From Rhizaria sp. SCN 62-66 (lineage: Eukaryota), in assembly GCA_001724265.1 (NCBI GenBank), contig MEDY01000027.1:1-64000 (forward strand): a stretch of DNA of 64,000 nucleotides, given 5' to 3'. The position numbers and the translations under genes were made by a program. The notes beneath the pieces are model-generated. The model was given only the letters and a program-made list of their open reading frames with translations, searched no databases and was not told the origin of the DNA. Positions 1-64,000 of the stretch are shown here, one piece after another (within the stretch, counting starts at the first letter, position 1; each line of letters begins with the position of its first letter).

Positions 1-1529
1 GTACGGGCCGCGGCGGCGGCGGACACGCCGGGGCCGGCCGCAGGCAGGCCGGCGGCCCGCGCCGCGCGCTCGGCGGCGGACACAGCGGCGGCGGCGTCGG
101 CGGCGGTCACGGGCACGCCCAGCTCAGGCGCTACGAGCACCGGCCGCGCGGGGCCATGCGCACGGTCGCCGCGCCCGAGCGCGGCGGCAGATGCGAGCTG
201 CGGCGGGGGCGTAGAGCCGTCGCGCTCGGCGGCAATGACGCGCAGCTCCTGCTCGCGCGCCACGGCGGCGGCGCGCGCGCGGGCGGCCGTGGCGGCCTCG
301 GCGGCGAAAGCCGGTGCGGCGGCGAGGTCGCGCACGCGCTCCAGAGGGTCCGCGGCGGCCAGCAGCGCCGCCGCGGTCACCGCCACGGCGCCCTGCGACT
401 CAAGCGGCGCCGGCGCGGAGAGAAAGCCCACCAGGCGCGCCTCGGCGGCCGCGAAAAGCTGCGCCGTCGACCCGCGGGCCCCGGCAGCGGCGGCCGCAGC
501 GGCCGCGGACGCAGTGGCCGACGCCGCGGCCGAGTCAGAGCTGGCACGCGGCGCCGGCGCGGGCGCGGCATTAACGGCGGTGACTGCAGAGCCCTGCTGC
601 GCAGGGGCAAACGTCGCCGAGATGGGGACGGAGGTGACGAACAGGGGATGGAACCCTGGGGCCGGCCCCACATCGTCCGACTCGGCCTCGCTCTCGGCCT
701 TAGCGTTGGTCACTGAAATCGTTGTCTCCACAGACGCAGCAGCAGCAGTAGCATGTTCCGCGCGAGCACCAACGCGCGGCTGCGCGCGGGGCGAGAGCTG
801 CGCGGCGGCGACGCGCACCCAGGGCTCCGGCGCGGGCGGCGCGGCGGGGCGCAGCGAGGGCGGCACGGCCAGCACGCGGCCCGAGCTGGGGTCCACGCGC
901 CGCCGCGCCGCCACTACGGCCGCGTCGGGCACCGCGGCGGCCGCGGGGGGCGCCACGGCGGCGCGCGGGTGCGGCGCGATCGCCACGGGTCCGCCGGCGA
1001 TGGCTGACGCGGCGGCCGCGGCGGCGGCGGCCGAGTGCGCGGGAGGTACGGAGGGGTGCAGCAGCACGCCGCCCGGCAGCGCGGGCTTGCGGCTCACCGT
1101 TGCCACGCGCTGCGCCGACGGCACGCCGCGCGTCGTCGCCGTCGCAGCCGCCGCCGCGGTTGCTGAAGCGCTGTGTGCGTTGGGCTGTCCTGCGCCGTCA
1201 GGCGCGGGGTAGGAGTGGGTAGGCGGGAGGTGCGAGTGCCGCGGCGACGGTGGGTGCGGCGATGGCAGCGACTGCCCCAGCGTCGCGAGCGGCGGCGACA
1301 GCGCGGCCAGCGACGGCGACAGCGGCAGCACCGCCGGCGCGGCGGGATCGGCGGCGGCGTCGGCAGCGGCAGAGAGGCGGTACGTTGGCGGGATCGACAC
1401 GGACGCCGGCGGAAGAGAAGAGACCGAGTACGTCGGCAACAGCGCGGGCTCGCCCTGGGACACTGCGCGTGGCGAGGCTGTGCCGTGTAGGGCCAGTTGT
1501 GATATGGTGTGCTTGGAGTTCGACGCCAT
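1..1529 (-). CDS. Ala/Pro-rich hypothetical protein, 3'-partial (runs off the left edge; at least 509 codons)
   Basis: ATG at 1529-1527, with an in-frame TGA further upstream. Reads MASNSKHTISQLALHG...HSYPAPDGAGQPN...DPLERVRDL...AREQELRVIAAERD with no stop before the window edge, so it is absent from the ORF track. GC-rich codon style matches neighbouring genes. No family recognised. Confidence 0.75.
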   Translation of the reverse strand, partial: MASNSKHTISQLALHGTASPRAVSQGEPALLPTYSVSSLPPASVSIPPTYRLSAAADAAADPAAPAVLPLSPSLAALSPPLATLGQSLPSPHPPSPRHSHLPPTHSYPAPDGAGQPNAHSASATAAAAATATTRGVPSAQRVATVSRKPALPGGVLLHPSVPPAHSAAAAAAAASAIAGGPVAIAPHPRAAVAPPAAAAVPDAAVVAARRRVDPSSGRVLAVPPSLRPAAPPAPEPWVRVAAAQLSPRAQPRVGARAEHATAAAASVETTISVTNAKAESEAESDDVGPAPGFHPLFVTSVPISATFAPAQQGSAVTAVNAAPAPAPRASSDSAAASATASAAAAAAAAGARGSTAQLFAAAEARLVGFLSAPAPLESQGAVAVTAAALLAAADPLERVRDLAAAPAFAAEAATAARARAAAVAREQELRVIAAERDGSTPPPQLASAAALGRGDRAHGPARPVLVAPELGVPVTAADAAAAVSAAERAARAAGLPAAGPGVSAAAAAR

Positions 1530-2112
1530 CGTGCAGAGGGCTCGGCACAGTCAGTCCGAAGGCGAGATCAATACTAGCGCTCCTCAAGACGTATATACAA
1601 AGTTATTCAAACAGTAGCCAGTGAGGCAACCTGTAGTTATATATGCATGGTCCATAAATCAGAATAAAAATGTTGTCGTAAGTGAAACTATGAAGATACA
1701 TATCATTTGTTGCAGATAGGGAGAAACTGCTGCTTCATCAGTCAAATTTAGAGTTGTGCCTGAGAGGCACACCGTTTCTCCATGGCGTAAACATTGAATG
1801 ATCATGGATACCAAAGCAAATTAATCATGGCAAGCTTATTTAAATTTTGTCATAACGATCATTGACGTCATAAAAGCTGTGCAAATTGAGCTATTTCGAA
1901 CAAACCTCTACCTGGTGGTTCCGAAAAATCCGAGCTTGGCGGGCGACCTGCAAGAAAGCAAAAGATGGCCGATGTTTGTTTAAATCTGTGCGTCCCACGT
2001 CCTACAGTCAACTCTGTAACAGACCGCCGTGTTTTATATTGCTATACTCCCAACAACTGTTGAATTACACAACTACAGCTTCAAAGCCTGAACCTACAGG
2101 CATCGCACAATC

Positions 2113-2842
2113 ATGGTACGTTGGACTCAACATTCTGTTGTGCTCGCTCATCTCTCTATCTTCGCCCAGCCATATGTAATTATGATATGAGAGTGCAGTC
2201 ATGGCATACGCGTTGCCGCGTCTCTTTTGTTACGTGTCAACCCCCAATTATGTCTTCATGATCACCCCCACTCACCCCCATGTCTCCCTTTGTTCGCTCC
2301 CCACTTCGCACCCACCATGAATGCTTCTACAGTCGTCTCGCAGCAAGCTGACGCAGTTCCTCAACTGGCGCATGCGCGTCACCCTGAGTGACACGCGCTC
2401 CCTGGTGGGCACCTTCTACACATTCGACCGTCACATGAACCTTGTGCTGGCGGACTGCGACGAGTACCGCAAGGTCAAGAACAAGGCCACTGGCGGCGAG
2501 GAGAAGGAAATGAAGCGCACGCTCGGGCTCGTCATCCTGCGCGGCGAGAACGTCATCTCCATCACCGTCGAGGCGCCGCCCGCGCCCAAGCCGCGCGTGC
2601 CCACGCTCAAGGCCAAGGGCGTCGCGCGCCCCGCCGTGGCGCCCGCCGCGGGCCGCGGCATGGTGATGCTGCCCCCGGCCGGGCTCGCCGCCGCGCCCAT
2701 GCCCGGCATCGGCGGCCCCTCGGCCGCGATGATGATGCCCGGTGGCTTCGGCGCCGGCCGCGGCATGGCCATGCCCCCCAACGGGATGCCCGGCATGGGC
2801 GCCGGTCGCGGCATGATGCCGCCACCTGGGCCCGGCTTCTAA
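2113..2842 (+). CDS. SNRPB: Small nuclear ribonucleoprotein SmB/B' (170 aa; exons 2113-2115, 2333-2842)
   Basis: Sm fold: LNWRMRVTLSDTRSLVGTFYTFDRHMNLVLADCDEYR...EMKRTLGLVILRGENVISITVE, followed by a Pro/Gly/Met tail with GRG repeats. The ATG is followed directly by GTACGT (2116); acceptor TTCTACAG ends at 2332. Stop TAA. Confidence 0.96.
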
Positions 2843-3346
2843 ACGCGCTGCTGAATTGTGCGTGAACGCGCCCTGGCGCGACTTTGGTCTGGTAGGGCTC
2901 TTCGTATTATATGCGGCGTGAAAGATGCACGCTGCCAACCTGTGATTAGCTGTTAATACAATTCTATATTTTGAAGGTAGATTCCCCCGCATCATTCTTT
3001 AGTATCGGTATGTACGTTTTAACACATCTGACGGGTCAAGCAGAGAGCTATGTGGCCAATCACAACGAGATGTGCGTCTTCTTTCATAAGAAAGATCTTG
3101 AGTTATATATCATCGATGCGGGTGCAACATGTTGTTTTGATGTTTCTGCTATGTGATATGTTAGAATCTTTTTTGTAAATTCATATCGTAGCGTTATACG
3201 CCTGGTACTCGCACACATTACTTCGTTCGCTACACACACTCTCACTAGTCTTGCTCAACACTCATCCATCCTGCAGTGCGAAGATAGCTCTTGCGGTATA
3301 CGACAGAACTGACTTTGCTTGACTAAATCTCGTGCTCGAATAACAT

Positions 3347-6300
3347 ATGGCAACATCGCGCACCCGCGCGTACACGGTACGTCGTCATATCTTTCTTTTC
3401 ATATGTCATTGTCTGTTCTTGTATCATCACTTACGTCAATCCACTATGACGCTCATGCTCTATCAACTTTATCACCGACCAACCAATCACCTGTTAGGAT
3501 CTCGTGTATGCTGCAGTGACGTCCTACACCACAATCCGCGGTGTGCTTTCACACCTGCGCGCGCAGTCGGCGCTGCCGGTGGAGCCTGGCTCTCTCGCCC
3601 CAGCCGAAGCCGCGGCTCTCGACACAGCCCTGCGCGCTGCCGCTGTTGCCGCGGTGCGCAACCTCGGCCACACCGAGGAGGGCGTTCTCTCCTGTGGCGC
3701 GCTTGGCATTGCTCCCGCGCTTGCGAGTGTGCTTCCTGATGGCACCGCGACCTCTTCGGCTGTTGTCCCCGTCGCCGCTGCTGCTACAACTGCATCCAAG
3801 TCGCCGAGTGAAGAGGCGCTTGTCAGCGCGTTTGACAGACTCTTCACGGCGGCTCGTGACCCCGCGCCGCCGGCTCGCACGCGCTGCGACGTTGTGATGT
3901 GCCTGCTGATTGGTCTCTCGCTCTTCTATACAGCCGCCGCGACCACACCAGCAGCAGCCAAGTCCGTCGGTATCGACATCACGGCGCCCATCGCGCTTAT
4001 CGAGCTCTGGCTCACGGTCACGCCCACTGCCGCCGTCGCCGCGCCTGCGCTCTCGCCCGCGCCCTCGGCCGGCATGAGCGACGCCAGCGGGCCCAGCGAC
4101 GGCAGCAGCGACGCCAGCGGCAGCGGCGCGGTGGAGGACGCGTCGTCGGTGTCGCGCGTATTCCACTCGGTCGAGCTCATCTGCTCGCTGCCGCAGCTCG
4201 AGCGCCTGCTCACCGTGCACATGCGCTGCCGCCTCGCGTTTCTGCGCACGTGCAACGGGCTCACGCGCGCGCTGTGCAAGCCCGAGCACGCACTGCTGTG
4301 TGGGCGCGTGCTGATGCTGCTCGCGCGCCTGCTGGGCGTCGACGAGCGCTCGGGTGTTAACGTATCGGGGCTCACGCACCGCGGCAACGCCACGCTCATT
4401 GCGCCCGCACCCGAGGCCCGCGCCGCGCTGGCCGCGCTGCCTGCGCACCCGCTGCTCACGCCGCAGTTCTACCTCGCGCTATGGTCGCTGCAGGCCTTCT
4501 TCGCGGACCCTGCGCTGCTTGCGGACCCGGCCGTCGCCGTCGCGCCGGAGGCCGCTGCGCCAGACACGGCGACCGACGCCGCCGACGACGACAAGGACTC
4601 CTCAGGCGGTGAAGCAGCCGACAACGAGGACGCTGATGCGAAGGCGCCGACGACTGATCCCAAGGCTGTTGACGATGGCACTGAGATGGTTGCGCGCATC
4701 CGCTCTCTGCTGACCTTCCCGGCGCTGCCGGCCACCACCGCGGCGTCCGCCGTCGCCGCGGCCGCGCGCCCGCCGCTGGCGTCGCCGTCATTGGCCTCTG
4801 CCGCGGCGTCGGTGCTGGGTGCGGCCGTGTCGTCGCACCTGGGCGCTCTGGCGGCGTCGCCGCTGTGGACCGGCCGCGACGGGCTCTCCGTCTTCGTGCG
4901 GCTGCTGTGCCGCGTGCTCAACGGCTTTGAGGCAGCGCTTGACGGACAGCTCGCGGGCGTGGGCAGCGCGGGCGTCACGACCGACGCCGCGCAGGCCGGC
5001 GCTGCGAAGGGCTCTGCCGCCGGAGGCAAGACATCTGCAACTGCCGCGGCCGCGGGTGCAGCTCGGGCCGCGAGTGTCGCGGGCGGAGCCGAGACTATCG
5101 GCGGCGAGTCGACCGTCCAATTCGCGTTCTTCCCCAAGTTCCTCACGGGCCCCGCGCTGCTGCCTCTGCACCTGCAGGACTCGGAGCTGCTGTCCTCGGT
5201 CATCGTGCAGGCGTTGATCCTGCTGCACCTGCTGCTCGCGCCCGCGCGCGTGCGCCCGCGCTCTCTGCAGGGCGTCTTTGCGGCCGTGCACGGCGCACCG
5301 CGCTTCCCGGAGCCCGCGGCGGTGGCGCCCGCGCCTATGGCGACTGCGACGGCGGCGACGGCGCTCGCGGTCTCCAGCACGATGCCCGCCGCGCAGCTGG
5401 CGCTCGTCACGGCGCTGCCGCAGCCGGGCCCCGCGCCCGCAGACGCACCCTCAGTACTGCGCCTGCTACTCGCGTGGGCGTACTTCGTGCTCGCGCGCGT
5501 GTCGCCGCGCCACCCCGCGCTGGCGCGCGACCTCGTCGCCGTGCTCGCGCGCTGCGAGCTGTCGTGGGTGCAGTGGAAGTCGCAGCAATGTCCCCCGCTC
5601 GTCGAGCCCGTGCGCGCAGTCCCTGTCTCCATCGCCACGGTGGCCGAGGGCGCTATGAGCGACGCCGGCGACGCCGCGGTGGCCGTCAACGTGAGCGCAA
5701 CGGACCTCGTCAACAACTGTGTCACGTTGTTGACGCAGCAGCTCTCGGCTGACTCGTCGCTGCTTGCGTCAGCGTTTTCCGGCGCTGCTACAGTCCCCGA
5801 GCCCGCAGCCTATGCGGCCAGCGCTGCTGTGGACTGGCCCAGCGCGCTGCCGGCGGCTCTGGCGCCGCCCGCAACCTCGTCGGAGGCCGCTGACTCCATT
5901 CACAGTCTGAATGTGGCGCTGGATCTGGCCGACGTACCTTTGGCCTTCAAGTCCACTGATATGCTGCCGTGGGGCTCCCCCACTCTTGCGCGCCTTGCGC
6001 TTACCACCGAACGCCGCCGCGCCGCTGCCCCCACCGCGCCCGGCCCCGCCACAGCAGCCGCGCTCACTGGCGGTCTCCGCGGCGCAGCCGCCGCTTTGAC
6101 TGCGACTGTTGAGCCCGCCACTGTGCTCGCGCCCTTCCTCGCCTTGTCTGACACCGCTGCTGCTTCCACGGCCGGTGGGTCGTCAAGTGGCGCTACTGCG
6201 GGTGCTGCGGAGGAGTTCGACCCCGCGGCCTTTGGTCTGGACCCCAACGACCCGATGTACGAGATGATGCTCGAATCGCTCGGCATCACGCCGCCCTCCG

Positions 6301-7841
6301 CCGGCGCGGGCGGCGACTGCGACAGCGCGGCCGATGGCAGCAAGGCCGGCGAGACCGGCGCGGACGCGCTTAAGACGCTGCTGCTCGCGTCTGCGGCACT
6401 GTATGCGGCGCCCGAGGACGCGGCGACGCCGCTGCCCGGCGTATCGCTTGGTCTCACCGTCGGAACCATCACGGACCGCGCCTCGGCCGTCGCCGCCGCA
6501 GCGGCGGGCTCCGCTGCCCTGCTGATGCAGCCCGCGCACGCCTTCCCCGCCGCCGACGCGCGCAGCGGCAACGCGTGGGCCGTGTCCGCGCGCGCCTGGG
6601 AGCGCGCCGTGGCCGCTCTGGCCGCCGACGCCTCGACCGCCGAGCCCGCGCTCGCGGCCAAGAGCGCCGAACTCAACTGGCGCGCGCTGAGGGCCCTCGC
6701 CGCTGCGCCTGGCGCCGTCAGCGCGACCGGCGACCAGGGCGCTGTTGCGCCCAAGCTTGCCGAGGCGCTCGCTGTAGCCGACGCTGCAGCCGCTGCTGCC
6801 GTCGCCGAGAGCGACTCCGCCGATGCCGCTGTCGCTGCTGACGCCGCTAACTTCAAGCCCGAAGTTAAGCCCGACGCCGGCGCCACTGCGCCGCAGCCTG
6901 CGACGGTGGCCGCAGTTGCCGCTCTGCTGGGTGAGTTCGGCTCTGCGCAGACCGCGCAACGCGCACAGCGCCGTCTCGCGCTCGCAAAGCCCGCCGCTCC
7001 GCCTGCGACGTTCGCACCGGGGCCGGTCGGCGACGACGAGTGGGCGCCGCTGCGGCGCGCGCTGCTCGCGTCGCCGTTCGCGCGCGCACAGGGCTCGCTC
7101 TTGCGCGTGGCCGTGTCTACCGGCAGCGCCGCGCTGGTGGGGGCCGTGGCCCGCGCTGGCGCGAACCGGGTGCAGGCGATCGAGCGCGCGGCCGCGGCGC
7201 GCAGGGCACGGGAGGCTGAAGAGGCCGCCGCCGCTGCTGCTGCTGCTGCCGCTGCTGCTGAGGCCAAGCGTGTCGCTGACGAGGCCGAGGCCGCGGAGGC
7301 CGCCGAGCACGAGCGCGCTGAGGCTCAGCGCGCTGCTGATACTGCTGCGGAGGCTAATGCTGTTTCTGCGGACAAGAAGGCTGCGGCTGGCAAGCGCGCC
7401 GGTGTGAAGCGCACCAGGGACGACGGTGGCGACGGCGTCGACGCTGCGGAGGACGGCGTTGGCGTGGACGACGTGTTCGATGGTGACCACGGCGAAGGGG
7501 ACGGCGGCGAGGGAGACCAAGGTGAGGGAGACTTCACGGGACACGGGGAGGGTGACTTCGCTGGCGAAGGCGACTTTGGTGACGGCGAGGGCGATATTGC
7601 TGAGGGCGACGACGGCGAAGTTGACTTTGCCGCTGACATTACTGAGGACGGCGAGAGCGGCCACATCGAGACCGACGACACTGCTGCTGATGATAAGAAC
7701 GCCACCGCGGCGGACGAAGCTGGTGACGGTGAGGCGGCAGATGCACCTGCTGTGAAGCGCTCGCGTGCCGCTGGCATGACTGGCGGCGATGAGGATGAGA
7801 GCAACGCGACTGAAGAAGCTGACGTTCAGCTTCCGCAGTGA
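3347..7841 (+). CDS. THOC1: THO complex subunit 1 (Hpr1/THOC1), expanded by Ala-rich insertions (~1457 aa; exons 3347-3376, 3498-7841)
   Basis: THOC1-like blocks: LRTCNGLTRAL..HALLCGRVLMLLA..ERSGVN, FYLALWSLQAFFADP, FFPKFLTGPALLPLHLQD, ELSWVQWKSQQCP. Phase-0 intron GTACGT(3377)...TGTTAG(3497). Stop TGA. Confidence 0.88.
7488..7632 (+). repeat. Coding GEGD(F) peptide repeats in the acidic THOC1 tail
   Basis: Translation HGEGDGGEGDQGEGDFTGHGEGDFAGEGDFGDGEGDIAEGDDGEVDF. Confidence 0.8.
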
Positions 7842-8166
7842 AGCGGGGATCAACGCAAGATGACAAACCATCGCATGCTACAGAGATTGACAACGATGAA
7901 CAAGCGTATGGCCAACCAATAAAGAAACAAGCACTGAAACATACTAAAACAGTTGTATTTTGTTACTTTCATCAAGCCTCTTGATATACATGTACTTTAG
8001 ATAAAAACATGGGGAACCTTTTTTAAAACAGCTAACTTCGCTCTGGCCCTTCAAATTGTATAAGCACATCGTTGCTTCTTATGCGATGATCATACGTCCC
8101 CCGTGTTCATCCGTCGCTCCATCGCAGCCATCACAGTATCGATTGCGGGACTCTCTGTCGACTCGT

Positions 8167-10356
8167 TCAGGCGTCGGCGGGGAGTTGGTCCTGCTCCTCC
8201 TGGCGCGCCTGCGCGGCGAGCTGCTGCTGCGCCGAGAGCCGGCTGGAGAGCATGGCGTCGAGCGCGGCGGCGCGCGCGCGCTCTTCCTCTCGCGCGCGTT
8301 CCTTCTTCTGGCGCTTCTCCGCGATCTTGCGGTCCGTGGCCGAGGAGTAGCGGTTCCACAGGCGGTAGAGTGAGATGCAGCCCGAGTTGACGGACACGAG
8401 ACCGTTGGTGAGGTCCGACCAGCCCCAGTCGAGCACGCCGTTGAAGGCGCCGAAGAAGTCGCCGCCGTCCTTGATGAAGTTCACCAACAGCTGCATACGC
8501 GCGGACCGCAGCTCGTTGTCCTTCTGCGAGGCCTTGACCGCGGCCGCGGGCGTGCTCTTGAGCACAGCGGCGTAGGAAGACGTCTGCGTGCCGTAGGGCT
8601 TGGAGCCCGTGCCATAGGTCGCAGTCTTCATGATCGAGCTGTCGGTCCAGCTCGGTCCCGACGCGGCCGCGGTGCCCTTGGGCGGCAGCCCCGCAGCCGG
8701 CAGCAGCGCGGTGGAACCGTCCGCCAGGCCCGCGGTCGGGCTGCCGGCGCCGTCGGCGTCCCCCCCGGCGGCCGCGGCGGCGGAGGCGGCGGAGGGCTTG
8801 GGGGCCCAGTGGCCGCCGCGGCGCGAGACGACTGAGTGGCGCAGCAGCGCGTGCGACGCGTTGCGGTGGCGCAGCGGCGACAGCGTGCGCAGCGTCGGCC
8901 GCTGCCCGCGCGGCGAGCCCAGCATCGCGGCGGCGGCCGGCGTCGCCTTGTGATGCGCGACAGAGTCGAAGACGCTCGCCAAGTGCCGCTTGTTGTCATC
9001 GTCGGCCGCCGCATGCGGCTGCTGCGCCGCCAGCTTCGCCGCCTCGCGCGTCACCGACGGCTCGCGTGACCGCGACTGGGACCGTGATTGGGACCGGTTG
9101 CTGTTGCCCGCCCCAGCGGCGGCCGCGGCGTTGGCCCCAGCGCCGCCGGCCGGCGCGACTGTGGGCGCCAGGCTGGAGAGGTGCGCGAGGTTGCGGGTGG
9201 ATCCGTGCGCGAAGACAGCGTACACGTCGCCCGTGCACTTGGCGCCAAGCGCGCGACGGCCCGCGGAGGGCGTCTGCATGTCGTCGTCGTTGTCGTCGTC
9301 CTCATCGTGCGCGCCGCTCTCCGCGCTCGCCGCAGCGCCCGCGGCGCCAGCTGTGGGGGCGCTGGAGTCGCGCTCGCGGGCGCGGCCGCGCGCAGCGGCC
9401 GTGGTAACAATGGGCATCAGCGGCGCGGGCCCACCGGCGACGGGGGTGGCGGGCGCCGGCGACGCGGGCTCCGAGGCGCCCAGCGCTGCCGACGCGGCTG
9501 CGGTGCGCACCGCGGTCTGGTACCGGCGGAGCGCAGACGGCACCAGCTGCGAGGTCTGCGACGCGCAGGCGGGGTTGAACAGCGCCGTGCGGGCTGCGGC
9601 CGCGGCGGCAGCGGCCGCGGCGGCGGCGTCGGCCGAGGGCGGCGGGCCGAGCGGGGAGATGAACATGTTGAGGTAGCCGATCTCCGAAGTCATGTCGTAG
9701 AGCTTCTTGAAGTCCATGGCGAACTGGCACGTCGTGGAGACGATATAGGCAATGAGCGAGAGACGCGTCCACCACATCTTGTCCACGCCCGGCGCGAGCT
9801 TGGCCTGGTTGAACCACACGGGCACGTTGAGCGCGAAGTAGCAGCCCAGCCCGAGCAGGCGGATGAGCGTGAGCACCTTGAGCCAGCCGAAGCGCTGCGT
9901 GCGGTACACGCGCATCGCCAGGCGGAAGAACACAAACTCGGTGAAGAGCTTCAGGTACGCGCGCGCCGTGCTGGTGGCCGACTGGCAGCCCTTAATGCGC
10001 CCCATGATCTCCTTGACGGCGGCGTACTGCGTGAAGTAGCGCGCCAGCGTCCAGTGGGAGATCTTGAGCAGCCCGGAGAAGACCTTGAAGATCTTGTCGC
10101 GGCCTTCCGAGAGGTTAATAATCTCGGACAGCACAGAGACCTGCTTGTCGACGGCGACGAGCCCGTGCTCAACAAGGCTGTACTCGCTCTGGGCCATCGC
10201 CTTCTCGACCAGCTGGTCCTCGCGGAAATGCACCGAGGGTTTGACGTTCTTGTTCGCACCGGGTTTCCCCGCGCTCGCCTCGCCCACGGGGCGCGCGGGA
10301 GGCGCCTCGTCGTTACCGAAGATGCGGTTAAAAGTGACCGCAGCCTTAGAAATCAT
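8167..10356 (-). CDS. PEX11: PEX11-family peroxisomal membrane protein with a large internal low-complexity insertion (~729 aa)
   Basis: N-half LSEGRDKIFKVF..STARAYLKLF..YFALNVPVWF..WWTRLSLIAY; C-half LLVNFIKDGGDFFGAFNGVLDWGWSDLTNGLVSVNSGCISLYRLW. Both resemble PEX11 motifs. First ATG at 10356; stop TGA. Confidence 0.75.
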   Translation of the reverse strand: MISKAAVTFNRIFGNDEAPPARPVGEASAGKPGANKNVKPSVHFREDQLVEKAMAQSEYSLVEHGLVAVDKQVSVLSEIINLSEGRDKIFKVFSGLLKISHWTLARYFTQYAAVKEIMGRIKGCQSATSTARAYLKLFTEFVFFRLAMRVYRTQRFGWLKVLTLIRLLGLGCYFALNVPVWFNQAKLAPGVDKMWWTRLSLIAYIVSTTCQFAMDFKKLYDMTSEIGYLNMFISPLGPPPSADAAAAAAAAAAAARTALFNPACASQTSQLVPSALRRYQTAVRTAAASAALGASEPASPAPATPVAGGPAPLMPIVTTAAARGRARERDSSAPTAGAAGAAASAESGAHDEDDDNDDDMQTPSAGRRALGAKCTGDVYAVFAHGSTRNLAHLSSLAPTVAPAGGAGANAAAAAGAGNSNRSQSRSQSRSREPSVTREAAKLAAQQPHAAADDDNKRHLASVFDSVAHHKATPAAAAMLGSPRGQRPTLRTLSPLRHRNASHALLRHSVVSRRGGHWAPKPSAASAAAAAGGDADGAGSPTAGLADGSTALLPAAGLPPKGTAAASGPSWTDSSIMKTATYGTGSKPYGTQTSSYAAVLKSTPAAAVKASQKDNELRSARMQLLVNFIKDGGDFFGAFNGVLDWGWSDLTNGLVSVNSGCISLYRLWNRYSSATDRKIAEKRQKKERAREEERARAAALDAMLSSRLSAQQQLAAQARQEEQDQLPADA

Positions 10357-10869
10357 TCTCAAAGAGAGATACCACGATTGGCGTCAAGGCCGGCGATGGA
10401 ATCTGTTCAAACGGGTTCACAGCGCTAAGATTATGGCGTTTGCTATCAATACAAAGCCAATAGAATATAAAAAGAAGTATATGAGATGTTTAATATCCGT
10501 AATAAGCGTTGCAGGTATCCAGACTCGAAGTAGTGCACATACACGATATAAGACAACTTCAAAGTTAGTCTCCGGAGGGATGACTCAATCCTTTCGATGA
10601 GCTGGCACGCCAGTCTGGAACACAAGAAAGCAAATATCACCTCCGAAAATCCGTCATCCGATGCATAGCGACTGAAATGTGAATTCAATGTTGCGCATAT
10701 ATATTGTATCTTTATTACACTTGATCTATATCACTTCCTATGTCTCTGGACACAACTCACGTGCTTGCCCTGTCTCCGAACTTCCACGCACTCTCCACCA
10801 ACAGACACAATTCTGCACAGCCGGTCACGCACTGCAGCAATTCGCACCGCTGCTGATGTAGTCGGTGCG

Positions 10870-13293
10870 ATGCGCTCTTTTGTATTAACCACAGCACATG
10901 CTATTGGTCCACATGCTGCCCCCAGCGCGCACACCGTGCCGGCGCGGGCGTGCTCGTCTACGTCGTCCTCCTCTTCGTCGGCGGCGTCGTCCTCCAGCGC
11001 CCCGGCACTCAGCGTGCAGTGCCGCCACTCTGCGGCCCCTTGCACTCAGACCCGCGCGTCCTTGGTCGCGGCCCCCGCGAGCTTCAGCACCCTCGCGTCG
11101 CTGCCCTCGGCGGCGTCCGAGGCCGAGGCGGGCCTGCGGCCCGTGCGCGTCCGCTACGCGCCCTCCCCGACCGGCTCGCTGCACTTGGGCGGGCTGCGCA
11201 CAGCGCTGTACAACTATGTCTTCGCCAAGCGCTTTCCCGGCGGCAAGTGCATCCTGCGCATCGAGGACACGGACCAGACGCGGCTCGTCCCCGGCGCCGT
11301 GGAGCAGCTGCAGCGCGACCTCGCTTGGGCCGGGCTGCACTTCGACGAGGGCCCCGGTGCGTTGGGCGGCCCGCACGGGCCCTACGCGCAGTCGGAGCGG
11401 CTCCCGCTGTACGAGCGTGCGGCCGCGGAGCTTATGCGCGCGGGCCACGCGTACCGCTGCTTCTGCACGCCCGAGCGGCTCGAGACGGTGCGCGCGAACC
11501 AAATGAAGCGCGGCGCGGCGACGACGTACGACCGCCTCTGCGCTGGGCTCTCGCAGGACGAGTCGGACGCGCGCGCCGCCGCGGGGGACTCGTTTGTGGT
11601 GCGCATGAAGGTGCCCGACCGCGAGGCCGGCGTCACAGTGGTGCGCGACGAGGTCCGCGGCGAGGTGCGCTTCCTCAACAAGGTGATCGACGACCAGGTG
11701 TTGATGAAGTCTGACGGCTTCCCCACGTACCACCTGGCCAACATTGTGGACGACCACGACATGCGCATCACGCACGTTATCCGTGGCGAGGAGTGGCTAC
11801 CCAGCGCCGCCAAGCACGTGCTGCTGTACCAGATGTTCGGCTGGCCCGCGCCCGCCTTCGCGCATCTCCCGCTGCTGCTGCGGCCCGACGGGTCCAAGCT
11901 CTCCAAGCGCTACCGCGACTCGTCGCTCGACTACTACATGTCGCTGGGCTATCTCCGCGACGCCGTCGTCAACTTTGTCACCTTCCTCGGCTGGCACCCC
12001 GCCTCCGCCACTGCAGCCGCCTCCGCCGCGGAGACCGACACGACTGCTGCTGCCGCTGATGCCACCGATGCTGCTGGTCCTGCCCAGGCGCCGCTTGCGG
12101 CGGCCGCGGCCTCTGCGGCGGCGGGCGGCGCCGCGCTGAGCAAGACGGACATCGCCGCGCTGCGCGCCGCGCTCGGCGGCGACGGCGCTGCCGGTGGCAA
12201 AAAGAAGAAGGGCGCCGCTGCCTCCAGCAACGTCTCCGCTGCTCCTGTTGCTGCCGCAGCCGCTGCATCAGCCTCGACCGCCGTTGCTGTTGCTGCCGCG
12301 GGCGCGGGCTCTCTGTTCTCCGCGTCCGCGTCTGCGCAGGCGGAGGAGCTGAGCATCGCAGCGACGGTGCCGCTCTTCTCACTTGCGCAGGTTCAGCGCT
12401 CCGGCGCCACGGTCTCGCTCGACAAGCTCCAGTGGTTCCACAACCACTACTGGAAGAAGGCGCTGTCGTCGCCCGAGGGCGTGGCCGTGCTCTCCGCGGA
12501 CGCGCTGCCCTACGTCGCCGAGCAGCTCGACGCCTTCGCGGCCGCCGCGGCCGCCGCGGGGGGCGCGCCCGTCGCGCTGCCCGCCTCGCCTCACCAGCCC
12601 GTCGCCTCCGCCTCGGACTCTTCCGCTCCGGCCTCCTCTGAGGCCGCTGCTGCGCCTGCTGCTGTTGCGCCTGGGGCGGCGGCTGCACCGGTGTTCTTCT
12701 ACCCGGCGCTGACGCGGGACCCCCGCAGCGACGAGGCGGCACTGGCGCTGGCGCTCAAGACCACCCGTGACCACCCGTGCCTGCTGGCCGAGTTCCCCGC
12801 CGCGGCCTTCTTCGCGTGGGCGCGCCCGCACCTGGCCGACCCGCGCGCGCGCGCCTGCCGAGACAGCTTCTGGATCTCGGATGCCGTCGCCGCCGCCGCC
12901 GCGGTCGTCGCGGGCGCTGCGCCCGACGCCGCCGCTGCCTCTGCTTCTGCCTCTGCTGCTGCGCCTGCTGCGCGCGGGAAGAAGCGCGGCGGCGCGGGCG
13001 GCAAGGTCGTCGCGACGCGCGCGGTGCTTGCGGCGGCGCGCGCGCTCATCGCGAGCCTGCCCGAGGCCGTCTTCAGCGGCTTCGACGTCGAGCGCCTCGT
13101 CGGCGAGCTCAAGGCGCTGGCCGCCGCGCAGGGCGTGCCGCTCAAGGAGGTCTACCTGCCGCTGCGCTTCGCGCTCTCGGGCGGCCTCGCGGGGCCCGGC
13201 GTCGCGGACCAGCTCTGCGCTGTCGGGCAGGCCGAGGCGCTGGTGCGCGTACAGGCGGCCATCGATCTTCCCGACGAGGCGTCCGCGCAGTGA
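10870..13293 (+). CDS. EARS2: Bacterial-type (probably mitochondrial) glutamyl-tRNA synthetase with N-terminal presequence (~807 aa)
   Basis: VRVRYAPSPTGSLHLGGLRTALYNY (HIGH region), ILRIEDTDQTR, AYRCFCT, KSDGFPTYHLANIVDDHDMRITHVIRGEEW, KLSKR (KMSKS equivalent), YLPLRFALSG. Ser/Ala/Arg-rich leader from ATG 10870. Stop TGA. Confidence 0.95.
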   Translation: MRSFVLTTAHAIGPHAAPSAHTVPARACSSTSSSSSSAASSSSAPALSVQCRHSAAPCTQTRASLVAAPASFSTLASLPSAASEAEAGLRPVRVRYAPSPTGSLHLGGLRTALYNYVFAKRFPGGKCILRIEDTDQTRLVPGAVEQLQRDLAWAGLHFDEGPGALGGPHGPYAQSERLPLYERAAAELMRAGHAYRCFCTPERLETVRANQMKRGAATTYDRLCAGLSQDESDARAAAGDSFVVRMKVPDREAGVTVVRDEVRGEVRFLNKVIDDQVLMKSDGFPTYHLANIVDDHDMRITHVIRGEEWLPSAAKHVLLYQMFGWPAPAFAHLPLLLRPDGSKLSKRYRDSSLDYYMSLGYLRDAVVNFVTFLGWHPASATAAASAAETDTTAAAADATDAAGPAQAPLAAAAASAAAGGAALSKTDIAALRAALGGDGAAGGKKKKGAAASSNVSAAPVAAAAAASASTAVAVAAAGAGSLFSASASAQAEELSIAATVPLFSLAQVQRSGATVSLDKLQWFHNHYWKKALSSPEGVAVLSADALPYVAEQLDAFAAAAAAAGGAPVALPASPHQPVASASDSSAPASSEAAAAPAAVAPGAAAAPVFFYPALTRDPRSDEAALALALKTTRDHPCLLAEFPAAAFFAWARPHLADPRARACRDSFWISDAVAAAAAVVAGAAPDAAAASASASAAAPAARGKKRGGAGGKVVATRAVLAAARALIASLPEAVFSGFDVERLVGELKALAAAQGVPLKEVYLPLRFALSGGLAGPGVADQLCAVGQAEALVRVQAAIDLPDEASAQ

Positions 13294-14786
13294 GAACGCG
13301 CTGGGCGCTCGTTAAAACACATGTTAAGTTGGAAGTGTGGATGTATTTATTGCGTTGGCTGGCAGAAGATGCTCGTGAACGTATTTTTTGTGACAACAGA
13401 TTTGTGATGCATTGTCAAATGACAATAATAAAATGAAGCAAATGGAAGTGTGAGTGTATATTTATTACATAAAATGGGGTCCGGAACTACACTCGGGTGA
13501 GCGGGATAGGGAAGAAAAAGAAGAATGAACAGCAAAAGGGACTACTAGTACAGCGATTAACTCGAAACTACGGTTGATAAAGCAAGCGGTCACGAGGTCT
13601 GCACTGCGTATCACGGGGGCGATAGTTACATTTGCACAAGCACAAAACTCAAGCTCGAACAGAACGGCGTTGCACTTAACAGGGCGCGGCGCAGTGATGT
13701 TCTTGTAAGAAATCAAAAAGTGTACAATATAAAACAACAACGAAGACAGTCAGAAAATGAAAGATGAAAAACAAAACAGAAAAGGAAACACAAGAGCAGA
13801 TCAACAAAAAGGGTCCCTCCAAGTCAAGTAAGAAACCAGCGGAGATCGGGTCAGGGGCACTGATAAGAGACCCTCTGACAATGGCGTGACAACAGCAACG
13901 CAAGAATCAAAGACTACGAGTGACTAAAGAACCCTGAAATATGCTAAAGAAAAATGGATTCTGCAGTTAGTGTCGATGAACGGGGTTAAACTGAACTGGA
14001 CTGAACTGAACGGGGGAGTAACTTGGACGAAGCGAAGACAAATTAACGAGAAAAGTAGAGGGGGGACGAAACTACCAACATTCGGCAGAGACGCCACAAC
14101 GGGCGCGTCACAGCACGATACAGCAGAACACAGAAAAGTACAACACAGCGCACCAGATCGAGCACAGTGCAATACACAACTGCACGGACGCGCGATTGTC
14201 CCCCAAGGTCGGATGACTAGCCAAAAGGCTCTCAGTCCGCCAAACAGCGATGAGACAATACCAGCACGACTGTACATGCGAGAACAGTGTAATCATTGAG
14301 TGCATAAGCAGGAAGTGATACAGACGACCAAATCAGTGGCAGTATTGTACACAGAAAAAGAAGAGAGAGAACTGGGGCGGTTGGTGTGTACGTGTAATGC
14401 TGTACGGAGCTTAGAATTTGTAAGGAGCAAATAGATCTAGGCAATAAAACACATCAAATTGAACACAGCTAGTGCAGTGAGAGTTTTGGAACAATGTAAA
14501 ACACAACAAGATGGGGAAAAAGCAAAACAAAAAGTGTCAAAACGGCGCACTCGACAAAAACAAAAAATAAAAACCAAGACACAGAATCACACAATGAAAA
14601 ACAAAATTGATGAAAAGAAACCGAGAACAAAACAACGCGCTTTGTGCGTAGTTTTTGTCGTTGATTGATGTGCTTTTCATTCGACAACACGTTCGCTCAG
14701 TACAAAGGCCAACGCTCCAGTTGCAGGGAACGGTGCAGCGACAAGATGTGCTGCACCTATAATAGTGCTGCAAAGGCCCTTCTCCC

Positions 14787-17375
14787 TCACTGTTGGGCGA
14801 CGGGGCGGAAGTAGAGCGTGCACTTAAAGTCGTCGGGGAAGTGCTCGCATGCCTTGTCCTTGAGCGCGCCGTCGAGCTCGCTCTTGGTGATCTCGAGCTG
14901 GCGCGTGCGCGAGCCGGCCAGGAAGGCCGAGTGGAGCCAGAAGTGGAACATTTTCTCGTCGCGCAGCGTCGCGTTGTTGTAAAACGTCACCTTGAACTCG
15001 CCGGGCGCCTGGAACGAGCACGTGAGCTCACGCCGCATCTCAGGCGCCGCCCAGCGCACCAGCTTGCCGCCGGACTTGCGGTGGTCGTACAGCACTGCGC
15101 CCTGCATGTTGGTGACAATGAAGTAGGGCGTGCAGCCCTCCTGGCGGTCGAATCTAGCCGGCGGCTCGACTGCGATACCCGTCACGGCAACAGGTGCGCC
15201 GGAAAAGGGGAAGGCGGAAACGAGGTTCGCGTGGTAGTAGTGGCGCAGGAACTGGTCGAAGTAGTGCACAAAGCGCTGCTGCGACGGAATCGTCACGCCC
15301 TTGCGGTTGCTCGTGCGTTTATATCCGTAGTACTGCAGCGCTTCGGCCGCCGTGTTAAAGGCTTGCGTGAAAAGCAGCAGCGCGGAGACCATGAGCCCCG
15401 TGCGGCCCTTGCCGGCCTTGCAGTGCACGGCCACCACGTTCCTCGGGTCCTCGGCCATGAAGGTCGCGGCGTCGCGGCAGAACTGGTACAGCATCGACAG
15501 AGGGCACGGGTTGTGGTCGTCGAACGGGTACTGTGCGCACCGCTCGAAGTGGTCCGCCGTGTACGAGCGCTCCGAGCAGAGGTTGTAGACCTTGTAGTGG
15601 CCCGCGTGGTACTTGGACATGAAGTCCTGCACATACTTCATGCGGTTGCGGTAAGCCGCCTCGATGCCGTCGGACGGGAAGCCCATCGCGATGATCGAAG
15701 GCGTGATGTATGTCAGGTCCAGGTCAAAGCCGTCCTTCTGGTAGCGCAGCTTCTTCTTCGACACCAGCCGGCGCGCAATGTTGGCCATGGTCATGCGCGC
15801 CTTGCCGCCCTGCTCCTCGCCGTCAGATTCATCGCGTTCCGACAAAACGCTCGGCGGCTCGGGAGGCGCGTCCTCGTCGTCAGAGTCCGGCGGCGGCGGC
15901 GGCGGTGGAACGTCCCCGTCGTGGGCGCCTCCGTCGACGAACGACGCCGAGTTAGTGCTCGACACGGTGCCCGCCGAGTAGCCGTCGTCGTCGTCGTCGT
16001 CAACGTCGTCTTCGTAGCCGTCGTCGTCACGCCAGCCGGCCTCAAACGCGGGCGCGTTTGTGCGCACGCGGCCGCGGATCGTGTTGCAGTTGTAAGCGCC
16101 GCCGGGAACGTTGGAGCTGGCGGGCGACTGGGAGCCCGCGCCGCCAGCGGTGACCGGGGAGAAGACTGAGGTGAGGCGCGTCGTGCCCGCAGCGGGGGCG
16201 TCGCGTATGGTGGGACTGGAAATGGTCATCGGGGCCGCCGAAGGGGACGCCGCGTTGGAGATGGCAAAGGCCGCGGCCGAGAGGGCCTCGCGTGAGGCGC
16301 CCTTGTTCGAGTGCCAGGCGTCCCAGGCGGCGTCCTGGATGTCGAACTCGAGCGTACACACGAAGTCCTTGGGGAAGTGCTTACAGGACTTGTCCTTGAC
16401 GGCACCGTCGAGCGAGTCCTTGGTGAGCACAAGCACGGGCTCGGTGATCATCGACGTCTGGATCCACACAGAGAACATCTTGTCATCAGAGCCAAACTGG
16501 TCCCAATCCATGAACGTCAACTGCACCTCGCCGGAGATCTCGTAGTTAACGGAGCACACGTAGGGCACGCCGCCATCCCAGTGTTTGTGCGTGCTCTTGG
16601 CGCGCTTGTCAGTCCACGAGTTATAGAGCTCGACTGACTTGGAGCCCATCTTGCGGATCACGACGTAAGGGTCGCAGCCGCCGCCGGTGTCGAAGTCGGC
16701 GCGCGGCTCCAGCGTGAAGGCGCGCAGACGGATCTTACGGTCCACCGTCGGCAGCATGAGTCCGGGCCGCACGTAGCGCTGCAGGTACTCGGCGTAGTGC
16801 ACCACCCAACGCTGTTGCGAGGGGATCGTGACGCCCTTGGAGTTGGATGTGCGCATCATGCCGTAAAAGGCCAGCGCGCGCCACGCCGCGGCCTCGCCCT
16901 CGTAGCCCACGGTGGAGTCGTGGCCCAGGCGGCAGAGCAGCGCGGAGATCATGAGCCCCGTGCGGCCCTTGCCGGCCTTGCAGTGAACTGCGATGACGTT
17001 GCGCTCGTCGGCCGCCAGGAAGGCCGCAGCGTCGTTGCAGAAGTCGAGCACCATGCGGAACGGGCACGGATTGTGGTCGTCGAACGGGTAGCGAGCGCAC
17101 GCGCCCGGATCGAAGCGGTCCGACGGGTACGCGCGCTCCGAACACAGGTTGTAGATCTTGTAGTGCCGCGGGTGCTTGCGCGAGAAAAAGGTCTGCACGT
17201 GCATCATATCGTTGCGGTACGCCGCCTCCACGCCTTCCGCAGGGAAGCCCATGGCGATGATGCGCGACGTGATGTACGTCAGGTCCAGGTCGAAGCCGTC
17301 CTTCTGATAGCGGTGCTTCTTCTTCGAGACGAGCCCGCGGATGCCCTGCGTGGCCTTGCGCAGGAATTTCGGCAT
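14787..17375 (-). CDS. PTEN: Tandem double PTEN (phosphatase+C2)x2 portion, 862 aa; minimal product if TAG is a true stop
   Basis: Both copies keep the PTEN signature HCKAGKGRTG, YNLCSER, YPFDDHNP and DxKMFxxW/LDGAxKDK C2 motifs. Confidence 0.93.
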   Translation of the reverse strand: MPKFLRKATQGIRGLVSKKKHRYQKDGFDLDLTYITSRIIAMGFPAEGVEAAYRNDMMHVQTFFSRKHPRHYKIYNLCSERAYPSDRFDPGACARYPFDDHNPCPFRMVLDFCNDAAAFLAADERNVIAVHCKAGKGRTGLMISALLCRLGHDSTVGYEGEAAAWRALAFYGMMRTSNSKGVTIPSQQRWVVHYAEYLQRYVRPGLMLPTVDRKIRLRAFTLEPRADFDTGGGCDPYVVIRKMGSKSVELYNSWTDKRAKSTHKHWDGGVPYVCSVNYEISGEVQLTFMDWDQFGSDDKMFSVWIQTSMITEPVLVLTKDSLDGAVKDKSCKHFPKDFVCTLEFDIQDAAWDAWHSNKGASREALSAAAFAISNAASPSAAPMTISSPTIRDAPAAGTTRLTSVFSPVTAGGAGSQSPASSNVPGGAYNCNTIRGRVRTNAPAFEAGWRDDDGYEDDVDDDDDDGYSAGTVSSTNSASFVDGGAHDGDVPPPPPPPDSDDEDAPPEPPSVLSERDESDGEEQGGKARMTMANIARRLVSKKKLRYQKDGFDLDLTYITPSIIAMGFPSDGIEAAYRNRMKYVQDFMSKYHAGHYKVYNLCSERSYTADHFERCAQYPFDDHNPCPLSMLYQFCRDAATFMAEDPRNVVAVHCKAGKGRTGLMVSALLLFTQAFNTAAEALQYYGYKRTSNRKGVTIPSQQRFVHYFDQFLRHYYHANLVSAFPFSGAPVAVTGIAVEPPARFDRQEGCTPYFIVTNMQGAVLYDHRKSGGKLVRWAAPEMRRELTCSFQAPGEFKVTFYNNATLRDEKMFHFWLHSAFLAGSRTRQLEITKSELDGALKDKACEHFPDDFKCTLYFRPVAQQ

Positions 17376-19353
17376 CGTGCTGCTGCGGCCGGCGTCCTCG
17401 TCTTCGTCGTCCTAACTGTAGTCGTCGTCCTCCTCGTCGAACTCGTCGGTGTCGACCGCTCTACCGGCCCGCTGCAGCGACGAAGACGACGCCGCAGCCC
17501 CACCCGCCAGACTCTGCGCGCCCGTGGGGGGACCGTACTGCGCGGCGGCTGCGGCGGCTGACGGCGTGGGTGGCGCGAGCGGCGCGGGCACGGGGCGACG
17601 CGCAGGCACCGCGGGCACCGCGGCGGCAGGCGCACGCGACTGGGGCAGCACGTCGTCGGCGTCGTCAGCACCGAAGGGCGGCGGCGGCGGGGGCTCCTCG
17701 GCGTCCGCGCCGGACGCCGGCGGCGGCGGGGGCACGGAGGCGGGCTCGGGCGGGTACGCCGCGGGCTCCGGTGCCGAAAAAAACTGCGAGCGCGCCGCAG
17801 TGGACGCGGTGGCGGCGGTAGCAGCGGAGGAGTTGTTCGAGGTCGACTCGCGGCTCGACGGGGGTGACGGCGAGGGCTACGGCGTCGCGCCCCCGCTGCC
17901 CGAGGGCGAGCGGAAGAAGACCGAGGTGGTGCGCGCGGGCGGTACCAGCGCATTGGGCGTCATCGGCACGACGAACGAGGCGCGCGAGGAGCCCGACATC
18001 GGCGACAGGGGGTTGTGGTAGCCGTCGCCCTTGCCGGTTCCGTACGACGCCGCGGGCTGCACCGAGAACGGCGCGAATGTGTCCGAGAGCTGGTGCGACG
18101 CGCTGGGCGTGCGGCGTGCGGTTTCTGCGTTGTGGCTGGTGAGGGGCGAGACGTTGTAGAAGGACTCGGCGCGGTGCGTGTTGGCGAGCAGTGTATTGTT
18201 GAGCAGCACTCTACCCTCGGTCGGCGGCGGCACGCCCGTGGTGGCGAGCGCGTTGCTGTAGGCCTGGCGCGTGGCGTCGATGCGCGCGCGCAGCCCAGTG
18301 AGCGAGGCGTAGTTGCCCTGCAGCACGACGGGGCGCGAGCTGGTGCGGGAGATGATCTCGAGGCGCGGCTGTGGGTCGGGCGTCACCGTCACCGACTCGA
18401 TCTCGTCGACCAGAATCGCGCCAGACGCGAAACCCAACTCGCGGTTCTTTATGGGGTCGTAGTAGAGCAGCACGTCCGGGTGCAGCACGAAGAAGCGCTC
18501 CTGCCACAGGGGCACCAGCTTGCTGCTCTTGGGCGAAAGCTTCTTGAAGACCCCCGAGCACACTTCGATGCGGTCGGCCGCGCGCAGCGACGTCGACGGC
18601 GGCGGCAGCTCCGTCGAAGTCTCGCGCTGACGGATGCGGTGTCGCGCCTCGAGCGCAATCGCGGTAATGTTGTCGAGGAACTTGCCGCGGTAGAGCTCGG
18701 GCGCCTTGTCAAGCGCGGCGCCGCGGGCAGAGTTAGTCTGCACCAGCGGCTGCAGCGCCGCGACCCAGGTGTCGAGCGCGCCGGACACGGATGTCGAGAA
18801 TTCAAATGATGTGTTGTCGCTGGAGCCGGAGGCGGTAATTTTGAAAGAGGAGCTGCTGCGTTCGACGGCCGAGATTGTGTCAATGGGGATGAGACACTCC
18901 GGCTTTGGGTCATTCTCCTTCTCGAAGATCGCCAAGACGTCCTCGTACAGAGCAACGAACTTTTTCGTCGACACGAAGACAACCTTCTTCAAGGATAGCG
19001 TCCCGCTATGAGACGGCACATTCTATGGGCATATCAGAAACAAAAGTCAGGCAAAAGGAAATTAGCGTCACCGAAGAAGACTTGGAGGGTTTGGGACTCT
19101 CACGTGGACCATGCAAAAAGTCGCACCGCACAGGGATATTATGGCTGTCAGTGTGTCGGAGCAATGACATATCGTTACAAAGAATATAAACACATCATAG
19201 AAATCGCTCGGCACATCCATCAGATAATACTCAACACTCAGAAAAGAAGATAAAACGCAGTCTGGTCGGTGAATGGTGGGGGGCGCAGAAGATAGTTTCA
19301 GCGAAGAATAGAAGAGCAACGGGGGGTCGTACCTCGGAGAGAAAGGCAAACAT
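14787..19353 (-). CDS. PH-PH-PTEN-PTEN protein (~1418 codons if the in-frame TAGs at 17877-17879 and 17412-17414 are read as sense; exons 19353-19333, 19022-14787)
   Basis: Track ORFs 17877-19019, 17412-17735 and 14787-17375 share one frame and are separated only by single TAG codons. PH-like motifs HSGTLSLKK...DTWVAALQ and CSGVFKKLS..WQERFFVL..LLYY. Two PTEN units, each LVSKKKxRYQKDGFDLDLTYIT...HCKAGKGRTG...GVTIPSQQR plus C2. First exon MFAFLSE inferred from GTACGA(19332)...CCCATAG(19023). Stop TGA. Confidence 0.7.
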
Positions 19354-19775
19354 GGAGTAAAAGAAAGTATTCTCACGAAAACACAAGTTGGCGCAAGTGT
19401 TGACGATGTACTTAAGCTCGCAAGGGGCGAGAAAGCAACTCCCAGTTCGCTGTGTCTCGTCGTCAGCCTCGGAGACTTTTTTCGGCCCCCGCAGGCCGCC
19501 TAGGCCCAACCTAATCTGCATAATGATGACGCGTTTCTCCGGAACGAAGCTTTGAAGGCCACAACGTCGTCGCATTGAATTAAAAATATCACGATGGTGA
19601 AATGAAGAGTTTGTTTATTATATTACAGCACTAAATGTGACCCACCGAAGCCTCCTCAGACTCCGTTGGTCGTGACAATTATTGAAGTTAAAGGTTGGGG
19701 TTTATGTTGATAGCGTCGCACGCTCGTGCAGAAGGCGGATGTGCCTCCTCTTGCAGTCAGTCCAAAGCGACGCGC

Positions 19776-21275
19776 TTACTCAAGGAGCGCGGCGTACTCC
19801 TGGTTGGAGACGGAGTGCTCGGACTTGACGACGTCGGCGACGGGGAGCCCGGTCAGGACACTGGGCTTGCCGTCTGGCATGACGCCGACGAGGAACTTGG
19901 TCTGCGCCACCACGAAGCCCTTCTTCTCCGACAGCACGGGGAACGGCTCCAGCGCGCCGGTGCGCTCGCACTCAAGCACGCCGAGGCGCGCAAACTTGGG
20001 GTTGCAGGCCGTGAGCGCGAAGGGGAAGTGGGGGAACGAGTGGTCGACCTCGTTCTTGAGCAGGCGCGCAGAGTTGACCTTGAGCGACGGACGCAGGTTG
20101 GACTTCTTGTACACGGTGGTGCGCTCCTCAGAGCGGCGGGGGCGACCCTCACCGGTGGACATAACGATGTCAAGCGCATAGACCTCGCCCGCGGCGAAGG
20201 TGCACTCCTTGCCCTTGTGCTCGGCGTCCTCCTTGTTGAGGATCGTCTTCTCGCCGTCGATGAGGTTGCGCTCGATGTTGTGCGAGAGCACGCCCAGCAC
20301 GGGGGTCACCTTGTAGTCGGCAGCAATCGCGGCGATGGCGGCGGTGATCACGGTGTTGGTGGCACCCGCGGTGAGCAGCTTGGCGGCGACGCGCGCGGCC
20401 TTGTCGGCGGCGAGCACGGCGTTGGCAGCGGGGCCAGTCACGTCCTTGGCCTCGGTCTGCGCGAAGAAGGTGTGGGCGACGACGGCGAGGTAGCCGTCGA
20501 TATGGACACCAAGGTCGATCTTGACGAGGTCATTCTCGGCGATCTGCACGGTGTGCTCGGTGAAGGGCGAGACGTGGCCAACGAGGCCGTTGAGCGAGCA
20601 GCACACGGGGAAGCCGATGCCCTTTGTCATCTTCTCGTCATCAGTGAAGTGCGCCTTGACGGACTCATTGATGAAGGCGTCGGCCTTGGAAGTCACGTCG
20701 TACACGCGGGTGCCAGGCACGCAGAGGGCCATAGCCATCTTGAGGGTCGCCTGGGCGATCTCAGCGGCTATAAAGTGATGTGCAGCAAGATGAGCAAACA
20801 GTCGTAAGGGAGAAAATGACAGGTCGTGAGAAGAAAATTCGGTCGTGGCTGCCGATAACTAGCTTGTCGCAATACATGACAACGTGCGGATTGACATGAC
20901 ATAAAGGAATAGTTAATGATATGACATACCAATGGTGTACTTCTTGACGGCATCCTCACTGTGGAGGTCCTCAACAGGCTAGGCGAATATAGGGATGTCA
21001 AAAAGAAGATATAGAGAGATCAATGTGAGGCATCACGCGCGTTTCATCACAGATCCTGTAATACCAAGAGACATAGTAGTACGTCAAAAGAGTGGCATGC
21101 GAAAAGAACACAAGACCAATGCGCTGGAGATGCCTGGAAAATGGGTCTGCGGATCAGTAGTCAGAAGATAGCTTGTCTCTTTCAAGACGTGCTAGAGAGT
21201 CCTAGCAGCAGGCATACAAGAAGTGAAGATATGGAGTTGATAGCGTACCTTAGCAGCGACCTTAGTCTCAGACAT
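19776..21275 (-). CDS. PA2G4: Proliferation-associated protein 2G4/Ebp1, MetAP-like fold (355 aa; exons 21275-21249, 20978-20930, 20767-19776)
   Basis: KKYTIAAEIA, KGIGFPVCCSLN, DLVKIDLGVHIDGY, GVLSH, GEVYALDIVMSTGEG, FPF, ARLGVLEC, VVAQTKF. Introns GTACGC...CCTAG and GTATGT...TATAG restore the frame. Stop TAA. Confidence 0.95.
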
Positions 21276-21614
21276 TTCTAATAAAAGTCAAACTCTGACT
21301 CACTTAGCATCTCTCAAATCCTCACTACCCCCCACATCAAACACCGTAGCCCGCACAGCGAGCCGAGCCGAGATCTCGGACCGAAAAAAACATATGGTGA
21401 TAATCCCGCCCTCCTTACCATCCACACTTCAAGGTTCTATGCATTTAAGCGAACACATAAAAAGGTGTTCTTTCGTGTGTCTTTTTTCTGCTTCCTTCTC
21501 TGTATTTTTTTCAATTTAAACTCACTTTTGACGATCATACTGCTGCACAGCAGACCTCTTTCTTTTACACCAGAGCATCTTGAGGTTGAGCCTCGAGAAC
21601 AATCCATTTCCACC

Positions 21615-24486
21615 ATGTCCAAGGACGCCATCGCAATTGTGATCGATGTCGGCTCCGCCATGAGTGAGTATAGTAAGTACGTTTTTTATCCATGCCGTCA
21701 TATCTTGTCAGCCCTGTACAAGCCCGCTCTGTTCCTGTGCGAAAACGTGCCTCCGAAACTCGCACCCCACATGAGCCACAACAACTCATATCTTCTCTGT
21801 TATCTTCCATTTCAACGCACCTTTGCGTTTCTGTTGCATCCTTTAACACAACAGCGAGACGACGACGCTTGAAAAGGCAGTCCGTTGGGTAACAACGTTT
21901 CTGCAGCAGAAATTCTTGTTCCTGAAGAAGGACGACTTGGTGAGCGTCATCCTCGTCGGCTCCGACAAGACGAAGTCGCAGCTCAATGACATCGACGAGA
22001 CACAGTACCTCCACATCGAGTCCTTCCGCCCGCTCGCGCTGCCGGAGCCTGCACTGATGACGGACCTGAGCATGCTGACCACGACGGACTTCGAGGGCGA
22101 CTTGTTCGATGGCATCGGCGTCGCCGTGCACGATATCGACGAGCGCTGCAAGAAGCTCAAGTTCGCGCGCCGCCTCTTCGTGCTCACCAACGCCGCTTCG
22201 CAGTACAACACGGACCGCATGGAAGGGCTTGTCACTCGCCTTACCGCCAACGACTATGCCGTTAACATCATCGGCTACGGCTTCTCCTCGGTGGACTCGG
22301 CCACGCCAGTCGCTGCTGACGCCGACAGCGCCGATGCCGCCGCCGCGGCCGCCGCTGCGGAGCAGCAGTGGGTCGACGACGTAATCTCTGGCGCGGCCGA
22401 GACGACCGCGCCGGGTGACGAGCCGCGCGGCGCGCTGCGTCGCGAAAATGAGGTGCTGCTGCGCCGCTTCAGCAATCGCGTGCACGGACAGGTGCTCGAG
22501 GGCAGCGTGGCCCAGGTCGCGCTGCAGTCGATGCTGCGCAAGGCCGTCAAGCAGGTCTCCAAGATGCGCGGCCACCTCAACTTCGGCACCGCGCTGACGG
22601 GCCGCATCGCCGTGCATGCCTTCTCGCAGACGGCCGTCGCCAAGGAGATGACACGCAAGAAGCTCTCCACGCTCGCCGCGCTCGACTCCAACAGCAACGC
22701 CGACACCGACGGCGACGGAAACGGCAGCATCGCGGCGGCGCTCGCGGCGGCCGCAGCGGCTGAGGACGGCGAGGAACCCGACGTGCAGCTGCGCGCACCC
22801 GCCGGGGCTGAGGGCGAGGTTGCGCTCGTGCGCAAGTACTACAAGTCCGCCGCTTCGCTCGCCGACGGCACCGCGGCCGACGCCACCGCTGCGGCTGGCG
22901 CCGCCGGTGCCGGTGCGGGGCCCCGCGTGAAGCCCGAGCCCGGGCAGCGGCGCATGGCCGACGAGGAAGAGGAGGAAGAGGAGGCCAAGGAGCAGGCGGG
23001 TGCGCAGGTCGGTCGGCAGGAGGGCGAAGTGAACGCGTACGGCGAGGTTGAGGTGCCGCTGACGAGCCTGGTCGAGGGCTACCGCTACGGCACGGACATC
23101 GTGTCGCTGGAGCCAGACTTGGTGGCGGCTCTGAAGCCTGCGACGACGCGCGAGCTGACGGTGCTGCACTCGGTCAAGCGGTACAACGTGCCGCCGTCGC
23201 TCTTCCTGTCGGGCGTGGACTTCGTCGTCGCCGAGCCCAGCAACACGGGCGCGCTGCTCGCCATCAACGCGCTTGTGCGCGCACTCGAGGCGACCGACTC
23301 GGTGCTGCTGTGCCGCTACGTCAAGCGCGACCGCGGCTCGCTCGAGTACGGCGCGCTCTTCCCCCACCTGGGCGTCGACGACACGTGCGGCTTCTACTAC
23401 GTGCGTCTGCCGTTCGACGAGGACACGCGGCCGTACCGCTTCGCGGCCTTTTCGTCGACGCCCGCGCTGGTGCCAGACCAGAACGAGCTGGACGCGGCCG
23501 AGCGCCTGATCGACGCCATGTCGCTCGTGGAGCTGGACGAGGCCGGCGCGGTCGCGGCCGAGCGCTTCGATCCCATCGCGACGCCCAACCCCAGCATCGC
23601 GCGCCTCTACGCCGCCATCGCGGCCCGCGCGCTGGACGAGCACGCGCCGATTGAGCCCTGCGCGGCCGATGACCCCGTGGCGGCGGCGCTGGCGCCGGAC
23701 CCGGAGATTGAGCAGCGCGCCGCGGCGGCGCAAGCGGCGTTCCTGCGCACCTTCGCGGTGCGGCGCGAAGCCGCCGTGGACGCCAAGGGCCGCTACCGCA
23801 AGGGCGCGGTGGCCTGGAGCGACGTGCAGGCGTCGGCGATGGAGCAGGCCGCGGCGGCCGAGGCGGGCGTTAAGGCCGAGTTCGCGCTTAAGGGCGGGCT
23901 GCCCGGCGCCGACGGGCTGGGGCTCGGCAAGGACCTCAGTCTCGGCGGACTGGGTGGGCTCGCGGCGGGTAACGTCACGCGCGTCGGCACCGGCGACCCC
24001 GCGGGCGACCTGGCCGCGCTGCTGCACCGCGCCAAGCTTGTGCACGCGGGCGACGCGGCGATGCGGGACGCGGCCGTCGACGCCGCGCTGGCCGAGGCCG
24101 CGGGCGTCGTCGCCGCCCTCGCTGAGCAGTCGGTCGGCGACGCGCTCTTCCCCAAGGCCGTCGACACGTGCGCCGCGCTGCGCGCCGCCGCGCTGGAGCA
24201 GGGCCGCGGCGCGGGCGTGTACAACGAGCTTGCTACGCGCGTGTTCCGCCTCGCCGCACGCGACCAGACGCGGTTCGGCGCGCTGTGGGAGATGTTCCGC
24301 CACCGCGGCCGCGCCGTGATGCCCATCTCCACGACCGAGTCTGCCGCCAGCACGCTCTCGCCTGAGGCCGCTGAGGAGTTCATGGCCGACGGCGCGCGCG
24401 CGGTCGTCGAGCAGCAGCCCGTAGCGCAGGAGGAGCCTGCGCCCGCGCCCGCGCCGCAGGACGACGAGTTCGACGACCTCGTTTAA
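21615..24486 (+). CDS. XRCC5: Ku80, NHEJ DNA end-binding protein (897 aa; exons 21615-21676, 21855-24486)
   Basis: vWA start AIAIVIDVGSAM, DLVSVILVGSDKT, EGYRYGTDIV, LCRYV, YYVRLPFDEDTRPYRF, AERLIDAMSL, PNPSIARLY, C-terminal helical region and DDEFDDLV end. Only the phase-2 donors fit acceptor AACAG(21854); GTACGT(21677) matches the local consensus. Stop TAA. Confidence 0.93.
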
Positions 24487-24627
24487 GTCGAGCTGTTTTA
24501 GATGTTTCAGGATATTGATATGAGGTGATATTATCGTGATGAGATACATTAGTTTCGTTGTTTTGCTCTTTTTTTATTCCACAACTTGGATTGCTTACTT
24601 TTTAGTATGATCATGATGTTGTGTTAT

Positions 24628-25149
24628 TTAGACGATGATGTTATTCGCCTTGCAAAACGCCTCGAGCTCAGCGTTGACTGCCTCGATGCGCTCGCGGGAA
24701 GTCTGGGGTGCGCAGCCCTCGGGGCCACTCTCAGCGTTAAGAGCCTCGACAGAAAGCGTCTCGGGAGTGTCATGTGTGAGGCAGATGTCGGTGTCGAGCA
24801 CGGCGAGCTTGAAGCCCCAGTCGACGAGGAGCGAGGCCCAGAACTCGGACTGGTCGCTCAGTGCGCTGATGCGGTGCTCCATGTCCACGAGAGCCTTCTT
24901 CGACGCGTGCTCGAGACTTTCCATGCGCTTCAAAAGCGCTCGGCCGTGCTCAATCTGTCCACTCATGGCCTGTGTGAAGGGAGAAAGTAAAATGAAATAA
25001 GGATTGGAGGGTCGGTGAGGAGAAGGTACTGGACGGCTGACTTGAAGAGAGATGGAATATGAGTGATTACGTACCTCGAGAGAAGTCTGGGAAATTACAT
25101 GGTGCTCATGCGCTTCCGTTACAATCTGGGTAGAAGAGTAGCTGTTCAT
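24628..25149 (-). CDS. Small hypothetical protein, partly coiled-coil (138 aa; exons 25149-25075, 24969-24628)
   Basis: ATG 25149, donor GTACGT(25074), pyrimidine-rich acceptor CACACAG(24970), GC-richer second exon (ALLKRMESLEHASKKALVDMEHRISALSDQSEFW...). Stop TAA. No family recognised. Confidence 0.65.
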   Translation of the reverse strand: MNSYSSTQIVTEAHEHHVISQTSLEVRNHSYSISLQVSRPVPSPHRPSNPYFILLSPFTQAMSGQIEHGRALLKRMESLEHASKKALVDMEHRISALSDQSEFWASLLVDWGFKLAVLDTDICLTHDTPETLSVEALNAESGPEGCAPQTSRERIEAVNAELEAFCKANNIIV

Positions 25150-26323
25150 TATGCGGTCTTTCACGGTGTAAAATGTGTTCAGACATCAACTGGTCCATTC
25201 TCGTCAACTCGAAAAACAATTCGTTGGCAGCCTGCCAGCCAGTCCTCAGTCATCACCGTCTCTCGCGGCTCGATCAGTCGCAACATTATTTTCAAAACGC
25301 GAGATGTATCCCATTCATGATCGGAGGGTTATTTGCAATTTCTACGCTTCTCCTAGTCGGGTTACTCCCGTAAATTCTGTTTTAAGGAGTTTGGTTGCAA
25401 TCTGCTTAAGTGCAAAATCAAAAGCTGCTGTCCGAAGTAAGTGACTGCAAATTGAGCTTCGTTGAGTAGTTAAGCGCACATATGCATGCCGGAACTAATT
25501 TGCGCACTGATAATGTTGCTTGTTAAAGGCCCCCTTGAGTCCTACTGCTTGGCGACTTGAAGATAAACCTGTGTCTTCTCGCGCACTTTCGTGCTAGCAT
25601 GTCTTCGACTTGAGTTTTAAGATGCGAAAGACAGCTCAATGAAAAATCTAGGTGAATCTGAGATATGACACAGTCAATCCGCTATAACATGTTAATAATT
25701 GACATATTGACGCTTGACAAACCAGAATGTCATCGGTAGATGCGAAATGATGACGTAATTTTTGTCTTGCTGTGTTTCGAATCAAAACAATAGATCGTGA
25801 TTTACAAGTCGGTTCAAAATACATTCGAGTTGCTCATTGCATATCTGCAGTTTCCCTACAACATATCGCATTCACATTTGGAATTGCATTTATTTAGCCT
25901 GGCTTTATCATCAAAGTATGTTAAAACGATGTTAAAAGCTGTGTTGTGGTCGCGAGGCTCGTCCACGCCTCGCGACCATGTGGTCTAAGCCCCTTTGCAA
26001 AAAGCCAATTTACTCGACCAGCACGGACAATATAAGCAGATTGGCTCTAAATAATAATTATCCGATACTTGATGTATTGTTAGTGCGTTTTGTTGCATCG
26101 TATGACTTGTCTTGAGCCTGGGGGATACTCGCGAAGTGGGTCGTATAAACAGTCCCAAAACTTCTCTTCAGAGGCCGTTCTGGTGGCAAATTTATCGAGC
26201 ATATCAGCACACTTTGTTGATTCGCCGATAATCCAGCTCACAAAATTCATCTTATTTCTTTCTTGCGTTTTTAGTCCAACTAGGGACCTCAAAAAAGCTC
26301 TTGATACGCCATCTGTTCTCAGC

Positions 26324-29300
26324 ATGGACCAGTCATACCACTCTCCTCGTAAGAGTGGTGGGCACCATGGTGGCAACAAGAAGGACGGTAGCAAGGGGGA
26401 CTTGCATGCGGACACTAACCAAGCTGCGCCGCGGGCTCCATCACCGCAGCCCAACAGCCAGTCCCCGTCGCCCCGTCTGTCTGCAGCGACGCTGACGCCT
26501 CCGCTGCTGCCACTGCCGTCGCCGCTGCCCGCGCCTACCGTGGCCGACAGTTCGCTGCTCACATACGCGCAGGCCGCGGGACTCATGCGCCGCGGCATGC
26601 CGGCCGCGCCGCTGCCGCGCCCGCTTGCGCGCCCCGACGACGCCTCGCTCTACGGCCCGCCGCTGCCGCCGGGTTCGTCGCCATCAAAGTCCCCCTCCGC
26701 CTCGGCCGCGTCGGCCGCGGCGGCCGTGGCGGCCGCCTCGCGCTCGTCGTCGCCGCGCGTGGTTCCCGCGCACCCACTCAAGGGCGGCGGCGCCTCCCCG
26801 ACCCGCTCGCCTGCGCACTCGCCCGCGCCCTCACCCCGGTCCGGCAACTCGTCGAACTCCAACAGCGCAGCTGCCAAGGATGCTGCCTCCAACTCGAACG
26901 CAAGCAGTGGCGCTGGCTCTAACTCGAACACAGCCGCAGCCGTTGTCGCTGTCGCTAATGGTATCCCGGCTGCCGCTGCTGCCCCTGCTGCTGCCGCTGC
27001 TGCTGCTGTTGCAACACCAGTTGCGCACGCGCCTGCGACTGCGCCTGTGACCCCCGAGCCTGCGGCTGCCGCTTCCTCGTCTGCGCCGGCGTCTTCCGCC
27101 TTTGCCGCCACCAACGCTCCTGCGGCGACCGCGGCCACGTCCGCGTCCGCATCCGCGTCCACCTCCAGTGAGACTGCGGCGTCGACGTGCGCCCCGTGCG
27201 CGCCATGCTCGCAGCAGTCGCTGCAGGACCCCGCGGTGATGGCGGCTGCGGTCGCACAGGTTATCGCCGCCGCGGCCACGGTGCTGCCTTCGCCCGTGCA
27301 AACGGAGCTCCAAGCCCACATCCACAAGCTCCGCGCATACGTCGCAGACGCCGCCGCGGTGGCAGACGCCGCGGTTGCCGACCCGAGCAACAGCACGGAC
27401 TCGATCGCCACGGCCGCGGGCGACTCCGGGGCGAACGCAGCCTCCGCAAACATGGAGGCTGGCCTGAAGTCAGAAGCCGGCGCTGCCGTGGTGCTCGATA
27501 CCACTGCTGCCGACGGCGACAACGACGACGACGCCGCGGGCGCAGGCGCGGGCGAGCTCAACACCAGCGCAACAACTGGCGACGGCGCTGCCGCCGGTTT
27601 GGCAGCAGGCGCCGGCGCCGGCAGTGACGGCAAGCCGATGTCCTGGCTGAAGCGGCACAACATCAAGAAGCTCTCGGGCCCCAAGGTGCGCGTGGCAACG
27701 TTCAACGTCGAGAATCTGGTACTACGTTACAAATTCCGCTCCGGTCTGGCGTCGTGCTCTGCGACGTTCACGCGCAACGACACTGCGTACTCGGTGCACG
27801 ACCTGGACCAGAAGAAGCTCACGGCGGCAGTGATCCACGACTGCAACGCCGACGTACTCGCGCTCATGGAAGTCGAGAACCTCACCACGATCGACTACTT
27901 CAACAAGGCCTTCCTGCAGCCGCTGGGCTACCGCTACTCGGCGCTCATCGAGGCCCACGACCCGCGCTTCATCAACGTCGCTGTGCTCTCGCGCTTTCCC
28001 ATCCTGGCCGTGCGCTCGCACAAGGACGACCTGGACGCGCTGGGCAACTATCTGTTGACGCGTTCCTGTCTCGAGGTCGACATCGACATCCACGGCACGC
28101 CGTTTGTGCTGTACGCGAACCACTTCCGCTCGATGCGCGGTTCTGACGACGGGCGCAAGGAGAGCGCGCGGCGGCGCGAGGAGCAGGCCGCCAAGGTGCG
28201 CGAGATTGTCGCCGCACGCTGGGAGTGCGTCGGCTTCAACGGCAACTTCATCGTGTGTGGCGACCTCAACGACAAGAACGACTCGTCGTCGTCCATTACT
28301 GCACTGACGCGACACCCCAGTCTGGAGAACATCGTCGAGCGGCTGCCGAAGCATTTGCAGTGGACGCACCATTTCAACGGCGACGACACGTACTCGCAGC
28401 TGGATTACATGCTTGTCGCACGCACTCTTGCGCAGCTACCCACCAACATCGCCGCCAAGCCCGTCATTGTGCGCGCCGGCCTGCCCTACCGCGCGTCGAA
28501 GTACCGCGGGCCCAGGCACAAGGTACGCTAACTGCACATCGAAATGCTTGCTTTATTTTGTTCTTGCTACTTTAGTAATGAATTGTGTTGCTCACTACTA
28601 GTATTTTTTCAATATTTCATGTATTTCCTTTGTCCTCTGACAGACTGTCGGCATGGACCGCCCCAAGGCGTCCGATCACTGTCCGATCTACTTCGACCTG
28701 CAGCTCTTCGTGCCGCTGACGCACCCGTTCAGCTACCCGTTCCCGCGGCCCATGGCGCGTCCCTACGTCGACTACCGGCCCTGGAACGTCGCCGTGCCCG
28801 CGCCGCCCGTGTGGCACTCGGCGGCCAGCTCGCCCGCGCTCGTCCCTCTCAACGGGCCGCCCGCGCACAGCGAGACTGGCACCGGCGGCGGCAAAGCCGG
28901 CTCGCGCACCCCCAGCGGCTCGCCCTACATGACCGGCGCACAGAGCGGGGTCAACGTTGGCGCGCTCAAATTCGACCTTAACCCCAGCCACCCGGGCTAC
29001 GCCAGCACCGCGGCCAACGGCAACGGCGGCGGCTCCGACGCCGGCTCCAACGCGGGCTCTCAGCCCGGGTCGGCGACCTTCCGCGCCGCTACGTGGGCCG
29101 ACCTCAACCGCTTTGCCGCCGCCGAGGACCGCGCCTCGAATGACGGACTCGGGTACGTTACTCTCTAACACTTTTCAATCAACAATTTCTCGAGACGGTC
29201 GATTTTATTTCGTCATTTTGCACATCTTGCAAGTTCTATCTTACAACCTCTTCTTTGCTTCGCGCTTTTTTTTTTTACTGCAGTATCGTGGGCCGCATCA

Positions 29301-32300
29301 TCAACGAGCTCAACGTGTCGCCGCCGCTGCGCGCGGACGGGACGCTGCCGCCGCGGCCCGACGGCACGCCGCAGGTCGACTCAGTCTGCTCGAGCGGGCC
29401 CGCACGCTTCACCGGCACGCCGCCCGACTCGCCGCAGCTACCGCCGGAGGCCTTGACCAGCAACAGTAACGCCAACTACGGCCCCGGCACCGGCAGCGGC
29501 TCAAGCGGCAGCGCGCACACGCTCAACGTGCCGCAGCCGCTGACGCTGCCCGCGGGTCGCAGTTTGCTGCGCGACCAGCCGCTGCAGTCGCCGTCGGCGC
29601 TGCTCTCGCCGGTCTCCGAGTACCCGTCCTCGTCCGCGCAGACGTCCACGGCCGACGCCGACGCCGACGCCGTGGCTTTCGTCGCGCTCGACAACGCCCA
29701 CGCGCTTTCGCAGGCCCAGGCGCAGGCCTCGGCGTCGGCGGCGCAGCAGAGACTGTCAGTGCTAGACATCTTGGCCTCGAACTCGAGCTCCGCCGCGGGC
29801 TCGCGCGCGCCCACCCCCTACCTCACGCCGAACCTCTCGCCGCATATTATCCCGCGCGCGCTGCCTGCCGCCGCCAGCAGCAACGGCAATGGCGGCGGCA
29901 GCGTATCGTCGTGGTCCAAGATGTCCGCCTCCGCGGCGCCGTTCCAGTCGCGGATGTCCCCGCGCCAGGACGCGCGCTCGCTCACCGGCACGCCCCCGCT
30001 GCCGCTGCTCGACGCCGATTCCGCCACCCCGGCCGTGGCCTCTGCTGCGGCCGCCGCGCCCGCGCGGACGTCGACGCTCAGCAGCGTGGTCGGCTCGGCC
30101 AACGTGCCTTGGGGGCTCTCGCTGCCCGCTGCAGACGCCACCGCGCGCTCCGTCGCCGCGGCCGCCGCGGCCGCGGTCGGCACCGCGCGCGCCAGCGCCC
30201 GCGCCGCCTCGACCTCCGGCGCCAACGGCAATGGCAGTGGCAGTGGCAGTGTGAATGGAGCGGCGAGCGCGGGCGCGAGCGCGAACGGCGATAGCGCGCT
30301 GGGTCGCATGCTGCCCGTGGCCGCGGCGGCGGCGGTGCAGGCCGCGCTATCGGCCGTCCATACGGCCGAGCGCGCAGTGCAGCGCCTGCCGCGCACCGCC
30401 GCCGCCGTCGCCGCCACTGTGCAGGCCGCCAAGGCCGCCCGCGCCGCTGCAGCCGCCACCGGCGACGTGACGCCGCTGGGCAGTCCGGCCGACGGCGCCA
30501 ACGCGCCGGGCGCGTCGCCGTCGGCGGCCGCGGCGTCGCCGTCGCCGTCGCTGGCGCCCGCCCCCGTCACCACGCCGATCTCCGCGAGCGACGCTGTCGT
30601 CCCCGTCGAGGGCGGCGACACCCCCGCCGCTGCCGCTGCCGCTGCCGCCGCGACTGCGACTGCTGCTGCTGCCCCGGTTGCGACGACTGTCAGCGGGAAC
30701 CTGCGCGAGCTGGACTCGGCGGTGCACGCGCTGCAGCACGCGCTCTACGTGCTTTTCTGCCTGCGCGAGGGCGTCGACCCGGGCCATGAGGCCACCAACG
30801 CCGCAGCCGCTGTCGCCGCCGTCGCCGCGGCCGGGAGCCGCGCCGCCGCGCCGTCAAGCGCGACGCTGCACGCGCCCACGGGCTCGTCCTCCTCCGCGGG
30901 CTTATCCGGCCTGCGGTCGGTGACGCCGCTGCGCGTGCCCGTGGCGATGACAGGCCCGCTGCTGCGACAGCCGTCGCCGTCGATGTTTCCCTTGGTCGCC
31001 GCAATGGACCTGTCGGATCTGCCCCCGCTCGTCGCGCCCTCGCCCAGCGACGCGGGGCTCACCGTCCCCTCGGGCGCCGGCACTGCGGGCTCGCGAGCGG
31101 CGTCCTTCGCCGCCGCCGCCGCCATGGGATGGTCAGGCTCGACCGGCACCTTCGACTCGGGCGCCGTGTCGCTGCCCGGCACGCCCTATGGCGCCACCGC
31201 CGGACCCTCCTCCAACAACAACTTTGTCAACCTGAGCAGTAGCATCAACTACCATAGCATCAGCAACAGCAGCAGCAACAACAACAACGACAACCGCGCC
31301 AGCAGCAGCGGCCACAGACGCACGAGGTTTGCGTCGCGCGCAGGCGCCGAGGGCAGCGACGCCGCGAGGCTGGCCTCGCTGACGGCGCCCGTGCCCGGCG
31401 CCGATGCCGCCGCCGTGGTGGCCGCCGCGTCGGCCGCGGCCGCAGCCTCGCTGCCCGTGTTCCTCACCGCGGGCAGCCAGGACGTCGCGCGCTACGGCAG
31501 CTCGCTCACACTTTCCCCTGCCGGCTCCATGACGCGCCGCCTCACGCCGCACGGCCGGCCGTCCAACTCGAACGCCAACCCGCACGCGCTGCCGCTGCTC
31601 CAGTCCAACGCCTTCGCGCCCCACAGCGGCAGCGCGCGGCCCGCCGTTCCGGGCGGGCTCGCCGCACCGGACGCCGTGGCGCGGCTCGTGCGCGACGGGG
31701 CCGGCGCCGCGGGCGACGACGTCGACGACAGCGACGACAACGGCGTCAGCGCCGACGGCGACGACGACGACGACGAGTCGGGCTCCCTCGCGGCCTCGCG
31801 CTGGTCAGGCTCCTCAGGCGCCTCCTCGGGCGGCGGTGGCTCTGCGCCCGGCGAGACCAGTGACTCGGTCCTCACCGAAGTCCGCGCTACCACCAGTGCC
31901 AGTCCTAACGTCGACGCCAGTGCTGGTGCCGGTGCGAGTACCAGTGCGAGCGCGACTATCAGTGCCGACAACAAGGATAGCAAGGACGTGCGTGCGCAGG
32001 CGCGCTCCAAGGAAACGGCCGCGATTCCCGAGCCTGGCAGCGTGACGACGACGCCGGTGCGCGCGCGCGGGCACTCGCCGGCAGCCAGTCCGCCGCGCGG
32101 CCCGCAGAGCTCGGACACGCTCGCGGCGCCCGCGGCGGCGGACTTCGCGGCCGCGCAGGCGGGTTTCGGCGCCACCCTGTCGCAGATGCAGGCGTTGGAG
32201 CGGCGCCGCACGCCCGCAGGCAGCCCCGTGCTGTCACCGCGGCGCCCCACGCTATCGCTCACCACCGCGCCCAACCTCGTCTCCGCGGCCGCTGCGGGTT

Positions 32301-35300
32301 CAGCCGAGGATGCGGAGGAGGTCGGCGCCGCCAACGCCGCCGCGGCTGCTGCCGCTGCGGCAGTTCACAAGGCAGCGCGCGCCGATCACACCAGCGCGGC
32401 AGCCGCTGTCTCTGCGTCTGCCCCTGCCCCTGCTGCTCCTGCAGCTGCGTCAACGCCGGCGACGCCTGCGCTCGTGACGAACAGCGCGGGGGCAGCGCGG
32501 CCGCCGACACCCCAAGCCACGCCGATGCCCACGCAGGTTGCCGCCGAGGCCGCCGCCGCCGTGGTGGCCGCGGCGGCCGCGGCGATGGCCTCCGCCTCGG
32601 GCACCACCTCGGCGGCTGCTGCGGCCGCGGGGCCCAACGCAGTGAGCTCGGTGGTCGCGGCAGCGCGGGCCGCGGCGGACCCCGGCGCGCGCGAGGTGGC
32701 GGCGCTGATGGCCGTGCCGGCAGGGTATGCGTACGACGACGTGGACCTGGACGTCGACACCGGCGACGACGCGGAGAACGCGCGCCGCCGCGCCGCGCGC
32801 AAGTCCCGCGTCAACGCTGCGGGCGAGGTTGTCCCGCGCCCTTCGGACGAGCAGTCCAGTAGCGGCGCGGCCGGCAAGCGTAACGGCGACCGCGGCCGCG
32901 ACCGAGACCGCGATCATGACCGTGACCGTGAGCAGCCTCGCGACCGCAGGCTCTCTGAGGGCGGTGCGGACGACGCCGGCGACGGCGACGGCGGCGCGCG
33001 CAACGGCGGGGACCGCGAGGACGAGGACAGCCCCAGCAGCGTCGAGTCTGACAGCGCGTTCGAGCGCTACTTCGAGCACGAGGACGCGCTCGAGGCGCGC
33101 TGTCGCGAGCTCGACGGCCATGGTTGGCACCACGCCGCAGCACGCGCCGTGGACAACAAGAGCCGGTCCTCGCGCGGCAAGGGCAAGGGTGGCCAAAACA
33201 GCTCCAACAGCAGCGCCGGCAACAGCGCGGCCGCCAGCCCCGCACTCAACCCGCTCAACCCCAGCAGCGCGCAGCAGCGCAAGGTCTCTGGCAACTCGCC
33301 CGCCGTGTCGCCCACCAATGGCAAGAGCAACGGCGGCAACGGAGGTGGCCGTGCCTCACCCCGCCCCATCGCTAGCGTCAGCTCCGGCGCCGGCTCCGGC
33401 CCTGGCAGTCGCAAGGGCAGCGATGCCTCCCCGTTTGCGTCTGCGCCAGCGCCCGCTGCGGACGCGAGTGCCAGTGCCAGTGCCGCATCGTCGTCGTCGA
33501 AGTCTGCGCGCGCCGGCGGCGAAATGCGCGCCATCACGCCCGCTAACGCGGCCGTCTCGGTGCTCGTTACGGCGCCCTCGCCGCAGTCGCCGCGCAGCCC
33601 CAACACGCCGCAGAACGCCGCCGCGCCCAAGACCGCCCTCGCACAGGACGCTGGCTCTGGCCTTCAGTCCACCACTACGGTCACCTCGACGCTGTCGGCC
33701 GACTCGCCGCCCTTCCGGCCGGGCTCGGCGTCCGTGCCCGTCGCAGCCGAGCCCGCGCCCGCTGCGGCCGCTGCCTCTGCTCCTGCTGCGGCTGTGCCTG
33801 TGATCGCCTCTCCGGCGACGGCGACCGCGGGGACCGTGCCGGCGACGCCGCTGCCGGAACTGATCTCGCCGAGTAACCCGCGCGCAGCGCAGGTGCGCGT
33901 GCTGCAGCAGTGGCTGGAGCGCCACCTCGACCACGCCGCGGCCCTCGGCGCCGCCGCGGGCGCCGCCGCCGCCGACACGGCCGCGGCGCCGCCAGTGCGC
34001 GCGCGCGGCCCTACGTCCGGCCCCGGGTCGGCTTGGATGTCCGTGGCCGAGGAGGAGGACGAGGACGATGAAGACGATGACGACGGTCACAGCGAGGGCG
34101 AGGTCGGCGACCAAGCGCTCGACGCCGCGGGGCGCGCGCTGAGCACAGGCGACAGCGACGCCGCCAGCGACTCGCTGCCCTCGGTCATCGTCTTCGGACC
34201 CAGCGGAGAGCCCGTCGCGGTGGCCGGCGCGCGCGCCCGCGGCGGCCCCTCGCCCGTGCCCCCGGTGCGGCGCAAGAAGGGCTCGCGCAAGGCCCCGCCG
34301 ACGCACGACGTGGGCGCGCAGAGCGACGACGATGACGTGGGCGCCGCCGCGAGATACGGCGACGACGAAGACGACGAGGATGAGCGCCAGGAGACTGCGA
34401 GAACACCCAAGCCCGCGAAGACTGCCCCTGCGTCAGCCGCATCGCGAGCGACTCCTGCTCCTGCTTCTGCCCCAATTACTTCTGCTGCTGTTGCTCCTGA
34501 TGCCGACGACGATGACGATGGTGATGATGATGGGATTGATGAGTTCGGCCTCCCGCGGACCGGCGCTGGAGCTGGCGCAAACAATGCTGGCAAGGCAAAG
34601 AAAGTCGAAAAAGACGCTGAGTCCAAGTCTCAATCGAAGGCTAAGCCTGTTGAGGCCAAGGCGGCTGATTTAAAGCCGGCTGAAGTCAAGACCACGCTTG
34701 CTGCGGCGGCTAAGAAGCAAAGCAAGAAGAAGTCCGCCGATGACGATGACGATGACGGTGATGGTGATGACGACGACGGTTACGTTGCGGGCGCGAACGA
34801 AAGTGACGGCAACGACGATGTCGGCGTCGTGCACGGCGGCCAGTACGACAACGACTACGGCGCCCCCGCCGAGGCGCGCAAGCACCCCGGCAAGAGCAAG
34901 CCCGGCGACGGCGCGCCCGCCATCCCGGGAAACAGCAGCAATCATGTCAGCAACGGTTACGTCGACAGGAGCAAGACCCAACGCCTTGAGGCTGGTGGCA
35001 GTGATGAAAACGACGGCGGGCGCCGCAAGGGCCGGGCCAAGAGCAGTCGTCGCAAGGGCGGTGACGAGAGCGGCGGCCACGGCGGCGGCCACGGCTACAA
35101 CGGCGGCGGCGGCCACGGCTACGGCGGCGACAAGAGCGATGCGAGCATGGGCGCGAGCAAGGCGGGCGGCAGCCGCAGCGTGAGCCGCAACGGCGACCGC
35201 AAGCGCGGTGACAACAGCAAGGGCCGCAAGGCGGGGCTCGGCGGCGGGCACAGCCGCGCCGGCAGCGACGTCAGCGACGACGACGGGCACGGTCGCGGCC

Positions 35301-35461
35301 AGGTCGTCCGCGCCAACGGGATGCCCGTGGCGCTGGTGACGCGGCTGCCCGGCGAGTCGCGCAAGCAGCGGCGCGAGCGCGTCCGCGAGACCCGCCGCGC
35401 GCAAGCTGGCGCGGGCGGGCGCAACGGGGGCCGCAGCGCGGCGCAGTCAGACGACGACGAC

Positions 35462-35496
<35 letters not shown>

Positions 35497-35797
35497 CTAC
35501 GACGGTGATGCCGGCGGCGATGGCAACGACGATGACGGCGATACCAATGCTGGTACGAAGTCGAAGCAGAAGCAGCGCGGCTCCCGAGTCCAAGAGCGCG
35601 ACAGCGAACGTGAGGGCGAGAGCGACGAGGGCCCGCGCGAAAAGCGCGGCTCGCGGCGCGCTCATGGCGACGCGGTGGCCATAGGAGCTGACGTTGAGAG
35701 CATGCGCTCGCCGCCAGCCCCCCGCAAGCACAGCGCATTCGGCCTGCTCAGCGGGCTTAACAGCTCCGAGGATGAAAATGAAGACGAACACGAGTAA
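26324..35797 (+). CDS. Very large low-complexity protein with one endonuclease/exonuclease/phosphatase (EEP, DNase I-like) domain (~3073 aa; exons 26324-28522, 28644-29152, 29284-35797)
   Basis: EEP motifs VATFNVENL, DVLALMEVEN, NVAVLSR, ANHFRS, CGDLND, SQLDYML and, after intron GTACGC(28523)...GACAG(28643), ASDHCPI. A second intron GTACGT(29153)...TGCAG(29283) joins the 2,170-codon low-complexity exon in frame. Stop TAA. Confidence 0.85.
35450..35497 (+). repeat. Coding trinucleotide repeat (GAC)4(GAT)11GAC encoding poly-Asp16
   Basis: Read directly from the sequence; in frame in the last exon of the EEP gene. Confidence 0.95.
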
Positions 35798-36142
35798 TCA
35801 CATTTTGTGCAACACAGAACACGTTTTATTAAAAGAAAGGCATGACGGAAAGAATTGATACTGGCAAGACGGTGGAGGCGTATTACGGATTAATGACAGA
35901 ACAAATAATAGTTGCGCGCAACCAGCATAATGTATGTTGTACCATATTAACAGTTTTACAATAGAGTTAACCTGATTTTAGATTCAAATGTGGTGTACAT
36001 TTCAAGCTGTCAAGTATGTTGTCAAAGGAGAACCGTGAGTGAACCGTGAGTGAAAGGTGATGCTGGGTTGGATTGATTTACTATACAAAGTGGATGTATT
36101 CAAAAGATCACAAATCAAAGAAGATATTGATCAGAAGACAAC

Positions 36143-36899
36143 TTAGAAGGAGCGGAGCTTAGCAGCAGTGCCGAACTTCTTGAAGTCAAGCTCGGAAGCC
36201 TGGGAGAGCTCAGGGGTGGTGCCCTGAACATCGAGCTTCTTCTTGACGGCCTGGAAGGAGGAGCCCATGAGCATCTTGGTGCGGACGGGAACGCCGGAGT
36301 CGGGGCACCACTTGAAGAAGATGGGGTCAGAGAGCTCGCGAGCGGAGTCGTTGGCATCGGCGTAGACCATGTCGATGATGACGAGGCAAGCGTTCTTGGA
36401 GTACTTGCTGGTGATGGTCTCGACGAGGGGCTCCCAGAACTTGGAGACGAAGTTGCCGGCGTTGATGTCGTCAGCCTCGGTGTAGGCAGCAGACTCCTCA
36501 GCGACGTCAATGGACTCGCCCTTGACAACGAAGATGGCCCAGAAGGGAAGGCACTCGCTCTTGTTCACCTTCTTGTTGCGCTTGGCAATGTCGTGGAACT
36601 TCTTCTCAGCAGCCTCAGTAACGGGGAGGTTCTGTGTGTTTCAAGCCCGAGAAAACGACAGAAAGAAAAAACGGAAGTGGTAGAAGTGAGAACATGTCGT
36701 GAAGCAAGCCGTATGCAATGTAACACTTCTTAATCAATTTATAAAGCACCTACAAGAGGCCTACAATGAGGTGTGGCATGAGGGCACGAGGCAAAGCAGT
36801 TGGACGAGCCGTATCTGCTTCGATACACGTCACAAAGCCTCAAAATAGGACAGTTTTAAAATTGTACATGTAGTTCACACCGTAGACAAGACGTACCAT
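36143..36899 (-). CDS. Actin-depolymerising factor/cofilin-family protein (163 aa; exons 36899-36897, 36631-36143)
   Basis: ADF-H motif IFFKWCPDSGVPVRTKMLMGSSFQAVKKKLDV..ELSQASEL. ATG followed directly by GTACGT(36896); acceptor CACACAG(36632). Strong codon bias suggests high expression. Stop TAA. Confidence 0.88.
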
Positions 36900-37385
36900 T
36901 TCTTTTTACTTCGAACAGAAATGCTTCTGTGGTTCAAACAATGAAACAAAGCTTGTCTCGTGCTCAGCTTGCTTTGGCCCGGCTTGCCCTTACACAACCC
37001 TAAGTGCCGACTTTTCGCGAACTCGAGTCAGCGTGGCACGCGCATGAGACTGGACCAGACTAACTGCCCTGGAAAAAAATGGCTTTACAGATGATCTCAC
37101 GATTCAAATTTCGTCAATGTTGAAATTGAACAAAATCTAAAGAGAATATAGAGCAAGATATATCGGATGGGTGTATTATTATTGTCATGACATGGTGTTA
37201 TCAAGTCGCAATGACGGAATATTCGCGTGAGCGCGTGCGACTGAACTGGCCCGAAAAACGCATGCATACTATGGAAATACAGCTCAAAACAACGCTGCTG
37301 AACAGGAACTCGATACATACAGACAAACGGAAAATAATACGTAATGAGAACTGGTCGTATCAGTTACTGGCTCACTTCGTGTGCT

Positions 37386-40300
37386 TCAATTCTTCTTGAA
37401 GGGGTTCACTGCAGGACCAGCTGGACGGGCACGCTTGACAGGTGACGCTGTGGACGCAGCAGAAGTTGCTCCGTTGTCGCCAGTTGTGCGCTTGAGACGC
37501 GACGGCGACAAAGGTGCAGTACCACGTGCAGAGGACGTAGAAGTGCGCTTCTGTGCAGACTTGTTTGTACTGCTGTCATCGTCACCGAAGTAATTATTGA
37601 CGTCCTCCTCCGTAACGATGTGCGAGCGCGGCACAGCCTTGACTTGCTCCGCGAGAGCCGACAGCTTTGCCGGCTTCGCGCCAATAGGCACAGCGCCCGT
37701 GCCCAGGGCAACGCCGGAGCCCACAGCAGCGGCGCTCGCGCGGCCACTCGCTTCCTTCATCGCGGCCAGCAGGGCGTTGAGTTGAATGACAAGCTGCGGC
37801 GCCTTGCGAGTCATGTTCACCGCCTCCGTGGCGCGATCAAGCGCATCAATGTCACCAAACCAGCCCGCTAGGTCAAGCGCGCGCTCAGGGCGGCCCGCCT
37901 CAACGCTCGCGCGCAGAAGCCCCGTCAGCGTGGCGTCGTGCTTGCGCTGCGTCGCCTGGGACTCCTTGACAGCAGACGCAAATACGTCGTTGCCAGACAT
38001 CGCCATAATCTCTGCGGCCAGCAAGCGCGCGCGCGTAATTTCCTCCAACAAGCGCGCCTCGCGCGAGCTGCCCACAACCTCGGGGATCGACAGTGGCACC
38101 GACTGTGAGTACGGAGGCTCAATTGACGTCAGCTGAGGCGGGCGCCGCACGCTGTCGCTGATGTGGCACACAAGCCCACGCTGGGACACGGACACGGGCC
38201 AGTGGAAGCTCTTGTCGTTGGCCTTCTCGTTCAGCTTGTCAGCCGCAAAGAGCGGCGCCCAGATGAATCCGCGCGCCTGAGCCAGCATGCATAGCACGTC
38301 GGCCGAGTCGTGCGAGAAGAGCAGTCCTTCTTCCGAGAAACCCAACCACATGAGGCGCGCGCGCGGCGACAGCGGGAGCACGCCGTCGTAGGCCACGCGC
38401 GTGAGCAGCGCATCAATCGTGAACAGCTGCAGGCGCAGCGCCTGCTCGCCCGCGGGCGGCAGCGCGTGGCCGTGGTAGGCTACTGCGAGCTGCGTGTCGC
38501 TGGCCGCCAGCGTCACCACGGGGCCCGGGAGCCGGATCACGTCCTTGAGCAGGCCCGTGAGCGTAAACACACGCAGAAGCTGCGAAGACGTCGCCACCGC
38601 AATCCATGTCACGCCCGCGGCCACCGCCAGCGCCATCTCGCCCTCAGGTAACTCGACGTCCCAGTCGCTGCCGTCGCTCGCCGCGCTCGGCTTGAAACCG
38701 CGGAAGCTGACGCACGCCAGTCCGCTGCGCTTGCCCTCGCGATTGCGGCGCTTCGAGTCGCCCGCTGACGCCAGCGCCACACCCGCCTGCGTCAGCGCCG
38801 CGAGCGAGTAGCCGCGCATGTCGGCGAAGGTGCGCATCGGGCGGCGCTCCGCACCCATGGGCGCCAGAGTCGCGACGATGTTGGCCTCGCGCCCGCCCAG
38901 CGGCACGCGCCGGACCAGCCCCGCGGCGTTCCACTGCAGCAGCGCGTGCGCCACAGCGTCGCCGCGCGCGGGCGCCGGCGCGGAACCAGACTGGAAGGGT
39001 GCTTGGCGCTCGCCCACGAGGCCGCGCAGCAGCTTGTGCGCCAGGTCGTTGACTGCGTAGTCATCCGCGTACACGCCCTCGCCTTCGTCCTCACTGTCGC
39101 TCGCGTCCAGGCGGCGAGCATCACTCTTGCTCGCGCTGCTGCTACTGCTACTGGCAGACTTCTCCTCGTCCTCGCCGTGACCGGTATGCGCGGCGCCGTA
39201 TCCGTCATCGTCGTCGTCATCGTCGTCGGCCATCGCAGTGCGACGGCGCGGCTTGCCGCGGCCGATCTGGTCCTCGTCGTTGTCGTCCTCGTCGTGCGTG
39301 GCAAGCGAGTCCATGCGGCGCACCAACTTCGAAGCGGCCGCAGGGCCGGCAGCGGGCGAAGCGGCGGCGCGCGCGGGTGAGGCAGGCGCGCGCGCGGGGC
39401 TCGCAACGCGGGCGGGGCTAGCAGGTTGTGCGGAAGTCGCAATAAGCGCGGGCGACGCGGGCGCACTGGCAGCTGCGGCAGAGGTCGCAGAGCGCGCGGG
39501 GCTGCTTGGTGCCGCGGGGTCGGTCAACGAAGGCACGCGTGCAACGGACGCATTCGCAGTTGCAGCAGCGGCGGCAGCCGGCGTCACGGTAACGGTGACT
39601 GGGGCAGCCGCGGGGGCCGCAGGCGTCGCAGCAGCGCTGGCAGCCGCGGAGCCCTTAGGCGTGGCGGCGTCCTTGCGCTTGACGGCGGGAGACTTGGCGC
39701 CGCGCTTGGGCGGCTCCGGCACGGGCAGCGGCTTGGGCGCACCCAGCGGCGACGGCGCGGCCGCGGGCACGGGCTCGTCCACGCGCGCGACGCGGCCCGC
39801 GGCCGTGGCGATGTACAGCGCGTTTGCGCGCGGCGCCCACTGCAGCGCCGTGAACGCGGTGTCTGCGGCCTCAGCGGCGAACGTGGCGACAAGCGCGTCG
39901 TCAGTGGCGCCCTCGAGGGCGATCTTGACCGCAGCATGCATGTCCCACACGCAGATGCGGCCGTCGCCGCGGCCCGCGGTCGCAAGGTAGCGTCCGTTGG
40001 GCGACCACGCGGTGAGGTCAACGACGGCGCCCGCGGCGTGGCCGTGTGCGGTGGCGCTCTCGACGCCGTCGCGACGGTCCCACGTTCCGCGCGCCAGCAG
40101 CGCGACGGAGCCCGCGCCGGGGAGCGCGACGTGGCAGCCAGACGGGTGGAACGCAAACCGGCTCCACGCGCCGGGCTCGCCCGCGGCCTTGCCAAGCGCG
40201 TTGGGCTCGTTCTTGAGCTCGAGCGCAACGACCGTGGGCGGCGGCGGCGCCGAGCCCGCCTTGGGCTGCAGCAGCACGTCCCAGAAGCGCAGAGTGCCGC

Positions 40301-40784
40301 GCGCGTCGCCGGAGAGCATGAACGCGCCCTTTGGATCGAACTCAAGATGCTTAACGGCGGCCAAATGACCGTAGAGCCGACTCACCTTGATGGGGTCGGC
40401 CAGTGTGATCATGCGCAGGTCGGAGGCGTCGCCGGAGACGGCGACGCGCGCAGTTCTAGGGTTGAAGGCGGCCGCCAGAGCAGCCGTCGTGAAGCGGTGG
40501 ACCAGCGCGCTCATCTCGACGCCAGTAGCGGTTGCGCTATAAAGAAAAGCCTTGTGGTCGGCGCCCAGCGTGGCGAGCTGTCTGCCAGAAGGGTGCAGCG
40601 CGAGCGCAGTGATAGCACCCTCGTGCTGTTGCGCAGCAGAAGTCGACGAGTCGAGCGCGGCCGAGTACAGCTTGAGCTCGCCGTCAGCGCCCGCGGTGTA
40701 GATAGTCTCACCGTTCGGGTGCACGGCAAGGCTAACGGGGCCAGCCGCGTGGGCCTGAACGCCCTCAGGGATTGAGCGGGACAT
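37386..40784 (-). CDS. WDHD1: AND-1/Ctf4/Mcl1 replisome hub protein (1132 aa, single exon)
   Basis: N-terminal WD40 repeats (YTAGADG, VHRFT, FDPKG, WSPNGRYLAT). SepB/Mcl1-mid region QAPFQSGS..LLQWNAAG..DWDVELPEGE..WIAVATSSQLLRVFTLTG..LMWLGFSEEG..HWPV. Ends NPFKKN. Stop TGA. Confidence 0.92.
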   Translation of the reverse strand: MSRSIPEGVQAHAAGPVSLAVHPNGETIYTAGADGELKLYSAALDSSTSAAQQHEGAITALALHPSGRQLATLGADHKAFLYSATATGVEMSALVHRFTTAALAAAFNPRTARVAVSGDASDLRMITLADPIKVSRLYGHLAAVKHLEFDPKGAFMLSGDARGTLRFWDVLLQPKAGSAPPPPTVVALELKNEPNALGKAAGEPGAWSRFAFHPSGCHVALPGAGSVALLARGTWDRRDGVESATAHGHAAGAVVDLTAWSPNGRYLATAGRGDGRICVWDMHAAVKIALEGATDDALVATFAAEAADTAFTALQWAPRANALYIATAAGRVARVDEPVPAAAPSPLGAPKPLPVPEPPKRGAKSPAVKRKDAATPKGSAAASAAATPAAPAAAPVTVTVTPAAAAAATANASVARVPSLTDPAAPSSPARSATSAAAASAPASPALIATSAQPASPARVASPARAPASPARAAASPAAGPAAASKLVRRMDSLATHDEDDNDEDQIGRGKPRRRTAMADDDDDDDDGYGAAHTGHGEDEEKSASSSSSSASKSDARRLDASDSEDEGEGVYADDYAVNDLAHKLLRGLVGERQAPFQSGSAPAPARGDAVAHALLQWNAAGLVRRVPLGGREANIVATLAPMGAERRPMRTFADMRGYSLAALTQAGVALASAGDSKRRNREGKRSGLACVSFRGFKPSAASDGSDWDVELPEGEMALAVAAGVTWIAVATSSQLLRVFTLTGLLKDVIRLPGPVVTLAASDTQLAVAYHGHALPPAGEQALRLQLFTIDALLTRVAYDGVLPLSPRARLMWLGFSEEGLLFSHDSADVLCMLAQARGFIWAPLFAADKLNEKANDKSFHWPVSVSQRGLVCHISDSVRRPPQLTSIEPPYSQSVPLSIPEVVGSSREARLLEEITRARLLAAEIMAMSGNDVFASAVKESQATQRKHDATLTGLLRASVEAGRPERALDLAGWFGDIDALDRATEAVNMTRKAPQLVIQLNALLAAMKEASGRASAAAVGSGVALGTGAVPIGAKPAKLSALAEQVKAVPRSHIVTEEDVNNYFGDDDSSTNKSAQKRTSTSSARGTAPLSPSRLKRTTGDNGATSAASTASPVKRARPAGPAVNPFKKN

Positions 40785-41387
40785 GAGTTCGACTCGGAAG
40801 ACCTCGCTGAGGAAACCAACGTCGGACGAGTGAGATAAAGTGAGACATACAAAGGTCTATAGTTCATATTATTACAATACAATAAATTCATCTTGTATAC
40901 AGAAAAGAATATATCTTAGCGAAAACATTAAGATCGCTCTTGACAGATTTTTTATGGAGAGAATTAAGAAAACAATCTGGTGTCTTGGGAGGCGCGAAAG
41001 AGCTGGCTCGAGGGCAAAGTCAAGCCGCAGAAGCAACACTTTGTCAATCTTTGAAAGACTATACTGCATTATTCTGATCGTCAAAGTGGCTGCAAGCGCT
41101 TTACCTATGTTGATAGGAGGGGTTAGTCGATAATTCCTTGAACGCATGTCTAAATTTTTGATGTTTGCACGCGAATGCAAGTGTGTTTTGAAGAAGACAA
41201 ACCAGAAACGACTTGTGGTTTCGTCTATTTTCTCATGGTATACTGCATCACAATCGCAATATATGGCTAAGTTAAAAGATTATGATTGTCACATGATGTA
41301 TTTCTATAGACCACTTCATTTTTGTTGCTTAAAATCTTATTTATCCCTGGTTTTGGTTCCTATCTCCACCCGCCACAATCTGCAGAT

Positions 41388-42774
41388 ATGGCCTCGTTCA
41401 TCCAGGCTGCTGCGACTGCGCTGCAGCCTTACGCTCGTCCTCTCTTGATCGGTGGCGCTGCCATTGCGCTCGCCGCAAAGATTTTTCCTTTGACGAACCC
41501 GCGTCACAGCTGTGAGTCGTTCATTGATGCGAAAGAGCTCGCCACACCTCTGAACGACGAGATCTTCCCTCAGGTACGCTCTACTCACAAAAAATGTCCA
41601 CTCAAACGCAACTTATGAACACCATAACTCGAGAAAACGGTTCTGCTCAATCAATATATCCTTCGTCTATCATATTTTGTTGCAATCACTTTCCTTCTCA
41701 GTACATTCGCAACCCTGAGGGACTGTACCTGTACGTGCGCCGCTGGGAGGTGGCGGAGCCTGTGGCCGTGCTCTTCCTCGCGCACGGCTTTGCGGAGCAC
41801 TCGGGCCGCTACGAGCACGCGGCGCGCGTCTTCAACGCGGCGGGCATCAGCGTGTACACTGTGGACCACCAGGGCCACGGGCTTAGTGACGGCGACCGCG
41901 CGCACGTGCGTCTGTTCCGCAACCTCCCGCGCGACTTCGCTCTTTTCGTGGCGCACGAGCAGGCGCGCCTGGACCGCGCCGCCATTGACAAAGCTTCCGC
42001 AACCGCGCTTGCTGCTGGTGGTGCCACGCTGAGCGAGGCTGATGCCGCGGAGGCCGCCCGGCGCGCGCGCAAGCCGAGCTTCCTGCTGGGCCACTCGATG
42101 GGCGGGCTCATCGCCCTGCACGTCGCCGTGGCGCAGGCGCGCAGCGAGTCTGATCTGGTGTCTGTGTGGCCCTGGGCGGGACTCCTGCTCTCGGGGCCCG
42201 CGATTGCGCTGAGCCCCGACATGCAGAACCCCGTGGTGATCGCCGCGGGCCGCGTGCTGAGTCTCGTGCTGCCGAAGCTGCCCGTGCAGGCGCTCGACAC
42301 GTCCTCGCTCACGCGCCTCGCCGAGGTTTTGCGCCGCCACGACCGCGATCCCGCCGTTTACACGGGCGCCGCACGCGCCCGCTTTGGCATTGAGTTTCTC
42401 GAAGGCATCAAGAAGGCGCGGTATGTCACTGTTAGAATCTTGAATCATATCCGTGAATCATATCCGTTTGTTTTTCTCATCCATTCTTGTGCTATATTTC
42501 TCACAACTCACTTGTTCATCTCGCTCTGTCCTCTGTTCTTTTACTGTTTAGTGCCGGTGTGTCTTCGCTTACGCTGCCTGTCTTTGCGCAGCATGGCACG
42601 GCGGACAGGATCTGCATGCCCGAGGGCTCGGAGTTCGTGGTCGCGACCGTGTCCAGCAAGGACAAGACACTGTTCCGCGTCCAGGGCGCCATGCACGAGC
42701 TGCTGCACGAGAAGGACTGGCGCGACTCTGCCAACCGCTACGTTGACTGGATTGTGAAGCACACCACTGTTTGA
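41388..42774 (+). CDS. Monoacylglycerol lipase / lysophospholipase-like alpha/beta hydrolase (375 aa; exons 41388-41573, 41702-42420, 42552-42774)
   Basis: HGFAEHSGRY, DHQGHGLSDG, nucleophile GHSMGG, HGTAD, MHELLHE. Introns GTACGC...CTCAG and GTATGT...TTTAG keep the frame. Stop TGA. Confidence 0.93.
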
Positions 42775-43394
42775 GTGCCTGGTCAGAGACCGTTTCCGCT
42801 CTGATGCAACACCGCGATGAATCTTGAGTAACGTGATGCGATTGCAAAGGCCAATTCAAAAGGTCACAATCTGTGAATAACGATATGTGTAATTGGAGAA
42901 AACGCGAATATGTTTTATTCAGTGGGTTTTCTATCTTATGTCATACAAATATATTCTCTGCAACTTGTTATGACCGTGTGTCAGTGTAAATAATCATTTT
43001 ATTCGAGTGGCTGTGGTGCTTGAGCGCGGCAGAACGAGAGCAAATCGGTTTCCCACACTGCATCTTCTAAGGCAATGCTTGATCACTCTGAACGTCAACT
43101 GAGTCTGACGTTCAAATCATAGTACAGTTTATATGTGAACTAGCTTATGATTTGATAGCAACGGTTCAGGTCCTGTCTCTGCTTATTTTTCAATTGTTTA
43201 TGGATTCTCGGTCTGATCTTCTCTGAGTGCTTGTTCGAATCTGTGTGTTTACGAATACCGCCATATATAGATTGGCTAACGCAGCATATCTCAATTGTTT
43301 GCGTCGAAAAACTTCTTTTTCTTCATCCAGCTCCGCTAAACCTTTAGACAGCACTAATCCTATTGCGTATCAGCTTGGGTATTCGCCTTGCCCG

Positions 43395-46300
43395 ATGAGC
43401 TTCTCCCGCGGCGCCCTCGGCGACCCGTCGCTCTCCTCCGGGATGGCAAGTATGGACTCTCAGCTTTACGGAGGCTCTACCCCTGGTTCATTAATTTTAT
43501 CCAACGGTTTACAGACTATTCAAGCCCTTGAGTTTGCCTCACAGCGCGTGTCCGCAGCGTCCCCGCTGCCACTGCCGCAGCGCCCCGCTGACCCTGCCTG
43601 GAACGCGCTTGCTACCGCGCTGTCGTCAGATGAGCCCGTAATCCGCCGCCTCGCACTCTCAGGCATCGAAGCCGGCATGTTGTCACTACCCACGACATTA
43701 ACGTCTCCGCTTCTGCTGTCTTTCCTTGTCACGCTTCTGCTTGACGTGGCGGAGGGCGATGAAGTAGCTGCGAATCGCTGGGTTGCCACATACGTGACCG
43801 CGCACCTGCATCGTGTGCTCACCACCACAACGCCGCGTGCTCTCTCTAGTTCCGCGCAAGTTGCATCCTCTTCTGCTTCAGCAGACGTGTTTGCAGGTGC
43901 CGATAACACCCCTGCGGCCTCAGCAAACGCCGCGTCGTCTGCCGTGACACACGCCTTGGCCGCGTCGCCGCTGGTGCCGCTTCTGCACCGCGGCGTGCGG
44001 ACCGCGCTCGCGCTGCTGCACGAGCTCTTTGCGCCTGACCCAGCGGCGCGGCCCAGCGCCGATTACGGGTCTGCGCAAGTGCCGCAGGGCCGCGTCTACG
44101 CCGTGGCAGCGGCGGCGCTATTCTTGGGCTCGCCACTGCTGCCCGAGCCCGCGGTGGCCGAGGCGATTGCGCAGCTTGCCCCCGTTGCCGCCGCCCATGA
44201 CAACGCTGCCGTTGACGCTGCGGCCGCGCTCGGCTCCCCGGCCGCGCTGGCGGCGCTGGGTCTCACGCCACCACTCCCGCCCGCGCCTGCCGCTGCGCCG
44301 GCCTCAGCTGCCGCAGCTGCCGACGCCGCGCTCGCCGCCGCGATCGCGGGGCTTTCTGCGCGCTCGCGCCGCAACACGCATGTCGACACGCCGCTCTCGC
44401 GCTCGAGCGGCAGCGGCACCGGCGCTGGCAGCGATGAGCCCCCACTGGAGCAAACCGGCGTGGCGGCTCTCCCCGCGACTGCGGCCGCGCTAACGCTCGC
44501 GCTGCACCGCCTGCTCTCGGCCGTCGTGGCCTCGCCGCGCGCGCACACGTTCGTCCGCGCGCAGGCGCTGCACTCGCTGGCCGCGCAGCTGCGCCGCTGC
44601 CCACGCAACGAGGCCGTCGTGGCAACTGCCTACATGCCCTCCGTGCGCGTGCTCGCCGACGCCGTTGCGAGAGGCGCTGCCGGCGTTGCGGGTGCCGCGG
44701 TGCATCCGTTCCTGGCCTTGGCTGTGTCGCAGTTTGTGTCCGTGTGGCCGCCGCGGCCCGCCGACGCTGTCCTGCTCGCATTCCCGCTGCCCGCGCTGCT
44801 CTCGGGCGGCGCCGCGCGCAGGCATGCCGCGCTCACCGCCGCCGCGCGCCGCGCCGTCTCGGCCGCTGCGGCTGTTACGGCATTCGCGCCTGCCGCAACG
44901 TCTGTTCCATATGCGCCGAAAACGGCCGATGTCGTTGCAGCAGCAACGCGCGACCCCGATGCCGCGCCCGCTGCGCTTTTAACGTCCGCGCTCGCGACGT
45001 TCCACGCTCGCAACCGCGCTTACCACGCCGTGTTGACTCAGCAACAGCAGCCACAAGAGTCCGCTGCTGCACCTAGTCACTCTCAACGCAAAGTTGTAGA
45101 TGGCGCGCGTGCAGTCGGTGGCGCGTGGGCGGGCGGGTACTCGACGTGGGCCGAGGACTGCGCTCTGCTGCACCACTTCGACCCCGCGCGCTTCCCTGCT
45201 GCTGTCTCTGCGACGGCCGCCGCGGCGTCTGCTGCGGCCGCGATGGGGCTGGCGGGCGGCGCCGGAGCGGTCTCGGGCGCGCACGCGTGGGCGCTGTCGT
45301 CGGGCTCTCCGCTGCTAGCGCTCGGCGCGCTGCTGCCCGCCGTCGGCGACGTCTCGCTCCGCGGCGCGCTGTCCATGGGCCACTCTGCGTTGCTGCACGC
45401 CTACACTGCGCCGTCGCCTGCCACCGCCACGGGACCTACCGTGGGCGCCACTGCCCCGCTGCCCGCGGGCGGCGCGCTGGGCGCCCCATTTCCGCCCGCC
45501 ACTGCCGCTGCGGCCACGGGCGCGGCGGCGCTCGGGGCCGCATTGGCCTTCGCTGCGGCACTCGCGCACCGCACGCGCATTGATGACGCCGCGCTTGCGC
45601 ACCGGCGTGCGGACTCGGCGTTTTGGGCTGCAGCCCTTGCCCGTGCTGCACAAGGCATGGCCACGGGCGCTCTCTCAAACGTCCCCTTCGCTGCCGCCCC
45701 CTCCAGCACCAAGCCCAAGCGCGGGCGCGGCGCTGCGGCGCGGTCGGCTGCGGCCGCTGCGAAGGAGCCGGCGCCTGTGCCGCCTCTGGTGGCGTGGATT
45801 GCGAACGCGTTCCTCGCGTCACCGCAGCTCACATGCCCCGGTGCGCGCCTGCCGGCGCCGCTTGCGGCCTCCCTCGCTGCGAACCCTGCAGTCTCTGCTG
45901 TAGCCGTTGCAGCTGCGGCCGCTGCCTCCGCAGCCGTTGCGGCCGCGCCCGCTGCCGCGGCCCCGGCTGTTGCCCGCGGCGCGCTGGCTGCCGCCTGGGC
46001 AGTCATCGCGCGCACTGCGGCCGCGAACCCCGGGACCGCGGCGGGGGGCGCGCGTGCTGCGCTGGATCTGGCGTGGGGCGCGTCTGCGCCTGCTTCGTGG
46101 CCGCTGTCTCTCACCAACCCCGCCTTTGGTGCCGGCGTCGAGCCTGACAACAGTGGCGCGAAGCCAGACTCCGGCTCTGACGAAGATGACGACGGCGGCG
46201 ATGAAGACAAGGATGACGGCGGCCCCGCTGCTCGTGTGCGCGCGCCCTCCACCCTGCTGGCCGCCGCGCCGCCGCTGCCGGGCGTGTTGCTCACCGGCTC

Positions 46301-49300
46301 GCTCGCGCGCTCCCGCGCCGCCGCTGCGAGTGCGCACAGCGGACTGCAGGTCGGCACGACGCGTCAACTCGCGCGCGACGGCGCCGCGCCCGTGGGACTG
46401 ACGTCGATCGGGGCGCCCACTGTGGAGCCCATTGAGTCGGGCCGGCAGCGCGCGGCCGCCGTGCGTGCACTTTCGGTTGAGCTCACGCATGCGGCTGCGT
46501 CGCTGGGGGCGGCGGGTGCGAGCATAGCCTTTTCTGCCGCTGCACCTGTTAAAACTCTGCGGCTGCGCAACGCGTCCACTGAGGTTGCGCACACAGTGGC
46601 CGTGCAGGTTTGGCCGCCGTGGTTGTTTACTGTTGAGCCAGCGCTCATGACGCTGACGCCAAACACGTCTGTGGCACTTAAGGTGACGTTCACGCCTTCT
46701 CCACGGGACCACCCGGGCACCGTCACCGGCTTTCTTCGTTTGCGCACTGCGCATGGTCTGCTGCTCGAACGCATTGCGCTTTCCGCTGTGACTGGTCCGT
46801 CTTTGCGCGTCCTTACTCCGGCGATTGACCTCGGCGTTTGCCCACTCGGCGCCGTGCGCTCAGGGCGCGTGTATGTGCAAAACACTTCGCCCGCTGCATG
46901 TCTTGTCACTGTCACACACGCTGCGCGTGCTCGCCGCACGCGCGCTGCGCTACCCGCTCACTTTGCCTACACGCTCGCAGGGCTTATTGATGCGCTCGCC
47001 CTCGCTCCACCGGCCGCCGCCTCGCTTGCTGCTGCTGCTGAGGGCGGCGGCGACTGGGACGACGACGCGATGGCCGCAGTCGCTGCCGCTGAGGCCGCTG
47101 CAGTGCCGCACCAGGACTGGTTTGCTGTTGCTGCCGCGGACGATGATGACGGCGACGATGATGATGACACGCCCGACAGGGAGGCTGCAGTTGATGCCGC
47201 CGTGTACGCTGCGCTCGACGATGCTGAGGCGGCGCTGCGCCGCGCACTTGCTGGTCACGACCCTGTTGCTGTGTCGCAGCAGACTAACGCGTTATCTCCT
47301 CGGGCTTCTGCGCGCGCGAGCGACGGTGGCGCAGCGGCGCTTGTGGGCCGCCCTGAGGCCCCGCTTGACGTTTTTGCGCTGGGCGCCAGTGGCGTCGCAG
47401 GTTCTGCCATTGTGGCACATCAGATGGACCGCGTCGCCGCGCTGGCTGACTCTGCTGCTGGCTACAAGTCTGTTGCGCCTGCGCCTGCGCAGGCTTTCAC
47501 AAAGGCGAACCTGCGTGCGTCGCTGCGCGCGACCGCGGCTGCCGCAGCCTCTGGTGCTAGTGGCGCGGGTGCGCCGGGCGCCGCTACGGCGCGCGGTCTG
47601 GAGACTCGCCTGCCGGGCAGCAAGCGCAGCCTTGCTGAAGGATTGGCCGTGCTGCGCGACTCAACTCTGCGGCGTCGGCTTGCTATGGAGCTCACAGGCA
47701 GTATTGTCGACGCTCCCGCATCCCCCACCCGCTCCGTGGCGCTGCGTGCGCTGCGACGCTTTCTGCTGGGTCCACGCTTTCGTGTTGAACAGTCGACAAT
47801 GTACGTGCCTGCTGGTGCCACAGCCGCCGTGCTTGTTCACTTCTACGCTGTTGACGCTGCACCCGTCGCGGAAACGATTATGATCCGCACCAACGGCACG
47901 GAATGCTATTCGATTCCCGTCCGCGCGCGTGGTGGATCTCCTCTGGCGCTGCCCGGCGCTGCAACCTCACTTGACTTCGGCCGCCTCGCACTGTCGGCGC
48001 GCCTGGGTGGCTCACGCGTTGGCTATATCACACTTCAGAACAACGACTCCTCGCAGCCGATGCCGGTATCTTTTTCTGCCTCGTCCCCGCAAATTGTCGT
48101 TGCTGATACGGTGTTGCCGCCCGGCGCCGTGGTGCGCCACCCGGTCATGGTCCGCACACTGCCGCCGCTGCTGCTGGCCGCGGCTGACGCGGCCACTGCT
48201 GCGCAGAGTGCTGTCGCAACGCCCGGCTCCGCGGGGCACCACGCACCTGCGCTTGCGACGACTGGATTCTTGCCCTCATCAGGTCCTGCCGCGTTTGCTC
48301 ACACGCTGACAGTGCGCTGTCCGGGAGTTCCGTCGCAGTCCGTGCGTGTCAGTGCGCATTTCGGTCCTTCACTGCACTGTGCACTGCCCCCGCTGACATC
48401 GCTGCCGCCTGCGCCTGCGGGCTCAGTGGTGCGTGTGGCTGTGTTGGTTCGCAATACGTCTGCTGCGCCGCTCGCATTTACGGTTGAAGGCCTTGCGCCA
48501 GAGCTATGGGCGTACACTGCCCAAATCTTACGCGTTGCACCCTCGGCTAGTGCCGGTAGAGGCGGCCCCATTGCTGCTGCGCTCGCCGCACATAAGGCTC
48601 GTCAGACGCAGCGCAGCGACAGCAAGCGGCAGGGTGGCAGTCGGGGCCAGGGCCGTCGCAGCTCTGTGACGTCTGCGGTTGCTCCAACCGGGACAAGCGG
48701 CGAAGCTGGTAAATCGTTCCTGCGCCGTGCCGCTCGCGGACTGGCGGCACACGCGGCTACATCCGGTCATATGGGTGGCGACGACGGCGTGGGTGAAGAC
48801 TGGGCTGATGCGGAGGGGGACGACCACTCGGCTGCCGTTGCTGCCGCCCAGGCCTCTTGTGGCTGGGTCTCTTACTTCGACATTGGCGCTATCCTCGCGC
48901 GTGCACCTGGCGCAGCAACTGCAACTGCCGTTGCACAGCCCGTGAAGCCTGCTGCTCAAGGACAGGCCATTGTCACAGCAGGCGCCTTCAAGGGCTCCGC
49001 AGTCCAGCTTGCCGCTGCCTCGGTTTCATCGCCGGTCGCGGGCTACACCGCCGCCTCAGTCAGTGGTACTGCACTAGGTGGCGGTTTTTCTGCGGCCGCA
49101 GTACTGGCGATGACGGCTCCTTTTGCGGCTGTTGGCGCCGGCTGGACGTCTACGCTGGCGCCTGCGGACACTGCTGTGTCGTTCCGTGCGTTCGCCGCGA
49201 ACCATGGGCGCGCACTGCGGCTGCCCGCCTCGAGCACGGCTGTCTTGCATATGTTTTGCCACGTTCCGACTGGGCTTGGCTCGCCTCTGGCCGACGCTGG

Positions 49301-52300
49301 TCCTGACACGGCTGCGGCTGCGCGAGCAACGTCAAGCTTCTGTCTGAGCGCCTTCACGCTCCAGGTCCAGAGTCCTCACTCCGAGACTCATGGTCCGTAC
49401 GCACTGTCGTTCCCGGCTGTAGCCACCATTCCCGACGCACAGACTCAGGCGCCCCGCTACGACCTTTCGGTGACGCCTGTGCCACTCCTTCGTGACTTTG
49501 CTGTCGCACGCCTTGCCTTCCGTCCGCCAGTTGCGCCTGCCCCAGGCACCGCCGTGCAGAGTACGACAGCTGGGTCGGCACTGACTCCCGCTGGTGCGCG
49601 ACGCCGTATCACGCTCAAACGGAACTTGCCCACCTCGTCTGCTTCCTCATCAGGCTTAGATGCGGCGAGTAACGATCCTGCAGGTGGTACGTCGGCCGTG
49701 TCGATCCACGTTAACGCCGCCTTTACCAGCTCCGCGCTCCGCCCGCTGCCGACATCGCTGCTTCCCGCCGTTCACGCACGCCTTGTGCACCCCGCGCTCG
49801 CTGCTGCCCTGACAGCTACTGCTGCCGTAACCGCCGGCGGTGAGCCTCTGTTGCGCCTTAACGCACCTACCGCAGCAGCGTCACTGCTGTCTCCCGATGG
49901 TGCCGCCGCGGCGCCGTTTTTTGCCACGCTTGCCTCGACGATGTATCCGACCCTGGCCCCTGCACAGCTACCCATGTTGCGTTCGCAGCCGCTTGCGCAG
50001 CTTCCGTCGCCAGGTGCATGCCCTCCTGGCGGTCAATGGACGCGCGTTGTCGTCCCTGTGTCGGAGCGTCTCGTGCTCCCTCCGCGGGTGTGGCTCTGGG
50101 CGGGCCGTCCAGCCACGTTGACATTGCGTGCTCACGCGGCGACGGCTGCTGCTGCTGCGCCCGTGCGCTACGAGGCGATGCTCTCCGCACCCTTTGCGCT
50201 TGTGCCCGATGCGCGCGCCACTGCGGTACCGGAGCTTTCTGGAGCACTTCCGGCCGCTGCACCGACAACAACGTCGTCTGGCGCGACAGTCGCGTCCGTC
50301 GGTGCTCCGTTCCGCATTGTGCTTGACACGGCTGCGTGCAGTCGTCAGTGGCTGCAGTGGGCGGCAGCGGCCGATGCGCTCGCACCGGGATCAGCGTTGA
50401 TGCTCGCCGCGAGTGCGGACGCCGTAGCCGCCGCTGCGGGGCTGAACGCCACTGCTGCGGCTGCCGCTGCCGGTGGTAGCATGGCCCACATGCACCAATT
50501 CCAGTGGCCCGAGGCCGCGCGGCCCGCCGCGCGCGCGGGTGCGGACGGCGATGCCTACATGGCTGCGTCAGGAGGCGCACCCGCGGAGGCTGCGTCAACT
50601 GTGCCTGAGGTAGCTCGTGCTCACGCCGATGCTATCTACACTGGACACTTTAGTGCCTTCGACGCCGCTGGCGCCAGTGTTACCACACAGCTTTGCGCTG
50701 TTGCCGGTCACCTGCTTGCCACCGACGCGCCACGCGTCTTGACGCTCCCTGCGGCCGCTTCTTCGGGACAGCTCCGCGTGGTGACGGTCACGGTGAGTAA
50801 CCGCTGTGACCTTACTGTCCCGCTTGCCGCGACGTTCCAGTCCGATGTGGCCCTTGCTGCCCCGCGTGTTTTGCCGGCTGCACTCGCTGCCAGCTACGCG
50901 ACCGCAGGATCAGCCTTTGCGACTGCAACTGCAATTGAGGCAGCTGAGACGGCTCAATGCACGGGCTCATACTCACCGCTAGCCACGCCCACTTCGGCGC
51001 TGCTCGCTGTGTCCGCGTCTGGTGCGGCTGCTGTATTGGGGCCTGCGTCGCTGGGTCCGTGGGAGACGGCGGTGCTCACGGTTGCTTACCGTGCACCAGC
51101 TGTGGGTGCCTTTGCTGAGCCATTGACTCTGATTTACGGCAACCCGTATGCCCCCGCCGAGGGCTTTTGCTTCTATCATGGTGCTGTCAAGGCCGAAGCG
51201 GGCGCGCCACTACCGTCGACTGCGCCTGACTTCCTACTCTTTGACTCGGCGGCAGTACTTTCCGCGCCACTTGTTAGCAACGCTCTCTCGAGCTCGACCG
51301 CGCCTAAGGGCTCAATGTCCGTTGTCGTCGCCAACCAGGCTGCTTTGCCCGCGCTGTTGAGCGCCATCACCTCACCTCCCTTCGTGGTACGTGGTGGCGG
51401 CCTCACTTCTGGCGCTGCTGACGACAATGCCGCGTCCACCTCTGCGCTAGGCAGCCTTGACATGAGCGCTCTGCTTGCTCATTGGGCCACTGGTCCCAGT
51501 GCAGGCGTCGCAGCTGCGGACGATATTGGTTCTGCAAGTGCACTTGTCCCCGCAACTGGTAGTGTCGAGGCGAGTCCATTTGCAACGCGCCTAGTGCTTG
51601 GCGCACAAGCGGCAACGGCTTTGTCGGTGGCGTTCGCCCCGCCCCGGTCTGGCGTCTTCACCTCACGGTTATTCCTTTTTCGCGCGGGTGCCATGGCCAC
51701 TGCGCGTGCGGTGGATTTAGTCGGTATCGCGGGTGTGCGTCTGATGTCGTCGAACTACGGTCCTTGCTCGCACATGACGCCGACTCTTGTGCAGTCCGCA
51801 GCTTCCTCCGCTGCGCCCGCTGACGACGACGCGCCTCGCGCCGCTGCGCCCGCCCCGGCGCCACCCGCCTTTGACACGCACGTCCGCACACAGCCCGCTC
51901 TCCCAACGGGCCCTGCACAAAGTGCCACGGGTGGCGACGGGGATGGCGGTGTGCGCACGCTTGGATTACTCTCGCGTGGTCGTCTTGTGCGCAAGCCGTT
52001 TGTGCTCACCAACACAGGGTCACTGCCTTTAGTCGTAGCTGCGATCACTGTGTCCGCGCTTGCGCCCTCTGATCCAGCGCTGTCAGAGCTTGCAGCTCAG
52101 ACGGCATCTGCCCCTGCGACTGTGGCGTGGACTTTGTCGGGTTCTTCTGCCCCTGGCGGTGGCTCGCTTTCTGCCGTTGCCTCACTCACCCCTGCAGCTG
52201 GCTCCGTGCATTGTCTTGATGCGTCCGCTCTTGCTGGTGTGCCGGCCGCTGCGCTGCTCCCGCGTTATCTGCGCGCCGCGCCCGCCGCACTGGCTACAGC

Positions 52301-55300
52301 TTCTGGTGCCGAAACTGATGCTGATGGTGCGTCAGTATTGCCAGACTTTGTCGCTTTTGAGGCTGCCGATCAGCCCGACGCCGCCACGCCCGACGCGCCT
52401 GGCAACGCGTTCTTGCAGCGCATGTTAACCACGCTGCGTGCGCGCGATTCGAGCATTCCCGCTGAACCCGTCGTGCGCGCTTTCTTCTCGGACGACAACG
52501 ACGCCGCTGGACACGCTCCTCTAGCCGAACCCGCGCGCGCGGCCGAGCCCCTTGAGGCATTAGCGGCCGCGGCCTCCGCGCTGGGCGCAGACGCTGATTT
52601 AGCGTCCTCTTCCACCGCAGCGCTGGCAGCTGGTGCGGACTGGGACGAGGCTGATTTCACCACTGCACTTCGCCATGTTGTGTTGGGCGACGCCATCGCG
52701 ACCGTGCGCGCACTGACCCCAGCTGGCGGTACTCAAACTGCACATGCTGCTCGTGAAGCGGCGCGTGCGCTCACTGCGGAGTTGCGTGCAGCGGGTCTTG
52801 ACTCGGCCGAACTGGCCGTTGACTCGCTTGATCTGGCCGCTGTGGAGCGCGACTGCGCGGCTGCGCGCGACTGCACCGGTGCACCGTCCCCCAGCGGTCG
52901 CGGCGGCGCTTTAGGCTACCCCGATCCTGATGCGCCTCCGCCCGCGGGGCTGGAGGAGTGGGACCTGGAATTCTCCGCCGACGTTCACCGCGCCGCTGCT
53001 ACTGCAGCTGTTGTCGGTTCCACCGCCGGCGTCGGCAGCGACGCGTTGCAAGGTGTTGACGTTGGCAATGTGTTGCGGCGCCGTGCCTGGATCGAGCGCG
53101 TGGCCGTCGTGGCGAGTGCGCGGCGCCGCCGGCAGGTGTTGGGCGTCGTCTTCGAGTCGCTTCTGAAGGAGCAAACGCTTGCCGCTACGGCGCTGTTTCC
53201 TCTCACTTTGCAGCCAGGTGCGACCCTGTCGCTCTCGCTCTGGCTCTGGGCCGAGGCGGAGGGCACGCACTGCGCCAGCGTGCGCGCTGTTTGTGCACGT
53301 GCCGACACTACTGTCGACTACGAGGCACATGCTGAGTGGGCCGCGCGTGACGCGATTCTTATCTCGCGTGGCCGCGCACGTGGCCTTGCTCCAGCACCTA
53401 CTGCATCTTTGCCCGCGCCCGTAGCTCCCAGCTCACGTGGTGCCAGTCGTGGTGGAGACGCCACTGCCTCTGCTGCGTCTGCACCTGTGGATCCTGCTTC
53501 CAAGTTGCATGCGAAGCGACTGGCGCTGCAGACCCACATGCGCGAACGCGCGGCGCGGGCTAAGGATACTGTGGTACAGGACTTCCGCTGGGTCTTGAGC
53601 GCTGCAGCAGTGCCTGCACTTGAGATCCCAGCGGCGCTGCGGCGCGTGGGTGCGGTGTTGGACGCTGGAGTCGTTGTTGCTGGTGGTGCGCGCACTGTGG
53701 CGCTTTGTGTACGCAACGCGTCGCTGACAACAGCAGTGCCATACTCACTGCGTGTCGCAGCGGCCGCCGTTCTGGACACGCGTACGGGTCGCGTGCATGC
53801 GCTTCAGCCGATTGAGGAAGCAGACGGCTCAGGTGTTGTGACTCTGCCCACGCCGCCTGCGCTGCTTGCCGCGGACGGACTCTTTTCGCATCTTGCCGCC
53901 GCCTCGCAGACTGCAGTCGGTGCCGCCGCAGGTCTTGGTGGCTTTGGTGGTCGTCATCAGCACAGCCGCTCTGTCGCCGCCGCCGCGGCCTCTGCAGCCG
54001 CGCAGTCACCAGGATTGTCACAGCTTGCGCCGGGCAACTGGCACGCCTCACCTTTGGCTGCATTGCGCGCCGCACTCGCCACCGCTGCACAGGCTGAAGC
54101 TGACGCAGCACAAGCCCGCAACGTGCGCCCTGCAGTTGCAACAGCTCAGTCTGCCGAGGAAGCGGAGGTTGCTGCGGCCGCTGCCAAGCGTGCACGCATT
54201 GCGCAAGACGTCGACGACTGGCTGTCGGTGCCGGGACGCACTAAGGCCAAGACTGCTGCCAAGCCGGAGCCCCTGTCCGCGGCGCAAACAGCTACTGCCG
54301 CGAGTGCTGCTGCTGCTACTGCTGCTGCCGCCACAGCGCCTCTGCTATGCTTGCCGCATACACGTGGCGTGTTAGCGCCAGGGGAGTCTACAGCACTGCC
54401 CGTTACTTTTGCGCCACTGTCCCCACACTGCGTTCTGCTGTGCGAGTTTGCGCTTGCCACTGCTGACATTGCAACGCGCCGCATTCCCTTCACTGCTCGG
54501 GCCGGCGCTGCCAGGCTCGAGCTTGCGCTGCAGCGCCGCGACCCTGCCACAGGCAAGACCTCTGATGTTACCTTAGTGGCCTCTCCGACAGCGTCCAGTT
54601 TCGACACCAACAACAACACTGCTGTAGTGGCAGGCCGCCGCGTGGTGCGTTCGCGTGCCCCGGTCGACTTCGGAGCCGTTGCCGAGCGCTCGCTAAAGAC
54701 AATGAGCATTTCGCTTCTAAACACAGGCTCACTTCCTGCATCGTTTGTCTTCGCGCGTTGCCCACGTCCTTTCTCGCTTGCCCCTTCCTCGGGCATTGTT
54801 GCACCTGGTGCGACGCAGAACGTAGCTGTGACGTTTGAGCCGATGTCTGTATTGGAAGGCGGCAAATTTGTTGCCGCTCGCCCATTGTTGAGCTACTGCT
54901 CGCTCGCCGCCGTTTCTGCCGCACCTGTTCTTCCCTCAGCCGCTATTGCTGCGAACTCGACGCCTGGTCAGTTGCACTCAGTGCCTGCGCCCGCTTTCGG
55001 ACCTGACGCCGCTGTCTCCGGTGCGCTTGGTGAGGAATGGCTCGCGCGTGCACTCGCGAAGCCACGTGGCCTTGAAACTCTGGAGAAACTCGGGTTAGGT
55101 CCGCGGGCACAGCTGCGCACACAAACTGCTGCGCTTGCCGCTGCGGAAAACGAACTTCAAGGCATGAGTGCGGTTTCTGTTACCACGTCTGCGCCCATGC
55201 CGGCGGGGCTTGGAAGTCCTGTGTCCGTCGGCGATGATAGAGTAACCACCTCTGAAGGTGACGCAAGTGGATTGCAATCGCCTACATCGCCAATGTGGGC

Positions 55301-58300
55301 CGCTGCAGGTCGTGACACTCGTACCGGTGCTTACGCCCCGCCTCACGGCGTATTGGGTGCGGTAGCAACGCTGCAGTTGCGCCTTACTGGGACCAGTGGT
55401 GTCCCGTGTCTCGACATTATGCCACCCAACGCGCACGCGGCCGCAGCTGCAGCAGTGGCCGCTGAGGCTGCAGTTGCTGAAGCGGTGCCGAGCGAAGCCT
55501 CTGCTCCGAGCAACCCGACTAACTCCCTAGATCTGGTGCTGCGTGTTGATGACGATGGTGACGTTGACGCTTTAAGTGCATCAGCTAGAGCTGCCGCCGC
55601 CCGCAACAAGTACAGCGCTGCTGCTTCCGCTGCTGCAGCGTCTGCTATGGCTGCTGCTGGCGCGACGTTCACCGCCGCCTCGCCACTCTTGCCGTCGCTG
55701 ACCTTGCTCGTGCGCGGGCTGACGCCGCTGACGGACACGCCCGACGCCGATAGTGACAACGAGTTATTCGCTGGGTGTGCGTTTGAGCTTGCTGCTGGCA
55801 CACTGACGCGAGGCCAAGCTAACGTCGTATTCCTGCCTATCATTAACTCGGGCTCTGCCGATGGTGAACTCACTGTCACCCTGACTGGTCCCTCTGCTGC
55901 GCATACCGGTGTCTCATCCTCTGTTGACGCAGAGGCCGATGAGAGCCCTCTACTGTCGCTTGCGCCGGGGGATGAGGTCCACGTGCTCACCGTTGCTCCA
56001 GGGCAGTACGCTGCGCTCCCCCTTGTGATTACGCCTCCTTCTCACACTGAGTCGTCAGATGCAGCTGGGCCCAGCACCGCATCTGCTGCGGCTGCGGCGC
56101 TTGCGGTTGACTTAACTGTCAAACTGCGTTTCCGCACGCGACAGGCTCGGGCGATTACTGTGCGTGTAACCGCGTTCCTGGGTACACCTGCACTATCTGT
56201 GTCGCCGCCAGCGGCTTTGACGCTGATTGATTTTGGCACATGCAACTCAGCGCAGGTGCATACGCGCCGCTTTGACGTTACCAACTCAGGTGCGCTTTCG
56301 TGCTACTTCCGCGTTGCGATTTTTGTCAAGGATGGAAACAGCAAAGAGCGCGAGGCCACCTCCTGGGACACGTTACGCACTCCCGGAGACGATGCTGTCG
56401 CATCGAGCGTTGCTGCGCGTACGCGCTTTTTCGACTCAGCGCCAGCGACGACGCGTTCATCAGCTGGTCTCTTCTCGTCTGTTGCCCCCAGCGTTGAAAC
56501 AGGCTTTACTGAGCTGCCATTGCGCAACGGTTCTGCTGGCTCTCTTACAGTGCAACCATGGCTTGGCTGTCTTGTGCGCGGCTCGCGCACGCGGTTTGTT
56601 GTAACTTGGCGGCCCACCGACGCGCTTGAGCGGCTGCAGTACTCGATTTCAATCATGCCCCTTTTGCCGCCCGGTTTTGCAAGCTCGCCCGCGTTTGCCG
56701 CGATGCTGCGCGGCGCGTCACTTGCGCGTTTGCTTGCAACGCCCGCGCTTCCTCCCCCGCGGGATGCATCATCGACAGCTGCTGCGGCCGCTGCATCTGC
56801 GAGTGAGAGCGCTATTGAGGGCGCGATGTTGTCCGCCTTTGGAGGTTCAGCGGCTGCTTTGGCAGCAGCCCGTCATTATTGGTCCTTGGTCGAAACTGCG
56901 GTGGCAGCACCGGGCGGTGCCAACGATGATGCAGGCGCGTGGCAAGCGCAACACACGGACGAGCCTGCAGACGCGGAGGTGCTTGAAGAGATTGCAGTGC
57001 TGCAACGTCTGATGCCTGAGCCCATGCTCGCGGGTGACCCGGACCGTCCTACATCAATGGCTGGCGCTTCGCTCCTCTCGCCTTCCTCTGCCAGTGGGTT
57101 TGACAAAGCTCGTGCCGCGCTGCGTGCGCACGCTGCGCGCGTCCTCAGCGCAGCACGCACAGCCGTCCGCGCACGTCGGGCTTTGCAAGCACTGCAAGCG
57201 TCGTTTCCGCCTCTTTCTGGCGTGGCGCGCGGCTTAGCTGGTTACCGCAAGCTAGAGCTATTGACGCCGCGTCGCGTTGTTGACTTTGGTGTGTGTCGTG
57301 TGGGAGGCGTGTACGCGATTCGCCTGCCACTTGGCAACTCGGGCTCGATTGACTATGAGTACACGCTTGAGCCTGACTCAGCGGCCCCTTACTGGCATGC
57401 TGCAATGCCCGCGCGCAGCGGCGGAGCCTCGGACGCTGTAACTACCGGTGGGCCTGGTGTGGCGTTCCTCCGTCACTTGCGTTCGGTGGGACTCTCTCAC
57501 GCATGCTCTTACGGTGTTGCGCCAGCGATGCCGCAGACACAGGATGCCACAGCTGCAGGGTTTGTCATGACACAAGTGCCCCTTGCTGCAACATCCCGCT
57601 CACCTGTGGGTCTGTGTCGTGCGGGTGCTAAGTCAGCGATCACTATTACGTTCGCGCCGACGCAGCAAGTCAACATCATGTGCCCGTTGCTAATCCAGAT
57701 GATTGGTGGTCCTGCAGTCTCGATTTCAATCCACGCCATCGCGGCTGAATCACGTCTTGCTTTTTACCATGCCCCACGCACTCCTTTTGAGACGTACGTC
57801 GATTATGTTCTCACAAACCGTGGTGTTGCCGCTCTCGTAGCTGAGGCCAGCATTGATGCCGCCACTGCCGCTTTGCAGAGTATGGGCGCTGCGCCGAGTA
57901 GCAAAGCCGCCAAGTCGGCGCGCGCCGCTGCAGTAGCTGCATCATCATCGAACACATCAACCACCCCTGCTCAGACTCAAGTGCCGCTCAGCGCAGCAGG
58001 CAGTGCGCGCGCGGCGACAGCAAACGGTCCAAGCTCTGCCGGACCTGTCTCAGTGGCCCCCACGCCCATGTCACGCGACGCCACGGCCAGTGCTGCGTCT
58101 GCAGCAGCCTCAGCTTCTGCTGCAGCCGCGCTTGTGGCGCAGCAGCAGTCACAGTTCTCCGGCATCAGCGTGCGCATGCCGCTCCTTGACTTCGGCCTGC
58201 TTCCTTTGAGCCACACTCACTCTCGCACTGTACTCCTCCACAACGAAGGAGCGCACAAAGCCGAGTTCGAGATCTCGCGCGATATCCCGCCGGGCTTTAT

Positions 58301-61300
58301 CGTCACGCCGCTTTCCGGTGAGGTGCCCCCCCACGGCTCCATTCCGATCACGGTCGGATACCTGCCCTCAACGCCGGGCGTCTTTGAGTTCCTGCTCACC
58401 GTCATTTCGCACAATGTCGGTGCTGCGGCCGCTGCCCCGCTTGCCTCCTCCAGCGCCGCCGGTGTCGCAGGAACTGGCGCGTTTGGTGCAGCAAACGACG
58501 GTACTCTTGAGCCGCGCTCACCCGTTCCTGGTGCCGCTGCGGCAGCTGCAAGCTCGGGCGCAAGTCCTGTGCAAAACGCGGTGTCGAGTGCCGGTCGCAC
58601 ATCTAGTGCCGGTTCTGTGCCTGCCGCCGCAGTTCAGCTGTCGGTGACTGACCTCAAGGTCTCGCAAATCATGCTGGTGCGCGCGTGTGGCGGTACAGGT
58701 GTGCTTAACGTACATTTCCTGTCTGACGCAGATGCTGCTGCACCTGGCATCGAGTTCGGGACCGCGTCTGTTGGGTCTGTTGTTGAAAAGTACTTTTGCG
58801 TGTATAACTCTGGAGCTGTGCCGCTCCGCGTGCGCGTCGAACGCGACAACCCGCACTTTACGCTAGGCCGTGCCAGCTCAATATGCCACTTGCACGGTGC
58901 CTCTGCTGCGCTGCCGCAGGAGCTCACGACTGTTTGTCGTGCTATCGGACTGGGTGCCGCCAAGGCGCGTCGCGCGGGTCGGCGTCTCCGCAAGGCGCGC
59001 GGTGCTGAGGACGAGGGCGCTGGCGAGGGCGAGGAGGATTACGAGGACGCTCTACTGCTGGGTGATGAACGTGTACTGCTGAAACTCATGCCCACACAGG
59101 TTTCGGTCAACGCAACACCTGGAAAGTCTGCCGCTATTGCTGCAGCCGCTGCAGGCTCTGGTACCTCCACCTCTGGTGCTGGTCCGAGTCCGCCTGCCTT
59201 TGAACGCAGTCTCTCTTTCCTGTCATCACCACGCAGGCCCGCAGGAAACGCTGGTGCAGGTGTTGGTGGAACGCGCGCACTAGGTGGCGCGAGTACATCC
59301 ACAACTGCTGCACCAGGCTTGGTCCGCAACCCGAGTCTGCAGACGTCATCGCGTGCAGTCCTGGGCTTCGGTGCTGAGCTGTCCGAGGAGTACGGCACGC
59401 CTGTGGATGAGCTGTTGTTCCGCACTGGACAGGCAGATCCGCGCACGCATCGCGAAAAGCTGCTGCATGAGCTGCGCCCAGACGAAGTGGGCGAGATTGG
59501 CAGCGTCGGTGCCATTGATGTTGTGCTGCCACCGCGCTCTGCGTTGCCCATCTTTGTTCGATTTGCCGTGCGCACCGAGCAGCGCTACACTTGTAACATC
59601 ACGGCGGCGTCTGAGATGCAGTCATTCGCCTTTGCTGCACGTGCTGTCGGCGGACGTGCGGCTGTGCTGCACTCAGGTTCGCTGCAACTGGGTAATGTAG
59701 GTATTCATCATCGCTATGTACGCACGATTCAGCTGCATAACCCTGGTACCGCTGTGTGTGTTGCTTCACTTCACTGGGTCCTTGACCGGCCTGTTGAGGC
59801 CTTCCGTCCCACATCCATGGCTGGTGGCGCTGCTGCTGCTGCTGTTGCAATTGCACGCCGCAAGGAGAAGGCCGCGCGCGCTGCTGAACAGCAACAGACT
59901 GTGGTGCTTAAGAACGCTGCCTCTGTGCGTAATGCTGCACTTGCAGCTGCAGCATCTGGTGGCGCGCTTTCAGATGCATCCTTTGTCGGTGCCGAACCTG
60001 AGTCTGCATCATCGTCATCGACTGACCTTAGCGCTGATTCCAGCGATGACATCGGAGATGACAGCGATGACGCTGCGTTGGCACTTCTGGCAGGCGAGGA
60101 GCCGGAGGCGGAGAACGCTGTTGAGGCAGCCATCAACTCTGCCGCTGCCGCTGCCGTGCACGACCCCTACGGTGGCACTCGTGTTGCCATGCGCAAGGTA
60201 ACTGAGGAGCAGCAACGTGCGCGCGAACGCTTGATGCGTCGCAGAAAGCGGCGCGCAATGCTCCGCGCTGCGCGTGCCGAGGCACATGCGAACGCCTCTA
60301 CTAACGCCGATGATAGCTCCATGCCTCAGGTCTCCTCATCAGGTTCGATGACGACCAATACATCTTCACCGACAGATGCGCCTTTTACGCTTCCTCCAGG
60401 AATGCCGTCGCGGCGTAGCAGTGTTGGGATGCCCGGTTCTGCGTCGCCGCCGCAAGGCCTTTTTTCGAAGCGCGGAAACGTGTTCGCAAGTCTTGTACCC
60501 GCACCGACGACCTCAGTCAACGTCTACCGCAATGTCGTCTTCTTCCCTGTGCTCACGCCCGCAACCAGCGGCCGGAGCAACTCGGTGATGCCCTGGAATG
60601 ATAGCACGCGCAGCGGGCGCGTGGCCACGTTGACAATGGCACGCATGCGCTGGCAGGCCGCAACACGGCTGCTTGTGCGGTTGTTGCGCATCTATCGTTC
60701 GACCTATCCACAAGCTCACAAGGACCTCTTCCCTTTGCGCAAGGCTGCACCCCCGCGCCAGGGTGCTGCTGCCGCTGTTCCTGCCCCCGCTGCCACAACG
60801 TCACCGTTGGTGCCACTCGCAGAGGCTGCTGACCTGGATCCCTCTGTAAGTCGCGGTCATCCTATGTATCAGGCCCTGTCGACGCTGCGCCGTCTCGGCA
60901 TGGGTGTTGAGGAGCTTTTTGCGCGCACAGCCCGCCACGCAGACGCGCGCGTGTCGCCCGACATTAACGTCGCGCTTGCTGCACTCACTGACCTGGCGCG
61001 TGCGCTGGGGCTCGACCTGCTTTCCGCCGCGCCTGCGCCCTCGGACGGGAACACCTTGGGCGGCGCTGCGGCGGGCTCAATGCGGTTGGGCCGGCTGGAG
61101 AGCCTGCAGTCCGTTGTTGCGTCTGTCGGCACGACATCCGCATCGGTGCGTGCGCAGCTGCGTACTGACCGGTCAATGGTGACGATTCCTGGTAAGAGCA
61201 CGGTCGAAATTACGGTCGAAGTGAACATCCCATTCACTGGCTTTTTCTCGGCGCTGCTTCTTGTGCAGCCGCATTTGCCCGGAGTGCCTCGCCACGTTAT

Positions 61301-64000
61301 CCCTGTGTCAGCGACTGTGAGCGACGTTAGCGTGCTGGTCGACGACTCGGCGCCTGTGTCCTTTGGTCGCCTCGCACTCGGCGAGGCCGCGTACCGCGAC
61401 CGCTGCCTAATCAATGAGGGTGCTATCCCGGTGCGCTTCACCGTTGATAACCCCAATTCACAGGTTGTTGTCACCCCGATGTCGGGCACGATTGCTCCCT
61501 TTGGCTCCGTCTCGCTGGGCTTCTCCTTCCTGCCCATTGATGAGTCGCCGCAGTCGCGTCCCGTCACCATCCACACCGACTCCTCGCCCTCGCTCGTCAT
61601 CCCTGTGCGCGGCTGCGGTGGCGTCCCGCGTCTACGCATGTCGCACGAGCGCCTTGCATTTGGACGTTGCCTCATCCGCCGCCTTGAGCGTCGCTACGTG
61701 CGCATTTCTAACGAAGGCACCGCTGCGCTGCCGTCCCTGTCATGTACGCTTGAGGCACCCATGGGTGGTTTCCGTCGCGGGCCCGCGCGCCCCGATGCGC
61801 CAGCACTTGTACCCTCAGCTGGGGCGGTCGCCGGTTCTGGTGACGCTGCCAACGCCGCTGCACTGGCTGCCGCTGCAGCAGCAGCAAGTCGCAGTCAGGG
61901 CGCGCGCGCTGGAGCCGGGGGCATGATGGTCCCGCGCCCGCCTGCGGTCTCCGCTGGCGGACGCCTCGATGTGCTCCCGTTCAGCACGGCGCATGCTGCG
62001 CGCCTGAACATGCCTCCCGGTGGACACGCCAACGCAGCCGCCAGTGCAGCTGCCGCCTTTGCCTACTCTCAGGGTGCGGTTGCAGCGCGCGACGCAGCGG
62101 CGCAGCGCCCCGCTGCGCTCCCTGGTGCGACTGGCACGGCGCTTGCGGTTGGCGGCGGGGCCTCTATGGCCGCGCGCGGGTTGAGTGTGAACCCCGCGCA
62201 CAACGAAGGCGACGGGGCAGGTAGCGACAGCGACTCCATGGGTCCCGGCGCACTGCCGGTTCGCGTAGTGCATGTCGCGGGCGAGCATGGCCGCGTGGCG
62301 GGCTACGTCGCAAAGGCTAACCACTACGCTGCACTTGCCACGCCGACTGCAGCCTCCGCGGGTACGGCGGCTGCTGCGGCGGCTGCGGCAGCTGCGACTG
62401 CCGCGGTCGTTGCTGGCCATCAGAACGCTGCTTCTCGTCGCGTCAGTGGCGCAACCTCAACTGGTGCGGACGAGGCCAAGACAGACGGTGTTGCTGCTGC
62501 TCGCCGCAGTGGACGTTCGCTTGTGCCCGCGGCTCCGTCGACAACGGTGGTGGTTTCCACTGGAACTGCGGCACCTACAGTGAACCCCTGGGCTCCTGTG
62601 CGCACGGGGCTGACGACGTGGGTGGGCTGGCCCGAGCCCGGCTTCTCCCTGCCCGTGGGCCACAGCATCGACGTGCCCGTGGAGCTCGCGCCGGAGCAGG
62701 AGGCGGCGTATGCGGGCCGCGTCATGATTGAGGCGGCGCTCTTCTCCACCTCGGTCGATCTCGCGGGTGTGGGCAAGGAGTCTCTGCTGCTGTGTGAGCC
62801 CCCCGTGCTGGACTTCAGCGAGTGCCGTGTTGGCGGCCGCTACACTGCGCAGCTCACACTTGTCAATCTCGGCGATGCTGAGTATTCCGTGCGTGTGCTA
62901 CGTGACGATGACGCGCATCTTGTGGCACTTCGTAACCCTGACGGAACGCTTATCTACGCTCCCGCCAAGGATGTCCCTGGAGCATCGGCTGCACTAACGC
63001 CTGCCACACTCACGGTCACGCCTGAGCTTGTGCACTTATCACCGTTTGAAAAGGCGAAGGTTACAGTAACATTCACGCCGCGTGCGCCTGTGACGTGCCT
63101 AACGGCGTTGCTGCTCTCATCGACATACTCGGCTGCACCTGTCTCGATTGCGCTTGACGCAGGCACTGTCGAGCTGGCGCTGCGGCCTGAGACGTTAGAC
63201 TTAGGGCTAGTGCAGGCACACGCCCGCGTCGCCTCTGCAATCACTCTCGAGAATCGCGGTTCGCTTACACTGCGCTACCGCATCCGCCCGCTTGCCTCGC
63301 CCGCGCAGTATCAGCGTCTTGCCGCCGCGGCTGCCTCGGCGGCCGGCCATGGCGCTGCCACTGCGGCTGCAGGCGGAGGCGTGAGTGCTGCCGCAGGCGC
63401 CGCGCTGGTGCCGTGGGTGCCCGCATCCGTTGCCGGTGGCGATTTTGCGCTTGATGACTCAGCCGCAGCGGCGCTGGCGCTGAGCCTGCCCTTCTCGCTC
63501 TCGCGGTGGACTGGTACCATTCCCGCACGTGGAACGGCAACAATTGCGCTCAAGGGTCGTTTTGCAGACACGGGTGCTATGCTGCAGCGGCTCTCGGTTG
63601 AGACGCTCGGTGTCGGTGCCGCCGCCGCTGTGAGCGCAGGTGACGTACCTGACGTCAAAACACTTGTGGTCAGGGCGCATGCGGAGGAGCCGAGCCTTGC
63701 GGCCGCGCGTTTGCGCCCCGTGGCCTTTGGTACGTGCCTCATCGGCGAGGAGGCCACGCGCACCGTAATGCTGGAGAACACTGGTGGCTTCCCTCTCGAA
63801 GTCGAAGTCAAGCCCGCGTACCCGTTGCGTGCGAGTGCGGAGCGCCTGACTGTGCCGCCGCACGCACAGGCCCCGCTGCAGGTGCACTGGACGCCCTCCA
63901 CCAAGCAGGAAGTAAAATCTCTTCTGCGGCTCCACACAAACATCATTGCTCCTGAGTCACTTGCGCTGCTTCAGCTGGCGGGCCCCACTGCCAGTGCTGT
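43395..64000 (+). CDS. Giant ASH (ASPM-SPD2-Hydin)/Ig-like repeat protein, Hydin/CFAP47/CFAP65-like; at least 6868 codons, 3'-partial
   Basis: ATG at 43395. Every + ORF in the track beyond this point lies in one of the other two frames, implying no stop in this frame up to 64000. Spot translation gives repeated hDFG-x(~11-12)-hxNxG...GxhxP...hxFxP units, e.g. VDFGAVAERSLKTMSISLLNTG (54663), IDFGTCNSAQVHTRRFDVTNSG (56226), LDFGLLPLSHTHSRTVLLHNEG (58185), VSFGRLALGEAAYRDRCLINEG (61356), VAFGTCLIGEEATRTVMLENTG (63720). An upstream exon is possible (acceptor-like CATCCAG at 43330). Confidence 0.85.
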   Translation, partial: MSFSRGALGDPSLSSGMASMDSQLYGGSTPGSLILSNGLQTIQALEFASQRVSAASPLPLPQRPADPAWNALATALSSDEPVIRRLALSGIEAGMLSLPTTLTSPLLLSFLVTLLLDVAEGDEVAANRWVATYVTAHLHRVLTTTTPRALSSSAQVASSSASADVFAGADNTPAASANAASSAVTHALAASPLVPLLHRGVRTALALLHELFAPDPAARPSADYGSAQVPQGRVYAVAAAALFLGSPLLPEPAVAEAIAQLAPVAAAHDNAAVDAAAALGSPAALAALGLTPPLPPAPAAAPASAAAAADAALAAAIAGLSARSRRNTHVDTPLSRSSGSGTGAGSDEPPLEQTGVAALPATAAALTLALHRLLSAVVASPRAHTFVRAQALHSLAAQLRRCPRNEAVVATAYMPSVRVLADAVARGAAGVAGAAVHPFLALAVSQFVSVWPPRPADAVLLAFPLPALLSGGAARRHAALTAAARRAVSAAAAVTAFAPAATSVPYAPKTADVVAAATRDPDAAPAALLTSALATFHARNRAYHAVLTQQQQPQESAAAPSHSQRKVVDGARAVGGAWAGGYSTWAEDCALLHHFDPARFPAAVSATAAAASAAAAMGLAGGAGAVSGAHAWALSSGSPLLALGALLPAVGDVSLRGALSMGHSALLHAYTAPSPATATGPTVGATAPLPAGGALGAPFPPATAAAATGAAALGAALAFAAALAHRTRIDDAALAHRRADSAFWAAALARAAQGMATGALSNVPFAAAPSSTKPKRGRGAAARSAAAAAKEPAPVPPLVAWIANAFLASPQLTCPGARLPAPLAASLAANPAVSAVAVAAAAAASAAVAAAPAAAAPAVARGALAAAWAVIARTAAANPGTAAGGARAALDLAWGASAPASWPLSLTNPAFGAGVEPDNSGAKPDSGSDEDDDGGDEDKDDGGPAARVRAPSTLLAAAPPLPGVLLTGSLARSRAAAASAHSGLQVGTTRQLARDGAAPVGLTSIGAPTVEPIESGRQRAAAVRALSVELTHAAASLGAAGASIAFSAAAPVKTLRLRNASTEVAHTVAVQVWPPWLFTVEPALMTLTPNTSVALKVTFTPSPRDHPGTVTGFLRLRTAHGLLLERIALSAVTGPSLRVLTPAIDLGVCPLGAVRSGRVYVQNTSPAACLVTVTHAARARRTRAALPAHFAYTLAGLIDALALAPPAAASLAAAAEGGGDWDDDAMAAVAAAEAAAVPHQDWFAVAAADDDDGDDDDDTPDREAAVDAAVYAALDDAEAALRRALAGHDPVAVSQQTNALSPRASARASDGGAAALVGRPEAPLDVFALGASGVAGSAIVAHQMDRVAALADSAAGYKSVAPAPAQAFTKANLRASLRATAAAAASGASGAGAPGAATARGLETRLPGSKRSLAEGLAVLRDSTLRRRLAMELTGSIVDAPASPTRSVALRALRRFLLGPRFRVEQSTMYVPAGATAAVLVHFYAVDAAPVAETIMIRTNGTECYSIPVRARGGSPLALPGAATSLDFGRLALSARLGGSRVGYITLQNNDSSQPMPVSFSASSPQIVVADTVLPPGAVVRHPVMVRTLPPLLLAAADAATAAQSAVATPGSAGHHAPALATTGFLPSSGPAAFAHTLTVRCPGVPSQSVRVSAHFGPSLHCALPPLTSLPPAPAGSVVRVAVLVRNTSAAPLAFTVEGLAPELWAYTAQILRVAPSASAGRGGPIAAALAAHKARQTQRSDSKRQGGSRGQGRRSSVTSAVAPTGTSGEAGKSFLRRAARGLAAHAATSGHMGGDDGVGEDWADAEGDDHSAAVAAAQASCGWVSYFDIGAILARAPGAATATAVAQPVKPAAQGQAIVTAGAFKGSAVQLAAASVSSPVAGYTAASVSGTALGGGFSAAAVLAMTAPFAAVGAGWTSTLAPADTAVSFRAFAANHGRALRLPASSTAVLHMFCHVPTGLGSPLADAGPDTAAAARATSSFCLSAFTLQVQSPHSETHGPYALSFPAVATIPDAQTQAPRYDLSVTPVPLLRDFAVARLAFRPPVAPAPGTAVQSTTAGSALTPAGARRRITLKRNLPTSSASSSGLDAASNDPAGGTSAVSIHVNAAFTSSALRPLPTSLLPAVHARLVHPALAAALTATAAVTAGGEPLLRLNAPTAAASLLSPDGAAAAPFFATLASTMYPTLAPAQLPMLRSQPLAQLPSPGACPPGGQWTRVVVPVSERLVLPPRVWLWAGRPATLTLRAHAATAAAAAPVRYEAMLSAPFALVPDARATAVPELSGALPAAAPTTTSSGATVASVGAPFRIVLDTAACSRQWLQWAAAADALAPGSALMLAASADAVAAAAGLNATAAAAAAGGSMAHMHQFQWPEAARPAARAGADGDAYMAASGGAPAEAASTVPEVARAHADAIYTGHFSAFDAAGASVTTQLCAVAGHLLATDAPRVLTLPAAASSGQLRVVTVTVSNRCDLTVPLAATFQSDVALAAPRVLPAALAASYATAGSAFATATAIEAAETAQCTGSYSPLATPTSALLAVSASGAAAVLGPASLGPWETAVLTVAYRAPAVGAFAEPLTLIYGNPYAPAEGFCFYHGAVKAEAGAPLPSTAPDFLLFDSAAVLSAPLVSNALSSSTAPKGSMSVVVANQAALPALLSAITSPPFVVRGGGLTSGAADDNAASTSALGSLDMSALLAHWATGPSAGVAAADDIGSASALVPATGSVEASPFATRLVLGAQAATALSVAFAPPRSGVFTSRLFLFRAGAMATARAVDLVGIAGVRLMSSNYGPCSHMTPTLVQSAASSAAPADDDAPRAAAPAPAPPAFDTHVRTQPALPTGPAQSATGGDGDGGVRTLGLLSRGRLVRKPFVLTNTGSLPLVVAAITVSALAPSDPALSELAAQTASAPATVAWTLSGSSAPGGGSLSAVASLTPAAGSVHCLDASALAGVPAAALLPRYLRAAPAALATASGAETDADGASVLPDFVAFEAADQPDAATPDAPGNAFLQRMLTTLRARDSSIPAEPVVRAFFSDDNDAAGHAPLAEPARAAEPLEALAAAASALGADADLASSSTAALAAGADWDEADFTTALRHVVLGDAIATVRALTPAGGTQTAHAAREAARALTAELRAAGLDSAELAVDSLDLAAVERDCAAARDCTGAPSPSGRGGALGYPDPDAPPPAGLEEWDLEFSADVHRAAATAAVVGSTAGVGSDALQGVDVGNVLRRRAWIERVAVVASARRRRQVLGVVFESLLKEQTLAATALFPLTLQPGATLSLSLWLWAEAEGTHCASVRAVCARADTTVDYEAHAEWAARDAILISRGRARGLAPAPTASLPAPVAPSSRGASRGGDATASAASAPVDPASKLHAKRLALQTHMRERAARAKDTVVQDFRWVLSAAAVPALEIPAALRRVGAVLDAGVVVAGGARTVALCVRNASLTTAVPYSLRVAAAAVLDTRTGRVHALQPIEEADGSGVVTLPTPPALLAADGLFSHLAAASQTAVGAAAGLGGFGGRHQHSRSVAAAAASAAAQSPGLSQLAPGNWHASPLAALRAALATAAQAEADAAQARNVRPAVATAQSAEEAEVAAAAAKRARIAQDVDDWLSVPGRTKAKTAAKPEPLSAAQTATAASAAAATAAAATAPLLCLPHTRGVLAPGESTALPVTFAPLSPHCVLLCEFALATADIATRRIPFTARAGAARLELALQRRDPATGKTSDVTLVASPTASSFDTNNNTAVVAGRRVVRSRAPVDFGAVAERSLKTMSISLLNTGSLPASFVFARCPRPFSLAPSSGIVAPGATQNVAVTFEPMSVLEGGKFVAARPLLSYCSLAAVSAAPVLPSAAIAANSTPGQLHSVPAPAFGPDAAVSGALGEEWLARALAKPRGLETLEKLGLGPRAQLRTQTAALAAAENELQGMSAVSVTTSAPMPAGLGSPVSVGDDRVTTSEGDASGLQSPTSPMWAAAGRDTRTGAYAPPHGVLGAVATLQLRLTGTSGVPCLDIMPPNAHAAAAAAVAAEAAVAEAVPSEASAPSNPTNSLDLVLRVDDDGDVDALSASARAAAARNKYSAAASAAAASAMAAAGATFTAASPLLPSLTLLVRGLTPLTDTPDADSDNELFAGCAFELAAGTLTRGQANVVFLPIINSGSADGELTVTLTGPSAAHTGVSSSVDAEADESPLLSLAPGDEVHVLTVAPGQYAALPLVITPPSHTESSDAAGPSTASAAAAALAVDLTVKLRFRTRQARAITVRVTAFLGTPALSVSPPAALTLIDFGTCNSAQVHTRRFDVTNSGALSCYFRVAIFVKDGNSKEREATSWDTLRTPGDDAVASSVAARTRFFDSAPATTRSSAGLFSSVAPSVETGFTELPLRNGSAGSLTVQPWLGCLVRGSRTRFVVTWRPTDALERLQYSISIMPLLPPGFASSPAFAAMLRGASLARLLATPALPPPRDASSTAAAAAASASESAIEGAMLSAFGGSAAALAAARHYWSLVETAVAAPGGANDDAGAWQAQHTDEPADAEVLEEIAVLQRLMPEPMLAGDPDRPTSMAGASLLSPSSASGFDKARAALRAHAARVLSAARTAVRARRALQALQASFPPLSGVARGLAGYRKLELLTPRRVVDFGVCRVGGVYAIRLPLGNSGSIDYEYTLEPDSAAPYWHAAMPARSGGASDAVTTGGPGVAFLRHLRSVGLSHACSYGVAPAMPQTQDATAAGFVMTQVPLAATSRSPVGLCRAGAKSAITITFAPTQQVNIMCPLLIQMIGGPAVSISIHAIAAESRLAFYHAPRTPFETYVDYVLTNRGVAALVAEASIDAATAALQSMGAAPSSKAAKSARAAAVAASSSNTSTTPAQTQVPLSAAGSARAATANGPSSAGPVSVAPTPMSRDATASAASAAASASAAAALVAQQQSQFSGISVRMPLLDFGLLPLSHTHSRTVLLHNEGAHKAEFEISRDIPPGFIVTPLSGEVPPHGSIPITVGYLPSTPGVFEFLLTVISHNVGAAAAAPLASSSAAGVAGTGAFGAANDGTLEPRSPVPGAAAAAASSGASPVQNAVSSAGRTSSAGSVPAAAVQLSVTDLKVSQIMLVRACGGTGVLNVHFLSDADAAAPGIEFGTASVGSVVEKYFCVYNSGAVPLRVRVERDNPHFTLGRASSICHLHGASAALPQELTTVCRAIGLGAAKARRAGRRLRKARGAEDEGAGEGEEDYEDALLLGDERVLLKLMPTQVSVNATPGKSAAIAAAAAGSGTSTSGAGPSPPAFERSLSFLSSPRRPAGNAGAGVGGTRALGGASTSTTAAPGLVRNPSLQTSSRAVLGFGAELSEEYGTPVDELLFRTGQADPRTHREKLLHELRPDEVGEIGSVGAIDVVLPPRSALPIFVRFAVRTEQRYTCNITAASEMQSFAFAARAVGGRAAVLHSGSLQLGNVGIHHRYVRTIQLHNPGTAVCVASLHWVLDRPVEAFRPTSMAGGAAAAAVAIARRKEKAARAAEQQQTVVLKNAASVRNAALAAAASGGALSDASFVGAEPESASSSSTDLSADSSDDIGDDSDDAALALLAGEEPEAENAVEAAINSAAAAAVHDPYGGTRVAMRKVTEEQQRARERLMRRRKRRAMLRAARAEAHANASTNADDSSMPQVSSSGSMTTNTSSPTDAPFTLPPGMPSRRSSVGMPGSASPPQGLFSKRGNVFASLVPAPTTSVNVYRNVVFFPVLTPATSGRSNSVMPWNDSTRSGRVATLTMARMRWQAATRLLVRLLRIYRSTYPQAHKDLFPLRKAAPPRQGAAAAVPAPAATTSPLVPLAEAADLDPSVSRGHPMYQALSTLRRLGMGVEELFARTARHADARVSPDINVALAALTDLARALGLDLLSAAPAPSDGNTLGGAAAGSMRLGRLESLQSVVASVGTTSASVRAQLRTDRSMVTIPGKSTVEITVEVNIPFTGFFSALLLVQPHLPGVPRHVIPVSATVSDVSVLVDDSAPVSFGRLALGEAAYRDRCLINEGAIPVRFTVDNPNSQVVVTPMSGTIAPFGSVSLGFSFLPIDESPQSRPVTIHTDSSPSLVIPVRGCGGVPRLRMSHERLAFGRCLIRRLERRYVRISNEGTAALPSLSCTLEAPMGGFRRGPARPDAPALVPSAGAVAGSGDAANAAALAAAAAAASRSQGARAGAGGMMVPRPPAVSAGGRLDVLPFSTAHAARLNMPPGGHANAAASAAAAFAYSQGAVAARDAAAQRPAALPGATGTALAVGGGASMAARGLSVNPAHNEGDGAGSDSDSMGPGALPVRVVHVAGEHGRVAGYVAKANHYAALATPTAASAGTAAAAAAAAAATAAVVAGHQNAASRRVSGATSTGADEAKTDGVAAARRSGRSLVPAAPSTTVVVSTGTAAPTVNPWAPVRTGLTTWVGWPEPGFSLPVGHSIDVPVELAPEQEAAYAGRVMIEAALFSTSVDLAGVGKESLLLCEPPVLDFSECRVGGRYTAQLTLVNLGDAEYSVRVLRDDDAHLVALRNPDGTLIYAPAKDVPGASAALTPATLTVTPELVHLSPFEKAKVTVTFTPRAPVTCLTALLLSSTYSAAPVSIALDAGTVELALRPETLDLGLVQAHARVASAITLENRGSLTLRYRIRPLASPAQYQRLAAAAASAAGHGAATAAAGGGVSAAAGAALVPWVPASVAGGDFALDDSAAAALALSLPFSLSRWTGTIPARGTATIALKGRFADTGAMLQRLSVETLGVGAAAAVSAGDVPDVKTLVVRAHAEEPSLAAARLRPVAFGTCLIGEEATRTVMLENTGGFPLEVEVKPAYPLRASAERLTVPPHAQAPLQVHWTPSTKQEVKSLLRLHTNIIAPESLALLQLAGPTASA

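Follow-up and report, generated by a model that had tools for sequence, protein, structure and literature searches.

Organization of the PH-PTEN locus

The window (the whole stretch of DNA that was analysed, 64,000 nucleotides) carries on its minus strand a reading frame that runs from position 19022 to a TGA codon at 14789-14787 and encodes two PH domains, a low-complexity linker, and two PTEN units. Translation of 14787-19100 shows that this frame contains two internal stop codons and no others. These are the two in-frame TAG codons of the original prediction, and they are present on the minus strand at 17879-17877 (TAG1) and 17414-17412 (TAG2). The translation also bears out the further claims that the frame is kept across both stops and that the acidic run continues uninterrupted across TAG2. 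The features of the locus, in the direction of transcription, are as follows.

19333-19353, minus strand: exon 1 of the PH-PH gene, ATG and 6 codons (MFAFLSE); sequence and X5 cDNA, which joins 19333 to 19022, spliced frame checked
19023-19332, minus strand: spliceosomal intron, 310 bases, GT..AG, phase 0, 46% G+C; X5 cDNA joint
17880-19022, minus strand: exon 2, coding for two PH domains and for the beginning of the low-complexity linker; Pfam, BLASTP
17877-17879, minus strand: TAG1, in-frame TAG, polymorphic with CAG (Gln), next base C; sequencing runs and contig L001
17415-17876, minus strand: linker of 154 codons, Pro/Ala/Ser-rich and acidic, 77% G+C, fast-changing; translation, Pfam
17412-17414, minus strand: TAG2, in-frame TAG within the acidic run, next base G; all runs, cDNA
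17376-17411, minus strand: 12 codons between TAG2 and the next ATG, the remainder of the acidic run and then AGRSST; translation
17373-17375, minus strand: ATG at the natural N-terminus of the PTEN unit, A at -3; translation, comparison with P0003
16329-17342, minus strand: first PTEN unit, phosphatase domain (HCKAGKGRTG loop) and PTEN C2; Pfam, 60% identity to residues 804-1138 of P0004
14802-15803, minus strand: second PTEN unit, phosphatase domain (HCKAGKGRTG loop) and C2; Pfam, 58% identity to residues 1262-1600 of P0004
14787-14789, minus strand: TGA, where the frame truly ends, with AT-rich sequence behind it (200 bases, 46% G+C); translation

The joint in the X5 cDNA omits 310 bases that end in CT..AC on the plus strand, and X5 has no depth inside the intron, whose G+C content was computed over 19023-19331. 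Pfam detects PH in two stretches of 17880-19019 (E = 3.8e-12), and the product of exons 1 and 2 has 388 residues if TAG1 terminates. Residues 12-223 of PH-PH align with residues 52-248 of the relative P0004 (BLASTP). A near-length search with the PH-PH part returned the window's own protein only, and a search of the representative set gave 14 matches. P0127 and P0129 appear orthologous to the PH-PH part, and both end within or before the linker; P0127 and P0141 of a syntenic relative share one 15,993-base contig, and P0129 lies on a contig of 3,826 bases.

In 14790-17375, Pfam finds two units of PTEN phosphatase and PTEN_C2 (PTEN_C2 E = 1.9e-38, two stretches) and matches to DSP-type phosphatase families twice. 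Both units have a domain with the Cys-x5-Arg loop followed by a PTEN C2 domain, as in PTEN-type lipid/dual-specificity phosphatases, and we take the HCKAGKGRTG loop to be the PTEN signature. The 862 codons of PTEN-PTEN contain no frameshift or stop, both catalytic loops are intact, and the third-position G+C is 0.89. The ATG at 17375 lies 12 codons past TAG2 and 17 residues ahead of the conserved SKKK..Y.KDGFDLDL motif; the stand-alone multi-PTEN protein P0003 begins 8 residues ahead of the same motif. A gene caller also chose ATG 17375 as the start of its 862-aa protein, P0002.

The 154 codons between the TAGs match no Pfam family. The original prediction described them as GC-rich and coding-like, which agrees with their 77% G+C and with in-frame codon-position G+C values of 0.75, 0.72 and 0.84, peaking at the third position. 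It also pointed to the missing AT-rich spacer. The 12 other gene ends in the window are followed by 200 bases of 35-47% G+C, and no such sequence follows TAG1 or TAG2: the G+C content is about 80% after TAG1 and 72% in the 200 bases before ATG 17375. Most starts with an ATG near the beginning of the ORF are preceded by sequence with a G+C content of 0.35-0.56.

The TAG codons in DNA and cDNA

TAG1 is read in the DNA run X3 as TAG without any alternative letter, and it is also present in L001, a 1681-base contig from a different collection with 100% identity to the window. The TAG1 allele is carried by the window, X3, L001, and seven contigs of P0126. Runs X4, X5 and X7 have CAG instead (17879 A>G on the plus strand, which is TAG>CAG on the minus strand). 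TAG2 is bridged in four runs (X3 record 6, X4 record 14, X5 record 19, and X7 record 29) without an alternative letter at 17412-17414, and it is retained in the spliced cDNA of X5, so that it is common to all populations sampled. Of the CAG or GAG looked for in reads at the two sites, CAG is therefore found at TAG1 (X4, X5, X7), but TAG2 is TAG in all four runs. Loose ends of X4 and X7 at 17413 and 17418 and replaced letters at 17439-17395 were left out and may stem from unrelated acidic runs. For further DNA of the organism, a scan of genome contigs and a metagenome scan with P0001 gave no match, and a scan with the PH-PH alignment gave L001 as the sole match. Genes of the organism are listed in the protein collection from contigs as long as 248,561 bases.

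These observations dispose of several alternatives raised in the original prediction. An assembly error is excluded by the agreement of X3 and L001 at TAG1 and of the four runs at TAG2. RNA editing, proposed as A-to-I conversion of UAG, is excluded as well, because the CAG form occurs in X4, which covers intron and intergenic DNA and is DNA-like, and because the spliced cDNA of X5 keeps TAG2; the CAG/TAG difference is an allele. X7 is labelled polyA RNA and covers the intron unspliced, and it was not counted as RNA proof. An intron removing both TAGs can be rejected for the bulk of the RNA, since X5 continues unspliced across the upstream sites (record 20) and the downstream sites (record 19), and no intron removes either TAG. 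The obvious pair of GT 17880 and AG 17412 spans 469 bases and is out of frame, and 164 in-frame GT/GC..AG pairs that could remove both TAGs were identified by script (for example, 17945 GTACCG .. 17412 TTAG, 534 bases). The 77% G+C of the inter-TAG stretch, compared with 46% in the proven intron, also argues against an intron.

We also compared the window with X5 base by base. The PTEN-PTEN part differs at 2 of 2436 bases and PH-PH at 0 of 912, compared with 3 of 249 covered bases in the linker and 3 of 487 in the 3' flank (Fisher p = 0.003), although these counts are based on low-depth contigs and few sites. The linker differences are at 17449, 17810 and 17879; two change a residue and the third is TAG/CAG. 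X5 record 19 extends without a break from the first PTEN unit past the ATG and TAG2 as far as 17543, and its depth is similar to that of the PH and PTEN contigs; this cDNA evidence consists of contigs, which cannot show transcript ends. X4, X5 and X7 share a coverage hole at about 17508-17825, which is present in the DNA-like X4 too and is therefore uninformative on transcript ends.

A relative carries PH-PH and PTEN-PTEN in one protein

The original prediction took PH-PH and PTEN-PTEN to be parts of one gene, and a relative confirms that they once were. P0004 (1603 residues, from an 83,716-base contig) has PH-PH, a long low-complexity linker, PTEN, and PTEN in the same order as the window, with identities of 60% for the first PTEN unit, 58% for the second, and 27% for PH-PH. 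Its linker is Pro/Ser-rich and, as in the window, closes with an acidic run, which lies about 15 residues ahead of the first PTEN unit. In contrast to the window gene, with its two TAGs in the linker, P0004, which is a gene model, has a linker without a stop. The two linkers do not align with each other (BLASTP). The residue that relatives have at each TAG can therefore be given only in part: TAG1 is CAG within the species, but P0004 offers no aligned position. Chains of PH and PTEN are also found in P0010-P0012 and P0014, and P0011 derives from a transcript that its source labels complete. Neither an Atlas search nor a search for M24 homologues identified a close named relative of the organism, the best named matches having 40-42% identity.

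Stand-alone tandem PTENs of protists (P0008, P0009, P0013, and P0016, the last named phosphatase and tensin-like protein of Chrysochromulina tobinii by its source) have 818-904 residues with two units of PTEN phosphatase and C2 and no PH. An 862-residue product from ATG 17375 would resemble them, although the identity is only 43-47%. Unlike the genes of these proteins, which are free-standing, the PTEN-PTEN part of the window lies 36 bases behind another ORF without a spacer.

TAG usage in the window and a possible change of the genetic code

The rarity of TAG noted in the original prediction was confirmed, with 2 TAG in the 18,096 codons of 16 modelled ORF pieces, both in the PH-PTEN gene. 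In-frame TAG thus occurs in 1 of 15 genes and is absent from the other approximately 17,560 codons, and even the least used sense codon, ATA (15), is 7 times as frequent. The ratio of TAG to CAG is 2:368, compared with 140:627 for the comparable T/C pair TTG and CTG, from which about 80 TAG would be expected of a working Gln codon (Poisson P of about 1e-32). For UAG-recoded lineages, PMC11687900 reports that 78-91% of genes contain TAG and that UAG makes up 18-32% of Gln codons, and PMC5304391 reports 1.6-5.4 in-frame UAG per gene. UAG = Gln as a settled code is excluded by the 2 TAG in 18,096 codons. With an even spread, the probability that both TAGs fall within one stretch of 155 codons is about 0.01. 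Relaxed codon choice does not account for the two linker TAGs, because the linker is not enriched in other rare codons: the next-rarest 13 codon types contribute one codon (AGA) to it.

The 12 other complete gene ends in the window comprise 6 TAA, 6 TGA and 0 TAG. With 10-30% of stops being TAG, the range of usage given in PMC11687900, the chance of 0 in 12 under the standard code is 0.28-0.014. The missing TAG ends are the one piece of evidence for a code change, and a weak one. A search of the 64-kb window for tRNA genes found none, and Rfam gave no match.

It is nevertheless conceivable, if on the doubtful side, that UAG encodes an amino acid, most likely Gln, throughout the organism, at a very early stage and through a suppressor tRNA or an altered eRF1. 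TAG would then have gone from gene ends and would just be reappearing inside genes through CAG-to-TAG changes, and the locus would still encode one PH-PH-PTEN-PTEN protein of 1417 residues and about 155 kDa. The alternation of TAG1 and CAG between populations would be silent, and the two "nonsense" alleles, at high frequency in a conserved gene, would be free of cost. Such a scenario is consistent with the 0 of 12 TAG ends, with the frame, third-position G+C (0.84) and acidic run that carry on across the TAGs, with the missing spacer and the continuous cDNA over TAG2, with the constraint on PTEN-PTEN behind TAG2 (2/2436 vs 6/736 in linker and 3' flank), and with the fused form in P0004. UAG-only reassignments are also known: according to PMC5304391 and PMC11687900, UAG is Gln in Iotanema spirale, Hartmannula sinica, and Trochilia petrani and Leu in the rhizarian exLh and three TARA phyllopharyngean ciliates. 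As in these codes, the window's genes end in TAA and TGA, TAG stands at none of the ends examined, and CAG is the counterpart of an in-frame TAG.

Unlike these codes, the window has 2 TAG in one gene at unalignable positions, whereas PMC5304391 describes counts of 204 UAG (126 genes) and 384 UAG (71 genes), many of which occupy conserved positions. The count is also far below the 1.6-5.4 UAG per gene and the 78-91% of genes cited above, and the shortfall from about 80 expected TAG could be reconciled with a code change only if it is barely older than the species' own diversity. Further points against it are the confinement of both TAGs to one stretch not enriched in other rare codons and the empty tRNA search of the window. 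The original prediction that UAG is decoded as sense, with Gln the best fit, is matched by the CAG of X4, X5 and X7 at TAG1, but as a claim of sense decoding it goes further than the evidence, given 2 of 18,096 codons, 1 of 15 genes, and the position of both TAGs in a fast-changing, unalignable linker.

Readthrough of the TAG codons and decay of PTEN-PTEN

Under the standard code, near-cognate tRNAs could read through UAG at this locus, yielding mainly PH-PH and a minor full-length PH-PH-PTEN-PTEN isoform. We regard this as improbable. UAG followed by C is a weak termination context and UAG followed by G a strong one, and programmed readthrough that adds domains is known from retroviral gag-pol (UAG with a pseudoknot), tobamoviruses (UAG-CARYYA), and Drosophila kelch. 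Like these systems, the locus has a whole-domain ORF in frame behind UAG on apparently one transcript; this ORF is intact and constrained, TAG2 is retained in all populations, and the C after TAG1 provides a weak context. Unlike them, it has no stimulatory context or structure and has two stops in one lineage, and the linker of P0004 has no stop. The contexts UAG CCC UCG and UAG GAC GAC contain no known stimulatory hexamer, the G after TAG2 makes a strong context, and downstream folds (80 and 120 bases for each TAG) are no better than those of shuffled sequences (z = 0.11, 1.11, 0.17, and 0.81). With a further stop upstream, the loss of full-length protein would be compounded, and yet the TAG1 allele is common.

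PTEN-PTEN could also be a dead remnant behind TAG2, a pseudogene so young that it has had no time to decay, again under the standard code. Two nonsense codons in one gene are the classic look of decay, and divergence between the populations is well below 1%, so that little decay would be expected so far. However, TAG2 is present in both allele lineages, which places their differences after it, and PTEN-PTEN has acquired 2 differences, compared with about 20 predicted by the rate in the linker and 3' flank. Together with 862 codons free of frameshifts and stops, intact catalytic loops, and a third-position G+C of 0.89, this makes a dead PTEN-PTEN very unlikely.

A proposed gene fission in progress under the standard code

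Our leading explanation, to which we assign a rough probability of 0.4 and which is thus tentative, is that the code is standard and that nonsense mutations in an unconstrained linker are splitting the gene into a PH-PH protein and a PTEN-PTEN protein that starts at ATG 17375. The original prediction had listed recent fission with this PTEN start as an alternative to sense-decoded UAG, and we find it at least as likely. An ordinary gene in the course of splitting is the most likely reading, and a genetic-code change of very recent date is a less likely one. The fused form exists in relatives, and both halves are open and matched by Pfam in the window. Termination at TAG and translation of PTEN-PTEN from an ATG of its own are inferred; because PTEN-PTEN is intact, transcribed and constrained, we propose that it is a separate 862-residue protein.

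The ancestor would have had a single gene for PH-PH, a long disordered linker, PTEN, and PTEN, a form that persists in a relative. A point mutation would then have created TAG2 in the acidic run of the linker, where it is now found in every sampled population, and a later CAG-to-TAG change would have created TAG1 155 codons upstream of TAG2, in a tail that was by then useless, where it still segregates. The PH-PH product would be 388 residues long, or about 543 where the strain has CAG, and the other product would be a separate tandem PTEN lipid phosphatase of 862 residues. Ribosomes could gain access to ATG 17375 through an internal transcript start in the linker or through reinitiation after TAG2. 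The fission would be at its very start, with a spacer, a promoter region and a 3' end between the halves yet to evolve.

Several features argue for fission. The linker, which holds both TAGs, is the one part of the gene tolerant of change, and point nonsense mutations preserve the frame, so that the kept frame needs no special mechanism. The difference between TAG1 and CAG is a C-to-T change present in a DNA-like run and is hence an allele rather than editing; the change from CAG to TAG is the commonest route to a nonsense codon. Neither TAG has a known readthrough context or downstream structure, and ATG 17375, with A at -3, lies at the start position of stand-alone PTEN proteins.

Other features argue against fission. 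None of the 12 other gene ends is TAG, and in the G+C-rich junction, compared with 35-47% after true ends, neither a 3' end nor a promoter region is visible to separate the halves. The unbroken X5 record 19, at comparable depth, fits one long mRNA. On a single mRNA, six other ATGs and a long ORF lie ahead of the PTEN ATG, so that leaky scanning is unlikely and ordinary reinitiation is not expected. Separation of the membrane-targeting PH domains from the phosphatase should be non-neutral, and yet TAG2 is carried by every population sampled.

If fission holds, the locus is a natural snapshot of a multidomain signalling gene splitting in two, in which one nonsense change in a disordered linker suffices, a start codon is ready, and both halves are still constrained, with no spacer between them; it also raises the question of how the downstream half is translated. 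If UAG were instead being reassigned, this would be the onset of a code change in a new eukaryotic lineage and the first reassignment caught in progress, in an uncultured, flagellated, GC-rich eukaryote of wastewater reactors that has no close named relative, and at a UAG codon frequency 100 times below that of any described UAG-recoded lineage; the order of events would be testable as loss of TAG stops, gain of a suppressor tRNA, and reappearance of the codon. In either case, gene callers divide the locus into the 371-residue P0126 and the 862-residue P0002, and databases may misdescribe it.

Structure and ancestry of the locus

The locus forms a single minus-strand frame that starts at 19022 and closes with TGA (14789-14787), with TAG1 and TAG2 as its only internal stops, which bears out the original prediction that the frame is kept across both.

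19353-19333, minus strand: first exon, 7 codons, predicted from sequence and joined to 19022
Between 19333 and 19022, minus strand: GT..AG intron, 310 bases, 46% G+C (sequence and spliced X5 contig)
17880-19019, minus strand: PH, two stretches (Pfam)
17879-17877, minus strand: TAG1 (translation)
17414-17412, minus strand: TAG2 (translation)
14790-17375, minus strand: two PTEN phosphatase plus PTEN-C2 units (Pfam)

A spliced contig of the cDNA run X5 confirms the predicted 19333/19022 joint. Translation gives the HCKAGKGRTG loop in both PTEN units, and the 154 codons between the TAGs (the linker) match no family by Pfam. Beyond the PTEN-PTEN stop lies a 1.5-kb AT-rich stretch (13300-14787); an X5 contig of 1592 bases (record 17) covers 14300-15425 and extends 466 bases further left, and its part past the stop either represents a 3' UTR of ~950 bases or belongs to a different transcript.

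A homologue search with the read-through translation (P0001) found three kinds of match: the window's own 862-residue PTEN-PTEN call (P0002), a 1603-residue protein of an NCBI assembly (P0004), and several PH plus PTEN chains (P0005, P0010-P0012, and P0014). P0004 is collinear with the window's gene (PH-PH 27%, PTEN1 60%, and PTEN2 58% identical), and its linker is likewise long and Ser/Pro-rich, with an acidic run ending ~15 residues before PTEN1. Because P0004, a gene model, is collinear and carries a similar acidic run, the fused PH-PH-PTEN-PTEN form appears to be ancestral, and TAG2 would lie inside a conserved linker feature, the acidic run. Relatives of the PH-PH part are few (14 matches among 1.84 billion representatives); two of them, P0127 and P0129, appear orthologous, and both end in or before the linker. 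The end of P0127 resembles intron sequence.

Both TAGs are real

The stretch was found in public wastewater and bioreactor runs from 8 studies, compared as contigs, a form of evidence that does not resolve transcript ends, strand or minor forms. The DNA run X3 has both TAGs with no alternative letter, and the 1681-base contig L001, which belongs to another collection, matches the window at 100% identity, TAG1 included. TAG2 is bridged unchanged in X3 (record 6), X4 (record 14), X5 (record 19), and X7 (record 29). Both TAGs are real, and the bases on which the original prediction rested are thus supported by X3 and L001 for TAG1 and by all four runs for TAG2. At the TAG1 site, X4, X5, and X7 have G for A on the plus strand, giving CAG (Gln). 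X4 covers the intron and intergenic DNA and so behaves as DNA, which makes TAG1/CAG an allele and rules out RNA editing there. X5, with zero depth in the intron and intergenic stretch and with the spliced joint, is genuine cDNA. X7 is labelled polyA RNA and covers the intron unspliced; it was not relied on as RNA.

TAG as a possible sense codon

The window's 16 ORF pieces hold 18,096 codons, and the earlier count of only two TAGs, both in one gene, holds: both lie in this linker. CAG, by contrast, occurs 368 times and CAA 81 times. For TTG:CTG, a comparable pair, the ratio is 140:627, so that TAG as a settled Gln codon would be expected ~80 times; it is 7 times rarer than ATA (15), the rarest sense codon. 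Loose codon choice does not account for the two TAGs, since the 13 next-rarest codon types are represented in the linker by a single codon. This pattern is very different from that of described UAG-only reassignments. Iotanema has 204 UAG across 126 genes, and the rhizarian exLh has 384 across 71 (PMC5304391); in phyllopharyngean ciliates, 78-91% of genes contain UAG, which makes up 18-32% of Gln codons (PMC11687900).

The other complete genes in the window number 12; 6 end in TAA, 6 in TGA, and none in TAG. With the 10-30% TAG ends that PMC11687900 gives for standard-code ciliates, the probability of 0/12 is 0.28-0.014, which is suggestive, no more, of a code change. All 12 ends are followed by sequence of 35-47% G+C and neither TAG is so flanked, in agreement with the missing AT-rich spacer first described. 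The window contains no tRNA gene and no Rfam match. At 10669-13293 (plus strand) it encodes an aminoacyl-tRNA synthetase of class I and Glu/Gln type, which has a long extension at the N-terminus and an anticodon-binding domain of bacterial type; nothing links this enzyme to UAG, and it is noted only as Gln decoding is at issue.

A nascent genome-wide decoding of UAG as sense, which we rank second as possible but doubtful, best accounts for the missing spacer and continuous RNA, for two common alleles doing no harm, and for the lack of TAG gene ends. It requires, however, that the code changed hardly earlier than the species' own diversity arose, and also a coincidence of place.

Proposed translation of PTEN-PTEN and a possible incipient gene fission

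Each reading requires one unusual step. We rank first, at a probability of about 0.4, a reading that keeps the standard code: nonsense mutations have arisen in a linker under no constraint, and the gene is at the beginning of a fission, with PH-PH and PTEN-PTEN becoming separate genes. No other reading explains why, among 18,096 codons, both TAGs fall close together in the linker, the only dispensable stretch. A separate start at ATG 17375 would be well placed, with A at -3 and a position at the natural PTEN N-terminus. The sequence ahead of it has 72% G+C, whereas most other starts are preceded by AT-rich sequence; a cDNA contig is continuous from the linker across this ATG, which would have a long ORF and 6 ATGs before it if there were only one mRNA.

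On paper, 164 in-frame GT/GC..AG pairs are possible; an intron is excluded for bulk RNA because, at either end of the stretch, X5 contigs read straight across without splicing. Locus-specific readthrough, ranked third, is unlikely: no known cis signal for programmed readthrough was found at UAG-C (TAG1) or UAG-G (TAG2), RNA folds after both are no better than shuffles, and the cost of having a second stop, itself common in the population, would be high.

Differences counted in X5 contigs against the window (small sample, shallow contigs)
PTEN-PTEN: 2 in 2436 bases covered
PH-PH: 0 in 912 bases covered
Linker: 3 in 249 bases covered
3' flank: 3 in 487 bases covered

PTEN-PTEN differs from linker plus flank (Fisher p 0.003). 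TAG2 is common to both allele lineages, so these differences postdate it; a dead PTEN-PTEN would be expected to show ~20, and 2 were observed. Although sampled thinly, the counts speak for translation of PTEN-PTEN and against a pseudogene remnant, which we rank fourth and consider very improbable.

Other genes and the organism

In-frame TAGs directly precede five long ORFs (3495-3497, 10666-10668, 20859-20861, 40857-40859, and 19023-19025), which are THOC1-like, GluRS-like, M24/PA2G4-like, WDHD1-like, and PH-PH. The PH-PH ORF lacks a usable ATG close to its beginning, and its TAG (19023-19025) is the end of the proven 5' intron. The first ATG lies 24-133 codons inside the other four, which probably also begin with a short exon, followed by an intron that ends in TAG. 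A 175-codon ORF of high third-position G+C (28641-29168, plus strand) lies in a different frame from a 2,217-codon ORF (29144-35797, plus strand) and overlaps its beginning. The longer ORF matches nothing in Pfam and has its first ATG at codon 259; the two are probably one gene with an intron.

The M24/PA2G4-like protein shares 56% identity with P0141, a protein from a metagenome, and only 40-42% with named proteins of animals, Capsaspora, and haptophytes; by this search no named organism is a close relative. It is present in bioreactor, wastewater, activated-sludge, and fuel-cell runs from 8 studies. P0141 and P0127, the best M24 and PH-PH relatives, are both recorded on a metagenome contig of the same length (15,993 bases), so the M24/PH-PH order is probably conserved in a related organism. 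An open frame of >6,924 codons (43227-64000, plus strand), with no stop and no obvious intron, runs past the window end and matches HYDIN/ASH/CFAP65-type Ig-like domains. It looks like a giant HYDIN-like axonemal protein, and the organism therefore probably has a flagellum or cilia. The third-position G+C of this frame is 0.62, far below that of the other genes (0.79-0.92).
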